From contig OZ244070.1 in the NCBI GenBank assembly GCA_965215605.1, forward strand, positions 2,336,001 through 2,400,000: a stretch of DNA of 64,000 nucleotides, in the 5' to 3' direction. How positions within the stretch are numbered: position 1 is the first letter of the stretch; each line of letters starts with the position of its first letter. This document shows, one piece after another, positions 1-64,000 of this stretch. The notes under the pieces were generated by a model. That model saw only the letters and a program-made list of their open reading frames with translations. It was not told the DNA's origin and did not search any database. This stretch comes from an uncultured Candidatus Binatia bacterium. GTDB taxonomy: Bacteria > Desulfobacterota > Binatia > UBA9968 > JAJDTQ01. The position numbers and the translations under genes were made by a program.

Positions 1-148
1 GCTCACGGAGGCCGCGCAACAGCGCCGTGAGCCTGCCGCCCTTGCGCCCGAGGTAGTCGATGCGGATCTGCTCCAACTCCTGTTCCGAGGCGCACTGACC
101 GAGGCGCCCGGCGACTTCCTCATGGAGTTTCTCGAGGGTCTCGATCAT
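1..148 (-). CDS. pheS: Phenylalanine--tRNA ligase alpha subunit, N-terminal part (runs off window)
   Basis: Manual translation from ATG at 148: MIETLEKLHEEV...LEQIRIDYLGRKGGRLTALLRGL, the PheS N-terminal motif; canonical position after rplT. Confidence 0.9.
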   Translation of the reverse strand, partial: MIETLEKLHEEVAGRLGQCASEQELEQIRIDYLGRKGGRLTALLRGLRE

Positions 149-166
149 GGGGTCGGTGCGAATGGT

Positions 167-553
167 CTATTCGGATTCGAGGGCAACCCCCGGGTCGGTG
201 TCGAGGGCATGCTTGGCGCGCTGGACGAGCTGATCGAACACGGCCGCGTCGCGTGCCGCGAGATCGGCGAGGATCTTGCGGTCCAACTCCACGCCGGCTT
301 TCTTCAAGCCGTGGATCAGGCGGCTGTAGGATAGCCCGTTGACCCGCGCGCCGGCGCTGATGCGGATGTTCCACAAGCCCCGGAACGTGCGTTTGCGCAC
401 CCGCCGGTCGCGGTAGGCATAGACCAGTCCCCGCTCGACGGTCTCCCTGGCGACCCGGTACAGTCGGCGCCTCCCTCCGACGTACCCCTTGGCCAGCTTC
501 ATGATCTTTCTTCGGCGTCGGCGGGAAGCCGGTCCGCCTTTGACTCTAGGCAT
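167..553 (-). CDS. rplT: 50S ribosomal protein L20
   Basis: MPRVKGG...AKGY...YAYRDRR...[11 protein letters not shown]...[10 protein letters not shown]. Confidence 0.98.
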
Positions 554-652
554 CGCGCGTGCTCCTTGAACAAATCTTGACCGCGGCGCCGCCGGGCAGG
601 TCCCGCCCGGGCGCCTCGTTCGAACTCGTGATGATGTCGGTGAAAGTTCTGC

Positions 653-850
653 CTACAGGTAAGGGATGAGACGCCGCACGTTCTTCGTTTCGTAGCTCGA
701 TACCGACTCGGCTTGTCTCAGGCGGCGTTTCCGCTTGCGGCTCTTGGTGGACAGAATATGGCTCGTGAAGCCGCGCCGCCTCATGACCTTGCCGCTCTTG
801 CTGACCTTGAACCGCTTGGCCGCCCCCCTCTTGGTCTTTATCTTGGGCAT
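653..850 (-). CDS. rpmI: 50S ribosomal protein L35
   Basis: MPKIKTKRGAAKRFKVSKSGKV...HIL; between infC and rplT. Confidence 0.98.
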   Translation of the reverse strand: MPKIKTKRGAAKRFKVSKSGKVMRRRGFTSHILSTKSRKRKRRLRQAESVSSYETKNVRRLIPYL

Positions 851-884
851 CCTTGTTTTCCTTGTCCCTCTCGTGATTCGTGTA

Positions 885-1397
885 TCAGGCGTTGGCTTTC
901 GGCGTCAGAAGCATGGCCATGCTCCGTCCTTCCAGCTTCGGCGACACGTCCAGTTTGGCCAGATCCTGCACCACTTCAAAGACTCCGTTCAGCATGGCCC
1001 TGCCGAGTTCAGGGTGCGTTATCTCGCGTCCCCGGAAGAACACCGACACCTTGACCCGCTGTCCCCGTTCGAGGAAGCGCCGGATGTTCCGGACCTTGAA
1101 CTCCAGGTCGTGCGTGTTGGTCCGAGCCCCCATCTTGACCTCTTTGACCGCGACGAAGGTGGCGTTGCGTTTCGCCTCCTGCGTCTTCTTCTTTTGCAGG
1201 TAGCGGAACTTGCCGTAGTCCAGCAAGCGGCAAACCGGGGGCTGTGCGTCAGGGGCTACTTCCACCAGATCGAGCTCTTTTTGCTCCGCGATGCTCAGAG
1301 CTTCATGCAACGGCATGACTCCAAGCTGGTCCTCCGCGTCGATTACGCGAACCTCGCGCGCTCGGATCTGCTGGTTGATTCGTGTGGGCCGCGCTAT
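885..1397 (-). CDS. infC: Translation initiation factor IF-3 with non-canonical ATA start
   Basis: LDLVEVAPDAQPPVCRLLDYGKFRY motif. The frame extends 27 codons upstream of the ORF-track ATG (RINQQIRAREVRVID) to ATA at 1397, preceded by SD GGAGGTG. Confidence 0.95.
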   Translation of the reverse strand: MARPTRINQQIRAREVRVIDAEDQLGVMPLHEALSIAEQKELDLVEVAPDAQPPVCRLLDYGKFRYLQKKKTQEAKRNATFVAVKEVKMGARTNTHDLEFKVRNIRRFLERGQRVKVSVFFRGREITHPELGRAMLNGVFEVVQDLAKLDVSPKLEGRSMAMLLTPKANA

Positions 1398-1431
1398 AAA
1401 GCACCTCCTGCGAAGATCTGCGTCCCCGGTT

Positions 1432-3348
1432 TCATTGGACCGGCTCCGTTTCCTGCCGCACGTCTTCCCGGAGCCTCTGTGCGAATGCCTCTACCGACAT
1501 CGCCGGGAGGTTCTCCCCGCCCCGTTTTCTTGCCGACAGGGTCCCGTTCTGCACTTCCTTGTCACCGATCACCAGCGCGTACGGTATCTTGGCCATTTGG
1601 GCTTCCCGGATCTTGAAGCCGAGCTTCTCGTTCCGGTCATCCAGGTCCACCCGCCATCCGTCCGCCGCGAGCCCGTCGCGCACTTCGGCCGCATAGGCGT
1701 TTTGTTGATCCGTGACCGTCACGATGCGCGATTGCACGGGGGACAGCCACAAGGGGAACGCCCCCCCGGTGTGTTCGATCAACAGCGCCATGAAGCGTTC
1801 GATGGAGCCGAGAATCGCCCTGTGAATCATCACCGGCCGCTCCTCCGCTCCGGCGGGCGAGACGTAACCGAGGTCGAACCGTTCGGGCATGGAGAAATCG
1901 AGCTGGACCGTGCCGAGCTGCCAGCCGCGCTTCATCGCGTCCTTGACGACGAAATCGATTTTCGGGCCATAAAAGGCGCCGTCGCCTGCACTGATCTCAT
2001 AGGCTACGTTCCGTTTCTCCAGCGATGCGGCCAGCGCGGCCTCGGCGCGTTCCCAGGTTTCCAGCTCTCCCAGGTATTGGTCGGGCCTGGTGGAGAGGAA
2101 GACCTCCAGATCCTGGAAGTTGAACCTATGATACACCTCGCGGAGCATGTCAAGCAGACTGGCGATCTCCTGCTCGATCTGCGACGGAGCGCAGAAGATG
2201 TGAGCGTCGTCCTGCGAGAAGCTGCGCACCCGCGTGAGTCCGGCGGTGACGCCAGATTTCTCGTAGCGGTGCAGCCGCCCGAAATCCGCCAGTCGTATCG
2301 GCAGGTCCCGGTAGGAGCGCTTCTTCGAGGCATAGATGAACGTGTGGCTCGGGCAGTTCATGGGCTTGACGCCGAACTCGCGCTCATCGATGTGGGTGAA
2401 GTACATGTTGTCCTTGTAGTGATCGTAGTGCCCGGACCGGTGCCACAGGCCGGCGTCGAAGATCTGCGGCGTGATCACCTCTTCGTAGCCGTAGCGCCGG
2501 TAATGGCCGCGCATGTACTCCACCAGGGTGTTGTAGACGAATGCTCCCTTGGGATGAAAGAACGGGCTTGCCGGCGCCGCGGGATGAAAGCTGAAGAGGT
2601 CCAGCTCCTTGCCGAGCTTGCGATGGTCCCGCTTGCGCGCCTCCTCCAGGAGCGCCAGGTGTTCCTTCAACTGTTTCCGGGAGGGGAACGCGGTGCCGTA
2701 GATGCGCTGCAGCATCTCGTTCTTCTCGTCGCCGCGCCAGTAGGCCCCGGCCACCGAAGTCAGCTTGAAGGCCTGGATCAACCCGGTGTTGGGCAGGTGC
2801 GGGCCCCGACAGAGGTCGACCCAGTCCCCCTGGCGATAGAGCGACACGGTCTCGTCGGGAATCCCGGAAAGGATCTCGACCTTGTAGTCCTCTCCCATGC
2901 CGCGAAACAACTCGATGGCCTCGGCCTTCGGCAGCTCCTCCCGGGCGATGGCCAAGTCCTGCCCCGCCAGCTCGCGCATCCGTTCCTCGACCCGCTCGAT
3001 CTCCTCGGGCGTAAACGGCTTGTCGCGCTTGAAGTCGTAGTAGAAACCTTCCCGGGTGGTGGGGCCGATGGTCACCTGGGTGCCGGGAAACAGGCTCTGA
3101 ACCGCCTGGGCCATGAGATGGGCCGTGGAATGGCGCAGGATATCGACGCCCTCGTCGCTGTCGAGAGGGATCCATTCCACCGCGCAGTCTTCCATCACGG
3201 GCCTCGCAAGATCCACCGCGGCGCCGTCGACGGCGGCCGCCACCATGCGCCGGCCGCCGGGCGGAAGTGCCGCGATGTCTCCGGCCGGCGTGCCGGGAAC
3301 GGCCTCGAGGGTCCCGCCCCCTGGTACGGTTACGCGAATCTTGCTCAT
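1432..3348 (-). CDS. thrS: Threonine--tRNA ligase
   Basis: HSTAHLMAQAV, DLCRGPH, GAYWRGD, RDHRKLG, KPMNCP, GAFYGPKID motifs. Confidence 0.99.
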   Translation of the reverse strand: MSKIRVTVPGGGTLEAVPGTPAGDIAALPPGGRRMVAAAVDGAAVDLARPVMEDCAVEWIPLDSDEGVDILRHSTAHLMAQAVQSLFPGTQVTIGPTTREGFYYDFKRDKPFTPEEIERVEERMRELAGQDLAIAREELPKAEAIELFRGMGEDYKVEILSGIPDETVSLYRQGDWVDLCRGPHLPNTGLIQAFKLTSVAGAYWRGDEKNEMLQRIYGTAFPSRKQLKEHLALLEEARKRDHRKLGKELDLFSFHPAAPASPFFHPKGAFVYNTLVEYMRGHYRRYGYEEVITPQIFDAGLWHRSGHYDHYKDNMYFTHIDEREFGVKPMNCPSHTFIYASKKRSYRDLPIRLADFGRLHRYEKSGVTAGLTRVRSFSQDDAHIFCAPSQIEQEIASLLDMLREVYHRFNFQDLEVFLSTRPDQYLGELETWERAEAALAASLEKRNVAYEISAGDGAFYGPKIDFVVKDAMKRGWQLGTVQLDFSMPERFDLGYVSPAGAEERPVMIHRAILGSIERFMALLIEHTGGAFPLWLSPVQSRIVTVTDQQNAYAAEVRDGLAADGWRVDLDDRNEKLGFKIREAQMAKIPYALVIGDKEVQNGTLSARKRGGENLPAMSVEAFAQRLREDVRQETEPVQ

Positions 3349-3407
3349 CCTATCCTGTTATAGTCGGCAAACGGCGGCTGTTCTTGATGGCAGGCAACCG
3401 CGGGGAA

Positions 3408-3482
3408 TGGTAGGCACGGGCGGGATTGAACCGCCGACCTCTTCCGCGTCAAGGAAGCGCTCTCCCACTGAGCTACGTGCCT
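3408..3482 (-). tRNA. tRNA-Val (anticodon GAC)
   Basis: AGGCACGTAGCTCAGTGGGAGAGCGCTTCCTTGACGCGGAAGAGGTCGGCGGTTCAATCCCGCCCGTGCCTACCA folds as a cloverleaf with GTTCAA T-loop and encoded CCA. Confidence 0.97.
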
Positions 3483-3508
3483 CGATCCACCTTCGCAAAG
3501 GTCCGATT

Positions 3509-3537
3509 TTATTACCAAAGGGAAGGGTATCTGTCAA
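3509..3537 (-). promoter_or_regulatory. Putative sigma70 promoter for tRNA-Val/thrS
   Basis: TTGACA-17 nt-TAATAA on the minus strand, overlapping the hflX stop. Confidence 0.6.
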
Positions 3538-4850
3538 CGGCGCGGGGCTCTCTGGAGTTCCCCGAGCTCCGCGCCGTTGGCGGCGGCCAGCTTCCTGATC
3601 TGCCCCGAGACCTTGGCCGTAACCAGCGCGGTGATCCGCACGCCGTGCTCGTCGTATTCCTCGGCAAGCACCTGTCCCCGGGCGCGCAGGAAAGGGATGA
3701 TAACGGTCTCGGATTGCGGAAGCGTCAAATGGATGCGCTGCTTTCCCCGGTCCAGCAGTCTCCCGACGGTTTCCAGCAGCCGGTCGATGCCCTCCCCGGT
3801 GCGGGCGGAGATGGGGCACAGGCCTTCGTGGCCGTTCGGGGGGTAGAGAGGCAGGCCCTCGGCGACGTCGATCTTGTTGGGCACGATCAGGCGCGGGGTG
3901 CCGGCCGCGCCGATGTCGTCCAGCACCGAATCGACGATGGCGAGTTGCCGTTCGGCCAGGGGGCTCGTGGGGTCCAGCACACACAGCATCAGGTCGGCCT
4001 GATGGATCTCTTCCAGGGTGGCCTTGAACGCGTCCATGAGGGTGTGGGGGATCTTGTTGATGAAGCCCACGGTGTCCACCAGCATCACCCGTTCGCCGTT
4101 GGGCAGCCGCAGCGCCCGCGTGCGCGGATCGAGGGTGGCGAAGAGCTTGTCCGCGGCCAGCACCCCGGCCCGGGTCAGGCGGTTCATCAGCGTGGACTTG
4201 CCGGAGTTGGTATAGCCCACCAGCGCCACGGTGGGGTAGGGGATGGCCTCCCGTTCCTTGCGCTGCAGCCGCCGGGTCTTGGCCACGCCGTCCAGCCGCC
4301 GTTTGAGACGGCCGATGCGTTCCCGGATGCGCCTGCGGTCCACCTCGAGCTGGGTTTCGCCCGGGCCGCGCGTGCCGATGCCGCCGGCGATGCGGGAGAG
4401 GTGGGACCAGAGCCGGGTGAGCCGGGGAAGCAGGTATTCCAGTTGCGCCAGCTCCACCTGGAGCTTGCCCTCCCGGCTCCGGGCGCGCAGCGCGAAGATG
4501 TCCAGGATGAGCTGCGTGCGGTCCACCACCCGGAGGTTGAGCGACGACTCCAGGTTCCGTTGCTGCGCCGGCGTGAGGTCGTTGTCGAAGATGACCAGGT
4601 CGGGCTGGTGCTCGCCGACGAACGCGCGGACCTCCGCCACCTTGCCGGAGCCCGCCAGGGTGGCGGTGTGGAACCGGCCGGTGTGCTGGCTGAAGACGCC
4701 CACGACCCGGGCGCCGGCGCTGGCGGCGAGCCCCTGAAGCTCCTCCAGGCTCTCTTCCAGCGGAACGTCGTCGGCGGAGGCCGGCGTTTCCACGCCCACC
4801 AGCACCGCGCGCTCGGCCTGCCCGTCCCGTTCGCCGTGGTTCAATTCCAC
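3534..4850 (-). CDS. hflX: GTPase HflX
   Basis: [60 protein letters not shown]. Probable GTG start overlaps the dnaE stop. Confidence 0.96.
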
Positions 4851-7800
4851 TAGCTGCTTCTCGACGTGATTCCGAACTTGCGTTGCACGGTATCCAGCAA
4901 CACTCGCGAGGGGTTGATGCGGAAGTCGGCGGGTCCGATGACCTTGGTCTCCCGGGCGGCGGTGGTCATGTGGAGATAGACCGACGCCTTCCCTTGTTCG
5001 CCGGCGATGAAGTCGTGGAACGCCCGCAGCTCCTGACGGTGGTCCTCCGTCAGGTAGAAGTGCACTTCCCGTGGAGTGTTGTTCGCATGGGCGGTGATGG
5101 CTTGGGCGCAGGCCTCCTCCAGCGGCAGGATGTCGTTGGCGATGAGGGTGATGCGCTCCTCGCCGATGTCCAGCCTGCCCTTGACCCGGATGGGGTCGTC
5201 GCGTCCGATGCAGTCCGCCGTCTGCCGGTACGTGTCGGGCCACGCGATGGTATCCACGAACCCGCTCTTGTCCTCGAGGTTGAAGTTGGCGTATCGCTCG
5301 CCCTTCTTGGTGTTCTTGAGCTTCAGCGCGGTGACCACTCCCACCATGGTGACGTCGCCGTTGTTTCCGTGCGCGCGGACCCGGTTGGCCGGCAACGCGC
5401 GCAGCCGTTTGAGGGACTCCTCGAACCGGTCCAGCGGATGGCCGGTGACATAGAAGCCCACGGTCTCCTTCTCGAACGCCAGGAGCTGGCTGCCGGTCCA
5501 CTCCTCCACGGATTCATAGGCGTCCATGGGGTCCTTGGCGGGGGCCGCGAGCAGGTCGAACATGCCGAACTGGGAGCTGTCCCGGTCCCGCTGGGAGGAC
5601 TGGCCGGATTTCAGGGCGTCGTCCAGCGACGCCCTGAGGCGGGCGCGGTACACGCCGGTGGAGTCGAAGGCGCCGCATTTGACCAGGCTTTCCACCACCC
5701 GCCGGTTGACCACCTTCAGGTCCACCCGCCGGCAGAAGTCGAAGAGCGACTCGAAGGGGCCGGTGTGTTCGCGGGTCTCCCGGATGGCCTCGACAGCCTT
5801 CTCGCCGACGTTCTTGACCGCCGAAAGGCCGAAGCGGATGCGCTCTCCCACCACCGTGAACCGGGCGCCTCCCTCGTTGACGTCCGGCGGCAGCACCTCC
5901 ACGCCCTGCTCGCGGCACTCCGCGAGGTTCTTGATGACCTTGTCGGTGTCGCCCATTTCCGAGCTCATGAGCGCCGCCATGAACTCCACCGGGTAGTGCG
6001 CCTTCAGCCAGGCCGTGTGGTAGGAGACCAGGGCGTAGGCGGCGGAATGGGACTTGTTGAAGCCGTAGCGGGCGAAGGTCTCCATCTGATCGAAGATGGC
6101 GGTGGCATGCTCCTTCCGGATGCCGTTGGCGTCCGCCCCCTCGACGAACCGCTGCCGCTGGCTGGCCATCTCCTCGGGGTCCTTCTTGCCCATGGCGCGG
6201 CGCAGGATGTCCGCTTCGCCGAGGCCGTAGTTGGCCATGGTCTGGGCGATCTGCATGACCTGCTCCTGGTACACGATGACGCCGTAGGTGTCCTTCAGGA
6301 TGGGCTGGAGTTGCGGATGCAGATAGGAGGTCTTCTCCTTGCCGCTCTTGCGCTTGATGTACTCTTCCGCCATGCCGCTATCCAGCGGACCCGGGCGGTA
6401 GAGGGCGAGGATGGCGACGAGGTCCTCGAAGCAGTTGGGTTTGATGCGCACGCTCATCTCGCGGATGCCCGTGCTTTCGAGCTGGAAGATCCCGGTGGTG
6501 TTGCCGCTGCCCACCAGCCGGTAGGCTTCCGGGTCGTCCAGGGCGTCCTCCTGGAGGTCGGGCGCGGCGCCGCGGCTCTGCCGGATCAGATCCAGGCAGT
6601 CGTGGATCAGGGTCAGCGTCTTGAGTCCCAGGAAGTCGAACTTGACGAGGCCGATCTTCTCCACGCTGGACATGTCGTACTGGGTGACGATGTTGCCGTC
6701 GCGGTCCTGGTACAGGGGCAGGTGGTCCACCAGCGGAAGGTTGGAGATCACCACTCCCGCCGCGTGGGTCGACGAGTGCCGGGTGAGCCCCTCCAGGCGC
6801 AGCGCGTGGCTGATGAGGTTGGCGACGCGCGGATCCTCGTCCGCCAGTTGGTTCAGCCGGGGCTCCTGCTTGAGGGCGTCGGTAAGCGAGCAGTCGAAGC
6901 CCTGCCTGGAAGCGGGCACCAGCTTGGCGATGGCGTCGGTCTCCGCGAACGAGAGCCCCACCGCGCGTCCCACGTCGCGGATGGCGGCCTTGGCCTTGAG
7001 GGTCCCGAAGGTGGTGATCTGGGCCACCTTGTCGGCGCCGTACTTGTCCTTGACGTACTGGATCACCTTGTCCCGGCCGCGGATGCAGAAGTCCACGTCG
7101 ATGTCGGGCATGGAGCGCCGTTCCGGGTTCAGGAAGCGCTCGAACAGCAGGTTGTGGCGTATCGGGTCGAGGTCGGTGATGCGCAGCGCATAGGCCACCA
7201 GGCTGCCGGCCGCGGAGCCGCGTCCGGGCCCCACCGGTATGCCCTCGTCCTTGGCGTAGTTGATGAAGTCCGCCACGATGAGGAAGTAGCCCGGGAACTG
7301 CATGCTCTTGATGACGCCCAGCTCGAAATCGAGCCGCTCCCGATAGGCGCCGCGGTCAACCTCGCCGGCGTCCTTGAGCCGGTCATCGAGGCCCTGGCGG
7401 GCGCGGGTGTCGAGGTAGTCGTCGAGACTCTGGGCGTCCGGCGCCTCGTAGTGCGGGAAGTGGTACTTGCCGAACTCGATCTCGACGTCGCAACGCTCCG
7501 CGATGGCCGCGCTCTGGGCCACCGCGTCCGGCAGGTGCGCGAACCCTTCCAGCATCTGGTCGGTGGACTTGAGGAACAGCTCCTCGGTGTCCATCTTCAT
7601 GCGGTTGGTGTCGTTGTGCCCCTTGCCGGTCTGGATGCACAGCAGGATGTCGTGCGCCTGGGCGTCCTCGGGGTCCAGGTAATGGCAGTCGTTGGTGGCC
7701 ACGATGGGCAGCGAGAGGTCCTTGCCCAGCTCCAGGATGCCGGCGTTCACCTTCTCCTGCAGCGGCAGCTTGTTGTCCTGGGCCTCCAGGTAGTAGCGGT

Positions 7801-8317
7801 CGTCGAAAATTTCCCGATAGGCTTCGGCCACCTTCCTCGCCTGCTCCATGGAGCCCAGGGTCAGGGCCTTGGCCATCTCGCCGCTCAGGCAGCCGCTCAA
7901 GGCGATGATGCCGGCGTTGAACTCCCGCAACAGCTCCTTGTCGATCCGCGGCTTGTAGTAGAACCCCTCGGTGAAGCCGTGGGTGACCAGCTTGCAGAGG
8001 TTGCGGTAGCCCTCGTTGTCCATGGCCAGCAGGATCAGATGGTGGTTGTATTCCTTGTTGCCGCGGTCGATTCCCTGGCGCTCGTAGCGGCTCCCCGGGG
8101 CCACGTAGACCTCGCAGCCGAGGATCGGCTTGATGCCGGCCGCCACCGCCTTGCGGTAGAACTCCACCGCGCCGAACATGTTGCCGTGATCGGTCATGGC
8201 GATGGCCGGCTGTCCCAGGTCCCTGGCCCGCTCGATCAGCGGGTCGATCTTGTTGGCGCCGTCGAGCAGGCTGTACTGGGTGTGGCAGTGAAGGTGCACG
8301 AAATTGTGGTTGCTCAT
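4850..8317 (-). CDS. dnaE: DNA polymerase III alpha subunit
   Basis: [19 protein letters not shown] domain, [30 protein letters not shown]. Confidence 0.99.
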
Positions 8318-8339
8318 CTTCGGAATCGTCTTCCTTTGC

Positions 8340-9872
8340 TCACTCCCATTCGATGGTGGCCGGCGGCTTGGACGAGATGTCGTAGACCACCCGGTTGATG
8401 CCGCGCACCTCGTTGATGATGCGGTTGGAGATGCGGCCGAGTAGCTCCGGAGGAAGCGTGACCCAGTCGGCGGTCATGCCGTCCTGGCTTTCCACCGCCC
8501 TTACCGCCGCCACGTTCTCGTAGGTGCGCTCGTCGCCCATGACGCCCACGGTGCGGATGGGCAGCAGGACGGCGAAGGACTGCCAGATGCGTTCGTAGAG
8601 CCCGGCGTTGCGCACCTCCTCCACCACGATGGCGTCGGCCGCCCGCAGGATCCGAAGGCGCTCTTCGGTGACGTCGCCGAGGATGCGGATGGCCAGACCG
8701 GGTCCCGGAAACGGCTGCCGGTGGATCCACCGGTCCGGCAGGCCCAGCTCCCGGCCCAGCTCGCGGACCTCGTCCTTGAACAGTTCCCGCAAGGGTTCCA
8801 CCAGCTCGAACTTCATGCTCTCGGGGAGTCCGCCGACGTTGTGGTGGCTCTTGATGAGCGCGGACGGGCCGGCATGGGGCACCGACTCGATGACGTCGGG
8901 GTAGAGGGTGCCCTGGCACAGGAACGGGAAGTCGCCGAGCTTGCGGGTCTCGTCCTCGAATACGCGGATGAAGAGGTTGCCGATGCGCTTGCGCTTCTCT
9001 TCCGGGTCCTCCACCCCTTCCAGGACGTCGAGGAACCGCCGGGACGCGTCCACGTAGCGGAAGCCTTCCCCGAAGCCCTGCCCCATGACCTGGGCCACCG
9101 CTTCCGCCTCCCCCTGCCGCAGCAGCCCGTTGTTGACGAAGACGCAAACGAGCCGGTCGCCGATGGCGCGGTGCACCAGGGTGGCGGCCACCGACGAGTC
9201 CACCCCGCCGCTCAGCCCGCACAGCACCCGCGCGCCGCCCACCTGCCGGCGGATCCGTTCCACCGCGGCGGAGGCGAAGTGCTCCATGTCCCAATCCGCG
9301 GCGCACCCGCAGACCCGGAACAGGAAGTTCTCCAGGATGGTCCGCCCGTTCCGGGTGTGCGCCACCTCGGGATGGAACTGGAGGCCGTAGAGACGCCGCC
9401 GGCCGTCGGCGAACGCGGCGATGGGGGAGTTGCCGGTGTGGGCGATCACCGACCAGTCGTCGGGCAGCGACGTCATCCGGTCGCCGTGGCTCATCCACAC
9501 GCTCTGGCCGCCGTCGGAGTCGAGTCCGGCGAAGAGGTCGGTGGCGTCGTCGACGGTGAGGTCGGCGAGCCCGTATTCCCGTTCCATTGCTTCGGCCACC
9601 CCGCCCCCCATGGCCTGGTTGATGATGCCCATGCCGTAGCAGATGCCCAGGAAGGGCACGGGCAGCCGGAACAGCTCCGGCCCCACCGTGGGCGCGTCGC
9701 TGCTATAGACGCTGGCGGGGCCGCCGGACAGGATGACGCCGGCGGGTTCCAGCCGGGCCAGCCGTTCCACGGGAGTGTCGAAAGGGTGTATCTCGCAGTA
9801 GACGCGCGCTTCGCGTACACGGCGGGCGATGAGCTGCGTGTACTGCGATCCGAAGTCCAGGATGACGATCAT
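8340..9872 (-). CDS. guaA: GMP synthase (glutamine-hydrolysing)
   Basis: [53 protein letters not shown]. Confidence 0.99.
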
Positions 9873-11335
9873 TCTCTGCGATAGTTGGGCGCTTCGTTGG
9901 TGATGAAGACGTCGTGAACGTGGCCCTCGGTGAGGCCGGCGGCGGTGATCTGCATGAATCGCGCCTTGTCCTGCAGTTCATGGATGTTGGTGCAGCCCAC
10001 GTAGCCCATGCCGGCGCGGACGCCGCCGATGAGCTGGTAGACGTTGGCCGCCAGCGTGCCGCGGTAGGGGACCTGGCCTTCCACCCCTTCCGGCACGAGC
10101 TTCACCTCTTCCTCGACGTCGTCCTGGGCGTAGCGGTCCCTGCTGCCTTCCCGCATGGCGCCGATGGAGCCCATGCCCCGGTAGACCTTGTAGGTCCGGC
10201 CCTGGTAGAGCACCGTCTCTCCCGGGCTTTCCTCGCAGCCGCCGAACAGGGTGCCGATCATCACGGCGTCGGCGCCCGCCGCCAGCGCCTTGGTGATGTC
10301 GCCCGAATACTTGATGCCGCCGTCGGACACCAGCGGCACCCCCGTGCGGGCGCCCACCCGGGCACAGTCGGCGATGGCGCTGAGCTGGGGGACGCCGACC
10401 CCGGAGACCACCCGGGTGGTGCAGATGGAGCCCGGTCCGACCCCCACCTTGACGCCGTTGGCGCCGGCGTCGATCAGGGCCTGGGTGCCCTGGGCCGTGG
10501 CCACGTTGCCGGCGACGAGCTCAAGCTCGGGATAGTCGGCGCGGATCCGCGCCACCGTCTCCAGCACCTTGGCGGAGTGGCCGTGGGCCGTGTCCACCGC
10601 CACCACGTCGACGCCGGCCCGCACCAGCGCCTCCACCCGTTCCTCCCGGTCCGGCCCCACGCCCACCGCCGCGCCCACCCGCAGTTGGCCGCGGTCGTCC
10701 TTGCACGCCATCGGATGGCGGGTCTTCTTCTCGATGTCCTTGACCGTGATCAGGCCCTTCAGCCGGTAGTTCCCGTCCACCACCAGCAGCTTCTCGATGC
10801 GGTGCCGGTGCAGGAGCTCCTGGGCCTCCTCGAGGCCGACGCCGTCCGGCACGGTGACCAGGTCTTCCTTGGTCATCAGCTCGTCGACGCAGCGCTCCAG
10901 GTTCTTCTCGAAACGGAGGTCACGGTTGGTGAGGATGCCCACCAGACGGCCGCCCAGCGTCACCGGCAGGCCCGATATCCCGTGTTGGTCCATCAGCCCC
11001 CGCGCCTCGGCGATCTTCTGGTGCGGGCTTACGGTGACGGGGTCGGAGATCATGCCGCTCTCGAACTTCTTGACCTTCTCGACCTCCCTGGCCTGCGCGT
11101 CCACCGACATGTTGCGGTGGATGAAGCCCATGCCGCCCTCCTGGGCCATGGCAATGGCGGTGCGGGCCTCGGTGACCGTGTCCATGGCGGCGCTCAAGAG
11201 GGGAATGTTGAGCTGGATGCGTTGCGTCAACCGGGTGGAGACATCCGTGTCGCGCGGCAGAATCGACGATTCAGCGGGCACCAGCAGCACGTCATCGAAC
11301 GTGAGCCCAATGGGCAAGACTTCCTGGTCGAGCAT
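9869..11335 (-). CDS. guaB: IMP dehydrogenase
   Basis: [34 protein letters not shown]; CBS pair. Confidence 0.99.
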
Positions 11336-11370
11336 CCTTCACCTCGAAGCGAACGGCGCCGAAACGGCAC

Positions 11371-11399
11371 AAAAAAAGCCCAGACTTCCGCCTGGGCTT
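11371..11399 (-). terminator. Intrinsic terminator within the guaB 5' leader (possible attenuator)
   Basis: Minus strand AAGCCCAGG-CGGAAG-TCTGGGCTT followed by a T run, about 35 nt upstream of the guaB ATG, with no upstream gene on that strand. Confidence 0.7.
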
Positions 11400-11583
11400 C
11401 CCGGTCATTCCAGCGTCATCCTGTTGTGCATGACACGTCCTAGCAAGATTTCTTTGCGCTGGCAAGGTCCCTTTTTGAGTGTCTCCGGTCCCGATTTTTC
11501 GCTCAATCATTTCGGTCAGTTAGGCACCTTCGAGCCAAGAGCGGCCTAAAGTTCCGGGTCCGCTTGCCGATATGAATTAGAGC

Positions 11584-13110
11584 ATGCTTGCAAGGATTTA
11601 CGGCGCGTCGCTTCACGGCATCGACGCGCTCAAGGTGGCGGTGGAAGTCGACATCGCGTCGGGACTGCCGAAGCTGGTCATGGTGGGGCTCCCGGAGGGT
11701 GCCGTGCGCGAGAGCAAGGTGCGCGTGCGCGCGGCGTTGAGGAACTGCGGTTACCCGTTCCCGCCTCGGCGGATTACCGTCAACCTCGCCCCCGCGGACG
11801 TCAAGAAGGAGGGATCGGGCTACGACCTGCCCATGGCCATGGGCATCGTGGCAGCTCAAGGCGCCGTTGAGCCCGCGCGCCTCGCCGACTACCTGCTGGT
11901 GGGCGAGTTGTCCCTGGACGGCGCCATCAAGCCCGTGCGGGGCGCGCTGCCCATCGCGGCGGCCGCGCGGCGCCAGGGCCTCAAGGGCCTGATCCTGCCC
12001 CGCGCCAACAGCGCCGAAGCGGCGGCGGTGCAGGACATCGAGGTCTTCGGGGTGGAGAGCCTCGCGGAGGTCGTGGAGTTCCTGAACGGAGAGCGGGAGA
12101 TCGCGCCCACGCGGGTGGACCTTGCCCGCCTGTTCCGCCGGCACGCCGTCCACGACGCCGACTTCAGCGACGTCCGCGGACAGTCTCATGTCAAGCGGGC
12201 GCTGGAAGTGGCCGCCGCCGGCGGTCACAACGTCCTCTTGATGGGGCCCCCCGGCTCCGGGAAGACCATGCTGGCCAAGAGGCTGCCCACCATCTTGCCG
12301 GATCTGACCCTGGCCGAAGCCCTGGAGACCACCAAGATCCACAGCGTCACCGGCGTCCTGGGCGACAGCGCGCTGGTGGCGGTCCGGCCGTTCCGGGCGC
12401 CGCATCATACCGTCTCGGATGCCGGGATGGTGGGCGGCGGCACGGTGCCCCGGCCCGGGGAGGTGTCGCTGGCCCACAACGGTGTGCTCTTTCTCGACGA
12501 GGCGCCGGAGTTCCGCCGCAACGTCCTCGAGGTCCTGCGTCAACCCCTGGAGGACGGCCGCATCACGGTGGTGCGGGCCGTCGGCTCCGTCGACTATCCG
12601 GCCGCGTTCATGCTGGTGGCGGCCATGAATCCCTGTCCCTGCGGATTCTTCTCGGACCCGCTGAAGGAGTGCCGCTGCACCCCCGGGCAGATCACCCGCT
12701 ACCGCTCCAGGATCTCCGGGCCGCTGCTCGACCGCATCGACATCCAGGTGGAGGTGCCGGCGGTGGCGTACGAGGCGCTGGCGTCACGGGCCCCGGGTGA
12801 GCCCTCCGGGGCCATCCGCGAGCGGGTCGACCGGGCGCGCGCGGTGCAGGAGGAACGCTTCGGGCAGACCGGGATACACGCCAACGCCCGAATGAGCGCG
12901 CGCGGCGTCCAACGCCACTGCCAGGTGGACCCGGCGGGCGAGCAGCTTCTGGAAACCGCCATCAGGAGGCTCGGACTGAGCGCCCGCGCCTACGTGCGGA
13001 TCCTCAAGGTCAGCCGCACCATCGCCGACCTCGAGGGCGCCGAAGAGATCCGGCCGCCGCACGTCGCCGAAGCCATCCAGTACCGCGGCATGGACCGGCC
13101 GCCGGTCTGA
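11584..13110 (+). CDS. comM: YifB/ComM family Mg-chelatase-like AAA+ ATPase
   Basis: ITVNLAPADVKKEGSGYDLP, GPPGSGKTMLA, RPFRAPHH, GEVSLAHNGVLFLDE, AAMNPCPCG. Confidence 0.95.
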   Translation: MLARIYGASLHGIDALKVAVEVDIASGLPKLVMVGLPEGAVRESKVRVRAALRNCGYPFPPRRITVNLAPADVKKEGSGYDLPMAMGIVAAQGAVEPARLADYLLVGELSLDGAIKPVRGALPIAAAARRQGLKGLILPRANSAEAAAVQDIEVFGVESLAEVVEFLNGEREIAPTRVDLARLFRRHAVHDADFSDVRGQSHVKRALEVAAAGGHNVLLMGPPGSGKTMLAKRLPTILPDLTLAEALETTKIHSVTGVLGDSALVAVRPFRAPHHTVSDAGMVGGGTVPRPGEVSLAHNGVLFLDEAPEFRRNVLEVLRQPLEDGRITVVRAVGSVDYPAAFMLVAAMNPCPCGFFSDPLKECRCTPGQITRYRSRISGPLLDRIDIQVEVPAVAYEALASRAPGEPSGAIRERVDRARAVQEERFGQTGIHANARMSARGVQRHCQVDPAGEQLLETAIRRLGLSARAYVRILKVSRTIADLEGAEEIRPPHVAEAIQYRGMDRPPV

Positions 13111-13111
13111 G

Positions 13112-13363
13112 TTTTGGGGCCGCGAACAGTGGGCGAAATACTATCAAGGGTGGGTCCGCGCATTCGAGGGCATCATGGCCAATCCGGGTCGTGGACGCGA
13201 CCGAAGCTTGTTCGCCGCGGGCATGCGCTCGGTCAACTGCGGAAGGCACGTTATCTTCTTCGCGCGGATCCAGGCGCTTGGTAACGACCCGGTGATCCTG
13301 CGGACCGTTCATCGACGCCGCCATATGCCGGCATGGGTCTACCTCGAGGATCTGGAAGGATGA
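13112..13363 (+). pseudogene. N-terminally truncated ParE/RelE-family toxin remnant
   Basis: In-frame FWGREQWAKYYQGWVRAFEGIMANPGRGRDRSLFAAGMRSVNCGRHVIFF...VILRTVH matches the ParE pattern. N-terminus and ParD partner are absent. Confidence 0.7.
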
Positions 13364-14463
13364 GTGGCGGCGAAGGATGCGATCTCCGACACGTGCCGCA
13401 CGCCATCCCGGTCCATGACCTGTAGAAGCTCTTCCGCCATCCTCCTGGCGATCATCGGCCCGCGGTACGGGAGGGCGCTGTGGACCTGCACCAGGGGGCA
13501 GCCGCTCTCCTTCATCATGGTGCAGGCGTCACCCCCGTCGTAGATGCCGCCGTTGCCCACCAGCGTGAGGCGGCCCTCCAGCCGGGCCGCGGCGCCGCGG
13601 ACCTGGTCCCGCGCCTTGGGGAAGAGCGGCGGGCCGCTGTAGCCGCCCTTGTCCGGATCCGGGTTGACCGCGGGATCGATGGTGGTGTTGCCTATGATGA
13701 CGGCGTCGATTGCGGGGTCGAGCAGTTCGCGGCACTTGGTCAACGCGATGTCCCGGAGAATCGGCGGCATGTCCGGGGCGAACTTGGGCCAGAGGGGTTT
13801 TCGCCGCGCCATGCCGGCGGACCGCGCCAGATCGTCGGCCTTCTTCACCAGGCTGGTCAGCAAGTTGTCCAGCCGGCTGCCTTCCTGCAACTCCCGCAGA
13901 TGCAGCGTGTTGGGAGAGCTGATGCATATTTCGAAGAAGTCCGCGTACGGATAGAGCTTCTCCAGGGAATAGGCATAGTCCTGGAAGGCGTCGTCGAGGG
14001 GCGTCCGCAGCGCCTTGCCCAGGCTGATCCCCAGGGGAACCGGCAGCCCGGGCTGGCGTTCAAGGGTCGAGGCCAAAGTGTCCGCGCCGCGGTTGTTGAA
14101 GCCGAGACGGTTCCACAGTGCCCGGTTCGGCACGTCCCGGAACAGCCGCGGGCGCGGGTTCCCCGGCTGGCCGTCGCGGGGCGTCACGGACCCCACCGTG
14201 AGGAAGCCGAAGCCGAGCGCCGCCAGCGCGGGCGCGGCGATGCCGTTCTTGTCGAACCCGGCGGCGAGGCCGATGGGATTTCGGAAACGCATTCCGCACA
14301 GGGTCTGCTCCAGGCGGGGCTCCGGGTCCGGGTCGCGTCCGGCCAGGAGCGCCTGCAGCCACGGCCGGGTGTTCGCCCGCCGCAGCAGGCCCAGGGCGCC
14401 GTTGTGCGCGGTCTCGGCGTCCAGGCGGAACAGCAGCGGTGCCAGAAGTCTCTGGTAGAGCAT
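13339..14463 (-). CDS. pyrD: Dihydroorotate dehydrogenase, class 2 (quinone-dependent), divergent
   Basis: DAETAH, FRNPIGLAAGFDKNG, QPGNPRPRLFR, NRLGFNN, ISSPNT, NTT, GGYSG. Confidence 0.93.
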   Translation of the reverse strand: MLYQRLLAPLLFRLDAETAHNGALGLLRRANTRPWLQALLAGRDPDPEPRLEQTLCGMRFRNPIGLAAGFDKNGIAAPALAALGFGFLTVGSVTPRDGQPGNPRPRLFRDVPNRALWNRLGFNNRGADTLASTLERQPGLPVPLGISLGKALRTPLDDAFQDYAYSLEKLYPYADFFEICISSPNTLHLRELQEGSRLDNLLTSLVKKADDLARSAGMARRKPLWPKFAPDMPPILRDIALTKCRELLDPAIDAVIIGNTTIDPAVNPDPDKGGYSGPPLFPKARDQVRGAAARLEGRLTLVGNGGIYDGGDACTMMKESGCPLVQVHSALPYRGPMIARRMAEELLQVMDRDGVRHVSEIASFAATHPSRSSR

Positions 14464-14482
14464 CGACGGAGAGCCGCGCGGT

Positions 14483-15418
14483 TCAGTCGCCTTCGAAGAT
14501 CCACTCCAGCAGCGACATTCGGATGAACATGCCGTTGCCCGCCTGCCGGAAGTACCAGGCCCTCGGGTCCGCGTCGACTTCCGGTGGAATCTCCGCCAGC
14601 CGCGGCAGCGGATGCATGAGCACGGCGTGGGGCTTCATGAGGTCGAGTTGCGCGGGCCCGATGACGAACCTCAAGTGCAGTCCTTCATCGACCGCTTCCG
14701 GCCCGAGCCGTTCCTTCTGGACCCGTGTCCAGTAGACCACGTCGCTCCGTGGCAGTGCGTCCTCCAGACGCGATTCCTCGCTGAAGGCAACGCCTTTCTC
14801 GCGGAGGTGCTCCTTGATGTCCAAGCCCATTCCGAGCGGATCCGGGGACACGAACAGGATGCGGACGCCTTCGAACTTCGCCAGCAGGTAGGCCAGGGAC
14901 CGCGCCGTCCGGCCGTTGGCCAGGTCCCCGCCGATGGTCACGGTCAGGCCGGCGATGGTGCCGAGGGCCTGTTGGATGGTGTAGAGGTCCAGTAATGCCT
15001 GGGTGGGATGTTGCCCGGCTCCGTCACCCGCGTTGATGATCGGCACCGTGCTGTACCGGGCGGCGCGCTCGGCGGCGCCGGTCTCGTAGTGCCGCAGCGC
15101 GATCGCGTCCGGGTAATATTCGCACAGGACCCGGATGGTGTCCTCGAGGCTTTCCCCCTTGATGGCCGACGAGAACTCGCGCGCGTTCTCGGTGGCCACC
15201 ACGCTCATTCCAAGGTGCTGACCGGCGGCGACGAAAGACATCCGGGTCCGGGTGGAGGGTTCGTAAAAGACGCTGAAGAGGGTCTTCCCCCGGTGGATCC
15301 GGGTCAGGGCGAGTTTCTCGGAGGGGATGGCTATCTGCCGGCGGAACTCGTCCGCCCGCCGGAACAGCCTGTCCAGGATCGAACGGTCGAACTGCTGGGA
15401 ATACAGGACGTGTCGCAT
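14483..15418 (-). CDS. pyrB: Aspartate carbamoyltransferase catalytic subunit
   Basis: FYEPSTRTRMSF, KGESLEDT, INAGDGAGQHPTQALLD, TRVQKER, MHPLPR. Confidence 0.97.
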   Translation of the reverse strand: MRHVLYSQQFDRSILDRLFRRADEFRRQIAIPSEKLALTRIHRGKTLFSVFYEPSTRTRMSFVAAGQHLGMSVVATENAREFSSAIKGESLEDTIRVLCEYYPDAIALRHYETGAAERAARYSTVPIINAGDGAGQHPTQALLDLYTIQQALGTIAGLTVTIGGDLANGRTARSLAYLLAKFEGVRILFVSPDPLGMGLDIKEHLREKGVAFSEESRLEDALPRSDVVYWTRVQKERLGPEAVDEGLHLRFVIGPAQLDLMKPHAVLMHPLPRLAEIPPEVDADPRAWYFRQAGNGMFIRMSLLEWIFEGD

Positions 15419-15507
15419 TGCCGTGCTTGCCTGACGGTCGAGACGCGGGGACCCGGCCCGGCGGTGAAGCGATTCGCGCCGGCGGGTCCGGGGATGAGTC
15501 GAAGCGA

Positions 15508-15542
15508 ACTATAGGTTCTTGCGGGACTCACCGCAAGAACCT
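15508..15542 (-). promoter_or_regulatory. Putative pyrB promoter embedded in a 12-bp perfect inverted repeat
   Basis: TTGCGG-17 nt-TATAGT on the minus strand; inverted repeat AGGTTCTTGCGG (15513-15524) / CCGCAAGAACCT (15531-15542). Confidence 0.5.
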
Positions 15543-15633
15543 GACGCCCGGAGGGACCTGTCACCGCAGAGCCGGCGCGGGGTGGGCGCGGATGGCGCCA
15601 CGGCCGCGGAAAGCGCGGGACTACCGGTACGGG

Positions 15634-15861
15634 TTACCCCGCTTCATCAAGCGCCTGTTGGGGCAGCAGGGTTTGGGAGCCGACGACGACGGGTTCAAGG
15701 CCCGCGTTCGGGCCGAACTCGATCTTGCAACCGGCGAGGTCGCCGGCCAACTGGACCTTGCCGCTGTTGACAAGGTGGATAACGACGGCCTTCAGTTCGT
15801 CAGGAGTACTTGCATACTCGCCTACGGCGTCGATGACATCGAGCAGCGTGAGTGACTTCAT
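15634..15861 (-). CDS. Small hypothetical protein (75 aa)
   Basis: ATG with GAGGA SD; MKSLTLLDVIDAVGEYASTPDELKAVVIHLVNSGKVQLAGDLAG reads as a real protein, unlike the GC shadow ORFs. Confidence 0.65.
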   Translation of the reverse strand: MKSLTLLDVIDAVGEYASTPDELKAVVIHLVNSGKVQLAGDLAGCKIEFGPNAGLEPVVVGSQTLLPQQALDEAG

Positions 15862-16078
15862 CGTTGGTTCCTCATTCGACATTTTCTTGATGTCCTGAAG
15901 ACGCAAACGCCGTGCCATGCGCTCCGCCACGCCAAACCGTTGAAATAACGTGATTCCAGGGATCTTCCGGATACGCCGGTCGACGGGATCGTCGATCAAT
16001 GACGTTCTCGTCGACATTTTGGTGTCGTCCGGCAAAGGCGGGCAACCAGCGACGTCGTATTCGGAAGCGCGCGGATGC

Positions 16079-16120
16079 AAAAAACCCCTCGGTGGCCGGT
16101 TCCGGCTCGATCCCGAGGGG
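16079..16120 (-). terminator. Intrinsic terminator after etfA
   Basis: CCCCTCGG...CCGAGGGG stem followed by T6 on the minus strand. Confidence 0.7.
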
Positions 16121-16188
16121 GATTGGCTGATGAGTCAGCAGAACAGCGCGTATTTACTACAGATCGGGCCTCGGTGTCAACAGGTTCT

Positions 16189-17151
16189 TTATTTGCGGGC
16201 CTTGATCTCTTCGATGAGCTGGGGGACGACCTTGAAGACGTCGCCCACGATGCCGAGGTCGCACATCTGGAAGATGGGGGCATCGGCATCCTTGTTGACC
16301 GCCACGATCAGCTTGGAGTCCTTCATGCCGGCCAGGTGCTGCACGGCGCCGGAGATGCCACAGGCGATGTAGAGTTCGGGCTTGACGGTCTTGCCGGTTT
16401 GGCCGATCTGCAGGGAGTAGGGCACCCAGCCGGAATCCACCACGGCCCGGGTGGCGCCCACGGCGCCGCCCAGCAGGTCCGCCAACTCGCGCAGCATGTC
16501 GAAGTTCTCGGCTCCGGCCAGGCCGCGGCCTCCCGAGACGATGACGTTGGCGCCGTCCAACTGCGGGCCCTCGGCCCTGGCGGCGACCCGTTCCTTGACC
16601 CTTACCTTGCAGAGCTCGGCGCCGCCCGCGGCCGCGACTTCCTCCACCACCGGGGTCTTGGGGTTGTGGGCGGGCTCGAAGGCCTTGGGCCTCACCAGCA
16701 GGAGCTTGACGTCGTCGTGCACCAGCGTGGCGGTGTTCCAGTAGCTGGCTCCCAGGGCGGGGATCCTGGCTTCGATGGTTCCGTCCGTCAAGGTGAAGTC
16801 GGCCACGTCCGTGATGGCGCCGCAGTCGAGGCTGGCGCTGATGGCCGCGGCCACGTCGCGGCCGCCGTAGCTCGACGCGAACAGCACCGCCGCCGGCTTG
16901 TGTTGGCGAATGAGGGCTTCCACCACCGCCGCCGCGGGCAACGTCAGGTATTCATGAAAGACCGGGTCGGCCGACCGGTAGACCTTGCCTGCGCCGTGCT
17001 CGCCCAGCAACTCCACGGCGCCGTCGGGGGCCGGTCCGAGCAGGATCACCTCGGCGGCTCCCACCGCCGAGGCCTTGGTCACCATCTCCAGCGTCGTGGA
17101 GGTGACGGCGCCATCCACGACCTCGCCATAGACCCAAATGATATCGGACAT
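16189..17151 (-). CDS. etfA: Electron transfer flavoprotein alpha subunit
   Basis: [52 protein letters not shown]. Confidence 0.96.
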
Positions 17152-17931
17152 CTAAATGACCTTGGCCTCGGCCAGGAAATCGGCGATCCTCGTGCCCCCG
17201 TCGCCGTCGTCTTCCACCACCTCCCCGGCTGCGCGTTGCGGCGGCCTGCCAATCTCCAGGACCTTCTCCCGGGCTCCCGGCTCGCCCACCTCATCCGGTG
17301 TGAGGCCGAGGTCCTCGACGGAGTACTCCAGGATCTCTTTCCGCTTGGCCGACATGATGCCCTTGAGCTGCGGGTAGCGCGGCTCGTTTATGCCGCTGGT
17401 GACGGTCACCAGCGCCGGCAGCTCGGCCTCCACCACGTCGTAGCCGGTCTCGCTCTGGCGCTTGATGGACAGGGTGGAGCCGTCCACGGTCATCTCGTTG
17501 GCGAAGGTGACCGGCGGGACTCCCAGCAGCCGCGCGATCTGGCCCGGCACGATGCCGGAGTAGCTGTCGCTGCTCTCGGTGCCGCAGATGATGAGATCGA
17601 AAGGCTTCTTGCGGATGGCCGCGGCCAGGGCCTTGGCCGTCGCCAGCGCGTCCGACCCCGCCAGCGCGTCGTCGAAGATGTGCACCGCGGAGGTGGCCCC
17701 CATGGCCAGCGCGGTCCGTATGCCGATGGTGATCTCGTTGAATCCCATGGTCACCAGCGTGACCGTGCCGCCCACCTGCTCCATCAGCCGCAACGCCTCT
17801 TCCACCGCGCTGGCCGCGGCCGGATCCAACTCGTGCGCCACGCCCTTGCGGATCATCCGCCTGGTGGCGGGGTCGATCTCGATGGTGACGGTGCTGGCAG
17901 GGATGATCTTGCCACAGACCACGATATCCAA
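17152..17931 (-). CDS. etfB: Electron transfer flavoprotein beta subunit
   Basis: IVVCGK, AVEEALRL, ALAMGA, DLIICGTESSD, NEPRYP; TTG start with GGAGG SD. Confidence 0.95.
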   Translation of the reverse strand: MDIVVCGKIIPASTVTIEIDPATRRMIRKGVAHELDPAAASAVEEALRLMEQVGGTVTLVTMGFNEITIGIRTALAMGATSAVHIFDDALAGSDALATAKALAAAIRKKPFDLIICGTESSDSYSGIVPGQIARLLGVPPVTFANEMTVDGSTLSIKRQSETGYDVVEAELPALVTVTSGINEPRYPQLKGIMSAKRKEILEYSVEDLGLTPDEVGEPGAREKVLEIGRPPQRAAGEVVEDDGDGGTRIADFLAEAKVI

Positions 17932-18026
17932 GGGTGCGAACCTCCGGTAAGGGTAGTGGGAGCCGGTGATGCCCGGCTATGGCGAGCCCGAAAGGGAGGG
18001 TGGAAGGGGGAGGGTTTCCGGATCGG

Positions 18027-18221
18027 CTACTCCAGCCACTCGGATACCTTCCCCTCCATCACCATGTCGAGGACTTCCCGGCAGTCCTGGAGAGCCTGGT
18101 CCACGATCTTCTCGTCCTTGATGTTGGGGACCGCCCGGTTGACGGCCCCGTGGACCGCCGCGATGCAGGCCTTGAGGTGCTCGTCGAGCTCCGCCGAATG
18201 AGGTGCCTGTGCCATTTCCAT
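18027..18221 (-). CDS. Small hypothetical helical protein (62-64 aa)
   Basis: Starts 7 nt after the PaaA-like stop, same strand, host-like codon usage. Confidence 0.6.
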   Translation of the reverse strand: MEMAQAPHSAELDEHLKACIAAVHGAVNRAVPNIKDEKIVDQALQDCREVLDMVMEGKVSEWLE

Positions 18222-18228
18222 TTCCGTC

Positions 18229-18945
18229 TCAGGTGTAGAGCCGGCCCTCGTTGGGGTCGGGGATTTCGAGGCCCATGTCCGTGATCAGGGCATTGATCTC
18301 CGCGGTGTACTCTGCCCGCTGCTGGCGGTTGGTGCGCCTCTTGAGGCCCCAATAACGGTACCGCTCGGAGCGCCTGGAATCCGACTTGCCGAACATGTCC
18401 AGGCCCTTCACGTACCAGTAGTTCACCGCGTTCTGGATGCGCTCCCTCGACTCGTCACCGCCTTCGGCCATCTCGCGGGTCATGTTGGTGCCGAAGGAGA
18501 TGTGCGCGACTTCTTCCTGCTCCATGGTGGGAAGGAGCTCGGCAAGCGGCAGGTAGCTGCAGTCCTCGAACTCCTCGAGCTGGAAGCGTCCGACCCGGTC
18601 GATGAGAAAGCCGAAGACCGCGAAATCTTCCCAGGTGGTGATCTTGCCGCGGAACGCCTCCACGTAGCGTTTCTGATTGGGCCAGCTCAGGACGTAGGAC
18701 ACATCCTCGCCGATGTCTGCGGCCAGCTTGGCCATCTTGCGGTAGTGGTCCACCTCTTCCGCCGCGGTGCGCGCCACCACGAGCTGGTAGAGCTTCGTCG
18801 GGGCGTTGGGGAGCATGTCGTCGATGTAGAGATGCGGCCCGCCGATCTCGCAGTCGCACTGGATCGCAAGCACCCGCTTCAACAGATCCTGGTACTCCGG
18901 ATCCATCTTCTCGAAGTCTTTGAGCTCGATCTTGTCGGTGAACAT
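18229..18945 (-). CDS. PaaA/BoxB-like ferritin-fold di-iron aryl-CoA epoxidase subunit
   Basis: Ligand pattern E(CEIGG)...EEVDH...D(LIDRVG)...EEVAH; C-terminal YW..GLDMFG...WGLKRRTN as in PaaA. Confidence 0.8.
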   Translation of the reverse strand: MFTDKIELKDFEKMDPEYQDLLKRVLAIQCDCEIGGPHLYIDDMLPNAPTKLYQLVVARTAAEEVDHYRKMAKLAADIGEDVSYVLSWPNQKRYVEAFRGKITTWEDFAVFGFLIDRVGRFQLEEFEDCSYLPLAELLPTMEQEEVAHISFGTNMTREMAEGGDESRERIQNAVNYWYVKGLDMFGKSDSRRSERYRYWGLKRRTNRQQRAEYTAEINALITDMGLEIPDPNEGRLYT

Positions 18946-19084
18946 GGCGCCTCTCCTCTGTAACTTTTCAACTAAAATCGGGTTAGCAGAAGGCTCGATT
19001 GAAGGCAAGCGAAAGCGGCACGGCCTTTACTCGGCCCTGGCCACGCCCTAAACTGACGGGCGCATACGGCAGCAGGGGGGAAGC

Positions 19085-19738
19085 GTGATGTCGGAAGACG
19101 TCGTTAGCAGCGTGACGGTGCCGAAGAACTCCGGGTGGGCCTCCACGATGAGGAAGGGCCATTGCATCCGGGTGGCGGGGAGGTCGGTGGTGGACTTCGT
19201 CGCCTTCAACCTGCATGACCTGACCGAGCGTTTCGATCAGGCCCGGACCAAGACCAACCAGGCGCGGATTTTTATCAGCGCCGGCGACCAGCTCTTGTCC
19301 AAGCTCAACAATCCGCTGCTGACCATCGTGGCGGACACGTTCCATGAAGGACGGCACGACTTGCAGAAGGGGATGTGCAGCCGCAGGCGGTTCGAGCTGG
19401 TGGCCGCCGGTCTGGCCCAGCGGAACTTCATCGAGGGGGTCGATCCCAATCCCAGGAGGCCGGAGGACATTCCCACCCACGGCTGCTACGAGAACCTCTC
19501 CGAGGCCGTGCGCCCGTGGGACATTGCCCCGGTGGACATCCCGAGCCCGTTCAACATCTTTCAGACCATGCGCATCGACCCGGATACCGGCGCCATGTTC
19601 GACACCTTCGTGCGGCCCAGGGAAGACGCCCATGTGGATTTTCGCGCGGAGATGGACTGTCTCGTGGCCCTCAGCGCGTGTCCGGAATCCGGACGAGGGC
19701 AGGCGATCCGGGTGGAAATGTTCGAACCGGAGGCCTGA
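19085..19738 (+). CDS. DUF1989 (urea carboxylase-associated family) protein
   Basis: VDFVAFNLHDLTERFDQART, HDL...CS, HGCYENL, PSPFNIF, FRAEMDCLVALSACP. Confidence 0.85.
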   Translation: MMSEDVVSSVTVPKNSGWASTMRKGHCIRVAGRSVVDFVAFNLHDLTERFDQARTKTNQARIFISAGDQLLSKLNNPLLTIVADTFHEGRHDLQKGMCSRRRFELVAAGLAQRNFIEGVDPNPRRPEDIPTHGCYENLSEAVRPWDIAPVDIPSPFNIFQTMRIDPDTGAMFDTFVRPREDAHVDFRAEMDCLVALSACPESGRGQAIRVEMFEPEA

Positions 19739-19743
19739 CCACC

Positions 19744-20940
19744 ATGGATGTCCGGGAAGCCTTTCGCATTGCCGACGAGCACGTTGACGATCCCGAGCTG
19801 GATGCGCTGTTCACCGAGCTGCTGCGGGTCCCATCGGAGCACACGGAGCGCATGGAGTCCGATCCGGCTGTGACGGGCTTCGTCGCGGACGTGGTGGCGC
19901 CGCGGCTCCAAACGCTTACCGGGGTGACGCCACGGACCGATGGTATGGGCAACCTGCTGTGGCGGCTCGGTCCGGCCGAGGCGGATCCGGCGGAGGGGCT
20001 GCTCTTCATGGGTTACGCCATGACCTTCCCGGCGGGCTCGATGCCGGAGCCGTTCTCGGGAAGGGTGGTGCCCGGGGAGCCCTACGGGCTCGAGGGGCCG
20101 TGCGTGTGGGGCCGGGGCGGCTGCGAGCAGAAGGCGGCGCTGGCGGCCATGCTGGCGGCCGCCGCCGCGGTGCGGCGGTCGGGCCGGGAGCTGACGCGTC
20201 CACTGTCGCTGGCGGTGAGCACGGCCGGGGAGACCGGACGCCATGATGCGGCCCGGTACATGCTGGAAGAGGATGGTCTCACGGCCCGCTACGGCATCGT
20301 CGGGCTGGGCACCACCAACCGGGTCTGTCTGGGTAACAAGGGCCGGATCGACGTGGAAGTCGTGGTGGGCGGCCAGTCCTGCCACAGCAGCACACCATGG
20401 GCCGGGGTCAACGCGGTGGAGGGGGCACGCGCGGTGCTGGAGCGCCTGGACGGTTTGGTGGACGGCATCGCCCACCCGTCGCTGGGGGATGCGAGCCTGG
20501 TCGCCACCCATATCGAGAGCGGCCCCGACATCCTGCACACCATACAGGACCATTGTCGGCTGACGCTCGACCGGCGTCTCATGCCGGGCGAGGATCCGGC
20601 GGAGGCCCTGGCGGCCATCACCCGAGCCCTGGCGGATCTGGAGCCCTGGCAGGTGGCGGTCACCCAGGGCAATTTCATGTATCCCGCCGAGGTGTCGGAG
20701 GACAGCGAGGTGGCCGTGGCCCTGGCGGCGGCGCGCGAGATGGCGGGGGAGACGGGGCCGCCGTTATGGTTTCCGGCGGCGCTGGATGCGGGCTACCTGA
20801 ACGAGAGCGGCATCGAGACCGTCATGTTCGGACCGGGAGACCTGGCCTTCGCCCACACCGACGCCGAGGTGGTGGTGCTGGAGCAGGTGCGGCGAGCGGC
20901 CAGGGTCTATGCCGCGGCGGCGCTGCAGATGCTCGCATGA
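19744..20940 (+). CDS. M20/ArgE-DapE family metallohydrolase with atypical metal ligands
   Basis: VWGRGGCEQK, GETG, GNKGR, GQSCHSSTPWAGVNA, DRRLMPGE, FGPGD..AH. Confidence 0.8.
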   Translation: MDVREAFRIADEHVDDPELDALFTELLRVPSEHTERMESDPAVTGFVADVVAPRLQTLTGVTPRTDGMGNLLWRLGPAEADPAEGLLFMGYAMTFPAGSMPEPFSGRVVPGEPYGLEGPCVWGRGGCEQKAALAAMLAAAAAVRRSGRELTRPLSLAVSTAGETGRHDAARYMLEEDGLTARYGIVGLGTTNRVCLGNKGRIDVEVVVGGQSCHSSTPWAGVNAVEGARAVLERLDGLVDGIAHPSLGDASLVATHIESGPDILHTIQDHCRLTLDRRLMPGEDPAEALAAITRALADLEPWQVAVTQGNFMYPAEVSEDSEVAVALAAAREMAGETGPPLWFPAALDAGYLNESGIETVMFGPGDLAFAHTDAEVVVLEQVRRAARVYAAAALQMLA

Positions 20941-20958
20941 CTCGGGGGCACCGCCAAA

Positions 20959-20983
20959 CGTCATTCCCGCGAAAGCGGGAATC
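20959..20983 (+). repeat. Palindromic REP-like element CGTCATTCCCGCGAAAGCGGGAATC (copy 1)
   Basis: Identical core at 46038; intergenic hairpin ATTCCCGC-GAAA-GCGGGAAT. Confidence 0.8.
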
Positions 20984-20994
20984 TTGCGGGAATG

Positions 20995-21041
20995 AAAAAG
21001 GGACCCTCCCGATGTTCGGCGACATCGAAAGGGTCCCTTTC
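20995..21041. terminator. Probable bidirectional terminator between convergent genes
   Basis: AAAGGGACCC..CGATGT / ACATCG..GGGTCCCTTT stem flanked by A and T runs. Confidence 0.7.
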
Positions 21042-21072
21042 GCCATTGTGGCGAAGATGCGGGCCGTCGGGC

Positions 21073-22095
21073 CTACTTCTTCATCCACCCCTTGTTGTTA
21101 TACCAGGCCAGGGCCTTGTCGTAGAACTCCTGGAACATGATCTGCTCCATCGGCGGGATCTTGGTATCCTTTGCGATGGACTTGGTCCAGAACGCCGACT
21201 CGATGTACGCTTCGACGCCCGCCGCGGTTGCCTGACAGCGATCGGGGATGGACTTTGCCTCCAAGATCTCGATTTCGTACATCTTCTTGGCGATGTGCGG
21301 CTTGTTGCGCATCACGTTCTGGTAGACGTTCAGCACTTCTTCGCCGTTCTTGGGGTCGTTGACGAAGGCGCATCCGCGAATGAGGGTGCCCATCAGGGCA
21401 ACGGCCTTGTCGGGATTGTCCTTGATGAAGTTCTTGTTCATGGCGAGTTGCAGGAACGCGTATTCCTTGACGAACTGTTCCGCGGCGCCGAGAACGGTCA
21501 AGCCCGCGTCGCGTGCCGCCAGCATCTTGCCGAAGGTGAGGGAGCCCACGTCGATCTTGCCGGCCTTGACGCCGGCCAACCGCGCGGACGATCCACCGAC
21601 CTTGATCAGGCGCACGTCCTTCTCCGGGATGCCCGCGTTCTGCAGCAGCTTGAGGGAGACGTAGACGTTGCCGGACGTGGGAGAGCTGATGCCCACCTTT
21701 ACCGGCCGCGGCAGGTCCTTGTAGGACTTGACGTGCTTGCCGCCCACGAGCCAGTAGGGCAGGGTGTTCAACTCGGTGCCGACGATGCGGATGTTGCTGC
21801 CCGGCCGAATGGCCAGCGCGATGTTGTCATCCGACCCGAAGAAGGGGAGCTGACCCCGTTCCAGCGCGAGGACCGCGGCGTTCTCACCGCCCGATACCGA
21901 GTAGACCCTGGCGTCGTAGCCGATGTCCTTGAAAAAACCCTTGTGGATGGCCACCTGCTCCACCAGCGACGTGGTGGAGTTGGTCTGCGCCACCGGGATG
22001 CGGAGCTTTTCCTGCGCGAGTGCCTGACCGCCAAGCAGCAGTCCCGCGCCCACCAAGGCTATGACAATTCCTTTTGCGATCCTCTTGGCCCTCAT
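21073..22095 (-). CDS. ABC transporter substrate-binding protein, NitT/TauT/SsuA-like (copy 3)
   Basis: Signal peptide MRAKRIAKGIVIALVGAGLLLGGQALA; KGFFKDIG, KVGGSSARLAGVKAGKID; GGAGG SD. Confidence 0.9.
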   Translation of the reverse strand: MRAKRIAKGIVIALVGAGLLLGGQALAQEKLRIPVAQTNSTTSLVEQVAIHKGFFKDIGYDARVYSVSGGENAAVLALERGQLPFFGSDDNIALAIRPGSNIRIVGTELNTLPYWLVGGKHVKSYKDLPRPVKVGISSPTSGNVYVSLKLLQNAGIPEKDVRLIKVGGSSARLAGVKAGKIDVGSLTFGKMLAARDAGLTVLGAAEQFVKEYAFLQLAMNKNFIKDNPDKAVALMGTLIRGCAFVNDPKNGEEVLNVYQNVMRNKPHIAKKMYEIEILEAKSIPDRCQATAAGVEAYIESAFWTKSIAKDTKIPPMEQIMFQEFYDKALAWYNNKGWMKK

Positions 22096-22144
22096 GTGTT
22101 TCCTCCTTCTGTTGGTTGATGGTTGACACGGTGAGCATGAAGAC

Positions 22145-22182
22145 GGACCCTTCCGATGTCCTGTCGGGCATCGGAGAGGTCC
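22145..22182. repeat. Intergenic hairpin related to the hairpin at 21001-21036
   Basis: GGACCCTTCCGATGTC...GGGCATCGGAGAGGTCC resembles the stem downstream of copy 3. Confidence 0.55.
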
Positions 22183-22214
22183 CTCCTTTGCAACACCGTT
22201 TCCTGTGACCTTCC

Positions 22215-23234
22215 TTACTTCTTCATCCACCCTTTGTTGTTGAACCAAGCCAGGGCCCGGTCATAGAACTCGGGGAACATGATGTCTTTGGTTGGCGGAA
22301 TCTTGGTGTCCGCCGCGATGGACTTGCTCCAGACGGCCGACTCGATGAATGCCTTGATACCAGCTTCCGTGGCCTGGCACCGGTCGGGGATGGAACCTTG
22401 GGCGACCTCGATCTCGTACATCTCCTTGGCGATGTCCGGCGGGTTGCGCATGACCTTCTCGAGGACGTGCAGGACCTCTTCACGGTTCGCGGGGTCGTTG
22501 ACGAACGCGCACCCGCGGATCAGGGTGCCGAACATGGCCTCGGCCTTCTTCGGCTGGTCCTTGATGTAGTTCTTGTTCATGGCGACCTGAAGGAACGCGT
22601 ATTCCTTGACGAACTGGTTCGCCGCGCCAAGGATCGACAGGTTTGCCTTCTTGGCCCGCAGCATCATGCCGAAAGTCAGCGAGCCCACGTCGATTTTGCC
22701 GCCCTTGACGCCCGCCAACCGTGCCGACGATCCGCCTACCTTGATCAGGCGGGTGTCCTTCGTCGGGATGCCGGCCGCCTCGAGCAGCTTCAGGGACACG
22801 TAGACGTTACCCGAGGTGGGGGAGCTGATCCCGACCTTCACCGGCCGCGGCAGGTCTTTGTAGGACTTGACGTGCTTCCCGGCCACGAGCCAGTACGGCA
22901 GCACGTTCATCTCGCTGCCGATGACGCGGATGTTGCTGCCCGGGCGAATGGCCAGAGGGATGTTGTCGTCCGAGCCGAAGAAGGGAAGTTGGCCCCGTTC
23001 CAGGGCGAGGACGGCGGCGTTCTCGCCACCCGATACCGAGTAGACCCTGGCGTCGTAACCGATGTCCTTGAAGAAGCCCTTGTAGATGGCCACCTGCTCG
23101 GTCAGCGCGGTGGTCGTGCTGGTCATCGCAACCGGGATTCGGAGGTTTTCCTGTGCGAGCACCTGTCCGCCCCATAACAGGCTGGCTCCCAAAAAGGCCG
23201 CGGCGATTCCTTTCGCAATGCGATTGTGTTTCAT
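22215..23234 (-). CDS. ABC transporter substrate-binding protein, NitT/TauT-like (copy 2)
   Basis: Close paralogue of the flanking genes, with a signal peptide. Confidence 0.9.
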   Translation of the reverse strand: MKHNRIAKGIAAAFLGASLLWGGQVLAQENLRIPVAMTSTTTALTEQVAIYKGFFKDIGYDARVYSVSGGENAAVLALERGQLPFFGSDDNIPLAIRPGSNIRVIGSEMNVLPYWLVAGKHVKSYKDLPRPVKVGISSPTSGNVYVSLKLLEAAGIPTKDTRLIKVGGSSARLAGVKGGKIDVGSLTFGMMLRAKKANLSILGAANQFVKEYAFLQVAMNKNYIKDQPKKAEAMFGTLIRGCAFVNDPANREEVLHVLEKVMRNPPDIAKEMYEIEVAQGSIPDRCQATEAGIKAFIESAVWSKSIAADTKIPPTKDIMFPEFYDRALAWFNNKGWMKK

Positions 23235-23250
23235 GCGTAGTCCTCCTTCG

Positions 23251-24273
23251 CTACTTTTTCATCCAGCCCTTGCTGTCGTGCCAGGCAAGGGCCTTGGCGT
23301 AGAACTCGGGGAACAGGATCTGGTCGATGGGCGGAACCTTGGTATCCGCCGCGATGGACTTGGTCCAGAAGGCCGAATCGAGGAAGGCCTTGATGCCCGC
23401 CTCGGTGGCTTGGCATCGGTCCGGGATGTGCTTGCTCTGGGTCACCTCGATGTCGTACATCTCCTTGGCCAGGTTCGGCTTGTTGCGCATGACCTTCGTG
23501 AGGACATGCATGACCTCTTCCTTGTTCTTCGGGTCGTTGATGTACGCACACCCGCGGATGAGGGTGCCGAACATGGCCGTGGCCTTGTCCGGATTGTCCT
23601 TGACGTAGTTCCTGTTCATGCCGAGTTGCGTGAAGGCGTATTCCTTCACGAACTGGTTGGCGGCGCCGAGGATCGTCAGGTTCGCTTCCCTGGCGCGCAG
23701 CATGTTGCCGAAGGTCAGCGAGCCCACGTCGATCTTGCCCGCCTTGACGCCCGCCAGACGCGCCGACGACCCGCCGACCTTCACCAGGCGCACATCCTTT
23801 CTGTCGATGCCGGCGGTCTCGAGCAGCTTGAGGGACACGTAGACATTGCCCGAGGTGGGCGAACTGATGCCCACTTTCACGGGCCGGGGCAGGTCCTTGT
23901 ACGACTTGACGTGTTTCCCGCCGACCAGCCAGTAGGGCAGCGTGTTCATCAAGGTGCCGACGACCCGGATGTTGCTGCCGGGACGAATGGCCAGGGGAAC
24001 GACGTCGTCCGAGCTGAAGAAGGGAAGTTGACCCCGTTCCAGGGCCAGCACCGCGGCGTTCTCGCCGCCCGACACCGAGTAGACCACGGCGTCGTAGCCG
24101 ATCTCCTTGAACCAGCCCTTGTAGATGCCCACCTGCTGCACCAGCGCGGTGCTCGAGTTGGGGGATGCCACCGGGATACGGAGCTTCTCCAGGGCCTGCG
24201 CGGAGCCGGCGAACCACAGGCATGCCCCCAGGAAGGCTGCGGCGATTCCTCTTGCGACAAGTCTACGTCTCAT
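23251..24273 (-). CDS. ABC transporter substrate-binding protein, NitT/TauT-like (copy 1)
   Basis: Start MRRRLVARGIAAAFLG with GGAGG SD; close paralogue. Confidence 0.9.
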   Translation of the reverse strand: MRRRLVARGIAAAFLGACLWFAGSAQALEKLRIPVASPNSSTALVQQVGIYKGWFKEIGYDAVVYSVSGGENAAVLALERGQLPFFSSDDVVPLAIRPGSNIRVVGTLMNTLPYWLVGGKHVKSYKDLPRPVKVGISSPTSGNVYVSLKLLETAGIDRKDVRLVKVGGSSARLAGVKAGKIDVGSLTFGNMLRAREANLTILGAANQFVKEYAFTQLGMNRNYVKDNPDKATAMFGTLIRGCAYINDPKNKEEVMHVLTKVMRNKPNLAKEMYDIEVTQSKHIPDRCQATEAGIKAFLDSAFWTKSIAADTKVPPIDQILFPEFYAKALAWHDSKGWMKK

Positions 24274-24362
24274 TGGCTTCCCTCCTTGTTTGTGAGATTC
24301 AGCCCGGAACTTCGCATCATTGCCGTTGCATGGGGAATGGCGCCCGCCCGGCGAGCTGCCGA

Positions 24363-25154
24363 CTACTCCTCCATGGCCTTGCGGGCCTCGTCCGCGAGCA
24401 ACTCCCAGATGTCGTGCTTGATCTGCAGGAACTCGGGTTCTTCCTTGATTCGCAGGGTGCGGGGGGTGGGAAAGGGAACCTTGATCTCCTTCATGATCGT
24501 ACCCGGCCTGAAGCTGAAGCAGAAAACGACGTCGGAAAGAAACACGGCTTCCTCGATGTCGTGGGTCACGAAGACCACTATCTTGCCCGAGTTCTTCCAA
24601 TCGATCATCCGCTGCAGCTCTTCCTGCATGAGCAGCCGCGTCTGGGCGTCCAGGGAGGCGAAGGGTTCGTCCATGAGCAGGATTTCCGGGTCCACCGCCA
24701 GTGCGCGGGCAAGGTTCACCCGCTGCTGCATGCCGCCGGAAAGCTCGTGAGGATAGTGGCTCTCGAAGCCCCGCAAGCCGACGATCTGCGTGTATTTGTC
24801 ACAGATCTCGCGCTTTTCGGTGGCGGACATGCTGCGGTCGTTCTCGATGCCGAACTGGATGTTGTCGGTAACGTTCCGCCAAGGCAGCAGCAGGGCCTGC
24901 TGGAACACCACGGCCTTGTTGGGCGTCGGACCGGTCACTTCCTCGCCGTCCAGCAGGATACGGCCCTTGGTAGGGGGCAGCAGCCCGTGGATCATGTGCA
25001 GCAGCGTCGTCTTGCCGCAGCCGCTGGGTCCCACGAACGAATAGAACGTCCCCGGACGGAGATCCATGTCGACGCCGCCCACGGCATGGACCGTCTCCCC
25101 GGTGGGTTTCATGAAGGTCTTGTGGATTTGCTCTACCTGAATCGATGACGACAC
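24363..25154 (-). CDS. ABC transporter ATP-binding protein (TauB/SsuB-like)
   Basis: GPSGCGKTT, LSGGMQQR, LLMDEPFASLDAQTR, FVTHDIEEA. Confidence 0.95.
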   Translation of the reverse strand: MSSSIQVEQIHKTFMKPTGETVHAVGGVDMDLRPGTFYSFVGPSGCGKTTLLHMIHGLLPPTKGRILLDGEEVTGPTPNKAVVFQQALLLPWRNVTDNIQFGIENDRSMSATEKREICDKYTQIVGLRGFESHYPHELSGGMQQRVNLARALAVDPEILLMDEPFASLDAQTRLLMQEELQRMIDWKNSGKIVVFVTHDIEEAVFLSDVVFCFSFRPGTIMKEIKVPFPTPRTLRIKEEPEFLQIKHDIWELLADEARKAMEE

Positions 25155-25157
25155 GGA

Positions 25158-25943
25158 CTACTCCTGTAATTGGGAATCACGCCAAGGCGCCATGCGGCGC
25201 TCGATCATGAGAATCGCCTGGTTGAGCACCACGCCGGTGCCGGCGAGCATGGCCGCGCACGACATCATGAGCGGCATGTTGAAGGTATCCAGTCCCTTGA
25301 ACAGTTGATAGCCGAGTCCCGCATAGGCGCCGAAATACTCTCCCACGACGACTCCCACGATCCCGCGGGAGATGCCGAGGCGCAGCCCCGTAACGATATA
25401 GGGGAGTGAACCCGGAATGAGGATCTTGTAAAGGACCTGATTCTTGGGAATGCAGAACGAGCTGGCGAGGGTCTGGAACTCCTTGCCGACGCTCAGAACC
25501 CCGGTGTAGGTGTTCAGGACGATGGGCACCACCGCGGTGATGAGGACGATGACGATCTTGGCCGTGAGGTCCACGCCGAACCAGATGATGATGAGCGGCG
25601 CCAGCGCCACGGACGGCGTGGCGTAGACCGCGCTCAGCCAGGGATCGAAGAATTCGCGGAATACCCGGCTGATCCCGAAGATCATCCCGAGGGCGATGCC
25701 CGCGAACGCGGCTACGCCGAATCCCCAGAAGAACTCGATGCCGCTGATGTATAGATCGTCAAGGATCTCGCCGCTGGCGAAAAGGCCGTAGGTGTGGGTG
25801 ACGACCCGCCACGGGCCCACGAAGAACAACTCGCTGTTGACCTGCCAGTCGGCGAACGACCAGAACACCGCCACGATGGCGATGCCGAAAATCGCGTTCA
25901 GCCATTTACGCTGCTGCTGATAGATACTTGCCAAGGCTTCCAT
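25158..25943 (-). CDS. ABC transporter permease (TauC/SsuC-like)
   Basis: Hydrophobic; PSVALAPLIIIWFG, PGSLPYIVTGLRLG, EYFGAYAGLGY. Confidence 0.93.
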   Translation of the reverse strand: MEALASIYQQQRKWLNAIFGIAIVAVFWSFADWQVNSELFFVGPWRVVTHTYGLFASGEILDDLYISGIEFFWGFGVAAFAGIALGMIFGISRVFREFFDPWLSAVYATPSVALAPLIIIWFGVDLTAKIVIVLITAVVPIVLNTYTGVLSVGKEFQTLASSFCIPKNQVLYKILIPGSLPYIVTGLRLGISRGIVGVVVGEYFGAYAGLGYQLFKGLDTFNMPLMMSCAAMLAGTGVVLNQAILMIERRMAPWRDSQLQE

Positions 25944-25957
25944 GAGGTTCTCTCGAC

Positions 25958-26788
25958 TTAGACCAGTGTCTTTCTGTAAGGCGTAGCCCAGCGCTCGACG
26001 CCCTTGAGGATCTCGTTGCCCGCGATCCCCATGATGGTCAGCAGCGAGATGCCTACCATCATCTCGGCCACGTGGAACGTCTGCGTCGCGTGGTCGATCA
26101 TGTAGCCGATGCCGGCCTCGGCCCCGAACAGCTCTGCCACCATGATGGTCACCACCGACCGGGAGTAGCCCAGCCTCAGCCCCGCGATCAGGAACGGCAG
26201 CGAACCCGGTATGATGATCTTGGTCAGCATGGCCCAGAACGAGATGTTGAAGGCCCGTCCCAGCATGCGGAACTCGCCTTGAACGTTCTTGATGCCGGCC
26301 TGTGTGTTGATGATTACGGGAAACACCGAGGCCAGGGTGATGACGCCGACCTTGGAGGCGATGCCGAGGCCCAGCCAGATGATGAACAGCGGCGCCGCCA
26401 CCGAACGCGGTGTGGCGTAAAGGCCCACCAGGATGGGGGAGAACATCTCGTCCAGGGTCTTGCTGAAAGCCACCGCCGCGCCGATGACGACTCCCAGGAT
26501 CATGGCGAGGCCGAAGCCGTAGATCAGCTCGGTGCCGCTGTAGTTGATGTTCTCCCAGAACCGCGGCTCATAGACCAGCACCGTGAATTCGACCGCTACT
26601 GCCACCGGGCCGGTGAAGAAGTCGGGATCATCGAAGATGTAGTCGATGAACTCCCACGTCAACAGGGCCAGGATCACGGAGAAGAAGAAGTTGATGCCGA
26701 TGCGGTGGCGGTTGTAGACACCCTTCACGGACGTGACGAACGAAGGCTCGGGCGTGTCTTCGAGCGGTACAGGTTGCGTTTTACTCAT
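25958..26788 (-). CDS. ABC transporter permease (TauC/SsuC-like)
   Basis: APLFIIWLGLG, PGSLPFLIAGLRLG, AELFGAEAGIGY. Confidence 0.93.
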   Translation of the reverse strand: MSKTQPVPLEDTPEPSFVTSVKGVYNRHRIGINFFFSVILALLTWEFIDYIFDDPDFFTGPVAVAVEFTVLVYEPRFWENINYSGTELIYGFGLAMILGVVIGAAVAFSKTLDEMFSPILVGLYATPRSVAAPLFIIWLGLGIASKVGVITLASVFPVIINTQAGIKNVQGEFRMLGRAFNISFWAMLTKIIIPGSLPFLIAGLRLGYSRSVVTIMVAELFGAEAGIGYMIDHATQTFHVAEMMVGISLLTIMGIAGNEILKGVERWATPYRKTLV

Positions 26789-26835
26789 GGATTTCCGATG
26801 GGCGTAGAAATGGGGCGGATGCAATTAAACCCTGC

Positions 26836-26864
26836 CTCATACGAGTATTGGCAGACCTTGTCAA
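26836..26864 (-). promoter_or_regulatory. Putative sigma70 promoter of the ABC operon
   Basis: TTGACA-17 nt-TATGAG on the minus strand. Confidence 0.5.
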
Positions 26865-26884
26865 GCGGTTTTGACTGTTTGCGG

Positions 26885-27424
26885 TCAGATCCTCACGACC
26901 GCATCGACTTTGTCGATTTCCGTGAGCCGGACGCGCACGTCCCCGCCCTTGGACATCGCGACCTGCTTGCCGACGAAACGGGCCTCGATGGGAAGCTCCC
27001 GTCCGCCGCGGTCTACCAGGACCGCGAGAAAGATGGCCCTGGGCCGCCCCAGTGCCATGAGGTGGTCGACGGCGGCGCGGACGGTGCGTCCGGTATGCAA
27101 CACGTCATCGAACAGGATCACGGTCTTGTCGGTCACGTCGAAGGGTATGTGGGTGGCGTCGATGCGTCCCTTGGGCAGCAACGTGTTCAGGTCGTCGCGA
27201 TAGAGCGTGGCGTCGAGCTCGCCCACGAGAACCGGCAGGCCGTGCTTTTCCTTCAGGACCGCGGCGACACGCCGGGCCAAGGTAGGTCCGCGGGTCCGTA
27301 TACCGACGAAGGCCAGCGCGCCGGCGCACTCCTCGGCGATCCGCTTGGCAAAGCCCGCCAGAACTCTCTTGATCTGTGCTCCGCCGAGCACGGGTGTTTC
27401 CTTGGTTGCCTTAGATTTCTGCAT
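26885..27424 (-). CDS. pyrR: PyrR-family uracil phosphoribosyltransferase / attenuation regulator
   Basis: GIRTRG, LDATLYRDDL, ILFDDVLHTGRTVRAA, GRP, LVDRGGRELPI. Confidence 0.9.
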   Translation of the reverse strand: MQKSKATKETPVLGGAQIKRVLAGFAKRIAEECAGALAFVGIRTRGPTLARRVAAVLKEKHGLPVLVGELDATLYRDDLNTLLPKGRIDATHIPFDVTDKTVILFDDVLHTGRTVRAAVDHLMALGRPRAIFLAVLVDRGGRELPIEARFVGKQVAMSKGGDVRVRLTEIDKVDAVVRI

Positions 27425-28703
27425 GGGCGGCTCGAAGCAGGGCCTCCACCAGGAGTTGGGTGCCGAGGCAGATGTCCGCGGGATCGGTCCACTCCGTGGG
27501 GTTGTGGCTGACGCCGTTGGTGCTGGGGATGAAGATCATGCCGGTGGGGGTGATCTTGGCCATCTGCATGGCGTCGTGACCGGCTCCCGACGGCATCACC
27601 TCGAAGGGAACCTCCCGCTCCTCGCAGGTGGCGCGGATGAGCGAGATCACTCCCGGGTGCAGCGCCACCGGCTCCTCGTCCCGGATCGCCAGTACCTCGA
27701 CCTTCATGCCCCGCTCCCGGACGATCCGCCGCGCCCGCTTCTTGATCAGTCCCGCCACCTTGCGCTTGGAGGCGGCGGTGATGCTGCGCACGTCCACCTG
27801 AAGCTCCACGCGGCCGGGGATGGCGTTGATGACCCCCGGCTCGACCTTGATGGCGCCCACGGTGCCCACCACCCGGCCCTGGTCCTCGGAGGAATGCTCC
27901 CGGCAGACCTCGTCGATGTAGGTGATGAGGCAGCCCGCCGCCACCAGCGCGTCCTTGCGCATCTCCATGGGGGTGGTGCCGCTGTGGTCCGCCTGTCCCT
28001 TGAAAACCACTCGGAACCGGCTCGGGGCGGCGATGGCGGTGACCACGCCGATCTTCTTCTTCTTCGATTCCAGCACCGGCCCCTGCTCGATGTGGAGCTC
28101 GATGTAGGCCTTGACGGTCTCCGGGTCGCGTTTCAGGGACGCGAGGTTCTCCCGGTAGATGCCGAAGCTCGAGAGCACGTCCTCGAGCCGGTTGCCGCCG
28201 GCGTCCACCGCGTTGGCGAAGTCGTCCATGGTGACGTCCCCCGCCACCAGGCTGCTGCCCAGCGTGGCGAAACCGAACCGGCTGGATTCCTCCCCCACGA
28301 AGCACACGCTCTCCAGCGGCAAGGGCAGGGGCACGCCGCTCTCCTTGATGGTCCGCACCGCTTCGAGGGCGCCGATGACCCCCACCGGGCCGTCGTACCT
28401 GCCGCCCTGGATGACGGAATCGAGGTGGGACCCGGCCAGCACCGCGGGTCCGTCCGTTCCCGCCGACAGCCGCCCGAAGATGTTTCCGGCGGCATCCACG
28501 CGCACGTCGAGGCCGGCCTGGTTCATCAGGTGGACCAGCAACTGGCGGGAGCGCAACTCGTGCACCGAGAACACCAGCCGTGTGACCGATCCGCCCTCGC
28601 CCAAGCCGATTCGGGAGACCGCGTTCAGGTCGCGCAACAGCCTGTCTTTATTGATCTCGGGGACTTCCATCCGACGACTCGACGGGTCCGGGAAGGTGTG
28701 CAT
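27411..28703 (-). CDS. Zn-dependent M20 amidohydrolase (allantoate amidohydrolase / N-carbamoyl-amino acid hydrolase / beta-ureidopropionase family)
   Basis: GSHLDSV..GGRYDG, EESSRFG, ELHIEQGPVLE, HSGTTPM, SGAGHDA, SHNPTE. Start may be ATG at 28670. Confidence 0.92.
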   Translation of the reverse strand: MHTFPDPSSRRMEVPEINKDRLLRDLNAVSRIGLGEGGSVTRLVFSVHELRSRQLLVHLMNQAGLDVRVDAAGNIFGRLSAGTDGPAVLAGSHLDSVIQGGRYDGPVGVIGALEAVRTIKESGVPLPLPLESVCFVGEESSRFGFATLGSSLVAGDVTMDDFANAVDAGGNRLEDVLSSFGIYRENLASLKRDPETVKAYIELHIEQGPVLESKKKKIGVVTAIAAPSRFRVVFKGQADHSGTTPMEMRKDALVAAGCLITYIDEVCREHSSEDQGRVVGTVGAIKVEPGVINAIPGRVELQVDVRSITAASKRKVAGLIKKRARRIVRERGMKVEVLAIRDEEPVALHPGVISLIRATCEEREVPFEVMPSGAGHDAMQMAKITPTGMIFIPSTNGVSHNPTEWTDPADICLGTQLLVEALLRAAHAEI

Positions 28704-28772
28704 GGTAACAAAAATGCGCGGGAGGGGACAACGGCTGGAAAAGCCCCATTCACCGTGTTAAGAACCGCATCC

Positions 28773-29441
28773 ATGTCGGAGACCGGAAAGAGAATCGCCC
28801 AGTTGCTGCTGAGCACGCAGTCCATTCAGGTGTACAGCGACAGACCCTTCGTGTTCGTCTCGGGCCGGGTGTCGCCGGTCTACATCGACTGCCGGCGCCT
28901 GCTTTCCTTTCCAGAGGCACGGGACGAGATCCTCGAGGCGTTGGCCCAGATCGCCCGCCGCGACATCGGCCTCGACAACGTGGACGTGGTGGCCGGCGGC
29001 GAGACCGCGGGGATTCCCTATGCCGCCTTCGTGTCCCACTATCTGCGGAAGCCGATGATCTACATCCGCAAGAACCCCAAGGGCTACGGACACACCAACC
29101 AGATCGAGGGGGTTCTCGGCGAGGGGCAGCGGGTCACGCTGGTGGAAGATCTGGTGACGGACGGCTTCAGCAAGCTCCGCTTCAACATCGGCGTCCGCGC
29201 CCAGAAGGCGCGCATCACGCACTGCCTGTGCGTGTTCGAGTACAGCTCCGACGAGCTGGATCTGCACGAGGGCAAGAAGAACCTCGGCGACCACGACATC
29301 AGCCTGCACACCCTGTGCAACTGGGACGACGTCCTGAACGCCGGCGCGGAAACCGGGTTCTTCTCGGAGGAGAGCCGGACCCAGATCCTCGATTTCCTCA
29401 ACGACCCCTCCAACTGGGGCCGCCGCATGGGCTTCGAGTAG
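28773..29441 (+). CDS. pyrE: Orotate phosphoribosyltransferase
   Basis: PFVFVSGRVSPVYIDCR, GGETAGIP, YIRKNPKGYG, LVEDLVTDG. Confidence 0.92.
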   Translation: MSETGKRIAQLLLSTQSIQVYSDRPFVFVSGRVSPVYIDCRRLLSFPEARDEILEALAQIARRDIGLDNVDVVAGGETAGIPYAAFVSHYLRKPMIYIRKNPKGYGHTNQIEGVLGEGQRVTLVEDLVTDGFSKLRFNIGVRAQKARITHCLCVFEYSSDELDLHEGKKNLGDHDISLHTLCNWDDVLNAGAETGFFSEESRTQILDFLNDPSNWGRRMGFE

Positions 29442-29447
29442 CTGCCC

Positions 29448-29470
29448 GTCACCCCGGGCTTGACCCGGGG
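29448..29470 (+). repeat. GTCA-led palindromic REP-like element GTCACCCCGGGCTTGACCCGGGG
   Basis: Hairpin CCCCGGG-CTTGA-CCCGGGG between convergent genes. Confidence 0.55.
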
Positions 29471-29500
29471 CCAGGCGGCGCGGGAGGGCGGCGGCCACCC

Positions 29501-30133
29501 TTACTCCTCGTCGTAGATCTCCACGTCCACCGGCTTGCCGCCCACCGGCATGTCCGGACACGCACTGAACGCCGCCAGCAGGTCCCGCTCGGCCCTGATG
29601 TCGACGTTGGTCGGCGCCTCGGGCCGGATGTTCGTGTGCTGCATGAGGCCGGTCTTGCCGTCGATGATCATGTGCTGGAAGAGGTTGAAGGGGCTCGGAA
29701 TGTCCTCCGGGGCGATGTCGTAGGGCGCCAGCGCCTTGGACAGGTTCTCCCAGCAGCCATGATCCGGAATCTCGTCGTCCCGGTAGTCCCGGTGGTAGTA
29801 CTCCCGCAGCCGCCCCTCCGCCTTGGCCAACTGAAAGCGCCGTCCGCTGCACATGCCCTTCTGCAGATCGTGGGTCCCTTCCTTGAAGGTGTCCGCCACG
29901 ATGGTCATGAAGTGCTGGTTGTCCCGGGACATCAGCTTGTCGCCTGTGCTCAGGAAGATCTTCCCGTTGTAGACCTTGGTGCGGGCCTGGTCGAACCGCT
30001 CCCGCAGGTTGTCCCGGTCCAGCACCAGGAAATCCACCGTGGACATGGCGATGATGCGGATGATCTGCCCCTTCCTGAGATCCCCGGACCAGCCGCTGTT
30101 GGCGGGGACGTGCTCGCTGAATATCTTTTTCAT
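29501..30133 (-). CDS. DUF1989 family protein (paralogue of 19085-19738)
   Basis: ERFDQARTK, HDLQKGMCS, HGCWENLS, DIPSPFNLFQ, SACP. Confidence 0.85.
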   Translation of the reverse strand: MKKIFSEHVPANSGWSGDLRKGQIIRIIAMSTVDFLVLDRDNLRERFDQARTKVYNGKIFLSTGDKLMSRDNQHFMTIVADTFKEGTHDLQKGMCSGRRFQLAKAEGRLREYYHRDYRDDEIPDHGCWENLSKALAPYDIAPEDIPSPFNLFQHMIIDGKTGLMQHTNIRPEAPTNVDIRAERDLLAAFSACPDMPVGGKPVDVEIYDEE

Positions 30134-30224
30134 TCAGGCCTCCTTCGTAGCGGAACTGTGAACCGCCGGGCACGAATTTTCAATACTCGGCGTGGCGTCC
30201 GGCGTTCTTGTTTCCCGGTTCCCG

Positions 30225-31091
30225 TCAGCGTATCGCCGTAATCAACAACACCCCCAGCACGATCAGTGCCGCCGCCACCACCTTTCGCACGGTGATGATC
30301 TCCACCTCCCGCAGGAACACGGCGGAGAGCACCAGGCTGTAGAGCGGGCTCAGGCTCGCCAGCGGCGCGACGATGACGACGTCGGACAGGTACAGGGACA
30401 TGTACACGCTGGCGACGCCCAGGGTCACGGCGCAGCCGGCCAGAAGGAAGTAGCCCAGGGAGCGGCGGTCGAAGGTGACGGCGGACCACTTCCGCGAGAC
30501 CGACAGCGAAATCGCCACGGCGACCAGGGACGTGCCGGTGGTGACCGCGGCCCCCAGGATCGGCAGGGTAATCTGCGCCAGGCCGATCTTGCGGATGACC
30601 TGGGTGGAGCCGGCGACGAAGGCGCTCAGGAGCGGCAGCGTGACCAGGATGTTCATCCACGCGCCGGTCCTCTCTTCCCGCAGGCTGAGCAGGGTGATGC
30701 CGAAGACCACCAGCGCGGTTCCGGCGCCCACCGCCGGCGTGAGCTGCTCCCCCAGAACGGCGATGGCCATGAGCGACGAGAACAGCGGCGTGGTGGCCCG
30801 GAGCGGCGCGGTCACCGCCACCCCCACCTTCTCCACGCTCAGGTAGGCCAGGTAGCGGGTGCCGCCTGGCTGGATCAGGCCGACCAGCACGAAGATCAGC
30901 AGCTCGGGACGCAGGATCTGGTCCCACGGGAGCACCGCAAATACGAAGCTCCAGAAGGACAGGACGTTGATGGCCAGGGAGATGACGATGGCGGTGACGG
31001 GGTTGCCGTGCGCCAACCCCTTCTTCAGGAGGATCAGGTTGATGGCGGTGAAGAGCCCGCAAGCGAGCGCGAAGGCTTCGGCTGGGATCAC
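30225..31091 (-). CDS. EamA/DMT family transporter
   Basis: About 10 hydrophobic segments in two repeats; PLFSSLMAIAVLGE, PLYSLVLSAVFLRE. Confidence 0.85.
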   Translation of the reverse strand: MIPAEAFALACGLFTAINLILLKKGLAHGNPVTAIVISLAINVLSFWSFVFAVLPWDQILRPELLIFVLVGLIQPGGTRYLAYLSVEKVGVAVTAPLRATTPLFSSLMAIAVLGEQLTPAVGAGTALVVFGITLLSLREERTGAWMNILVTLPLLSAFVAGSTQVIRKIGLAQITLPILGAAVTTGTSLVAVAISLSVSRKWSAVTFDRRSLGYFLLAGCAVTLGVASVYMSLYLSDVVIVAPLASLSPLYSLVLSAVFLREVEIITVRKVVAAALIVLGVLLITAIR

Positions 31092-31124
31092 GTGAAGGGC
31101 GTGGAGTCCGTCAGGCGCGCGGCG

Positions 31125-32116
<992 letters not shown>

Positions 32117-32120
<4 letters not shown>

Positions 32121-33370
32121 GTAGCCTTCCCGAGCAGGATGCACGCGTTGGTGCCGCCGAATCCGAAGGAGTTGGAAAGGGCGACGCCGATGTCCGCCTG
32201 CCGCGACTTGTTGGGTACGTAGTCGAGATCGCAATCGGGGTCCGGCGTCTCGTAGTTGATGGTGGGCGGGAGCACGCCGTGGTGGAGCGCCAGCACGCTG
32301 TAGATCGCCTCCACCGCGCCGGCCGCGCCCAGCAGGTGGCCGGTCATGGACTTGGTGGAGCTCACCGCGAGGTCGCGGGCGTGGCCGCCGAAGACCGACT
32401 TGATGGCGGCGGTCTCGTTGGCGTCGTTGTACGGCGTCGAGGTGCCGTGGGCGTTAATGTAGTCCACGTCCCCGGCCGTGACCCCGGCGTCCTTCAGGGT
32501 CAAGGCCATGCAGCGGGCCGCGCCTTCGCCTTCCGGGGACGGCGAGGTGATGTGATAGGCGTCTCCGTTGGTGGCGTAGCCGATCATCTCGGCGTAGATC
32601 TTGGCGCCCCGGCGGATGGCGCGTTCGCGCTCCTCCAGCACCAGCATGCCCGAGCCTTCCGACATGACGAAACCGTCCCGGTCCCTGTCGAAGGGCCGGC
32701 TGGCGCCTTCCGGATCGTCGTTGCGCGTGGACAAGGCCTTCATGGCGGCGAACCCGCCCAGTCCCAGCGGCGTGGTGGCCGCCTCGGTGCCGCCGGCGAT
32801 GACGGCGTCCTGTCCGCCGCCCCGGATCAGGTGGAAGGCTTCTCCCAGGGCGTTGTTGCCCGACGCGCACGCGGAAGTGGGGGTCCAGTTGACCCCTTTC
32901 AGGCCGTAGCGGATGGCGATCTGGCCCGGCGCCAGGTTGGAGATGACCTTGGGGATGAAGAACGGGGAGATCCTGCGCGGACCCTGCTTCATGTACACTT
33001 CGTGGTAGTGCTCGATGGTGGCGATGCCGCAGAAGCCCACGCCCACGATGGACCCGGCCCGGAACGCATCTTCGCCCTCGACGGAGAAGCCGCTGTCCTC
33101 CACCGCCAGTTGGGCCGCGGCCAGGGCGTACTGCATGAACAGGTCCATCTTCTTGACTTCACGCGCGTCGATGAAGTCCTGGGGGTTGAAGTCGTCGACC
33201 TGGCCGCCGATGCGGCTGGAGAACGATTCGATGTCCTCGAAACCCTTGATGGGGCCGATGCCCGAGCGCCCGGCCTGGATCCCCTCCCAGTTGGCGTCCA
33301 CGCCGATGCCCAGGGGCGTCAGCATCCCCATGCCGGTAATGACCACTCTGCGTCCGTTAGCGTTTCCCAT
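32117..33370 (-). CDS. fabF: 3-oxoacyl-ACP synthase II
   Basis: RRVVITGMG, SACASG, INAHGTST, SSTKSMTGHLLGAAG, SNSFGFGGTN. Confidence 0.97.
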
Positions 33371-33415
33371 GGCGTGCGTTTCGGAATGAGCTATCTCCGT
33401 TGGTTTCCAGGGGCT

Positions 33416-34441
33416 CTACCAATACTTCTCCCGGATTTGAAGCACCTCACGGATGCGCGGCGCAATGCGCCGGCCGTCGGCGTCCAGCAGCGCGGCCTGC
33501 TCGGACTGCATGCGATCCAGCACGGTAGCCACCGAGTTGCGCAGCGCGGAGAGGTCGTAGCCGCCCTCCAGCAGAAAGGCGATCCTGCCGCCGGCATGTT
33601 TGCGCGCCAGTTCCAGCAGCGCGTCGGCCATGACGCCGAAGCCCTGCTCGGTGACGGCCATGGCGGCCAGGGGGTCGTCGCGGTGCGAATCGAAGCCGGC
33701 CGACACCAGCAGCCAATCGGGCTCGTAGCGCTCGATGACCGGGACGACGACCTCCCTGAACACGGCCAGATACTCGGCGTTGCCGCAACCCGCCGGCAAC
33801 GGTACGTTGACGGTGTAGCCCTCTCCCTTGCCGCTGCCCACCTCGTCCGCGGCACCGGTCCCGGGATAGTAGGGGTACTGGTGTGTCGACAGGAAGAGCA
33901 CCGAAGGGTCGTCGTAGAAGGCGTCCTGCGAGCCGTTGCCGTGGTGCACGTCCCAGTCCACGATCGCCACCCGCCGGGCGCCGTGGACCTTCTGGAGATA
34001 CCGGGCGCCGATGGCCACCGTGTTGAACAGGCAGAATCCCATGGCCCGGTCCCTGAGCGCGTGATGCCCCGGGGGCCGCACCATGGTGAAGCCGTTGGCG
34101 TAGTCGGACGCCGCCACCCCATCGAGGACTTGCAGGAACCCCCCGACCGCCATCAGCGCCACGCCGAAGGAGTCCCGGCAGGTGATGGTGTCCCCGTCCA
34201 GCGCGAACTGGTTGCGCTCGGAGGTGGAACGGACCAGGTTGATGTAGCCCGAGCCATGGCACAGTTCCAACTCCTCCTGCACCGCCGGGCGAAGCGGCAG
34301 AAGCTCGTAGTCGTCGCCGCTGCCGGCCACCTCGCCGGCGAGGTCGAGGAGCGTCTTGAGACGTTGCGGGCTCTCGGGATGGTAAGGGCCGGGCTGGTGT
34401 TTGAGAAACACAGGGTCGGCCACGATCGCGGAACGGGGCAT
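33416..34441 (-). CDS. Histone deacetylase family (class II-like) Zn amidohydrolase
   Basis: HPESPQRL, RPPGHHA, GFCLFN, DWDVHHGNG, SAGFD, LEGGY. Confidence 0.93.
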   Translation of the reverse strand: MPRSAIVADPVFLKHQPGPYHPESPQRLKTLLDLAGEVAGSGDDYELLPLRPAVQEELELCHGSGYINLVRSTSERNQFALDGDTITCRDSFGVALMAVGGFLQVLDGVAASDYANGFTMVRPPGHHALRDRAMGFCLFNTVAIGARYLQKVHGARRVAIVDWDVHHGNGSQDAFYDDPSVLFLSTHQYPYYPGTGAADEVGSGKGEGYTVNVPLPAGCGNAEYLAVFREVVVPVIERYEPDWLLVSAGFDSHRDDPLAAMAVTEQGFGVMADALLELARKHAGGRIAFLLEGGYDLSALRNSVATVLDRMQSEQAALLDADGRRIAPRIREVLQIREKYW

Positions 34442-34566
34442 GTCGCGGACGAGCATACCACCGCGGAACAGACGGAGTCAAAGTGCGGAACCGCGCCGGC
34501 GCCCGGGTACTCAACCCGCTTTGACTCACCCCCGCAAATGCCTTAGCCTAGCCTTTGGGAGTCGGA

Positions 34567-34842
34567 ATGTTTGGAATCGGCATGCCGGAACTGCTGTTGA
34601 TCCTGGCGGTGGCCCTGATTGTCCTGGGGCCCAAGAAACTGCCGGAGATCGCCCGCGCCCTGGGACGGGGCTTGGCCGAATTTCGCCGAACGACCGACGA
34701 CGTGAAGCGGGAAATGCAGTCCGCGGCGGACGAGCTCGACGTCCGTCCGGACAGTGAGAAACCCGCCGATGCCGAACCGTCCGGAGAAGGCGCGCCCGCC
34801 AATTCCATATCTCCAGCGGGCGATCCCGCCAAAAAAGAGTGA
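34567..34842 (+). CDS. tatB: Twin-arginine translocase TatA/TatB subunit
   Basis: [33 protein letters not shown]; directly upstream of tatC. Confidence 0.85.
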
Positions 34843-35660
34843 ACGCGGACGACGGAGTGAGCGGGGAGGAGGGGCAGCGGCCGTCGGATGACGCCAGCAT
34901 GCCGCTGACGGCGCACCTGGAGGAGCTCCGGTCCCGGCTCATCCGGTCCTCGCTGGCCGTCATGGCGGCGTTCATCGTCTGTTACCTGACCGCGGAACGG
35001 CTTATCACCTTCATGACCGCGCCCCTGCTCCGGCTTGAGGCCTCCGGCCTCACGGTCATCGGCACCGGCGTGGCCGAGGCCTTCTTCGCGAAGCTCAAGG
35101 TGTCGTTCGTGGCCGCGGTCTTCCTGTCGTTGCCGGTGCTGCTGTGGCACGCCTGGAAGTTCGTGGCGCCGGGCCTCTACCACCACGAGCAGCGCTATGC
35201 CCGGGGCTTCGTCTTCTTCGGCACGCTGTTCTTTCTGCTGGGCGCCGGCTTCTGTTACGTGGTGATCTTCGACATCGGCTACCGCTTCTTCCTGGAGCAG
35301 TACCAGCAGCTCGACATCCGTCCGGCCATCCGTGTCAGTGAGTACCTGTCGTTCTCGGCCAAGCTGATGCTGGCCTTCGGCGTGGTCTTCGAGTTGCCGG
35401 TGGCGGGAGTCTTTCTGGCGAAGGTGGGGCTCATCGACCACCGCATGATGATCCGCCAGTTCCCCTACGCGTTTCTGGGGATGGTGGTGCTGGGCGCGGT
35501 CCTGACCCCGCCCGACGTGATCTCGCAGGTGCTGCTGGCGGCGCCGTTGACCGTGCTTTACGGCTTTACCATCGGGCTGGTCTACTTCATGCGGCGGAAG
35601 GAAGGGGAAGACGAGGAGGCGGGGGAAGACGAGGACGACGAGGAGGAGGACGGCGACTAG
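34839..35660 (+). CDS. tatC: Twin-arginine translocase subunit TatC
   Basis: [33 protein letters not shown]. Confidence 0.96.
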
Positions 35661-35692
35661 CGCTGTACGCGTGGGGCGGCCGGCCCCGTTGC

Positions 35693-36196
35693 CTATTCGA
35701 CGATGACGAGCACCTGTCCGGATTCCACCGATTCCCCGACCTTGACGCGGATATCACTGACCTCGCCGTTGCCGGGCGCCCGCACCTCGTTCTCCATCTT
35801 CATGGCTTCGACGATGACCAGGCCCTGTCCCTTGGCCACCGTGTCGCCTTCGTTCACCAGCACCGCCACCACCTTTCCCGGCATCGGGATCCTGATTTCC
35901 TGCCTGCCGGACACCTCGATGCCGGACTGCCGCCCGCCGACCCGCACCTGCCGCTCGTCGGACATGCTGATGTGGTAGGTACGGCCGTCCAGCAGCACCC
36001 GGTACTCGTCCTCGGTGGTGTCCACGTCCACCTCGAAGGACCGGTTGTCGATCAACAGCGAGTAGTTGTTGCGGCCGGTCCTCCTGCCGTCCACCATGAA
36101 TTCCTGCCCGTCCACCGACACCTTGTAGACGGATTTCTCGGTCTCGGTGATTCGCACCACGGAGGTCTGGCCGCCGAGTTTCGCGATGAAGGCCAT
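35693..36196 (-). CDS. Biotin carboxyl carrier protein with N-terminal BT-like domain
   Basis: PMPGKVV...EAMKMENE biotinylation motif. Confidence 0.93.
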   Translation of the reverse strand: MAFIAKLGGQTSVVRITETEKSVYKVSVDGQEFMVDGRRTGRNNYSLLIDNRSFEVDVDTTEDEYRVLLDGRTYHISMSDERQVRVGGRQSGIEVSGRQEIRIPMPGKVVAVLVNEGDTVAKGQGLVIVEAMKMENEVRAPGNGEVSDIRVKVGESVESGQVLVIVE

Positions 36197-36200
36197 GAAT

Positions 36201-37739
36201 CTACCAGCCGCGCCCCGCGCCCGACCCGCCGGAGTGGCGTTGCAGCGCCTCGCGCCGGCCGGCCTCTCGCCACTCGGATTTCTCAGCCGCCCCTTTCTCC
36301 ACCATCCGCAGCGCGCGCTCCTGCTCCCGGTGGAGCGCCACGATGGCCGCGGAGGCCAGCGCGACGTGGCGGTCCGGATACACCTGCTCCATGGTCATGA
36401 AGCCGCGCTGCTCGTCCACGAAGCCGGTGTGGATGTCGGCCTCGATGAACTGGGGGTGGCGCAGCAGCCATTGGTGAAAGGGGATGTTGGTCTTGACGCC
36501 CCGGACCTGGTACTCGCGCAGGGCCCGCCTCAGGCGCCGCATGGCCTCGGCGCGGTCCTCGCCCCAGACGATGAGCTTGGCGATCATGGGGTCGTAGTGG
36601 ATGGGGATCTCCGCGCCCTCGTAGACGCCGCAGTCGTTGCGGATGCCGAAACCCTCGGGCAGCCGCAGTCCCTCGATCTTTCCCGGACACGGCATGAAGT
36701 CGGTCTCCGGGTCCTCGGCGTAGATGCGGCATTCGATGGCGTGCCCCGTGGTCCGGATCTGGCGCTGCGACCAGGGCAGGGGAGTGCCCGCGGCCACGTT
36801 CATCTGCGCCTTCACCAGGTCGATGCCCACCACCCGCTCGGTGATGGCATGCTCCACCTGCAGGCGGGTGTTCATCTCCAGGAAGTAGAAATTCTTGTGG
36901 CGGTCCACCAGGAATTCCATGGTGCCGACGCCGGTGTAGCCGAGCGCCTTCGCTCCCTGCGCCGCGGTCTTGCCCATGGCTTTCTGCATCCGGGTGTCGA
37001 TGGTCGGGGCGGGGCATTCCTCGATGATCTTCTGGTGGCGCCGCTGGATGGAGCACTCCCGGGTGAACAGGTGCAGCACCTTGCCGTAGATGTCGGCCAA
37101 TAGCTGGACCTCGATGTGGCGGCAGCGCTCCAGGTACTTCTCGACGTAGAGGCGGGAGTCGCCGAAGGACGAAGCCGCCTCGGAGCGCGCCGCGCGATAG
37201 GCCGAGCGTATCTCGTCGCTGGACTCCACCCGCCGGAGCCCCTTGCCGCCGCCGCCCGCCACGGCCTTGAGGACGCAGGGGTAGCCGATGGCGTCGGCCG
37301 TCTCCAGCACCTCCTCCTCGGAGCTGAGGATGTCTTCCGAGCCGGGAATCACCGGCAGTCCGGCTTTCTTCATTAGCGCGCGGGCGTGGACCTTGTCGCC
37401 CATCTGCTTGATGACTTCCGGGGACGGCCCCAGAAAGACGACACCCGCCTCCTCGCAGGCCCGGGCGAAGCTCGGGTTCTCGGCGAGAAAGCCGTAGCCC
37501 GGGTGGATGGCGTCGGCCCGGCTTTTCTTGGCGGCGTCGATGATCCGGTCGATGCGGAGATAGCTCTCCGTGGAGGGGGCCGGCCCCACCGGGTAGGAGT
37601 AGTCGGCGTATTTGACGTGAAGCGCCTCGCGGTCCGCCTCGGAGTAGACCGCCACGCTCTGGATGTCCAGTTCGCGGCATGCCCGTATGATGCGGACGGC
37701 GATCTCGCCGCGGTTGGCCACCAGGATCCGTTTGAACAT
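36201..37739 (-). CDS. Biotin carboxylase subunit of an acyl-CoA carboxylase
   Basis: ANRGEIAVR, HPGYGFLAEN, GGGGKG, ECSIQRRHQK, EMNTRLQVEH, YDPMIAKL. Confidence 0.96.
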   Translation of the reverse strand: MFKRILVANRGEIAVRIIRACRELDIQSVAVYSEADREALHVKYADYSYPVGPAPSTESYLRIDRIIDAAKKSRADAIHPGYGFLAENPSFARACEEAGVVFLGPSPEVIKQMGDKVHARALMKKAGLPVIPGSEDILSSEEEVLETADAIGYPCVLKAVAGGGGKGLRRVESSDEIRSAYRAARSEAASSFGDSRLYVEKYLERCRHIEVQLLADIYGKVLHLFTRECSIQRRHQKIIEECPAPTIDTRMQKAMGKTAAQGAKALGYTGVGTMEFLVDRHKNFYFLEMNTRLQVEHAITERVVGIDLVKAQMNVAAGTPLPWSQRQIRTTGHAIECRIYAEDPETDFMPCPGKIEGLRLPEGFGIRNDCGVYEGAEIPIHYDPMIAKLIVWGEDRAEAMRRLRRALREYQVRGVKTNIPFHQWLLRHPQFIEADIHTGFVDEQRGFMTMEQVYPDRHVALASAAIVALHREQERALRMVEKGAAEKSEWREAGRREALQRHSGGSGAGRGW

Positions 37740-37754
37740 CTTAGGGTACTGTCC

Positions 37755-39305
<1,551 letters not shown>

Positions 39306-39549
39306 CAACGCCCCTTGCCTGTCGCCTCCCGATGGTTCATGGCCGGCCCGACGAGTCCCGCGGCGCGTTGGCCCGCCGGCCCCGTGCACGGCTCTGTCGC
39401 TTGACCCGGGAAGGTCGCCGCGGTTATCAATGTCGGTGGGTTCCAGTTCCCTGTGAGGCAACAATGAAACCCAATGGATCATAGGCGCCACGGCGCAAGA
39501 ATTCAAGGTTAGCGCCGGACCCCGTTTCTTTCCCCGAGCCATCCAAGTC

Positions 39550-40377
39550 ATGACCCGCGCACCCTCATACCCATTCTTCTCGGACCCTCCGCCCAGAATC
39601 GCGGGGCATCGTGGCGCCGCCGGAACCACGCCGGAGAACACCCTGGTTTCGTTCCGCCGGGGGCTGGAGGAAGGCGCCACCTACCTCGAGCTGGACGTCC
39701 ACGCCACCCGCGACGGCGAGATCGTCGTCATCCACGACGACACCGTCGAGCGGACCACCGACGGCGACGGCACGGTGCGGGACATGGCCCTGGCCGAGTT
39801 GAAGCGGCTGGACGCCGGCTACCGTTTCACCGCCGACGGCGGCGCCACGTATCCGTTCCGGGGCCGGGGCATCCGGGTCCCCACCCTGCGTGAGTATTTC
39901 ACTGAGTTTCCCGAGGCCAGGACGACGGTGGAGATCAAGGAACTGCCGCCGTCCGCCACCGAGACGCTGTTGGATCTCATCGAGGAATGCGGCAAGGCGG
40001 AGCAGGTGCTGGTGGCCGCCGAGGACGACGCCGTCATGGCTGCCGCGCGGGCGGCCATCCGCGGCCGCGGCCTGCGCGTCGCCACGGGGTTCTCCCTGGG
40101 CGAGATCCGCGCCTTCATGACCGCCCTCTGGACAGGACAGGAGTTGCCGCGGGAAGCGCCCGGCCAGGCGCTTCAGATCCCGCCGGCGTACCGGGGCACG
40201 GCGCTGGTCACCCCGGAGTCGGTGGCGGCCGCCCATGGCCTGGGCGTGGAGGTCCATGTCTGGACCGTCAACGAGGCCGACGAGATGAAAGACTTCCTGG
40301 CCCTCGGGGTCGACGGCATCATCACCGATTACCCCGCCCGCCTGCGGGACGTAGTCCGTCCATCCGAAACGCATTGA
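39550..40377 (+). CDS. Glycerophosphodiester phosphodiesterase
   Basis: GHRGA...[31 protein letters not shown]. Confidence 0.93.
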
Positions 40378-40432
40378 CGTGGATTCCGGGCCCGCCATGC
40401 AGCGACCATCCTGCGCATCTCCGTAGACCGGA

Positions 40433-41038
40433 ATGGGGGACACGACACCAGACCAGCGCATGGAGCCGCTGCTCGACGCGTTGGAGGAGCCGGACAAAGG
40501 GGTGGTCCGCCGCGCCGTGGAGGGGCTGGTGGCCATTGCCGCGGGGGAGCCGGGGGTTGCCGAGGCCCTGGACCGACGGCTGCGGGCCAACCCGCGGTGG
40601 CCCGTCGCCTATGCCTTGGGGCAGATCACGCGTCCGTCCGCGGCTTGCCTCGAAGTGCTCGTCCGAGGCCTCGGGAGCGGCGATCAGGACGTGCGCTGGG
40701 CCACGCAACTCCTCATCACCGACCGCGGCAGACGCTTTCCGGAAGTCGGATCGCGTCTGGAAGCGCTGCTGGGGGAAGGCTCGGCCACCCAACGGAGAAT
40801 GGCCGTCTACTGTCTGCGAGACATCGGAGCCGCCGCCGGTTTGCCGGCCGTGTTCCTGCAGGCCCTGCACGACCCCGAGCCGCTGGTGCGGGTGGCGGTG
40901 ATAACGAGCCTCACCAAGGCCCCGGCGGCCGGGGCGAGGGCGCTGGATGCGCTCAGAGCCGCCGCCGCGGATGATCCCGACACCCGGGTGCGGAACGCCG
41001 CGGCCTTTGCCGTCAAGCGTCTCTCCGACCCCGGCTGA
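40433..41038 (+). CDS. HEAT/PBS-lyase repeat protein
   Basis: Repeated helical units DxDxxVR (DQDVRW, DPEPLVR, DPDTRVRNAAA). Confidence 0.8.
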   Translation: MGDTTPDQRMEPLLDALEEPDKGVVRRAVEGLVAIAAGEPGVAEALDRRLRANPRWPVAYALGQITRPSAACLEVLVRGLGSGDQDVRWATQLLITDRGRRFPEVGSRLEALLGEGSATQRRMAVYCLRDIGAAAGLPAVFLQALHDPEPLVRVAVITSLTKAPAAGARALDALRAAAADDPDTRVRNAAAFAVKRLSDPG

Positions 41039-41058
41039 ACGAGCCCGCGCGAAAAAAA

Positions 41059-41087
41059 TTGACAAACAGACCGGCCTCCCCTAAAAT
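41059..41087 (+). promoter_or_regulatory. Near-consensus sigma70 promoter with upstream A-tract
   Basis: AAAAAAA-TTGACA-17 nt-TAAAAT. Confidence 0.85.
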
Positions 41088-41119
41088 ATCCGTCAGCAGA
41101 GAAAGGAGGTGGTCAAAAT

Positions 41120-41155
41120 ATGAGTGACATATGCTGTGAGGTGACTGAGACCTAG
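41120..41155 (+). CDS. 11-aa small ORF MSDICCEVTET, within a possible structured small RNA of about 150 nt
   Basis: Extended SD AGAAAGGAGGTGGTC (41100-41114) before the ATG; own promoter and terminator; below the ORF-track size cutoff. Confidence 0.6.
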   Translation: MSDICCEVTET

Positions 41156-41208
41156 GCTCTCGAGCCTTTTCGGAATTGAGGGTCTTGGTCAATTCCGACA
41201 GTACACCG

Positions 41209-41250
41209 AGCCTTGGCTGGCCACCGCGTCAGCCAAGGCTTTTTGTTTCT
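41209..41250 (+). terminator. Intrinsic terminator
   Basis: AGCCTTGGCTG-loop-CAGCCAAGGCT followed by TTTTGTTTCTT. Confidence 0.85.
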
Positions 41251-41290
41251 TCCGTTACTGTTTCTTCCGCCATCGTTTCTTCAATCCTCG

Positions 41291-42082
41291 TCAGTACGTC
41301 CCCGCCCAGCCGATGAAGCTCGCCTGGCGGCCGGTGACGCCGGCGCCGTCCTTCGATTCCCGCCGGTAGGAGAAGAACGCTTCCGCCGTGCACGCGGTGC
41401 AGGGGCCGGTCGTGGCGATGCGGTCATCCGGCACTCCCGCGGCCGCCAATAGCGCGGCGTTCAACCGTCTCAGGTCGAGGTAGGTCTTGCCGTCGCTCTC
41501 TCGCAGGGCGGCCTCCGCCTTGTCTCCCCATGTCTCGATCAGGGGGTCCGAGACGTCGGCGCCGATCTCGTAGCAGCAAGGGCCGATGGCCGGCCCCAGG
41601 GCGCACCACAGGTCCCCTGGCGCGGTGCCGTAACCGCTCTCGATGTGCCGGACGGTCTTCATGGCCACGCCGGACAGGGTGCCGCGCCAACCCGCGTGTA
41701 TCACCGCCGCCAGCCTTCCGCGGGAAGTTCGCGCCCAGCAGACGATGGGCACGCAGTCGGCGGTCAGCACGCCGAGGTACACGCCCGGCGCGGCAGTCAC
41801 CATGGCGTCGCCTTCGCCGGCGTCCTTGGATGGCACGTCGACGTCGATGACGTTGTCGCCGTGCCGTTGTTGCATGGTGACCATCCGGGTGCCGGCCATG
41901 CCCACGGCACGCTTCATGTCGCAGTAGTTGTCCTTGACGGCCTGGGGGTCGTCGCCCACCGCGAAGGAGACGTTGAGGCCGGCAAACGCTCCCTGGCTGT
42001 TGCCGCCGCCCCGGCCCAGGAACCCGTGTCGGAGTCCGGGCTCCGTTTCCCAGCCGGGAACGCGATAAACGGTCAGGTCCAT
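41291..42082 (-). CDS. pgeF: PgeF/YfiH (laccase-domain, purine nucleoside phosphorylase) family protein
   Basis: HGF..R.GG.S, Q.HG, GVLTADCVPI, HAGWRG, GPAIGPCCYE, FFSYRR. Confidence 0.93.
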   Translation of the reverse strand: MDLTVYRVPGWETEPGLRHGFLGRGGGNSQGAFAGLNVSFAVGDDPQAVKDNYCDMKRAVGMAGTRMVTMQQRHGDNVIDVDVPSKDAGEGDAMVTAAPGVYLGVLTADCVPIVCWARTSRGRLAAVIHAGWRGTLSGVAMKTVRHIESGYGTAPGDLWCALGPAIGPCCYEIGADVSDPLIETWGDKAEAALRESDGKTYLDLRRLNAALLAAAGVPDDRIATTGPCTACTAEAFFSYRRESKDGAGVTGRQASFIGWAGTY

Positions 42083-42106
42083 GTCCTCTCCCGTGTCAGA
42101 CTCTCT

Positions 42107-42853
42107 TTAGAATCGCGACAGCAACGCGCCCAAGCCGTCCAGCCGGTCCGTTAGCCCGTTCTGCCGCAGCGCGTACCAGTAGATGGCCGTGTTGATGGCG
42201 ATGACCGGCTTGCCGAGCCGGCGTTCCGCTTCGCCCGCCAGCCGCGCCATGGCCAGGTTCGTGCCCACCTGGACCACCGCGTCCACGTCGCTGCCGTCCA
42301 CCTCGCCGATGGCGGCCTCCAGCGCGTCCGCCTGCACGTGGGCGATGAGCACCGGGCTTTCGCATTTGAGTCCCTTGAGGCGCACCACCTCGTAGCCGCA
42401 GTCGGTGAAGAACCGCACCACTTGGGCGTCGCCCACGGGCATGTACGGGGTGATCACGCCGATGCGCTTGATGCCGCCGTAGGCCTCCAGCGCCGCCTCG
42501 CAGGCATAGGAGCCCATGGCGACCCGCACCCCCGCCCGCCGCTCCACCGCTTCCAGAAGCCGCCGGCTGCCCTCGGCGCCGTCCCAGAAGGTCTCCGACG
42601 ACATGCCCATGATCAGATAGTCGGGCCGGCAGGTCATCACCCGGTCGATGGCGCTGTCCACTTCCGCGCGGATGTTCCGCATCAACTGCTCGAAGTCCGC
42701 GTCGTCGTGGATGGGATCGTCGGGAATCCAGATCCGCCCGAAGTGGTTGGTCACCCCGTGCGGCCGCATGTCGTCGAACTCGGGCTGCACCGAGGTGTTG
42801 GTGGAGGGGGCGATGACCGCGAACTTTCGCCGCCAGCCCAGGGCGTCAACCAT
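42107..42853 (-). CDS. Maleate isomerase / arylmalonate decarboxylase / Asp-Glu racemase superfamily protein
   Basis: IAPSTNTSVQPEF, IGVITPY, GTNL, LGKPVIAINTA. Confidence 0.8.
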   Translation of the reverse strand: MVDALGWRRKFAVIAPSTNTSVQPEFDDMRPHGVTNHFGRIWIPDDPIHDDADFEQLMRNIRAEVDSAIDRVMTCRPDYLIMGMSSETFWDGAEGSRRLLEAVERRAGVRVAMGSYACEAALEAYGGIKRIGVITPYMPVGDAQVVRFFTDCGYEVVRLKGLKCESPVLIAHVQADALEAAIGEVDGSDVDAVVQVGTNLAMARLAGEAERRLGKPVIAINTAIYWYALRQNGLTDRLDGLGALLSRF

Positions 42854-43007
42854 TCATGCTCCTCCCAATCCGCGCAGGCGGCGCCGATGGAGGGCTGCTG
42901 GACGCATGTTCATGCCGCAAGGTATAACACCACGGGTTGCGGTTTTCACGAAGGGATTCGGTCAGGGTCCCGGAACGGAAGCAGAAAGGCGCCAGGGAAG
43001 GGACCAG

Positions 43008-43496
43008 ATGGCGATACCGGAACGATACAACACGGGTTACAACGTCGGCGTCGGCGGGGCGGTGGTCCGGGACGGGCGCCTGCTCTTCGTGCGGCGCGCC
43101 TCGCGCCGCGGGCACGGCAACTGGCAGGTGCCCGGCGGCTTCGTCGAGCCGGACGAGACCATCGAGGCGGCCGTGGTCCGGGAGGTGGCGGAGGAGGCGG
43201 GCGTGGAAGCGGAGGTGGAGGGAGTGCTGGGCGTGCGCAGCCGGTACGACGAGGACTCCGGCAATAGCCTGTACGTGGTGCTCCTGCTGCGAGGCCTCAC
43301 CGCGGAGCCGACGCCGGACGGACGGGAGGTGGACCGCGCGGTTTACCTTTCGCTGGAGGAGATCCGCGAACTGGACCCGTTGCCGCAGACCAACTGGGAG
43401 GTGGCGCAGAGCGCCCTGGCGCCCGTGCCTCGGCTGCTGATGCCCAAGAGGGCGTCGAACCAGCGGGGTCAGGTCTTTACCCTGTTCATCGGCTAG
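43008..43496 (+). CDS. NUDIX hydrolase
   Basis: Nudix box PGGFVEPDETIEAAVVREVAEEAG. Confidence 0.92.
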   Translation: MAIPERYNTGYNVGVGGAVVRDGRLLFVRRASRRGHGNWQVPGGFVEPDETIEAAVVREVAEEAGVEAEVEGVLGVRSRYDEDSGNSLYVVLLLRGLTAEPTPDGREVDRAVYLSLEEIRELDPLPQTNWEVAQSALAPVPRLLMPKRASNQRGQVFTLFIG

Positions 43497-43552
43497 TGGC
43501 GGCGTGGCCGTTTGGTTGCAAGTCCGGACCCCCCATGTTACACGAAAACCCC

Positions 43553-44578
43553 ATGAACAACGTGGAATCGAGGTACGCTGAACTCGCGGAAAAGTCCCTC
43601 GCCGGGGAGCTCCTGTCGCCCGCGGAAATGAAGTCCGTCATCGACGGCGCCGATGAGAGGTTGCCTGAGTTGCTCGAGGCCGCGTTCCGCGTCCGCTACC
43701 ACTACTACGGGAAGAAAGTCCAGATCCACGTCCTGATGAACGCCAAGAGCGGGCTCTGTCCCGAGGACTGCGGCTACTGCTCCCAGTCGTCGGTTTCCGA
43801 CGCCGAGATCGACAAGTACCCGTTCGTCGCCAAGGAGGATCTGGTCAACGCCGCGGTCAGGGCCAGGGAGGCGGGCGCCATGCGCTTCTGCCTGGTCAAC
43901 AGCGGCCGCGGCCCCACGCTCAAGGAAACCGAGAAGATGGCCGAGGCCGTGGCCGAGATCAAGAGCAAGGTTCCCATCAACATCTGCGCGTGCATGGGAC
44001 TGCTCACGGAGTCCAAGGCGCGGATCCTCAAGGACGCCGGCGTCGAGCGCATCAACCACAACCTCAACACCAGCAGCCGCTACCACCCGGAGGTGGTCTC
44101 CACCCACACGTACGACGACCGTGTGGCGACGCTGGAGAGCGTCAAGGCCGCGGGGCTTTCCACCTGCTGCGGCGGCATCGTCGGCCTCGGCGAGCAGGAC
44201 GACGACGTCATGGACCTGGCCGTGTCGTTGCGGGAGCTGGACGTGGATTCCATCCCGGTCAATTTCCTGCACGCCATCCCCGGGACCCCCATGGAGGGGC
44301 GCTCGAACCTGACGCCGCAATACTGTCTGAAGGTCCTGTGCCTGTTCCGGTTCGTCAACCCGAGCAAGGAGATCCGCGTGGCCGGCGGGCGGGAGGTCAA
44401 CCTGCGCTCCCTGCAGCCGCTGAGCCTCTACCCGGCCAACTCCATTTTCGTCAACGGCTACCTGACCACATCGGGTCAGGCCGCCACCGACGCCCACCGG
44501 ATGATCGAGGATCTGGGGTTCGAGATCGAGACCTCGGAAGAGGACCAGCTTCCCGAACAGCAGAGCATCGCGCAATAG
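43553..44578 (+). CDS. bioB: Biotin synthase (radical SAM)
   Basis: [44 protein letters not shown]...YLTT. Confidence 0.97.
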
Positions 44579-44589
44579 GAGAAAGTGCC

Positions 44590-44796
44590 GTGGCACGAAT
44601 TACCGTCGAAGATTGCCTCGACGAGGTTACCAACCGCTTCAAGCTGGTGATGCTCGGCTCCCAGCGCGCCAAGCAACTCCTCAAGGGCGCCAAGCCCCTG
44701 GTGGACTCGGACAACCGCGAGATCGTCGTGGCCCTGCGGGAGATCGCTGCGGGAAAGGTCCGGGAATCGCCGCCCGAGACGACGGAAATCGAATAG
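44590..44796 (+). CDS. rpoZ: RNA polymerase omega subunit
   Basis: GTG start; ARITVEDCL...NRFKLV...RAKQL...[10 protein letters not shown]. Confidence 0.95.
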
Positions 44797-44990
44797 GCCA
44801 CGTCTTACCGGGAAGGCCCTTTGCCGCCGGTATAACGGCGAGCATGTGTCTTCAGAGGATCGGCTGTTCGGTCCGGCATCGACAAGCATCCCCTCTCCTG
44901 ATCTCTGCGAATCACGTTACTGGCCCGACCCGTGGACTGGTTGGAGGATAGCTCAGGCGTTGCAGCCTGACGCCGGGTTACGCCGCCGAT

Positions 44991-46019
44991 TCAGGTCCTC
45001 TGCGGCTCGATGATGACCTTCAGCGAATCCTTGGCATTGGCCACGAGTTGAAAGCCTTTTCCCGTCTCGGCGAGCGAAAGGCGGTGGGTGACGAGCTCAT
45101 CCACGTCGACCTTGCCACTTGCCAGCAACTCCACCGCATCCTCCAGGTCCCGCGGGCTCGCGCCGTAAGACGTCACCAGTCCGACCTCGTCGCGCCACAT
45201 TTCGTATAACGGCATGGGCACTTCGTGCCCCTCGGGCGGGGAGGCGAAGAAGAGCAGCCTGCCGCCGCGCTCGACGCTCTGGAACGCCTGCCGGATCGCC
45301 GGAGCGGCTCCGGTGCAAACGATCACGAGGTCGGCCAGCCGTCCGCTGCAGGCTTCCCGGAGCCGCGCCGGGACGTCGTCCGTCGCGTGGAAAGTGTGGC
45401 TGGCCCCCAGGGACCGCGCCAGGCGCAGCCGGTCTTCGTTGATGTCGGTAGCCGCCAGGGTGCTGGCGCCGCGGCTCCGGGCCACCTGGACGTGCAGCAG
45501 GCCGGCGATGCCGGCGCCGATGACAAGCACGTTCTCCTGCATGGGCGCGCGGGCGTGGTCCTGCGCCCGGACCACGCAACCCAGCGGCTCGACGAAAGAG
45601 CCCTGTACGAAGGAAAGCGAGTCGGGAAGCAGGAAGGTGCCGGAATCCACGTTGACCCTGGGCAGCCGCAGGTACTCGGCGAAGCCGCCGGGATCGAAGT
45701 GGGTCTCGCGCATGAGCTGACATACCGAGGCGTGCCCGGAGCGGCAGTGGTGGCAGTCGTTGCATGGCACGTGGTGGGTGGTGACGATGCGGTCGCCGGG
45801 CGCGAAACCGGTTACGCCGGCGCCCACCTCGGTCACCTCGCCGGTGACTTCGTGTCCGAGCACCTTGGGCGCCTGCTTGCGCCGGTACCATTCCAGCACG
45901 TCGGTGCCGCAGATGCCGCTGGCCTGCACCCGCATCAGCAACTCGCCCGGACCGGCCTTGGGAACCGGCAGTTCCTCCAACCGGACGTCATCGTTGCTGT
46001 AATACATGGCGACGCGCAT
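44991..46019 (-). CDS. Zn-dependent medium-chain (sorbitol/iditol-type) dehydrogenase
   Basis: MRVAMYY, GICGTD, GHE, CxxCxxC, GAGIAG. Confidence 0.9.
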   Translation of the reverse strand: MRVAMYYSNDDVRLEELPVPKAGPGELLMRVQASGICGTDVLEWYRRKQAPKVLGHEVTGEVTEVGAGVTGFAPGDRIVTTHHVPCNDCHHCRSGHASVCQLMRETHFDPGGFAEYLRLPRVNVDSGTFLLPDSLSFVQGSFVEPLGCVVRAQDHARAPMQENVLVIGAGIAGLLHVQVARSRGASTLAATDINEDRLRLARSLGASHTFHATDDVPARLREACSGRLADLVIVCTGAAPAIRQAFQSVERGGRLLFFASPPEGHEVPMPLYEMWRDEVGLVTSYGASPRDLEDAVELLASGKVDVDELVTHRLSLAETGKGFQLVANAKDSLKVIIEPQRT

Positions 46020-46037
46020 GGCTGGTTCCTGAACTAC

Positions 46038-46063
46038 CGTCATTCCCGCGAAAGCGGGAATCC
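46038..46063 (+). repeat. Palindromic REP-like element CGTCATTCCCGCGAAAGCGGGAATCC (copy 2)
   Basis: Same core as 20959; intergenic. Confidence 0.8.
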
Positions 46064-46095
46064 AGGGGCGAGAAGGGGCGAGGTTTCTGTACCGG

Positions 46096-46899
46096 CTATC
46101 CGGCCGCCCGCTCCGCCGCCGACGGTCTCGACGCTTCGTAGATCTGGTAGGCGTCCTCGACGGAGGCGCCGCCGTGGACAATGGCCCGCACCGCCTGGAT
46201 CATCCCCGCGGGGCTGTCGGACTGGAAGATGTTCCGGCCCATGTCGACGCCCACCGCGCCGTGGTCTACGGCGTCGCGGGTGAGCTCCAGGGCTTCCATC
46301 TCCGGGGTCTTCTTGCCGCCGGCCACGATCACGGGGATCGGGCAACTGTTGACCACGTTCTCGAAGTTCTCGCAGTAGTAGGTCTTGACGAAGTGCGCGC
46401 CCATCTCGGCGGCGATGCGGCACGCCAGACCCAGATAGCGCTCGTTCCGGGCCATGTCTTTGCCCACGGCGGTGACAGCAAGCACGGGGATGCCGTACCT
46501 CTCGCCCTCGTCCACCAGCCTGGCCATGCTCACCAGGGTCTCCTTCTCGAACTCGGAGCCCACGAAGATGGACAGCGCCATGGCGGAGACGTTGAGCCGG
46601 ATGGCGTCCTCGATGGACACGGTAATGTCCTCGTTGGAGAGTTCCTTCAGGATGCTGGTGCCGCCGGACACGCGCAGCACCACCGGCGCCTGCATGTTGG
46701 CGTCCACCGCGTTCCGCAGCACGCCGCGGGTGAGCATGATGGCGTCGGCATGGGGCAGCAGCGGCTCGATGGTCTCCCGCGGTTGCTCCAGCCCGCTCGT
46801 CGGTCCCAGGAAGTAGCCGTGGTCCACCGCCAGCATCACGCAACGCCCGTCCGCCGGCTGGATGATGCGCGCCATTCTGTTTTCCATACCCCAGTGCAT
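46096..46899 (-). CDS. lsrF: LsrF-like class I aldolase/thiolase
   Basis: MHWGMENRMARI, MLAVDHGYFLGPTSGLE, AEMGAHFVKTYYC, GVDMGRNIFQS. Confidence 0.9.
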   Translation of the reverse strand: MHWGMENRMARIIQPADGRCVMLAVDHGYFLGPTSGLEQPRETIEPLLPHADAIMLTRGVLRNAVDANMQAPVVLRVSGGTSILKELSNEDITVSIEDAIRLNVSAMALSIFVGSEFEKETLVSMARLVDEGERYGIPVLAVTAVGKDMARNERYLGLACRIAAEMGAHFVKTYYCENFENVVNSCPIPVIVAGGKKTPEMEALELTRDAVDHGAVGVDMGRNIFQSDSPAGMIQAVRAIVHGGASVEDAYQIYEASRPSAAERAAG

Positions 46900-47093
46900 A
46901 AAGGCCTCCCTGCGTTTTCAAGGCTGTTTGCGTCTCCCGCGAGACAGGAACAGACATTAACACATACTCGATCCGCCTGCGAGTCTGCGCGCTCTCACCG
47001 GGGCCTCTGCCAACCCGTCATCCCGCATTCCGACCCCGTCACCACGCCACCCTCAAGTTGACACCCATGAGGCTATCGGCTAGGCAGGCTTCC

Positions 47094-47945
47094 ATGACCG
47101 ATCTCCCCGAGGGCGTGAGCCGGCACTACGTTCAGGTGGGCCAGATACGCACCCATTATCTTGAGGCGGGCGTCGGCCGCGGCCCCACCGTGGTGCTGAT
47201 CCACAGCGGCGAGTTCGGCGGCCGGGCGGAGTTCAGTTGGCGCGACAACATCGCGCAGCTCGGCGAACATTTCCACGTCTACGCGCCGGACCTGGCCGGC
47301 TTCGGCCGCACCGATCTCGTCTACAGCTTCAGCGATGCGCTGGGGTTCCGGCTCAAGCACGTCGACGCGTTCCTTCGGACCCTGTGCCTCGGCCCGGTAC
47401 ACCTCATCGGCAACTCCTTCGGCGGCGGCTTCTGCCTGCAGATGGCGACGGACCCGCGCTTTGAGGTGGCCTCGGTGATCGCCGTGAGCGGCGGCGGCAA
47501 GGCGCCGGACAACGACGAGCGCAAGGTGCTCACCGGTTACACCGGCGAGCGGGAGCAGATGCGCGAGATCCTGAAAGTGTGCTTCTACGACGAGCGCTGG
47601 TGGGCCGACGAGGTGGTGGAGGAACGCTGGCAGGCCAGCCTGGAACCGGGCGTGTGGGAAGCCTGCGCGGCCGCCCGCCTGGCGCCCTCGGGACCGCCCC
47701 GTGGCTTCCGCCCGGTGCGGCCCGACTACGGCAGCATCCGTTGTCCGGTGCTGATCGTGGCCGGTGACCGGGATCCGTTGCGGTTTCCGACCTACGCCGC
47801 CGATCTGCAGAGCGAGATACCCGGATCCGAAGTGAAGGTGTTCGAGAACTCGCGGCACTGCTCCCACGCGGAGCATCCGGAGGAGTTCAACGCTTTGGCC
47901 ATCGACTCCATCCAGCGGCACGCGGGGGAGGATCAGGGTTCATGA
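47094..47945 (+). CDS. Alpha/beta-fold hydrolase (meta-cleavage product hydrolase-like)
   Basis: APDLAGFG, nucleophile elbow GNSFGG, C-terminal His (RHCSHAEHPEEFN). Confidence 0.85.
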   Translation: MTDLPEGVSRHYVQVGQIRTHYLEAGVGRGPTVVLIHSGEFGGRAEFSWRDNIAQLGEHFHVYAPDLAGFGRTDLVYSFSDALGFRLKHVDAFLRTLCLGPVHLIGNSFGGGFCLQMATDPRFEVASVIAVSGGGKAPDNDERKVLTGYTGEREQMREILKVCFYDERWWADEVVEERWQASLEPGVWEACAAARLAPSGPPRGFRPVRPDYGSIRCPVLIVAGDRDPLRFPTYAADLQSEIPGSEVKVFENSRHCSHAEHPEEFNALAIDSIQRHAGEDQGS

Positions 47946-48733
47946 CGTGGGTTTCCGAGACCATGGAGGTCGACGGCGTAAAGCTGGGCGTCCGCCGGCG
48001 CGGGGACGGTGCTCCGCGGGTGATCTTGTACGGTGACCAGCTCGACACGCAAGTACCGCCTTTCGACGACGCCATGGCGAGGCGTTGCCGGGTGCTGGCG
48101 CCGTCGCTGCCGGGCGTGAACCAGTCGGAACTGCCCGACTGGATCGACACCATGGAAGACCTGGCCTTCCTGGGGCTTGACTTGCTCGAGGGTCTGGATG
48201 CCGGCCCCGTGGACGTCATCGGCCACGGCTTCGGCGGATGGGTGGCGGCGGAGATGGCGGTGCGCGCGCACCAGCAGATCCGGCGCCTGGCGTTGATCGA
48301 TTCGGTGGGCATCAAGGTTTCCGCCGCCACCGTGCGCGACGTTCAGGACCTCTATGTCTACACGGCCGAGGAAGTCGCCGAGTTGGCGTGGCACGATCCG
48401 GCGGCGGCCCAGGCGCTCAAGTGGCCGGGCCGGGAAGACGTGGAGGGCGAGGTGCTGCTGGCGCTGCTGCGCAACCGCCAGTCGGTGCTGAAGTTTGCCT
48501 GGCGTCCCTTCATGTACAATCCCAAGCTCCCGCGGCGGCTGGCCCGGGTGCGGGTGCCGACCCACTTGTTCTGGGGCGCGAGCGACCGGGTAGTGACCCC
48601 GGACTACGGGCGCGCGCTCCAGCAGGCCATTCCCGGCGCCGGCTTCACGGCCATACCCGACGCGGGCCACTACCCGCATTGGGAGCGGCCTGCGGCGCTG
48701 GCCCAAGCGGTCGCGAAGTTCCTGGAGAGCTAG
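47942..48733 (+). CDS. Alpha/beta-fold protein lacking the Ser nucleophile
   Basis: Elbow reads GHGFGG; WGASD and AGHYPHWE retained. Confidence 0.8.
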   Translation: MTWVSETMEVDGVKLGVRRRGDGAPRVILYGDQLDTQVPPFDDAMARRCRVLAPSLPGVNQSELPDWIDTMEDLAFLGLDLLEGLDAGPVDVIGHGFGGWVAAEMAVRAHQQIRRLALIDSVGIKVSAATVRDVQDLYVYTAEEVAELAWHDPAAAQALKWPGREDVEGEVLLALLRNRQSVLKFAWRPFMYNPKLPRRLARVRVPTHLFWGASDRVVTPDYGRALQQAIPGAGFTAIPDAGHYPHWERPAALAQAVAKFLES

Positions 48734-48753
48734 AGAAACAGGAGGACCAGGAT

Positions 48754-49875
48754 ATGCTGGCCTATCACTTCACCGAAATGCCGTATCCGTTTCTCCCGGA
48801 CGACGCGGAGGAAACGTACGGGGCCATGCGCGTGACCTTGCCCAGCCGCTATTGCGACCCCAAGATCGCCCACGAGCTCTACAACCGATACCTCGACGAG
48901 TACGAGTACGCCGACGAACTGGGCCTGGAGATCATGCTCAACGAGCACCACGCCACCGCCACCTGCATGGCGGCCAACGTCTCCATCACCGCCGGCACTC
49001 TGGTGCGGCGCACCAAGCGCGCCAGGATCCTGGTGCTGGGCTTCCCGCTGGCCCACCGAAGCCCCATCCAGGTGGCTGAGGACGCCGCCATGCTGGATGT
49101 CATTTCGGGCGGCCGCCTGATTGCCGGCTTCGTCCGGGGCGTCGGGACCGAGATCCATCCCGCCAACACCAACCCCTCCGACACCCGGGAACGGATGCAG
49201 GAGGCCCACGACCTCATCATCAAGGCGTGGAAGACCCAGGACGTGTTCAACTGGGAGGGCAAGCACTACCACTACCGCTACGTGAACCCGTGGCCGCGGC
49301 CCTACCAGCAGCCCCACCCCCCCATCTGGATCACCGGCAGCCAGCCGGCGGCGGTGCCTTGGGTGGCCGACCACGACTATACCCTGGCCACGGTGCTCAC
49401 CTCCTACGAACAGACCGAAGCCCTCTTCACCGCCTACCGCAAGCGCTGCGAGGAGATGAACTACCCCGAGCCCGGCTCCGAAAAGTTCGCCTACTGCGCC
49501 CTGACCTTCACCGGCGAGACCGACAAGAAGGCCGAGGAGGGCGGCCGCAAGCTCCTCTGGTACCTCAACAAGCGCCGCCCCGTGGGCTTCTTCGCCCCAC
49601 CGGGCTTCGTGCCCCCCCAGGGCCTCACCCGCTTCTTCGACATCAAGGGCATGGCGCGCTACAACCGCACCTACGAGGACCTCATCGACCAGGGCGTCAT
49701 CATCGCCGGCACCCCCAAGAAGGTCATCGAGAAGGTCAAGTACCTCCACGACCGCTGCGGCGTCGGCCACCTCCTCATGATGAACCAGGCCGGCTTCATG
49801 ACCCACGAGGAAACCAAGCGGAGCATGGAGCTGTTCGCCACGGAGGTTTATCCGGAGTTGAAGACGTGGCAGTGA
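48754..49875 (+). CDS. Luciferase-like (LLM) flavin-dependent monooxygenase
   Basis: NEHH, AMLDVISGGRL..GFVRG, PRPYQQPHPPIW, SMELFATEVYP; AGGAGG SD. Confidence 0.92.
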   Translation: MLAYHFTEMPYPFLPDDAEETYGAMRVTLPSRYCDPKIAHELYNRYLDEYEYADELGLEIMLNEHHATATCMAANVSITAGTLVRRTKRARILVLGFPLAHRSPIQVAEDAAMLDVISGGRLIAGFVRGVGTEIHPANTNPSDTRERMQEAHDLIIKAWKTQDVFNWEGKHYHYRYVNPWPRPYQQPHPPIWITGSQPAAVPWVADHDYTLATVLTSYEQTEALFTAYRKRCEEMNYPEPGSEKFAYCALTFTGETDKKAEEGGRKLLWYLNKRRPVGFFAPPGFVPPQGLTRFFDIKGMARYNRTYEDLIDQGVIIAGTPKKVIEKVKYLHDRCGVGHLLMMNQAGFMTHEETKRSMELFATEVYPELKTWQ

Positions 49876-49954
49876 GACAAGCTAACCTCCGCCTAAATTT
49901 CGTAGGTTAGGAGTTTATTCTCCGCGGCCGTCCTGCATTAGATTGCACCCCATC

Positions 49955-49978
49955 TAGGGTTGTCGATTGACAACCCTA
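49955..49978. promoter_or_regulatory. Palindromic operator overlapping a TTGACA -35 box
   Basis: TAGGGTTGTC-GATT-GACAACCCTA upstream of the frameshifted DNA-binding gene. Confidence 0.6.
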
Positions 49979-50001
49979 TTTGAGGCGACTATGCAGTGGC
50001 C

Positions 50002-50525
50002 ATGACTGACAAGCCCTTCGAGTTCGATCTGGTGTGCGCACTGCCGGAGGGGACGGACGAGGGAGCCATCCTCGATGCCCTCTACGAAGCCGGGTGCGAT
50101 GATGCAGCCGTTGGTCTTGGTGCGACGGGCCTCATCGGATTGGGATTTACGCGTGAGGGACAGGACCCGGAGACCGTGATGAGGGACAGGACCCGGAGAC
50201 CTCTGAGACGGTGGAGCAGGTCATGACGGGCCTTCCCGAGGGCACGAAGCTTCGGGAGGTGAAGCCGGATCTCGTCAGCTTGGCGGATGTCGCCGCGCGG
50301 CTCAAGGTGACGCGGCAAGCCCTGCAGAAGCGGAAGATGCCACCCCCTTCTTTGGGCGGGTTGTATAGAGCATCGGAGATGCCCCCCTATCTGGACGCCG
50401 TCCCGGGGAAGCTGAGAGACGGTTTCCGCGCCGCTCAGGCATGGTTTGCCGCCGCCCCGGGCGCGCAACAGGTAAATGCCAGGATCAGTCTTGCGGAGGC
50501 CGGACGCCATGGAAGATCCCTTTAG
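50002..50525 (+). pseudogene. Antitoxin-like DNA-binding protein (N-terminal EAGCDDA domain, C-terminal HTH), frameshifted by a 20-nt duplication
   Basis: Removing 50181-50200 joins ORFs 49996-50226 and 50211-50525 into one 167-aa frame: ...LYEAGCDDA..G...FTRE...PDLVSLADVAARLKVTRQAL. Confidence 0.75.
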
Positions 50526-50603
50526 TTACACCGATGGGAAGACGACTTTGCTGAGAATTGGAGCCAAAGTCTACACTTCCTACTGAACGCCGGAGCATTG
50601 CAT

Positions 50604-50633
50604 TTGTCAGTTTACTTATTATATTTCTGACAA
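50604..50633. promoter_or_regulatory. Inverted repeat in the AT-rich AbiE promoter (likely autoregulatory operator)
   Basis: TTGTCAG-16 nt AT-rich-CTGACAA. Confidence 0.55.
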
Positions 50634-50655
50634 CAAGTCGTTGCGAGAAACCATC

Positions 50656-51252
50656 ATGCTAAGCCTGTCCAAACAAATCATGAAGCACTCCGGCTCTCTT
50701 CGGGAGGGTACGCCGATTTGTGCTGGCGCGCTGCTTCATCTCGGCGGTCGCGCGGCGGTGGACCAGGCTCTCTCTCGCCTCGGGCGTTCCGGGAGGTTGA
50801 TGCGGATCTGCCAAGGGATCTACATGACACCGGTCGAAACCCGGTTCGGGCCGTGCGCGCCCAGCATCGACAAGGGGATTGAGGCACTCGCGGCCATGTG
50901 GGGCGAGACCATCGTCCCCTGCGGTGGTGCCACGGCGCATGTTCTCGGCCTCACCACCCAGATCCCGGTGCGGTCGGTCTATCTCACGTCCGGCCCCGAC
51001 CGCCGTTTGCGGTTCGGTAGTCTGGAAGTCGAACTGCGCCATGCCCCACGCTGGCAGCTCACGGCTCCCCGCCGCAGGGCCGGCGATGTTATCCGTGCCT
51101 TGGCCTGGCTTGGCCGGGCCGAGATCCGGGAGGGGCTGGAAGCTGTTCTGCCAAGCCTCTCTCGCGAGGACATCGACGAGCTTGCCGAGGCGCGGGCGAC
51201 CATGCCGCTTTGGATGGCGGAGCCGGTGAGCGCCCTAGTCACGTATGGCTGA
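50656..51252 (+). CDS. Type IV TA antitoxin, AbiEi-like (DUF6088-type)
   Basis: LHLGGRAAVDQALSRL...RICQGIY, LGLTTQIP..VYLTSGP; overlaps the toxin start. Confidence 0.85.
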   Translation: MLSLSKQIMKHSGSLREGTPICAGALLHLGGRAAVDQALSRLGRSGRLMRICQGIYMTPVETRFGPCAPSIDKGIEALAAMWGETIVPCGGATAHVLGLTTQIPVRSVYLTSGPDRRLRFGSLEVELRHAPRWQLTAPRRRAGDVIRALAWLGRAEIREGLEAVLPSLSREDIDELAEARATMPLWMAEPVSALVTYG

Positions 51253-52261
51253 GGTATCATTCCAGTCCTTGGCGGTCCGCGACCGGCGGGAGGCACTGAG
51301 AGCGGCGCAGGAAGCGAGCGGGATGCGGGCCTTCCTCCTGGAGAAGGATATCTGGGTCGTCCAGACGTTGCGCGTCCTGTTCGACCTACCGTTCGGCGCC
51401 GACATCGTGTTCAAGGGCGGCACGTCGCTGGCAAAGGCCTACCAGGCAATTCGCCGCTTCTCCGAAGATCTCGACGTTACCTACGACATCCGCGCCTTCG
51501 CACCGGACCTCGTGACCGGCGCGGGCGCCGAGGCGCTGCCACCGACGCGAAGCCAGGAGCAACGCTGGAGCAGCGCCATCCGCTCGCGTCTTGCCGCATG
51601 GGTCCGGGGCGAGTGCCTCCCGGCGGTTGGCGAGTGCCTCGCGCGTGCGGGTTTCTCAGGTGAGGTCCGCGCCTCAAAAGATCGGCTGCTCGTTTGTTAT
51701 GAGTCGTTGTTCGACGACCCTGGATTCGTCAGGCCCGAAGTCATGGTTGAGTTTGGCGCGCGCGGGACGGGCGAACCGCACGAAGAGCGTCCGGTGACGT
51801 GTGACGCGGCGCCTCATCTTCCTGGTATCGTTCTGCCAACGGCTTCTCCGTCGGTCATGCTGGCCGAACGTACATTCTGGGAAAAGGCGACGGCCATTCA
51901 CGTGTTCTGCCGTCAGCAGCGCCGCCGGGGTGAGCGACTGTCCCGCCACTGGCACGACGTCGTACGGTTGGACGCGGCGGGATACGCCAACAACGCCCTC
52001 GCCGACCGCGAGCTCGCGTTGTCGGTGGCCCGCCACAAGGGGGCGTTCTTCCGCGAGAAGGACGTTGCGGGCCGGTGGATAGATTATAAGACCGCCGTTT
52101 CCGGCGGGCTGCAACTGGTCCCGGACGGCATTGCCCGGGAGGCGCTCGCGGAGGACTACGACCGGATGGTTTCAGACGGCATGCTGTTGGGCGATGCCGA
52201 ACCGTTCGATGCGCTCATTGAGCGTTGTCGCGACCTTGAGGCGAGGGCAAATCTGCGCTGA
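51245..52261 (+). CDS. Type IV TA toxin, AbiEii nucleotidyltransferase
   Basis: LEKDIWV, FKGGTSLAKAY..IRRFSEDLD, ERTFWEK, SRHWHD. Confidence 0.92.
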   Translation: MAEVSFQSLAVRDRREALRAAQEASGMRAFLLEKDIWVVQTLRVLFDLPFGADIVFKGGTSLAKAYQAIRRFSEDLDVTYDIRAFAPDLVTGAGAEALPPTRSQEQRWSSAIRSRLAAWVRGECLPAVGECLARAGFSGEVRASKDRLLVCYESLFDDPGFVRPEVMVEFGARGTGEPHEERPVTCDAAPHLPGIVLPTASPSVMLAERTFWEKATAIHVFCRQQRRRGERLSRHWHDVVRLDAAGYANNALADRELALSVARHKGAFFREKDVAGRWIDYKTAVSGGLQLVPDGIAREALAEDYDRMVSDGMLLGDAEPFDALIERCRDLEARANLR

Positions 52262-52281
52262 ATCTGGACATGTTCTAGCGT

Positions 52282-52806
52282 TCATCCCATCAACGCCCCG
52301 AACCCCACCCCTGTCAAAATCGTGCCCGCTACGCCGAATCCCACGTAGGCGGCGAACACCTGCCAGCGTACCAGCGACCACACCGCCACCATGGACGGGA
52401 CGCAGGTCACGGCGCCGGCGACCATGAAGGCCAGGGCCGCGCCGGCGCTCATGCCCTGTTCCATGAGGCCGGCGACGAGGGCGGGCGCGGCATAGCCGTT
52501 GAGGTAGGCGGGCGTACCCACCAGGGCGCCGACTACGATGGGGCCGGCCCCGGGTCCCCCGACCAGTCCCGCGATCAACGCGGCCGGCACGTAGGTGACG
52601 AGGAGGGCCTGGACCAGGTAGGCAAACGCCAGCCATTTGACCAGGAACCGGGCCGCGGGCGATCGGCAGGCATCGACGCAACACTCTTCGAGCAGAAACG
52701 CGGCAAGCGCCTCGAGACGGCCGTAGGCGGCGCGGTTGATCACGGTCCGGCCCCGGCGCTCCTGCTCGACCAGCCCGCCGGCGGCAAGGAAGCCGAGATG
52801 GTGGGT
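52282..52806 (-). pseudogene. In-frame fusion remnant: C-terminus of an ArsR regulator plus C-terminus of an ArsP-like permease
   Basis: HHLGFLAAGGLVEQERRGRTVINRAAYGRLEALAAFLLEECC (ArsR wing and vicinal Cys) runs into FLVKWLAFAYL...PAYLNGYAAP...GMSAGAALAFMVAGAVTC (permease). Both N-termini are missing. Confidence 0.7.
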
Positions 52807-52843
52807 TTGGTTCCCGGTCGGACTTGCGACGGTTGGTCGCCCT

Positions 52844-53881
52844 CTACGAGTCCGGCACGAGCACCGGCTTGAGCGCCTCTCCGTCCCGGATGAGCTCGAA
52901 TCCGCGGGGCGCTTCGGACAGCGGCAGGACGTGGCTGCGGACCGGGGCGAGGTCGACGGCGCCCGTCGACAGAAGCTCGGTGGCGCGCTGCCAGGTCTGC
53001 CAGATCAGCCGCCCGTGGATGTTGTGTATCACCGGGCACTTGAGCAGCCAGTAGGTGAAATCCACGGGGATGGCCGACGGCGGGGCGCCCACCAGCCGGA
53101 AGTCGCCGCCCTTGGCGAGGGATGCGAAGACGGCGTTGAAGCCCGCCTCGGTGCCCGACAGCTCCACGCCGACATCGGCGCCCGCGCCGCCGGTCATGTC
53201 GCCCACCACCCGCGTCAAGTCCTCGCTGCCCGCATCCACCGCGCGGTCCGCGCCCATGGTTTCGGCGGCGCGGAGTCGAACCGGGTTGATGTCGCACGCG
53301 ATGACCCTGGCGGCGCCCAGGGCGCGCGCCACCGCCACCGCCATCAGCCCGATGGGCCCGCAACCGTTCACCAGCACCGACAGCCCCGAAACGCCCGCGC
53401 CCGCGAGGCAGGCATGGACGGCGATGCCGAACGGCTCGAGCATGGCCGCGGTCTCGTGCGGCAGGCCGGGCGGGTTCGCCCAGGCGATGGAGGCGGGCAC
53501 GGTCAGGCACTCGGCGAACCCGCCGTCGATGTCGATGCCCGGGTAGCGGGTGTTCTCACAGAGATGGGCGCGTCCGAGCCGGCACGACCGGCAGCGGCCG
53601 CAGAATATGTGGCTTTCGAGGCTGACCCGGTCGCCGGCCGCGAGGCCCTCGACCCCCGGACCCATGGCATCGACCGTGCCCGAGACCTCATGGCCGAGGA
53701 CCCGCGGCAGCACCATCCGGCGCGCCATGCGCGGCGCCCAGTTGTAGATCTGCATGTCGGTGCCGCAGATCCCGGCCGCGCCGACCCGGATCAATACTTC
53801 GCCGGGGCCGGGTTCGCGCGGCTCAATCTCGTGCAACGCGATGCCGCCGGCCTCGGGAGCAATTTTCTGGAGGCTCAGCAC
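52844..53881 (-). CDS. Zn-dependent dehydrogenase, threonine 3-dehydrogenase-like
   Basis: AGICGTD, LGHE, VSLESHIFCGRCRSC, GCGPIG. Confidence 0.88.
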   Translation of the reverse strand: MLSLQKIAPEAGGIALHEIEPREPGPGEVLIRVGAAGICGTDMQIYNWAPRMARRMVLPRVLGHEVSGTVDAMGPGVEGLAAGDRVSLESHIFCGRCRSCRLGRAHLCENTRYPGIDIDGGFAECLTVPASIAWANPPGLPHETAAMLEPFGIAVHACLAGAGVSGLSVLVNGCGPIGLMAVAVARALGAARVIACDINPVRLRAAETMGADRAVDAGSEDLTRVVGDMTGGAGADVGVELSGTEAGFNAVFASLAKGGDFRLVGAPPSAIPVDFTYWLLKCPVIHNIHGRLIWQTWQRATELLSTGAVDLAPVRSHVLPLSEAPRGFELIRDGEALKPVLVPDS

Positions 53882-53887
53882 GAGTTT

Positions 53888-54394
53888 CTACAGGTGATAG
53901 ATGTCCACCGGCCCTTCGAGCCGGTCGTCGATGAAGATGACCTTCTTGCGGGCGATCTTGAGCGCGCCGTCGATGCGGCTGAACGTGAAGTCGTAGCGGC
54001 TGCCGCGCGTGGCCGCGCCTTTCTTTCCATAGACGTGTACGATGCAGTTGGCGGTGGCCTCCACGGCGTCTCCCTCCGCGCTCTCCACCAGCACGTTGCC
54101 GATGACGTGCACCGTGCGGTCCAGGGGAAGCGAAGCCCAGGACTGGCGCGACTCGATGCGGAACACCCGGTCTTCGAGCCGGCCGCGGTTCTTGAGATAG
54201 ATCAGGTTGAGTTGGGTCTCGGGATCAGCGGTGGTCTCCTCCTCGCTTGCCCAGGCCGGCACCCAATACACCGCGTCTTCGGCATAGAGGTCGAGCCATT
54301 CCTCCCAGCGGCGCCGGTCCAACAGCATCGCCTCCCGGTTGATGAGGGCCGTGACTTCGCGCTCCAGCGCGGGGTGGATGCCGTCTGTGTTCAT
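53888..54394 (-). CDS. Aromatic ring-hydroxylating dioxygenase beta subunit (BenB-like)
   Basis: REAMLLD..RWEEWL.LY...YWVPAW, LEDRVFRI, C-terminal VDIYHL. Confidence 0.9.
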   Translation of the reverse strand: MNTDGIHPALEREVTALINREAMLLDRRRWEEWLDLYAEDAVYWVPAWASEEETTADPETQLNLIYLKNRGRLEDRVFRIESRQSWASLPLDRTVHVIGNVLVESAEGDAVEATANCIVHVYGKKGAATRGSRYDFTFSRIDGALKIARKKVIFIDDRLEGPVDIYHL

Positions 54395-55737
54395 GCGCCG
54401 CCGGTCCCTTGCTCCAGACGATCCAGCCAGGCGCGGTAGAAGCCGTGAAACATTCCTTCGTGGTCCCAGTCCGGGCAGGAGGACGTTGGCGCGAAGCCCA
54501 GGTCACGGGCGTCCTGATCGGGGCCGGCGACCAGGGCGGACAGGCCGCGGGTCATGTCGTTCCACTGGCTCGGCGGTCCGAGAGAGCCGTCCTGGACGGC
54601 TTCGAGCGCGGCGGCATCGTCCGATGTCGCCATCCCCGCCGTCAGGTAGAAATCCTCGAACTTCCTCAGGCGGGCGGCCCGCGCCGCCGGGCTCTCTCCC
54701 CTAGGGGCGATGCAGTAGACCGAGACCTCGGTCAAAGCGGCCGAGACCGGCTTCACCAGCCGGATCTGCGTCGACGGGTTGTCCATCAGCATCGCGTTGG
54801 GGAACAGGCAGAGGTTCCGGCCCCGGTTGAGGATCCAGTCGACCTCGGCGGGCTTGAGGTTCTCTACGAGCCACGCCCGCGCCTCGTAGATGGGGCGGAC
54901 GTGCGGCGTGATGTGCTGCGCCCACAGCCCCATGTGCCCGTTGCCGAGGTCGTAGGTGCCGCTGGGCACCTTGCCCTTGATGCGTCCGGACTCGGTCCGG
55001 CCCATGCCGGCCGTGGCGTCCCGGGCTTCACGCTGGGCCGTGGTGGCGGCGAATACGCTGTGGAGGGTGGTCACGTGGTAGCCGTCGACGCTGTTCTCGG
55101 CCTGCAGCTTCCAGTTGCCGTGGACCACGTAGGTCGAGCAGCCGGGAACGACTTCCAGCCCGTTTTGCGCTTGGTCGGCCAGGAGGTCTATCCAGCGCGC
55201 CGCGGCCGCCAGATGGTCCCGGAGCGCGGGCACATCGCTTCTCAGGCTCCCGAACACGAACCCCTTGTAGGAGTCCAGAGCACCGATCCGGCGGAGGTCG
55301 AAGCCTCCGCCCGAGCGTTCCGCAGCCGGGTAGCCCGCCTCCTCGTTCTTGATGCTGACGCAGCGTCCGCCGCGGTCGTACACCCAACCGTGGAAACGGC
55401 AGGTGAGCACATTCACATTTCCCTGCTTGAGCGGGGTCAGCACCGCGCCCCGATGGGAACAGGCGTTGATGAAGCAGCCGAGCGATCCATCCTTCTGGCG
55501 CATCACGAAGACCGGCTGGCGGCCGATCTCCGTAGCCCAATAGTCGCCCGGCTTCTCTACCTGGCTCTCGTGGCAGAGGAAGACCCACCCGCCTTCGAAT
55601 ATGCGCTCGATCTCCGCCTCGAAGACAGCCTCGTCGGTGTAGATGGACCGGTCGACTCTGAAAACTCCCTCATCGACCCGATCGTCGACCAGGTCGCGGA
55701 AGCGTATACGGCTTCGAATGGTTTCCATCATGGACAT
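54391..55737 (-). CDS. Rieske ring-hydroxylating dioxygenase alpha subunit (benzoate/anthranilate-like)
   Basis: Rieske CSH...CRFHGW; mononuclear Fe site NWKLQAENSVDGYH...H; GMATSDD. Confidence 0.92.
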   Translation of the reverse strand: MSMMETIRSRIRFRDLVDDRVDEGVFRVDRSIYTDEAVFEAEIERIFEGGWVFLCHESQVEKPGDYWATEIGRQPVFVMRQKDGSLGCFINACSHRGAVLTPLKQGNVNVLTCRFHGWVYDRGGRCVSIKNEEAGYPAAERSGGGFDLRRIGALDSYKGFVFGSLRSDVPALRDHLAAAARWIDLLADQAQNGLEVVPGCSTYVVHGNWKLQAENSVDGYHVTTLHSVFAATTAQREARDATAGMGRTESGRIKGKVPSGTYDLGNGHMGLWAQHITPHVRPIYEARAWLVENLKPAEVDWILNRGRNLCLFPNAMLMDNPSTQIRLVKPVSAALTEVSVYCIAPRGESPAARAARLRKFEDFYLTAGMATSDDAAALEAVQDGSLGPPSQWNDMTRGLSALVAGPDQDARDLGFAPTSSCPDWDHEGMFHGFYRAWLDRLEQGTGGA

Positions 55738-55771
55738 CGCACACTTCCCCTTCGCCGGAAAGCGGAGCGTC

Positions 55772-56944
55772 TCACGCTCCAGCGTACACCCTCTCGATAG
55801 CGCCCACCGCCTCCTCCACCGGCACGTTTGCGCCTTCTTCCTTGAGTATCCGGCCCAGCGCCCCCACCAGCGCCACCACGTTTTCCCTCCGGCTCGACTC
55901 CCCCATAAGCCCGATGCGCCAGGTCTTGCCGGCGAGGGCGCCGAGGCCGCCGCCGATCTCGATGTTGAAGTCCAGCAACAGCCGCTTCCGGAGGGCGGCG
56001 TCGTTGACGCCCTCGGGGATCTTGACGCTGTTGAGCATCCACAGGCGGTGGCCTTCCTGGGAGGCCACCGGGATGCCCAGCACCTCCAGGCCGGCCACCA
56101 GCGCCCGGTGGTTCAACTCGTGGCGCGCGAAACGGGCTTCCATGCCTTCCTTCTCGACCTCGCTCAGAGCCGCGTGCAGGCCGTAGTTCATGGAGATGGG
56201 GGCGGTGTGGTGGTAGGCCCGGTCCTCGCCCCAGTAGCGAGCGATCATGGTGAGGTCGAGATACCAGCTCTTGACCTTGCCCTTGCGCCGGTCCAGCTTG
56301 TCGCGGGCGGCCTGGTTGAAGGACACGGGGGACAGTCCGGGAGGACAGCTCAGGCACTTCTGGGTGCCGCTGTAGGCGGCGTCCACGTTCCAGGCGTCCA
56401 GGGTCACCGGGCAGCCTCCCAACGAGGTGACGGTGTCCAGTACCAGCAGGGCGCCGGCATCGTGGGCGAGCCGGGAGATCTCTTCCACCGGCTGCCACAC
56501 CCCGGTGGAGGTCTCGGCGTGTACCAGGGTGACGATGTCGACCTTGTTGTCCTTGAGGGCCTGCTCCACCTGCTCGGGCCGGATGATCTCGCCCCAGGGG
56601 GCCTCCACCTTCACCAGGTTTCCGCCCAAGCGCTCGACGATGTCCGCCATGCGGGTGCCGAAGACGCCGTTGACGCACACCAGCACGGTGTCGCCTTCTT
56701 CGATGAGGTTCACGAGGCAGGTCTCCATGCCGGCGCTGCCGGTGCCCGACACCGGAAAGGTCAACTCGTTCTCGGTGTGGAACAGCCAGCGCAGCATGGC
56801 CTTGCTCTCTTCCATGACCTTGAAGAATTCAGGGTCCAGATGGCCGACGACCGGAGCCGACAGCGCCTTCAGCACGTTGGGATGCGGGTTGCTGGGGCCG
56901 GGTCCGAGAAGAATTCTCCGGGGCGGGTTCAACGGTGAAGCCAT
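55772..56944 (-). CDS. Alanine--glyoxylate / serine--pyruvate aminotransferase (class V PLP)
   Basis: LLGPGPSN, SGTGSAGME, HAETSTG, DTVTSLGG, SGTQKCLSCPPG, YHHT. Confidence 0.94.
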   Translation of the reverse strand: MASPLNPPRRILLGPGPSNPHPNVLKALSAPVVGHLDPEFFKVMEESKAMLRWLFHTENELTFPVSGTGSAGMETCLVNLIEEGDTVLVCVNGVFGTRMADIVERLGGNLVKVEAPWGEIIRPEQVEQALKDNKVDIVTLVHAETSTGVWQPVEEISRLAHDAGALLVLDTVTSLGGCPVTLDAWNVDAAYSGTQKCLSCPPGLSPVSFNQAARDKLDRRKGKVKSWYLDLTMIARYWGEDRAYHHTAPISMNYGLHAALSEVEKEGMEARFARHELNHRALVAGLEVLGIPVASQEGHRLWMLNSVKIPEGVNDAALRKRLLLDFNIEIGGGLGALAGKTWRIGLMGESSRRENVVALVGALGRILKEEGANVPVEEAVGAIERVYAGA

Positions 56945-57075
56945 GCGGTTGCTCCTTGGGCTGTTGGCGATTTTCCTTGGGTTTCTTTGTTTGTGGGCAG
57001 CTTGGGCGCGGTGTATCCTGAAATTTTTCAAGGTAATAGCACCCGCGAAGCGGGGCGACAAACCTTCCTGCCTTC

Positions 57076-58482
57076 ATGAGCCTCGACCAAAAGCTGGCGG
57101 AGACCCTGGTGCGGAACCGCATGCTGGCGCCCGGCGACGCGGTGCTGGCGGGCGTGTCCGGCGGGCCGGATTCCGTCGCGTTGCTGCGCGTCCTCCACGA
57201 GATCGGCCCTTCCCTCCGCCTGCGTCTGGAGGTGGCCCACGTCGACCACGGCATCCGCGGGCACGAGAGCCGGCAGGACGCCGAGTTCGTCCGCGGCATG
57301 GCCTCCGCCCTATCGCTGCCCTTCCATCTGAGGCGCCTGGAACTGACGCTTTCCGGCGAGCACCGTGGCGCCGCGAACGTGGAGGCTCTGGCCCGGGAAC
57401 AGCGCTACCGGTTCTTCGCCGAGGTGGCCGCGAAGCAGGGTATCCGCAAGGTCGCGGTGGGCCACAACCGCGGCGACCAGGTGGAGACCATGCTGATGTG
57501 GCTGCTCCGTGGCTGCGGCCCGGAGGGGCTGACCGGCATGCCGGCAATGCGGGCCTTGGTGCCTGGTGCTGCCGGGGCCGGAGCAACGCTGCTGATCCGG
57601 CCTTTGCTGGAGGTCTCCCGCGACGAAATCCTCGAATATCTCACCGCCCGGGGGCTGGACTACCGCGAGGACCGCACCAACCGCGACATGCGGTACCTTC
57701 GAAACTGGATCCGCGGGGCGCTGTTGCCTGAACTAGGGAGCCGGAGTGGCGGCAGCCTGGAAAGCCGGCTCGCGCGGCTCGGCGGGATGCTGCGGTCCGA
57801 CCTTGTGTTGCTGGAACGGCAGGCGGCAGAGGCCTACCCGCGAGTCGCCAGGGGCGACACCCTGGACCGGGCTGCCTTTCTGGCACTGGAACCCGAGTTC
57901 CGGCCCCGGATGGTGCGATTCTGGCTGAACCGCGGCCTGGGAACGCTCCGGCGCCTCGGTTTCGCCCACGTGGACGCGGTCCTCCGGGTCATCGCCGGAA
58001 CCCGTCCCCACGGCCGGGTGTCACTCCCTGGCGGCTGGACGGCTGTCCGGGAGTATGATTCCGTGCGCTTGATCCGCGCCCCTGGTCCGCGGGTGGAGGA
58101 CTACTCCTACCCGCTCCCGCTGGAGGGCGAGGTAGTGGTCCCGGAGGCCGGGGTCCGGGTCACGGCGTGGCGCTCCACCGCTTCGGAGACGCCGGAAGGC
58201 GGCCTCGAGGCCGCCTTCGACCTCTCATGCCTCGAGCGGCACGGCGGAGAGCCCCGGTTGCGCAACTTCCGCCCCGGGGACCGGTTCCGGCCCCTGGGCA
58301 TGGCCGGCCACAAGAAGCTCAAGGACCTCTTCATCGAAAGGAAGGTCCCGCGCTCCCGGCGCCGGACCCTGCCCCTGCTCCTGGTGGGGGAGGAGATCCT
58401 GTGGGTCCCCGGCTGCGCCCGCAGTGATTTCGCGAGGTTGGGACCCGACACCGGGGCGGTCTGGCGAGTGAGGATCTGGTAG
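57076..58482 (+). CDS. tilS: tRNA(Ile)-lysidine synthetase
   Basis: SGGPDS, HVDHGIRG, AREQRY, HNRGDQVET, IRPLL, RNWIR, C-terminal KKLKDLF. Confidence 0.96.
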   Translation: MSLDQKLAETLVRNRMLAPGDAVLAGVSGGPDSVALLRVLHEIGPSLRLRLEVAHVDHGIRGHESRQDAEFVRGMASALSLPFHLRRLELTLSGEHRGAANVEALAREQRYRFFAEVAAKQGIRKVAVGHNRGDQVETMLMWLLRGCGPEGLTGMPAMRALVPGAAGAGATLLIRPLLEVSRDEILEYLTARGLDYREDRTNRDMRYLRNWIRGALLPELGSRSGGSLESRLARLGGMLRSDLVLLERQAAEAYPRVARGDTLDRAAFLALEPEFRPRMVRFWLNRGLGTLRRLGFAHVDAVLRVIAGTRPHGRVSLPGGWTAVREYDSVRLIRAPGPRVEDYSYPLPLEGEVVVPEAGVRVTAWRSTASETPEGGLEAAFDLSCLERHGGEPRLRNFRPGDRFRPLGMAGHKKLKDLFIERKVPRSRRRTLPLLLVGEEILWVPGCARSDFARLGPDTGAVWRVRIW

Positions 58483-58619
58483 GGTTTCCGGCAGGGCCGC
58501 CGGGCCGCGCTCCAGAGGCCTATCGGTTGACTTGGACCGTTCCCGTTCTTATGGAATTGAAGTAGCCATACCCCTATGTTAACTTTTTCCAGGGAAAGAG
58601 ACGGTTGGAGAAACCCCCT

Positions 58620-60452
58620 TTGAACCAAGCTACCAAAAACCTCGCCCTCTGGCTCGTCCTGGGGTTGATGTTCCTGTTGTTGTTCAACGTCTTCACGCGG
58701 CAGCAGGGCCGCGACCCCGAGATGGTCTTCAGCGAATTCTGGTCCGCGGTAGAAAGCGAACAGGTCGAGGAAGTCACGATTCAGGGCCAGTACGTCCAGG
58801 GGAGGCTGAAGAACGGAGACCGTTTCCGTACTTTCTCGCCCAACGACCCGGAGTTGGTGAAGACGTTGCGGGAGAAGCATGTCCGCATCGCCGCCAAGCC
58901 CGAGGACGATTCCCCCTGGTACTTCGTGCTGCTGGTGAACTGGTTCCCCATGCTGCTCCTGGTGGGCGTGTGGATCTTCTTCATGCGGCAGATGCAGGCG
59001 GGGGGCGGCAAGGCCATGTCCTTCGGCAAGAGCCGGGCGCGCCTGCTGAACGAGAACCAGGCGCGGGTCACGTTCAGCGACGTGGCCGGGGTGGACGAAG
59101 CCAAGGACGAGCTGGAGGAAGTCATCGCGTTCCTGAAGGACCCCAAGAAGTTCACCCGCTTGGGCGGACGCATCCCCAAGGGCTGCCTGCTGGTGGGCCC
59201 GCCGGGCACCGGCAAGACCCTGCTGGCCCGGGCCATCGCGGGTGAGGCCGGGGTGCCCTTCTTCAGCATCAGCGGCTCGGATTTCGTCGAGATGTTCGTG
59301 GGCGTGGGCGCCTCGCGGGTGCGGGACCTGTTCGTTCAGGCCAAGAAGCAGGCGCCGTGCATCGTCTTCGTGGACGAGATCGACGCGGTCGGACGCCAGC
59401 GCGGCGCCGGACTCGGCGGCGGCCACGATGAGCGGGAGCAGACCCTCAACCAGTTGCTGGTGGAGATGGACGGGTTCGAGGCCAACGACGGCGTGATCCT
59501 CATCGCCGCCACCAACCGGCCCGACGTCCTGGACCCGGCGTTGCTGCGGCCGGGCCGGTTCGACCGCCGGGTGGTGGTGCCGCGGCCCGACATCAAGGGA
59601 CGAGAAGGCATCCTGGCCGTGCACAGCCGCCGGGTGCCGCTGGAGAACGACGTGGACATCCGGGTGCTGGCCCGGGGGACGCCCGGTTTTGCCGGCGCGG
59701 ACCTCGAGAACCTGGTCAACGAGGCGGCCCTGCTGGCGGCGCGGAACGACAAGGAAAAGGTCAACATGAACGACTTTGAGATCGCCAAGGACAAAGTCAT
59801 GATGGGGACCGAGCGCAAGAGCATGATCATCAGCGACGAGGAGAAGCGGAACACCGCCTATCACGAGTCCGGTCATGCGCTGGTGGCGAAGCTTCTGCCG
59901 GGTGCAGACCCGGTCCACAAGGTGACCATCATCCCGCGCGGCATGGCGCTGGGCCTCACCCAGCAGCTTCCCGTGGACGAGCGCCACAGCCAGGACAAGC
60001 AGTATCTGCTGAACAACGTGACCATCCTGTTCGGCGGGCGGGTCGCGGAAGAGTTGATCCTCGACCACATGACCACGGGCGCCGGCAACGACATCGAGCG
60101 CGCCACCGAGATCGCTCACCGGATGGTCTGCGAGTGGGGCATGAGCGAGAAGCTGGGGCCCATGACCTTCGGCAAGAAGGAAGAGCAGATCTTTCTCGGC
60201 CGTGACTTCACCCAGCAACAGGACTACTCGGAAAGCACCGCGGTGGAGATCGACAGGGAGGTCCGGAGCATCATCCAGGGGTGCTACGAAAAGGCCAGGG
60301 ATATCCTGACCACCCACCTCGAGCTCTTGCACCGGGTCGCCATGGAGCTGCTGGAGAAGGAAGTGCTGGACGGCGCGGAGATCGATGTCATCGTCAAGGC
60401 ATACATGGCGGACAGCGGTCCCGACCTGCCCACGACACCCGTTCCCGCGTAG
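58620..60452 (+). CDS. ftsH: ATP-dependent zinc metalloprotease FtsH
   Basis: Two TM segments, [30 protein letters not shown]. Confidence 0.98.
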
Positions 60453-60520
60453 GGGCGGGCATTCAAACCCGCCCGCGCCCTCATAGCGCTATTCAGGGGC
60501 GGGCTTGAACCCCGCCCCTG
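60449..60520. repeat. Pair of GTAG-type REP-like palindromes
   Basis: GTAGGGGCGGGCATTCAAACCCGCCC and CAGGGGCGGGCTTGAACCCCGCCCCTG. Confidence 0.65.
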
Positions 60521-60554
60521 CCATTTTCCAGAGTCCGACTTCCAGAGTCCAACC

Positions 60555-61490
60555 ATGCGTACCAAGGCAAGCCGGTCCGAGCCGTCACCGTTCGCCGACT
60601 TCGGTCCGGGGCCGGACGCGATGCTGGCAACGCGCCACGGGCCGGTGGACATGCGCGGCTGCACGGCCGTGATGGGGATCCTCAACGTCACCCCCGATTC
60701 CTTCGCCGACGGTGGCCGCTACCCGGATGTCGATGCCGCGGTGGCCCGGGGGGTGGAGATGGCCCGCCAGGGCGCGAGCATCGTGGACGTGGGCGGAGAG
60801 TCGACCCGGCCGGGCGCGGCCGCGGTCTCGGCGGCCGAGGAGCTCGACCGGGTGCTGCCGGTGGTCCGCGGGCTTCGGCAACGGACGCCGGTGCCCATCA
60901 GTATCGACACCTACAAGGCGGAGGTGGCACGGCGGGCGCTGGACGAGGGCGCGGACATGGTGAACGACATCAGCGCGCTGCGGTTCGATCCGGCCATGGC
61001 CGGGCTAGTGGCGGCCGAGGACGTTCCGGTGGTGTTGATGCACATGCAGGGCCGGCCCCGCACCATGCAGGTGGCGCCGCGCTACGACGACGTGGTCCGC
61101 GAGGTCGCCGACTTTCTGCGGGAGCGTGTCGCCCATGCCGTGAAGAGCGGCGTCGGACCGGAGCGGATCGTGGTGGACCCGGGCATCGGCTTCGGCAAGG
61201 GACTGGAGCACAACCTGGCGTTGTTGCGGCACCTGCGCGCGCTCGGGGAGCTGGGCCGGCCGGTGCTGGTGGGCCTGTCCCGCAAGTCGTTTATCGGCCG
61301 GATCGAGGAAGCCGCACCCGCCGGACCGGCCGGCCGGCTGGAGGGGAGCCTCGCCGGGGCGGCCGCGGCGGTGCTGGCGGGAGCCCACATGGTGCGGGTC
61401 CACGACGTGGCGGAGACCTTGAGGGCGGTGCGGGTGGCGGACGCGGTCCGCGGCGCGTCCGGGAGGTTCAGACTGCTGACTCAGTCATAG
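60555..61490 (+). CDS. folP: Dihydropteroate synthase
   Basis: MGILNVTPDSFADGG, DVGGESTRPG, DPGIGFGK, SRKSF, RVHDV. Confidence 0.97.
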   Translation: MRTKASRSEPSPFADFGPGPDAMLATRHGPVDMRGCTAVMGILNVTPDSFADGGRYPDVDAAVARGVEMARQGASIVDVGGESTRPGAAAVSAAEELDRVLPVVRGLRQRTPVPISIDTYKAEVARRALDEGADMVNDISALRFDPAMAGLVAAEDVPVVLMHMQGRPRTMQVAPRYDDVVREVADFLRERVAHAVKSGVGPERIVVDPGIGFGKGLEHNLALLRHLRALGELGRPVLVGLSRKSFIGRIEEAAPAGPAGRLEGSLAGAAAAVLAGAHMVRVHDVAETLRAVRVADAVRGASGRFRLLTQS

Positions 61491-61497
61491 GGGGCCC

Positions 61498-62931
61498 ATG
61501 ACATCCAACGGACCACAAGCGTTTGCGGCCCGCCGCCGGTTGTTCGGCACCGACGGAATCCGGGGCACCGCCAACCAGGAGCCCATGACCTCGGAGACGT
61601 CGCTGAGGCTGGGCCGGGCCATCGCCGAGGTGGTCGGCGGCCCGGGCGCGGGCAAGGCCGGGCGCGCCGCCCTCGGACGAAAGCGCACCCACCGGCGGCG
61701 CATCCTCATCGGCAAGGACACCCGCCTGTCGGGCTACATGTTCGAGACCGCGCTGGCCTCGGGGATCTGCTCCATGGGGACGGACGTCCTGCTGGTGGGT
61801 CCGCTGCCGACCCCGGCCGTGGCGTTCCTCACCCGCAGCATGCGCGCGGACGCCGGGGTGGTGATCTCGGCCTCCCACAACTCCTACCAGGACAACGGCA
61901 TCAAGTTCTTCTCCAGCGATGGGTTCAAGCTCCCGGATGAGTGGGAACGGCGCATGGAGGACCTGGTCCTGAACGGGGAATACGGCGGGCACCGGCCCGC
62001 GGCCACGGATATCGGCAAGGCGTACCGCATCGCCGACGCCCTGGGGAGGACCATCGACTTCCTCAAGAGCACGTTCCCCGGGCACCTGACGCTGGAAGGC
62101 CTCAAGGTCGTGGTGGACTGCGCCAACGGCGCGGCGTACCGGGCGGCGCCGGACGTCTTGAGGGAGCTCGGGGCCGAGGTCATTCCGGTGGCGGTGGAGC
62201 CCGACGGCACCAACATCAACCTGGATTGCGGCTCGGTGCACCCGGAGACGGCCCGGGCGGCGCTCCTGGAGCACGGCGCGGACCTGGCGGTGTGCCTGGA
62301 CGGCGACGCCGACCGGGCGCTGTTCATCGACGAGAAGGGCGCGCCGGTGGACGGCGACGAGGTGCTGGCCATGTGCGCCATCGAGATGAAGCGCGCCGGC
62401 CGGCTGCCCACCGGCGCCGTGGTGGCGACGGTGATGAGCAACATGGGGCTCGACGTCGGCCTCCGGGAGCATGGCATCGAAGTCCTCCGTACGGGCATCG
62501 GCGACCGTTACGTGGTGGAGGCCATGCGCCAGGGCGGCCACAACCTCGGCGGCGAGCAGTCCGGACACCTGGTGTTCCTGGACCACAACACCACGGGCGA
62601 CGGCTGTCTCACGGCGCTGCAGGTGCTGGCCCTGATGATCGAGCAGGAGAAGCCCCTGAGCGAGCTTCGCCGCGGCATGGGCAAGCTCCCCCAAGTGGTG
62701 GTGAACGTGCCGGTGCGCGAGAAGCGTCCTCTCCCCGAGCTGGTCCGGGTGCAGGCGCGCATAACCGAGAGCGAGCACCTGCTGGACGGCCGGGGCCGGG
62801 TCCTGGTGCGCTACTCCGGCACCGAGCCGCTGGCCCGGGTGATGCTCGAGGGAGAGTCGGAGGATGAGATACGGCGGCTGGCGCAAGGGATCGCCGACGC
62901 CATCCAGGCCGATCTGGGGGTCCCGGCGTGA
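61498..62931 (+). CDS. glmM: Phosphoglucosamine mutase
   Basis: LFGTDGIRG, ISASHN, DGDADR, GGEQSGH, RYSGTEP. Confidence 0.97.
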   Translation: MTSNGPQAFAARRRLFGTDGIRGTANQEPMTSETSLRLGRAIAEVVGGPGAGKAGRAALGRKRTHRRRILIGKDTRLSGYMFETALASGICSMGTDVLLVGPLPTPAVAFLTRSMRADAGVVISASHNSYQDNGIKFFSSDGFKLPDEWERRMEDLVLNGEYGGHRPAATDIGKAYRIADALGRTIDFLKSTFPGHLTLEGLKVVVDCANGAAYRAAPDVLRELGAEVIPVAVEPDGTNINLDCGSVHPETARAALLEHGADLAVCLDGDADRALFIDEKGAPVDGDEVLAMCAIEMKRAGRLPTGAVVATVMSNMGLDVGLREHGIEVLRTGIGDRYVVEAMRQGGHNLGGEQSGHLVFLDHNTTGDGCLTALQVLALMIEQEKPLSELRRGMGKLPQVVVNVPVREKRPLPELVRVQARITESEHLLDGRGRVLVRYSGTEPLARVMLEGESEDEIRRLAQGIADAIQADLGVPA

Positions 62932-63659
62932 CGCGTCTCGGAGTGAACGTGGATCACGTGGCCACCGTGCGGCAGGCGCGGATGATCGACATCCCGGATC
63001 CGGTGGAGGCGGCGCTGCTGGCCGAGCAGGCGGGCGCCGAGGTCATCACCGTGCACCTCCGCGAGGACCGCCGGCATATCCAGGAACGGGACGTGGCCCG
63101 GCTGCGGCAGCGGCTGACCGCCGCGCTCAATCTCGAGATGGCCGGCACCCCGGAAATGACCCGGCAGGCGCTGACGCTCAAGCCTGACGACGCCTGCCTC
63201 GTGCCCGAGCGGCGGGAGGAGCTGACCACCGAGGGCGGGCTCGACGTGGTGGCCTACGCGAGGCAGCTCCGGGACGTGGTGTCCCGTCTCCGGGACGCGG
63301 AGATTCGCGTGAGCCTGTTCGTGGATCCCGACCTGAAACAGCTCGAAGCCAGCCGGGATCTGGGCGCAGACGCCGTGGAAATCCACACCGGGGCTTACGC
63401 CAACGCCGGCGGGGCACGCCTGGAGCAGGAGCTCGAGGCGGTGCGCCGAGGCGCGGCGCTGGCGGCGGGCATGGGCCTCGAGGTTCACGGCGGTCACGGC
63501 CTCAATGCCGCCAACGTCGCTCCCATCGCGGCCATCGGGGAGATCGTCGAGCTCAACATTGGACACAGCATCGTCGCCCGCTCCATCATGGTGGGCATGG
63601 TCCGGGCGGTGACGGAGATGAAGGCCCTCATCGCCGAGGCGGATCGGACCGGTCACTGA
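62928..63659 (+). CDS. pdxJ: Pyridoxine 5'-phosphate synthase
   Basis: LGVNVDHVATVRQAR, HLREDRRHI, ELTTEGGLD, GHGL, ELNIGHSI. Confidence 0.98.
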   Translation: MTRLGVNVDHVATVRQARMIDIPDPVEAALLAEQAGAEVITVHLREDRRHIQERDVARLRQRLTAALNLEMAGTPEMTRQALTLKPDDACLVPERREELTTEGGLDVVAYARQLRDVVSRLRDAEIRVSLFVDPDLKQLEASRDLGADAVEIHTGAYANAGGARLEQELEAVRRGAALAAGMGLEVHGGHGLNAANVAPIAAIGEIVELNIGHSIVARSIMVGMVRAVTEMKALIAEADRTGH

Positions 63660-63662
63660 CTC

Positions 63663-64000
63663 ATGTACTTGGTAACCGCGGAAGAGATGCGCCGGCTGGA
63701 CCATCTCACCATCAACGCCCACGGGGTTCCGAGCCTGACCCTCATGGAGCGCGCCGGGCAGGCGGTGGTGGACATCATCCTCAAGCGCTGGACCCAACTG
63801 GCGAAGCGCGGAGTGCTGGTGGTGGCGGGCAAGGGCAACAACGGCGGCGACGGGCTGGTCATCGCCCGGCTGCTGAAGGACCGGGAGTTTCCGTGCGAGG
63901 TGGCGTGCGTGGCCCGGGAGCGGGATCTGTCGCCGGACGCCACGGTCAACCTCCAGCGCTATCGCTCCGGAGGAGGACTGTTCACGGAGATCCGGCCCGA
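63663..64000 (+). CDS. nnr: NAD(P)H-hydrate epimerase/dehydratase, N-terminal part (runs off window)
   Basis: Manual translation MYLVTAEEMRRLD...LMERAG...AGKGNNGGDGLVIAR (YjeF N-terminal domain). Confidence 0.9.
   Translation, partial: MYLVTAEEMRRLDHLTINAHGVPSLTLMERAGQAVVDIILKRWTQLAKRGVLVVAGKGNNGGDGLVIARLLKDREFPCEVACVARERDLSPDATVNLQRYRSGGGLFTEIRP

Follow-up and report, generated by a model that had tools for sequence, protein, structure and literature searches.

What does a di-iron protein of the PaaA/BoxB family do beside the only ETF of its genome? PaaA is the catalytic subunit of the 1,2-phenylacetyl-CoA epoxidase PaaABCE and depends on PaaB, PaaC and a reductase, PaaE. To our knowledge, all characterised PaaA/BoxB-type enzymes and other soluble multicomponent di-iron oxygenases are fed by NAD(P)H via a dedicated flavin/iron-sulfur reductase. 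In the window, the whole 64,000-nucleotide stretch of DNA that was analysed, from an uncultured Candidatus Binatia bacterium of soil or sponge, a di-iron enzyme gene, the gene of a tiny partner and the genome's only ETF genes form one putative operon, which suggests an undescribed electron feed for this class of enzyme. We know of no ETF-dependent di-iron oxygenase. None was found in the open-access literature searched, which also contained nothing relevant on PaaA-like proteins or on ETF in Binatota. We lean, at just short of an even chance, towards a two-subunit acyl/aryl-CoA oxygenase that is reduced by ETF.

Layout and transcription of the locus

All four genes lie on the minus strand; their positions, and the one terminator that closes them, are as described in the first-pass annotation. 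The PaaA-like gene (18229..18945) encodes the putative catalytic subunit of 238 aa and has an ATG start with GGAGAGG ahead of it. The start of the small ORF is either 7 nt past the PaaA-like stop codon (18027..18221, 64 aa) or 13 nt past it (18027..18215, 62 aa); relatives conserve the start that gives 62 aa. After a spacer of 95 nt (17932..18026) follow etfB (17152..17931), which encodes the ETF small subunit (PF01012 at about 8.6e-40) from a TTG start with a GGAGG ribosome-binding site, and etfA (16189..17151), which encodes the large subunit (PF00766 at 9.1e-38, and PF01012).

The spacer contains a conserved GC hairpin, CCGGC...GCCGG, with no T-run after it. This hairpin and the GGAGG site are kept in the window's clade, and the fold of the hairpin compared with shuffled sequences gives a z of -1.0. 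Among 86 loci, the spacer measures 80-139 nt in 82 and only 13-51 nt in 3. The intrinsic terminator (approximately 16079..16120, minus strand) has an 8-bp GC stem with an inner hairpin followed by U6; the hairpin CCCCUCGG...CCGAGGGG, then UUUUUU, folds at -23.4 kcal/mol. A consensus scan missed this terminator because its loop is 20 nt long and the scan allows loops of up to 8 nt; the scan returned only an unrelated site on the plus strand. A functional tie to the downstream pyrB and pyrD was considered and rejected, since these genes lie beyond the terminator and are absent or truncated in several relatives.

A promoter scan, whose consensus may not be that of the host, found no sigma-70-like promoter in 15400-19300, and there are no Rfam matches in 13000-31000. 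RNA-library contigs from 4 libraries in 3 studies, which come from relatives of this strain and are mostly 90-99% alike, cover parts of all four genes. The junction of the PaaA-like gene and the small ORF is spanned by a contig of 302 nt (18116-18416) and the etfB/etfA junction by one of 164 nt (17073-17228), each from a relative and each a contig, which is not proof of a transcript. The spacer at 17932-18026 is covered by none of the RNA contigs from the 4 libraries. The RNA support for co-transcription of the four genes is weak.

The di-iron protein and its predicted second subunit

The 238-aa protein scores 86.2 bits against PF05138 (PaaA_PaaC), above the gathering threshold of 28.5. The complete E/ExxH/D/ExxH ligand set reported earlier is indeed that of the solved E. 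coli PaaA: E33, E64xxH67, D116 and E145xxH148 align column for column with 3PVR, and the set is invariant in 18/18 relatives. The AlphaFold2 model has a pLDDT of 96.4, and its best structural matches in Foldseek are PaaA chains (E 1e-10, TMq 0.85-0.89) and SSO1313 from Sulfolobus solfataricus (4MUD, TMt 0.90). The protein thus shares with E. coli PaaA (3PVR, 3PW1, 4IIT) the four-helix-bundle di-iron fold, but the identity is 24% and it is about 60 residues shorter. SSO1313, with 235 aa, is as compact, and no solved structure matches better in sequence (2.5e-18), yet it too is only about 24% identical. The 4MUD deposit, titled 'ring oxydation complex/phenylacetic acid degradation related protein', gives neither a function nor a partner or electron donor. 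The uncharacterised family to which the 238-aa protein belongs is well populated, with 2151 proteins at E <= 0.001 in one search and 276 clusters (50% identity) at E <= 1e-10. Relatives are named 'PaaA' or 'PaaI' in public sources.

Two pocket residues are retained. F98 and R93 are invariant and align with Phe108 and Lys103 of PaaA, which one account of that enzyme describes as substrate-orienting and as a 'door', respectively (PMC4498308). The same account proposes a lysine bridge, Lys68-Glu49-Glu72-Asp126, as the route of electron entry (PMC4498308). According to the alignment this bridge is not retained, as Lys68 is replaced by T60 and Glu49 by I41, and this counts against an ETF-fed enzyme.

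Is the protein simply a member of the phenylacetyl-CoA (Paa) or benzoyl-CoA (Box) epoxidases that lies near etfBA by chance? Its membership of PF05138 and the public names of its relatives would fit, but we consider this very improbable and close to refuted. It falls far below the cut-offs of the PaaA equivalog TIGR02156 (88.1 bits, cut-off 280) and of the BoxB model TIGR03225 (35.6 bits, cut-off 499.1), and these profiles are 289 and 471 positions long compared with 238 aa here. The difference in the lysine bridge speaks in the same direction. The Azoarcus benzoyl-CoA 2,3-epoxidase BoxB/BoxA (3PM5) is also a di-iron enzyme that acts on an aryl-CoA, but BoxB has about 470 aa. The classical partners are missing as well. 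The window was said to lack PaaB, PaaC, PaaE and BoxA, which holds, and a search of the whole genome (97% complete) for cognate paaB, paaE and boxA genes elsewhere found none: PaaB and PaaE gave 0 matches, and BoxA gave only two weak ferredoxin-domain matches (27-31 bits, cut-off 459). A PaaC-type partner is likewise absent from the genome. The single other PF05138 protein of the genome is BoxB-like (371 aa, 223 bits) and has a full ligand set of its own.

The small protein belongs to no known family. It is acidic and helical, it has no match in Pfam, NCBIfam or the Protein Atlas and none below E 0.2 in the PDB, and the PaaB profile (PF06243) does not match it. Identity across 16 aligned relatives is 35-85%. 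A complex of the small protein with the di-iron protein is predicted with an ipSAE of 0.89, compared with 0.01 for the best control; the partner pLDDT is at least 86 and the contacts agree to at least 98%. In a benchmark, the mark was reached by 116 of 157 solved complexes and by 2 of 215 mismatched pairs. The 62-aa protein is therefore predicted to be a bound second subunit, and the single-subunit enzyme proposed in the first-pass annotation is unlikely. The predicted interface comprises residues 37-87 of the di-iron protein and places the cofactor-less, acidic subunit on the outer face of the E64/H67 helix. In PaaA, the matching surface has been proposed for docking of the reductase. PaaA also works with a small accessory protein that has no cofactor, but the accessory here is an unrelated 62-aa hairpin that is predicted to lie on a ligand helix and not to bridge two heterodimers.

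Conservation of the block and the contexts of relatives

The arrangement of PaaA-like gene, small ORF and etfBA occurs far more often than expected by chance. Of 114 loci that could be assessed, 102 have the small ORF after the PaaA-like gene; for etfB the figure is 81 of 103, so the linkage whose absence from relatives had been named as a refuting point is kept. Within the class the block is confined to the window's order, where all 15 genomes sampled have it. In 13/13 genomes of this order that yielded both genes, one contig carries the two, with ETF alpha about 2.4 kb downstream. The flanks vary. A divergent NAPRTase gene adjoins the block in 51 of 96 loci and raised the idea of a tie to nicotinate metabolism; its score (592.7 bits, cut-off 503) is that of an ordinary nicotinate phosphoribosyltransferase. 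DUF1989 and M20 genes adjoin the block in 22 loci and replace the NAPRTase gene in the window's clade. The block persists despite this turnover, across about 30% protein divergence. On the tree, however, linkage to ETF changes state only 3 times, so the 81 loci largely reflect one inherited event and are not independent support. A basal clade (8 loci) and the distant relatives have neither the small ORF nor an ETF next to the PaaA-like gene, which is evidence against an ETF-fed enzyme. A metagenome scan (alignment A4) gave only relatives of at least 66% identity; the distant family members came from genome searches.

Paralogues and relatives of 36-48% identity occur in gene contexts that point to CoA thioesters and aryl-CoA sensing. 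Their neighbours include enoyl-CoA hydratases, an AMP-ligase, MaoC hydratases, short-chain dehydrogenases and an acyl-CoA dehydrogenase, and regulators of the BzdR/BoxR type (NF006015, 245.9 bits, cut-off 204) adjoin paralogues and distant relatives. From these CoA ligases, hydratases and regulators, a CoA-thioester substrate is likely for the di-iron protein. No PaaE- or BoxA-type reductase was found near the paralogues or relatives that were examined. Two genomes (G004 and G005) have extra copies in aromatic/CoA clusters as well as one copy at the single ETF locus. Paralogues also share operons with O2-sensitive benzoyl-CoA-reductase-like enzymes, and cytochrome oxidase genes occur next to paralogues as well.

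ETF as a possible donor or bystander

In the 97%-complete genome, ETF_alpha matches etfA and no other gene, so this ETF is the only one. It must therefore also serve the approximately 9 acyl-CoA dehydrogenases of the genome, and etfBA is not a dedicated reductase for the di-iron protein. The nearest solved chains to EtfB are 6FAH_B, from CarD (1.1e-42), and 5OL2_B (8.6e-41), compared with 2.4e-29 for human ETF beta. Overall EtfB is thus nearer to bifurcating chains (1e-42) than to human ETF (2e-29), but the diagnostic Gly position is Ser123. The diagnostic of bifurcating (two-FAD) ETFs, as given in one account, is an invariant Gly at Gly123 of A. fermentans EtfB (PMC12630350). The loop here is GTESSDSYSGIVP; four bifurcating chains have GRQAIDGDTAQVG, and human ETF has GKQAIDDDCNQTG.

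Since the ETF is a housekeeping one, co-transcription may reflect shared regulation only, which weighs against the ETF-fed reading. The di-iron pair could then be a CoA-thioester oxygenase that is co-transcribed with ETF but draws on a different, general electron donor whose gene lies elsewhere, for instance a ferredoxin or an NAD(P)H reductase; this is an unlikely alternative, to which we give about one chance in four. With the same doubt, its place in the ETF operon could be ascribed to shared CoA-ester catabolism or to a constitutive promoter. The sole ETF, the paralogues in other clusters away from ETF, the basal clade and the 36-48%-identical relatives with no adjacent ETF, and the essentially single origin of the linkage all fit two proteins that are not redox partners. 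The housekeeping NAPRTase gene is also a stable neighbour, so stable synteny at this locus need not mean shared function. A bystander ETF is harder to reconcile with the absence of a PaaE- or BoxA-type reductase from the genome and from the surroundings of every relative examined, with a block that outlasts the turnover of its flanks, and with the retention of one copy at the ETF locus in genomes that have several.

Where could the electrons of this ETF go? The ETF-QO Fer4 domain is present in 5 of 121 genomes of the class, 0 of 15 of the order and 0 of 7 of the window's genus. An EtfD-like membrane Fe-S protein (819 aa) is present in 110 of the 121 genomes of the class and again in 0 of the 7 of the genus. 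With both absent, the ETF of the genus has no recognised acceptor except the neighbouring di-iron pair. As a general substitute for ETF-QO the pair was rejected, as the complementary pattern is absent: few genomes have the Fer4 domain in the class and none in the order. For EtfD, the absence is suggestive for the genus, but two families of the same order, f77 and f78, have the EtfD-like protein alongside the block in 8/8 genomes, so there is no clean complement here either. The co-occurrence in f77 and f78 is also evidence against an ETF-fed oxygenase.

The missing acceptors bring in another possibility, that the pair is an ETF:oxygen oxidoreductase which reduces O2 to water or H2O2 with ETF electrons and oxygenates no organic substrate. 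It would be a non-respiratory outlet for acyl-CoA-derived electrons or an O2 scavenger. An ETF in need of an acceptor would fit, as would the paralogues that lie with O2-sensitive benzoyl-CoA-reductase-like enzymes or cytochrome oxidase genes. There is a precedent in BOOR of Fusobacterium nucleatum, as described in two accounts (PMC12288474, PMC12630350), where an acyl-CoA dehydrogenase/EtfA-type flavin module leads to an O2-reducing di-iron centre (PMC12288474). BOOR, however, has a different di-iron fold: its centre is that of a flavodiiron protein (metallo-beta-lactamase fold) and rubredoxin is the link, it carries out no oxygenation, and its host is an anaerobe. A pure oxidase would have no need of a PaaA fold or of F98 and R93 in the pocket, all of which are retained, and it would waste energy in an aerobe with cytochrome oxidases. 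The BzdR-type regulators and CoA-ester enzymes near relatives suggest an organic substrate, and f77 and f78 have the EtfD-like protein as well as the block. We judge this oxidase improbable, at about one chance in five.

In the reading that we prefer, the ETF-reduced oxygenase, the 238-aa and 62-aa proteins would form a two-subunit di-iron oxygenase in the PaaA/BoxB branch of the ferritin-like superfamily. The pair would bind a CoA thioester, either acyl or aryl, and O2 would be activated at the carboxylate-bridged di-iron centre. Two electrons per turnover would come from the co-transcribed ETF and not from a PaaE- or BoxA-type reductase, and this ETF, the only one of the cell, would itself be reduced by acyl-CoA dehydrogenases. 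The small subunit may act as an adaptor on the E64/H67 helix face. The proposal that a BMM/PaaA-type di-iron oxygenase has ETF as its physiological reductase and the 62-aa acidic hairpin as docking adaptor is tentative, and we think it rather more apt to fail than to hold.

The 238-aa enzyme is small, confidently folded and should express easily, so the question is directly testable. If the proposal is true, the locus would represent a new way of delivering electrons to soluble di-iron oxygenases and a new class of donor for the PaaA/BoxB family. Electrons that acyl-CoA dehydrogenases take from acyl-CoAs would directly serve a second purpose, the activation of O2 on another CoA thioester, with neither NAD(P)H nor an iron-sulfur reductase involved. 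The proposal would also assign a role to a large family that is so far uncharacterised and would help to account for the fate of ETF electrons in Binatia-like bacteria with neither ETF-QO nor EtfD.

Organization and inheritance of the gene block

The first-pass annotation had described a solo PaaA/BoxB-like di-iron enzyme, a small protein and an ETF as a possible minimal aryl-CoA epoxidase system, and sequence reading and Pfam searches confirm the four-gene arrangement on which this proposal was built. The four genes are co-oriented on the minus strand of the window and share one terminator. The first gene (18229-18945, ATG start with GGAGAGG ahead) encodes a 238-aa PaaA-like protein that matches Pfam PaaA_PaaC with 86.2 bits (cut-off 28.5). 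Its stop codon is followed by a small ORF of no known family, after 13 nt if a 62-aa form is read (18027-18215) or 7 nt for a 64-aa form (18027-18221). A 95-nt spacer leads to etfB (17152-17931, TTG start with GGAGG ahead), and etfA (16189-17151) starts 1 nt after the stop codon of etfB; both products match ETF/ETF_alpha in Pfam. The terminator at about 16079-16120 is a hairpin, CCCCUCGG...CCGAGGGG, followed by U6 (-23.4 kcal/mol).

A scan of the block region found no sigma-70-like promoter site, using a consensus that may not be that of the host. Within the spacer ahead of etfB, at 17950-17985 (minus strand), lies a GC hairpin (CCGGC-loop-GCCGG) that lacks a T-run; it is some 25 nt ahead of the ribosome-binding site of etfB and is conserved in the same place in related loci L003-L021, L036, L037 and L041. 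It may serve in processing or as a stability element, or reflect chance conservation among close kin. RNA-library contigs from three studies (sponge metagenome, metagenome) carry 90-99%-alike pieces of genes at 16100-19050, which hints that kin of the host are present, and perhaps active, in those samples.

Conservation was followed in 118 loci, made up of the window itself, 37 loci of genomes and 80 of metagenomes; related loci are labelled Candidatus Binatia and 'Deltaproteobacteria' MAGs. Where at least 300 nt of downstream sequence is available, the small ORF comes next in 102 of 114 loci; where there are at least 700 nt, etfB follows in 81 of 103. Eight loci have instead a BzdR/BoxR-type regulator (HTH plus shikimate-kinase-like domain; NF006015 245.9 bits, cut-off 204) and 14 have other neighbours. 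The spacer between the small ORF and etfB measures 80-139 nt in 82 of 86 loci and is shorter in three (13, 19 and 51 nt). In a quick maximum-likelihood tree built from 117 sequences with 3 outgroups, the state of ETF linkage switches just 3 times, and most of the 81 etfB-linked loci therefore represent one inherited arrangement and not independent events. Regulator-linked loci without the small ORF are basal, and the ETF neighbour has been lost from a well-supported nested clade of 10. The basal-clade loci are L050, L057, L069, L071, L076, L083, L098 and L103; their regulator family is named 'anaerobic benzoate catabolism transcriptional regulator'. At L045:1688-4659, a metagenome contig, a homologue of the 238-aa protein without the small ORF has a SufB/D gene on one side and a DUF59 (PaaD/SufT-like) gene on the other.

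The block stays constant while the flanking genes change. Upstream, a divergent nicotinate phosphoribosyltransferase (NAPRTase) gene is found in 51 of 96 assessable loci and DUF1989 plus M20 in 22 of 96, the latter being the window's clade. In the window this side belongs to a cluster (19085-30133) that is syntenic in close relatives. Its plus strand encodes DUF1989 (19085-19738) and, next to it, an M20 hydrolase (about 19738-20940). The minus strand encodes three NMT1-like binding proteins in tandem (21073-24273), an ABC ATPase with two permeases, and a type-I phosphoribosyltransferase (26885-27424), as well as a further M20 hydrolase (27411-28703) and a further DUF1989 (29501-30133). The cluster may serve to take up and break down a ureido or N-heterocyclic compound. 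Just past the terminator there is a minus-strand 75-aa ORF of no known family (MKSLTLLDVIDAVGEY..., 15634-15861), kept at 50-88% identity in close relatives. Further downstream, the minus strand carries pyrB (ATCase-like) together with pyrD (class 2 DHODH-like) at 13339-15418; pyrB is absent or a fragment in several close relatives (L004, L006, L007, L010, L011, L015).

Among 121 genomes sampled evenly across the class, close orthologues (at least 65% identity) are confined to the window's order, in families f1 (7/7, window included), f77 (6/6) and f78 (2/2); outside it only family f82 has matches (4/14, about 36% identity). Both genes were found in 13 genomes of the order, and in all 13 the ETF alpha gene sits some 2.4 kb downstream on the same contig; two fragmented genomes of the order gave no ETF match. 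The class-level tallies for ETF alpha position and for the EtfD-like protein count one unpublished genome (G238), on which no claim of the analysis rests. Five sister-order ETF loci share 39-42% (EtfA) and 31-36% (EtfB) identity with the window's ETF; none of the five has a PaaA-like gene, and an IclR regulator precedes the ETF in 4 of them.

The di-iron protein and its predicted partner

The AlphaFold2 model of the 238-aa protein (mean pLDDT 96.4, 34-row alignment) has PaaA chains as its top structural matches (TMq 0.85-0.89), together with SSO1313 from Sulfolobus (235 aa, 4MUD, no named function; TMt 0.90), followed by PaaC and BoxB. In a phmmer alignment with E. coli PaaA (3PVR), E33, E64, H67, D116, E145 and H148 pair with the PaaA ligand positions, and all six are invariant in 18 of 18 relatives (64-92% identity). 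Numbering was matched through Glu72 and Asp126, named in PMC4498308; the chain index is the paper's numbering + 2. In PaaA, according to the same paper, Phe108 orients the substrate, Lys103 is a 'door', and Lys68 and Glu49 take part in a 'lysine bridge'. Phe108 and Lys103 align with invariant F98 and R93, but the bridge is not kept, Lys68 and Glu49 aligning with T60 and I41. The protein scores 88.1 bits against the PaaA model (cut-off 280) and 35.6 bits against the BoxB model (cut-off 499.1); as both are below cut-off, it is not an orthologue of either.

The whole host genome (4.06 Mb, 8 contigs, 97% complete) was searched for the classical partners, whose presence elsewhere would have told against a minimal system. 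No PaaB or PaaE was found, and for BoxA only two weak ferredoxin-domain matches. The sole other PF05138 protein is encoded 327 kb from the block (G000:C1:2025187-2027602; L040:7388-9803). It is a BoxB-like protein of 371 aa (223 bits, cut-off 499) with its own full di-iron ligand set, divergent from a gene for a soluble GlpC-like CCG/4Fe-4S protein (308.7 bits, cut-off 278). At locus L032 a 55%-identical homologue of it lies directly upstream of a paralogue of the 238-aa protein. Ordinary Paa/Box membership fails its tests and is most improbable.

The small ORF has zero matches in Pfam, NCBIfam, PDB sequences and Protein Atlas. It is conserved at 62-63 aa, with an M-x-(Q/K)-A-P N-terminus and invariant D11, A20, A41, D44, G55, V57, S58 and W60; having a single near-invariant Cys, it is not expected to hold a metal cluster. 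Complex prediction with the large protein reached ipSAE 0.89 in each of three runs, against 0.01 for the best control; partner pLDDT was at least 86 and contacts agreed by at least 98%, which supports binding of the modelled pair. Of 157 solved complexes 116 attain the mark, as do 2 of 215 mismatched pairs, counts that are only rough here because author-built alignments were used. On the large protein the predicted contact surface spans residues 37-87, on the outside of the helix bearing E64 and H67, and the small protein would sit where docking of the reductase has been proposed in PaaA.

The ETF and its outlet

The ETF alpha of the block is the only one in the window's genome, and the sole one in 5 of 5 further genomes. 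In the window's genome 9 acyl-CoA dehydrogenase matches pass the cut-off and 1 falls below it; as the only ETF beside several such enzymes, the ETF of the block is the housekeeping one and not a dedicated reductase. EtfB is nearer to bifurcating small subunits (6FAH_B 1.1e-42, 5OL2_B 8.6e-41) than to human ETF beta (2.4e-29). Gly123 of A. fermentans is said in PMC12630350 to be invariant in bifurcating ETFs; the window's EtfB has Ser123 there, in a loop unlike that of the bifurcating or human class. That the di-iron pair and etfBA are co-transcribed with no electron partnership would suit a housekeeping ETF in an inherited arrangement; this rival reading is somewhat unlikely.

The ETF-QO Fer4 domain occurs in 5 of the 121 genomes of the class and in no sampled genome of the window's order. 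An EtfD-like protein of 819 aa, which combines hydrophobic segments with a 4Fe-4S dicluster and two CCG domains, adjoins etfA in one sister genome and is present in 110 of 121 genomes of the class, including 8/8 of f77 and f78. It was found in 0/7 genomes of the window's genus (G000, G180, G216, G224, G232, G240, G248), all of which have one ETF, with about 9 acyl-CoA dehydrogenases counted in G000, the window's own. Lacking both, the ETF of this genus has no recognised acceptor but its operon neighbour. The pattern is suggestive of the di-iron pair as an outlet for ETF in this genus; it is not complementary, since the block and the EtfD-like protein coexist in f77 and f78. Such an outlet could also make the pair an ETF:O2 oxidoreductase. 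Butyryl-CoA oxygen oxidoreductase (BOOR) of Fusobacterium offers a mechanistic precedent (PMC12288474, PMC12630350), with a di-iron fold different from that of the 238-aa protein. This alternative is unlikely.

The wider family and the most likely reading

The clade of 10 without the ETF neighbour occurs in aromatic/CoA contexts, among enoyl-CoA hydratases, short-chain dehydrogenases, an acyl-CoA dehydrogenase, benzoyl-CoA-reductase-like BadF/BcrA and HGD-D proteins, LigXa-like Rieske oxygenases and cytochrome oxidase genes. The two genomes with such cluster-borne copies, G004 and G005, each have a single ETF alpha, and that one ETF locus (L121, G004:C37; L122, G005:C18) carries the block once more, in the order divergent NAPRTase gene, PaaA-like gene, small ORF, etfB, etfA. 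It is thus the ETF-linked copy that is constant, and those in the clusters are duplicates. G005 is labelled a Verrucomicrobiia MAG (at L039), yet its block resembles the Binatia one; the label or binning may be doubtful.

Against 1.84 billion cluster representatives the family has 632 matches at E <= 0.001 and 276 at E <= 1e-10, many of 235-265 aa and 27-48% identity that keep E33, E64, H67, E145 and H148. The neighbours of five such genes were inspected. A 48%-identity homologue (L135) from another family of the phylum adjoins a divergent upstream BzdR-type regulator and a UbiD-family decarboxylase. Three loci at about 36% adjoin an AMP-ligase and short-chain dehydrogenases, with an enoyl-CoA hydratase in one, and a 36%-identity relative adjoins two MaoC-type hydratases. 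These gene contexts support a CoA-thioester substrate for the family. No PaaE/BoxA-type reductase is near any of the five, so the family in general does without a dedicated reductase gene.

The most likely reading, held tentatively, is that the di-iron pair is a two-subunit PaaA-family oxygenase that acts on an acyl- or aryl-CoA substrate and is reduced by ETF; we infer its electron transfer, substrate and chemistry alike. The open-access papers searched describe neither an ETF-linked enzyme of the PaaA type nor the 62-aa protein, and public annotations call the relatives 'PaaA' or 'PaaI'. The catalytic fold and the family are already known; the subunit and the genomic wiring are new, and the electron donor is possibly new.

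Follow-up and report, generated by a model that had tools for sequence, protein, structure and literature searches.

In the 64,000-nt stretch of 'Candidatus Binatia' DNA that was analysed (the window), an element at positions 41052-41246 of the forward strand consists of a promoter, a stretch complementary to 16S rRNA, an 11-codon open reading frame (ORF) and, after it, a structured tail with a terminator, beyond which lies a convergent YfiH/PgeF family gene (Table 1). The neighbours of the locus were assigned by Pfam to HEAT-repeat, Cu-oxidase_4 (PgeF), GDPD and Amdase genes. No modification or transport/export genes were found among these four.

Table 1. Features of the element and its flanking genes (positions in the window)
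Feature	Position	Strand	Remarks
HEAT-repeat protein gene, upstream neighbour	40433..41038	+	Pfam HEAT_2, E 1.5e-17; syntenic in relatives
A-tract resembling an UP element	41052..41058	+	just 5' of the -35 box; A/T-rich stretch at the same place in relatives
Sigma-70-type promoter	41059..41087	+	TTGACA 41059-41064, 17-nt spacer, TAAAAT 41082-41087
Predicted transcript, ~152 nt	41095..41246	+	RF02471 aligns to 41095-41247
Helix P1, 5' strand GCAG	41096..41099	+	pairs with 41134-41137; RNAalifold columns 2-5 with 52-55
Extended Shine-Dalgarno (SD) AGAAAGGAGGTGGTC	41100..41114	+	unpaired, between helices P1 and P1b
Small hairpin P1b	41112..41128	+	GTC 41112-41114 : GAC 41126-41128; start codon in loop; RNAalifold columns 18-20 with 35-37
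Small ORF MSDICCEVTET	41120..41155	+	11 codons and TAG; ATG 41120, TAG 41153-41155
Helix P1, 3' strand CTGT	41134..41137	+	last base of first Cys codon (TGC) and second Cys codon (TGT)
Helix P2, 5' strand GGTGACTG, SD-like	41140..41147	+	overlaps E-V-T-E codons
Pseudoknot stem S1, 5' strand GAGACC	41147..41152	+	directly before stop codon; complementary to 41181-41186
Local hairpin GGCTC-TC-GAGCC	41155..41166	+	from last base of TAG; genus-specific
Hairpin S2 TCGGAATTGA / TCAATTCCGA	41170..41198	+	41170-41179 : 41189-41198; loop carries S1 3' strand GGTCTT 41181-41186
Helix P2, 3' strand CAGTACACC, anti-SD-like	41199..41207	+	abuts terminator
Intrinsic terminator	41208..41246	+	14-pair stem 41208-41241, T-run to 41246
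YfiH/PgeF family gene, downstream convergent neighbour	41291..42082	-	Pfam Cu-oxidase_4, E 6e-69; syntenic in relatives

Transcription Unit and Its Conservation

The promoter agrees with the consensus at 11 of 12 positions. The original prediction had called it the best promoter in the window, and it is the sole match of at least 11/12 within these 64 kb; the whole genome of 4.06 Mb has 31 such matches. The -35 box TTGACA is kept in 39 aligned relatives (alignment A1). From the spacing to the -10 box and the onset of conservation in this alignment, we infer that transcription starts at A41095. A search for sequencing runs brought up none of RNA; one run presumed to be RNA contained 0.06 of the words and yielded nothing on placement, and the DNA run gave contigs only. 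The 153-nt transcript is predicted to fold with -61.2 kcal/mol (z = -3.52), which none of 200 shuffled sequences equalled. The terminator had also been claimed beforehand. Its stem of 14 pairs is followed by a T-run, and the stem covaries in alignment A1 (AU 26/GC 11, CG 32/UA 6).

The RNA element was found in 39 of 41 related genomes, in all 39 of them in the gap between the HEAT-repeat gene and pgeF. It turned out that within this convergent gap the element is oriented one way in 24 loci and the other way in 15. In 37 of the 39 loci, the next gene behind the element runs in the opposite direction; in the other two, none was detected. No co-oriented downstream gene, for cysteine metabolism or otherwise, was seen across these 39 loci, and the view that the element is not a working leader in place was borne out. 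Identity of the element across the genus is 83-96%, and some blocks are invariant across the order. AAAGGAGGTGGT is invariant in 39/39 aligned relatives, and CTGyGAGGTGnCTGrGACyTAG is invariant in the same 39 copies, the four marked positions excepted. In its own genome, the RNA gene is single-copy. All the features described for a self-contained unit of ~150 nt are present at their places. Judging by this comparison of sequences, the element is a real and conserved gene, unannotated and stand-alone, that encodes an RNA of about 150 nt and has a promoter and a terminator of its own.

Shine-Dalgarno Sequence and Small ORF

We compared the SD with the 16S tail of the same genome. As claimed beforehand, it is complementary to an unbroken run of 15 bases in the tail (...GGATCACCTCCTTTCT), with one G.U pair and a duplex energy of -24.5 kcal/mol. 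The same 15-mer occurs nowhere else in the genome. In relatives from the class, the SD alternates between GGTGGTCC and GGTGATCC, both of which pair with 16S. Genome-wide, 53 GGAGG-centred sites pair with the 16S tail over at least 12 nt; the pairing extends over 14 nt at six of them and over 16 nt at one that is not rRNA. Since long SDs are thus common in this genome, the SD of the element is the extreme end of an ordinary distribution and no singular object.

In 125 of the 128 distinct copies of the family, an in-frame start codon lies 3-10 nt past the SD, and the ORF runs uninterrupted to its stop. Within this interval the start codon is in frame 0 in 125 copies and in the other two frames in 1 and 32. 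Because the ORF is open and in frame in nearly every copy, it is probably translated. The loop indels in the family are multiples of three. The ORF is 10-19 codons long across the family, with strands of P1 and P2 making up the final six or seven. The N-terminal halves of the peptides vary freely, and the residues C-E-V-(A/T) are kept across phyla. One Eisenbacteria copy uses another frame, still ending at a TAG. The stop codon is almost always UAG and lies in or beside the third helix. We found no conserved extension frame past the stop; in the window, 8 codons follow and then TGA. The peptide strings had no match in the literature searched.

The Cys-Cys pair is confined to the order of the window: the second Cys is missing from the other orders of the class and from other phyla. 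According to our reading of alignment A1, it is present as C-x(0-2)-C in most copies of the same order, with the loci L031 and L040 as exceptions. Within the order the pair is fairly well kept, and the helices proposed here do not account for it.

Helices and Pseudoknot

The variable pair of P1 in alignment A1 (RNAalifold) is GC in 30 copies, GU in 7 and AU in 2. P1 also covaries across phyla (ACACA/UGUG vs ACGCA/UGCG). For 90 distinct non-Binatia copies, the wobble pair is A-U in 73, G-C in 14, G.U in one and A.C in one, and one copy was unplaced; the single A.C case is a register miscall at locus L119, which is G-C by eye. The pair involves the third base of the conserved Cys codon, which covaries with nucleotide 3 at the 5' end of the RNA. 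An equivalent of P1b (GUCC/GGAC) is found in 71 of 128 distinct copies.

In sister families, 99.4% of the cells of P2 (helix 1) are paired and two pairs are changed on both sides. The variable pair of P2 in 122 copies is A-U in 30, G-C in 60, G.U in 20, C-G in 3 and unpaired in 9. As a control, we calculated the duplex energy with shuffled downstream sequence: the median is -17.05 kcal/mol for the real sequence and -13.2 kcal/mol for the shuffled one, and duplexes of -12 kcal/mol or lower are formed by 111/146 real and 96/146 shuffled sequences. The argument for P2 is one of position and covariation, since in G+C-rich sequence real and chance duplexes are not told apart by energy alone. Of 141 copies, 19 received no terminator from the finder used in this analysis, and in some others it was misplaced.

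The original prediction held that the loop of the downstream hairpin can pair with the end of the ORF. The complementary strands of this stem (S1) are present. Within the genus S1 does not covary, because the stem never varies there; its homologue in sister families (helix 2) shows compensatory changes, and the homologue of S2 (helix 3) has three pairs changed on both sides. The bases of the genus-specific local hairpin form a long S1 stem in other families. When P2, the pseudoknot and the hairpin were scored together in 18 sister-family copies, 94.1% of the cells were paired and eight pairs were changed on both sides. This was reached by 0 of 500 shuffles, and slid controls gave at most 57%. 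The compensatory changes indicate that the pseudoknot is real. The counts given here for families overstate the number of evolutionary events, since kin are not independent.

Within the 3' part of the ORF, GAGGTG is a second SD-like block, 6 nt upstream of the last sense codon.

Relation to the Rfam Family RF02471

The original prediction described an unannotated RNA and proposed a search of Rfam, where a match to a known family would count against it. RF02471 (Ms_IGR-5, also IGR-5 or ncMSMEG15794c of Mycobacterium smegmatis) matches it with 30.5 bits (E 2.4e-5), below the gathering cut-off of 45 bits, and model positions 1-184 align full-length and collinearly to 41095-41247. This match, full-length but below the threshold, counts in part against the original prediction; the element is not of a new kind. 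Alignable orthologues exceed the cut-off: G030, from the same order, with 46.7 bits, G382 with 49.1 bits and G374 with 48.4 bits. At E <= 1e-3, RF02471 matches in 22 of 61 genomes of the class. A further match of 22 bits elsewhere in the genome of the window was examined as a possible paralogue and rejected: it lies inside a coding-looking region and has no SD, ORF or terminator.

Copies beyond the relatives of the window were gathered by an exact pattern in which the SD core and TGYGAGGTGNCTG are constant, and their invariance across phyla is in part a product of this choice. The pattern hit 2 of 301 genomes in a phylum sample, a figure that reflects its stringency and not absence, since the Rfam model found 22/61 in the class. 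The cut-off of RF02471 is exceeded by 12 of 18 pattern-found loci from other phyla, with up to 175.8 bits, among them loci labelled Eisenbacteria (54.9 bits) and Ignavibacteriales (47.5 bits). The name 'Actinobacteria sRNA' is therefore too narrow. The same architecture is present in records labelled Actinomycetota, Acidobacteriota, Ignavibacteriales, Zixibacteria, Eisenbacteria and Leptospira; in Leptospira, a family member was found in 22 of 22 genomes searched. According to naive ORF lists, which are noisy in high-G+C DNA, the genes around the copies differ between phyla, and no neighbour common to the copies in other phyla was found. No match was obtained among plasmids. Among phages there was one match, an UNVERIFIED, unannotated contig with an actinobacterial-type copy, which we do not read as evidence of mobility.

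The window and Ms_IGR-5 share the order of their blocks: 5' ACACA/AGCAG, then AAGGAGGUGGUC and a short ORF, which ends in UGYGAGGUGRCUG, two codons and the stop, and then CAG..ACC and the terminator. The blocks from AAGGAGGUGGUC onwards are common to the window and to loci scoring 62-176 bits. In contrast to Ms_IGR-5, the host lineage here is 'Candidatus Binatia' and not Actinobacteria, a compact H-type pseudoknot stands in the middle domain where the actinobacterial RNAs have a long hairpin, the 5' helix is shifted in register by one base, and the order of the window has an extra Cys codon. The Rfam consensus structure of RF02471 does not contain the P1 and P2 helices proposed here. Taking identity and architecture jointly, we consider it very probable that the element is a divergent homologue of RF02471 with a fixed RNA architecture. 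The comparison across related genomes that had been proposed as a check also agrees with a conserved element (39/41 carry it, with the SD core invariant and the helices covarying).

Ms_IGR-5 was reportedly first described by Li et al. in 2013. Reports on mycobacteria and Streptomyces describe the expression of a discrete sRNA whose function is uncharacterised (PMC4974804; bioRxiv 10.1101/2021.12.14.472595; PMC10454040; PMC8079986; PMC8780764). According to one of them, the homologues of M. abscessus and M. smegmatis carry ribosome footprints (PMC4974804), which, like the kept frame, speaks for translation. In the literature searched, supplementary tables excluded, we found no function, cross-phylum range or ORF-as-helix reading for RF02471, Ms_IGR-5 or IGR-5.

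Discussion

We looked for peptide conservation beyond the constraints of the RNA and found none: the conserved residues coincide with P1, P1b and P2. On the alignments, the conserved letters C-E-V-(A/T) are the RNA helix strands P1 and P2, and no independent role for them is supported. The joint conservation of helices and codons leaves room for a role of the C-terminal residues, for example in the ribosome exit tunnel. These results also bear on the roles first proposed for the peptide. A thiol- or metal-binding Cys-Cys micropeptide does not agree with the absence of the second Cys outside the order. The same absence, and neighbours (HEAT, PgeF, GDPD, Amdase) without modification enzymes, disagree with a RiPP-like precursor. 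Cys-dependent stalling is likewise not supported; the one conserved Cys codon is the 3' strand of P1 and has a wobble base that covaries with nucleotide 3.

Apparently, the element is a ribosome-engaged structured RNA, a homologue of Ms_IGR-5 whose fold is opened by translation; we lean towards this reading as a whole, with modest confidence. In the predicted fold, P1 and P1b hold the 16S-complementary stretch of 12-16 nt in an unpaired bulge, and the start codon is in a hairpin loop. The third helix, at the stop, is an H-type pseudoknot in the lineage of the window, and the partner strand of P2 stands directly before the terminator. Such an RNA would be built for very efficient ribosome loading. 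Each round of translation would unzip P1, P2 and the pseudoknot, so the RNA would alternate between a closed fold and a fold opened by the ribosome. The peptide would be largely a by-product. The output could be the engagement of the ribosome itself or the opened 3' half, whose anti-SD-like, C-rich strands could act on other molecules. We offer this translation-gated two-state mechanism tentatively and regard it as somewhat doubtful.

The micropeptide could itself be the product, with 11-14 residues including Cys, active on metals or thiols or in the tunnel, and the RNA structure would then merely tune its synthesis. We consider this quite unlikely. The ORF is indeed kept in 125/128 copies, C-E-V-(A/T) is kept across phyla, and the second Cys is found as C-x(0-2)-C in most copies of the order (not in L031 and L040), but the conserved codons are helix strands, and at their silent positions the bases either stay the same or covary with far-off partners. 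The N-terminal half tolerates variation, the second Cys is lacking in other phyla and in the remaining orders of the class, and a different frame is in use in one lineage. No genes for modification or transport lie nearby, and the peptide strings were not found in the literature searched. Another alternative is that the RNA holds ribosomes, with the 15-16-nt duplex with the 16S tail parking or titrating small subunits or ribosomes that cycle on the mini-ORF. For a pure sponge, the in-frame ORF, the fixed position of the stop and the 3' helices would be superfluous; long SDs are ordinary in the genome (53 sites of at least 12 nt, one non-rRNA site of 16 nt), and the gene is single-copy. These points make the alternative rather improbable in our opinion, although the SD, displayed unpaired in the predicted fold, pairs with the whole free 16S tail (-24.5 kcal/mol), the sole variation in its 3' extension is A or G facing a U of 16S, GAGGTG adds a second SD-like block near the end of the ORF, and the promoter is strong.

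A cysteine-sensing leader-peptide attenuator, orphaned or acting by read-through into the convergent gene, is suggested by the two adjacent Cys codons, the ORF followed by a terminator and the possible alternative pairings. It is largely refuted and very improbable: there is a co-oriented downstream gene in 0/39 related loci, with both orientations of the element in the same gap, and the neighbours differ between phyla. The sole conserved Cys codon is a helix strand with a wobble base that pairs with the 5' end. The 3' strand of P2 ends at 41207 and abuts the terminator stem, which starts at 41208, without overlap, so among the helices described here no antiterminator was found. The orphaned attenuator of the original prediction was thus rejected. 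A chance combination of promoter-, SD- and hairpin-like sequences in an intergenic gap would fit the recurrence of each motif alone elsewhere in the genome, but 83-96% identity across the genus, blocks invariant across the order, relatives in several phyla and covarying helices refute it practically beyond doubt.

The ribosome-engaged RNA resembles several known systems in part. Dual-function small RNAs (SgrS/SgrT, RNAIII/hld, SR1/SR1P, Spot 42/SpfP, AzuCR) are lineage-restricted. Like them, the element is a short independent transcript with a terminator, a small ORF, which is predicted to be translated here, and a conserved structure, and translation and folding or base-pairing would compete for the same bases. 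It differs from them in that its peptide sequence seems dispensable and the family spans several phyla. The leader-peptide transcription attenuators trp and his, and the polycysteine leaderless sORFs of mycobacteria, are another group. As in attenuators, the codons of the ORF overlap helices upstream of an intrinsic terminator and the position of the ribosome would decide between helices; in contrast to them, the element has no regulated downstream gene and no conserved regulatory codon run, and unlike the leaderless polycysteine sORFs it has a very strong SD. H-type pseudoknots at stop codons, for example retroviral read-through signals, and termination-stalling peptides such as TnaC are functional analogies. 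Here too the stop codon, almost always UAG, is part of a helix or pseudoknot or adjoins one, and the distance of an SD-like block from the last sense codon resembles that at initiation. In contrast to read-through signals, the element lacks a conserved extension frame past the stop, and no sign of stalling or read-through was obtained. Targeting of the UAG helix by RelE or RNase III, RF2-like frameshifting and a ligand-binding pseudoknot were considered as well and found no support in this analysis.

It is also conceivable, although we consider it unlikely, that Ms_IGR-5-like RNAs are an ancient, multi-phylum class of ribosome-gated RNAs that report free-ribosome or termination capacity in trans. 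The displayed SD, pairing with the full 16S tail, would capture a ribosome, and the mini-ORF, whose sequence would be irrelevant, would then unzip the three helices. With the UAG stop embedded in a helix or pseudoknot and the second SD-like block before it, the dwell at UAG (read by RF1 only) would set the time for which the anti-SD-like, C-rich 3' half is exposed. The capacity signal would be passed in trans to mRNAs or to a protein partner.

Rfam has listed Ms_IGR-5 for years as an 'Actinobacteria sRNA' without characterising it, and the gene now appears well outside that phylum. Its range takes in the class of the window, Leptospira and records labelled Acidobacteriota, Ignavibacteriales, Zixibacteria and Eisenbacteria. 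The Ms_IGR-5-type RNA also carries a small ORF in frame almost everywhere, with conserved residues that are apparently the strands of covarying helices. For small-protein annotation this is a caution, since the conserved 'CEV' micropeptide would be mostly a footprint of RNA structure. Thus, an orphan RNA receives a concrete, testable architecture, with a displayed super-SD, a mini-ORF to unzip and a stop codon inside a helix, and this architecture is open to study in tractable hosts such as M. smegmatis and Streptomyces.

Features of the element and its conservation in the order

All parts listed in the original prediction of an RNA gene (the element), from the A-tract to the terminator, are present in the sequence. 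The coordinates are given in the table.

Features of the element and other annotated genes in the window
Feature	Position	Strand	Basis or remark
A-tract	41052-41058	+	sequence reading of 40700-41600
Promoter	TTGACA 41059-41064, 17-nt spacer, TAAAAT 41082-41087	+	sequence reading
Shine-Dalgarno sequence (SD), AGAAAGGAGGTGGTC	41100-41114	+	sequence reading
Small ORF, MSDICCEVTET	ATG 41120, TAG 41153-41155	+	sequence reading
Hairpin	41170-41179 / 41189-41198	+	sequence reading
Terminator, 14 pairs and T-run	41208-41241	+	computed
GDPD (glycerophosphodiester phosphodiesterase)	39550-40377	+	second neighbour
Arylmalonate-decarboxylase-family protein	42107-42853	-	second neighbour
tRNA gene	3411-3482	-	Rfam, 67.9 bits

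The promoter, which had been called the best in the window, is the only one there that matches the consensus at 11 or more of 12 positions; the 4.06-Mb genome has 31 such matches, this one included. The proposed pairing of the SD holds for the 16S 3' end of the same genome (...GGATCACCTCCTTTCT; a single 16S gene was detected): the duplex has 15 consecutive bases with one G.U pair and -24.5 kcal/mol. Extended SDs running into GATCC are common across this genome. Since it contains 53 SD sites pairing over at least 12 nt, six over 14 nt and one non-rRNA site over 16 nt, the SD of the element is extreme, yet not unique in kind. The 16-nt run, GGGGAGGAGGTGGTCC at C1:3443970 (+), can pair with the 16S tail using several G.U pairs; among non-rRNA sites, it alone exceeds the SD of the element in length. 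The fold of the predicted 153-nt transcript beats 200 of 200 shuffles (z = -3.52).

Upstream on the same strand lies an ORF for a HEAT-repeat protein, and a convergent ORF for a Cu-oxidase_4/YfiH-PgeF protein lies downstream. The synteny of both second neighbours is kept throughout the genus. Using a 200-nt query, we found the element in 39 of the 41 genomes of the same order, its own genome counted: in all 24 other genomes of the genus (83-96% identity) and in 5/5 and 9/11 genomes of two sister families. The SD and ORF-end blocks are invariant in the 39 aligned copies. These blocks are AAAGGAGGTGGT and, bar four marked positions, CTGyGAGGTGnCTGrGACyTAG; variation sits in the flanks and the N-terminal codons.

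The place of the element is constant at the 39 loci, in the gap between the mutually convergent HEAT gene and pgeF. At 24 loci it comes after HEAT and points towards pgeF; at 15, one of them in the same genus, it lies the other way round, after pgeF and pointing towards HEAT. The gene behind it is on the opposite strand in 37 of 39 loci and was not detected in two, in agreement with the claim that nothing downstream is there to be regulated. The TTGACA box accompanies the element in the aligned copies. Because the gap is fixed, the orientation is free, no co-oriented gene was found behind it at any of the 39 loci and the promoter box moves along, a leader or attenuator is excluded, whether working or recently orphaned; this disposes of the orphaned Cys attenuator offered as the alternative. 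Comparison of the loci indicates that the element is a conserved, stand-alone gene.

Family identity and range

At gathering thresholds, Rfam gave no match at the element, and the tRNA gene is the sole match in the window. A permissive scan gave one full-length match at the element, to RF02471, Ms_IGR-5 ("Actinobacteria sRNA"): model positions 1-184 align over 41095-41247, scoring 30.5 bits where the cut-off is 45, at E 2.4e-5.

A search of one genome per species for an exact pattern that joins the two conserved blocks supplied the copies from other phyla. This yielded at least 117 loci, in which the invariance of the blocks is partly by construction; copy counts here and below are over related sequences, not independent events. 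Among the matches listed, actinobacterial titles include Mycobacterium, Mycolicibacterium, Nocardia, Saccharopolyspora, Streptosporangiaceae, Actinomadura, Streptomyces, Frankiales and Propionibacteriales. Also among them are Candidatus Binatia loci with the same neighbours as in the window, and Terriglobales, Blastocatellia, Ignavibacteriales, Zixibacteria, Eisenbacteria and Leptospira weilii; labels of metagenome-assembled genomes may be wrong, as in a 'Gammaproteobacteria' contig (L082) that carries a mycobacterial-type copy (LVDLWTCEVAAS) and is probably mis-binned. When 18 pattern loci were rescanned with Rfam, 12 scored above the Ms_IGR-5 cut-off (Mycobacterium 175.8 bits, Eisenbacteria 54.9, Ignavibacteriales 47.5) and six below. 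Of 61 sampled genomes of the window's class, 22 match the Rfam model at E <= 1e-3; three of these exceed the cut-off, including one of the window's own order (G030, 46.7 bits). The exact pattern, found in 2 of 301 genomes of the phylum sample, overlooked divergent members. In Leptospira, the element occurs once per genome in 22 of 22 searched (85-100% identity). Because of the full-length match and the cross-phylum, class and Leptospira copies, we identify the element as a divergent Ms_IGR-5 homologue, in a family whose range far exceeds its name.

Several loci deserve separate mention. A 25.7-kb record titled 'UNVERIFIED: Bacteriophage sp.' (L170, MT835602.1) holds at 300-470 a complete actinobacterial-type copy with SD GGAGGTGATCC, ORF VISDRTCEVARR and stop TGA; this is a bacterial contig filed under phage or else a phage-borne copy. 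In a Saccharopolyspora rosea record (L070, below the Rfam cut-off), the 3' half of the element, just past its stop codon, is unrecognisable; about 73 nt past the SD begins an ORF whose start resembles a transposase or HTH protein, so an insertion into the element may have occurred. Loci from other orders of the class (L164-L169) have no TTGACA box about 50 nt upstream; they share a G+C-rich block, ..GGCGGCGGGGC[A/T]TGGGCCCG.., which may be a different promoter or extra 5' structure, and three of five have the perfect SD GGAGGTGATCC. In a Terriglobales genome that carries an unpublished flag (G387, locus L051), a tRNA gene lies directly behind the element (~130 nt) and a tmRNA gene ~3 kb before it on the other strand.

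Excerpts of published studies describe the M. smegmatis member, IGR-5. It lies between MSMEG_5794 and MSMEG_5795, its RNA begins with A and is NAD-capped, and it is termed 'validated but yet uncharacterized' (bioRxiv 10.1101/2021.12.14.472595); in a cold-stress study it is ncMSMEG15794c (PMC10454040). By Rfam-based annotation, Ms_IGR-5 is expressed in S. lividans (PMC8079986) and matches a transcription unit of S. avermitilis (PMC8780764). The literature searched assigns no function to Ms_IGR-5, RF02471 or IGR-5.

Small ORF and RNA structure

In 125 of 128 distinct 5' halves, a start codon (ATG/GTG/TTG) lies 3-10 nt past the SD in the TGY-GAG-GTG frame, which is open to the stop. Start codons at this distance occur in 125 copies in frame 0 and in 1 and 32 in the other two frames. 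The exceptions are two copies with a possible ATT start and an Eisenbacteria copy in a different frame, yet with TAG at the same place. The ORF has 10-19 codons, and the stop is six codons past TGY in 126 copies (TAG 121, TAA 5, TGA 1; one locus is cut off). Within the order, copies differ in length by 3, 6 or 9 nt. The N-terminal halves diverge freely (MSDIC.., MIDKC.., LIDLW.., MHRCR.., VNESCCKQL..). The in-frame start, the open frame and the indels in threes thus support translation, and the free N-terminal halves argue against a conserved peptide. Significant ribosome footprints on Ms_IGR-5 homologues of M. abscessus and M. smegmatis are reported in an excerpt of PMC4974804; the peptide strings of the element had no match in the literature searched.

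RNAalifold on the 39 transcripts predicted helix P1, in which the 5' end AGCAG pairs with CTGyG, a small hairpin around the start codon, and helix P2, in which GGTGrCTG pairs with CAG..CACC immediately before the terminator. Outside Binatia, the RNA 5' start ACACA goes with Cys codon TGT, and ACGCA with TGC. Among 90 distinct non-Binatia copies, this P1 pair is A-U in 73, G-C in 14, G.U in one (L082, the sole such exception), unplaced in one and A.C in one (L119), a register miscall that is G-C by eye. Both states occur in Actinomycetota-labelled and in Acidobacteriota-labelled records, so the double change in P1 happened more than once. The Binatia copies have G-C in 29, G.U in 7 and A-U in 2. 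In helix P1b (71/128 copies), GGAC, the W/R-T codons of actinobacterial copies, pairs with GUCC at the SD end. P2 was counted in 122 copies whose terminator was located by script (19 others escaped it): the variable position has A-U 30, G-C 60, G.U 20, C-G 3 and unpaired 9; the next, C-G 33, A-U 19, U.G 6, G-C 4, U-A 2 and unpaired 58; the third, G-C 31, C-G 7, U.G 3 and unpaired 81.

The original prediction saw a Cys-Cys peptide here. The second Cys is limited to the order, and the corresponding peptide in the other orders of this class reads V-T-Y/F-x-P-T-V-I-C-E-V-V-A-x. Since the codons of the conserved C-E-V-(A/T) are strands of P1 and P2, with covarying pairs, their conservation is apparently that of RNA structure.

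The proposed pseudoknot of hairpin loop GGTCTT (41181-41186) with GAGACC (41147-41152) is invariant in the genus, so the window's own stem offers no changes; two-sided changes were found in the longer homologous stem of the sister families, where AGGCTCTAGGC right after the stop pairs with GCCTGGAGCCT of the hairpin loop. In 18 distinct sister-family copies, P2, this stem and the hairpin were paired in 94.1% of cells, with eight pairs changed on both sides, three of them in the pseudoknot stem; at one two-sided pair, 9 copies have A-U and 9 have G-C. Shuffles reached the observed values in 0/500 for four of five measures, and sliding the partner by 1-3 columns lowered pairing to 30-57%. Judged by eye, this topology recurs in copies from Ignavibacteriales, Zixibacteria and CSMAG, whose stop codon itself falls within the stem (ACTTAG / CTAAGT), and actinobacterial and Terriglobales copies have the stop in a plain hairpin.

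Possible mode of action

We are highly confident of the identity and architecture of the element. P1 and P1b would hold the SD as a ~13-nt unpaired bulge and place the start codon in a loop, offering an ideal landing pad. The SD extension varies only between GGTGGTCC and GGTGATCC, each of which pairs with the 16S tail. A ribosome moving over the 10-19 codons would have to open P1, next P2 and last the helix or pseudoknot at the stop codon. On termination, the SD-like GAGGTG would sit 6 nt ahead of the last sense codon, and the freed strands would be anti-SD-like (CCACC, UUCC/UCCC), abutting the terminator. Because the SD would be displayed, the helices opened in translation and anti-SD-like strands released, we tentatively suggest, at somewhat less than even chances, a ribosome-engaged RNA that toggles between a closed and a translation-opened fold, in which the act of translation counts and not the peptide. 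As its output, such an RNA could titrate ribosomes, expose a regulatory strand, or sense initiation or RF1 capacity.
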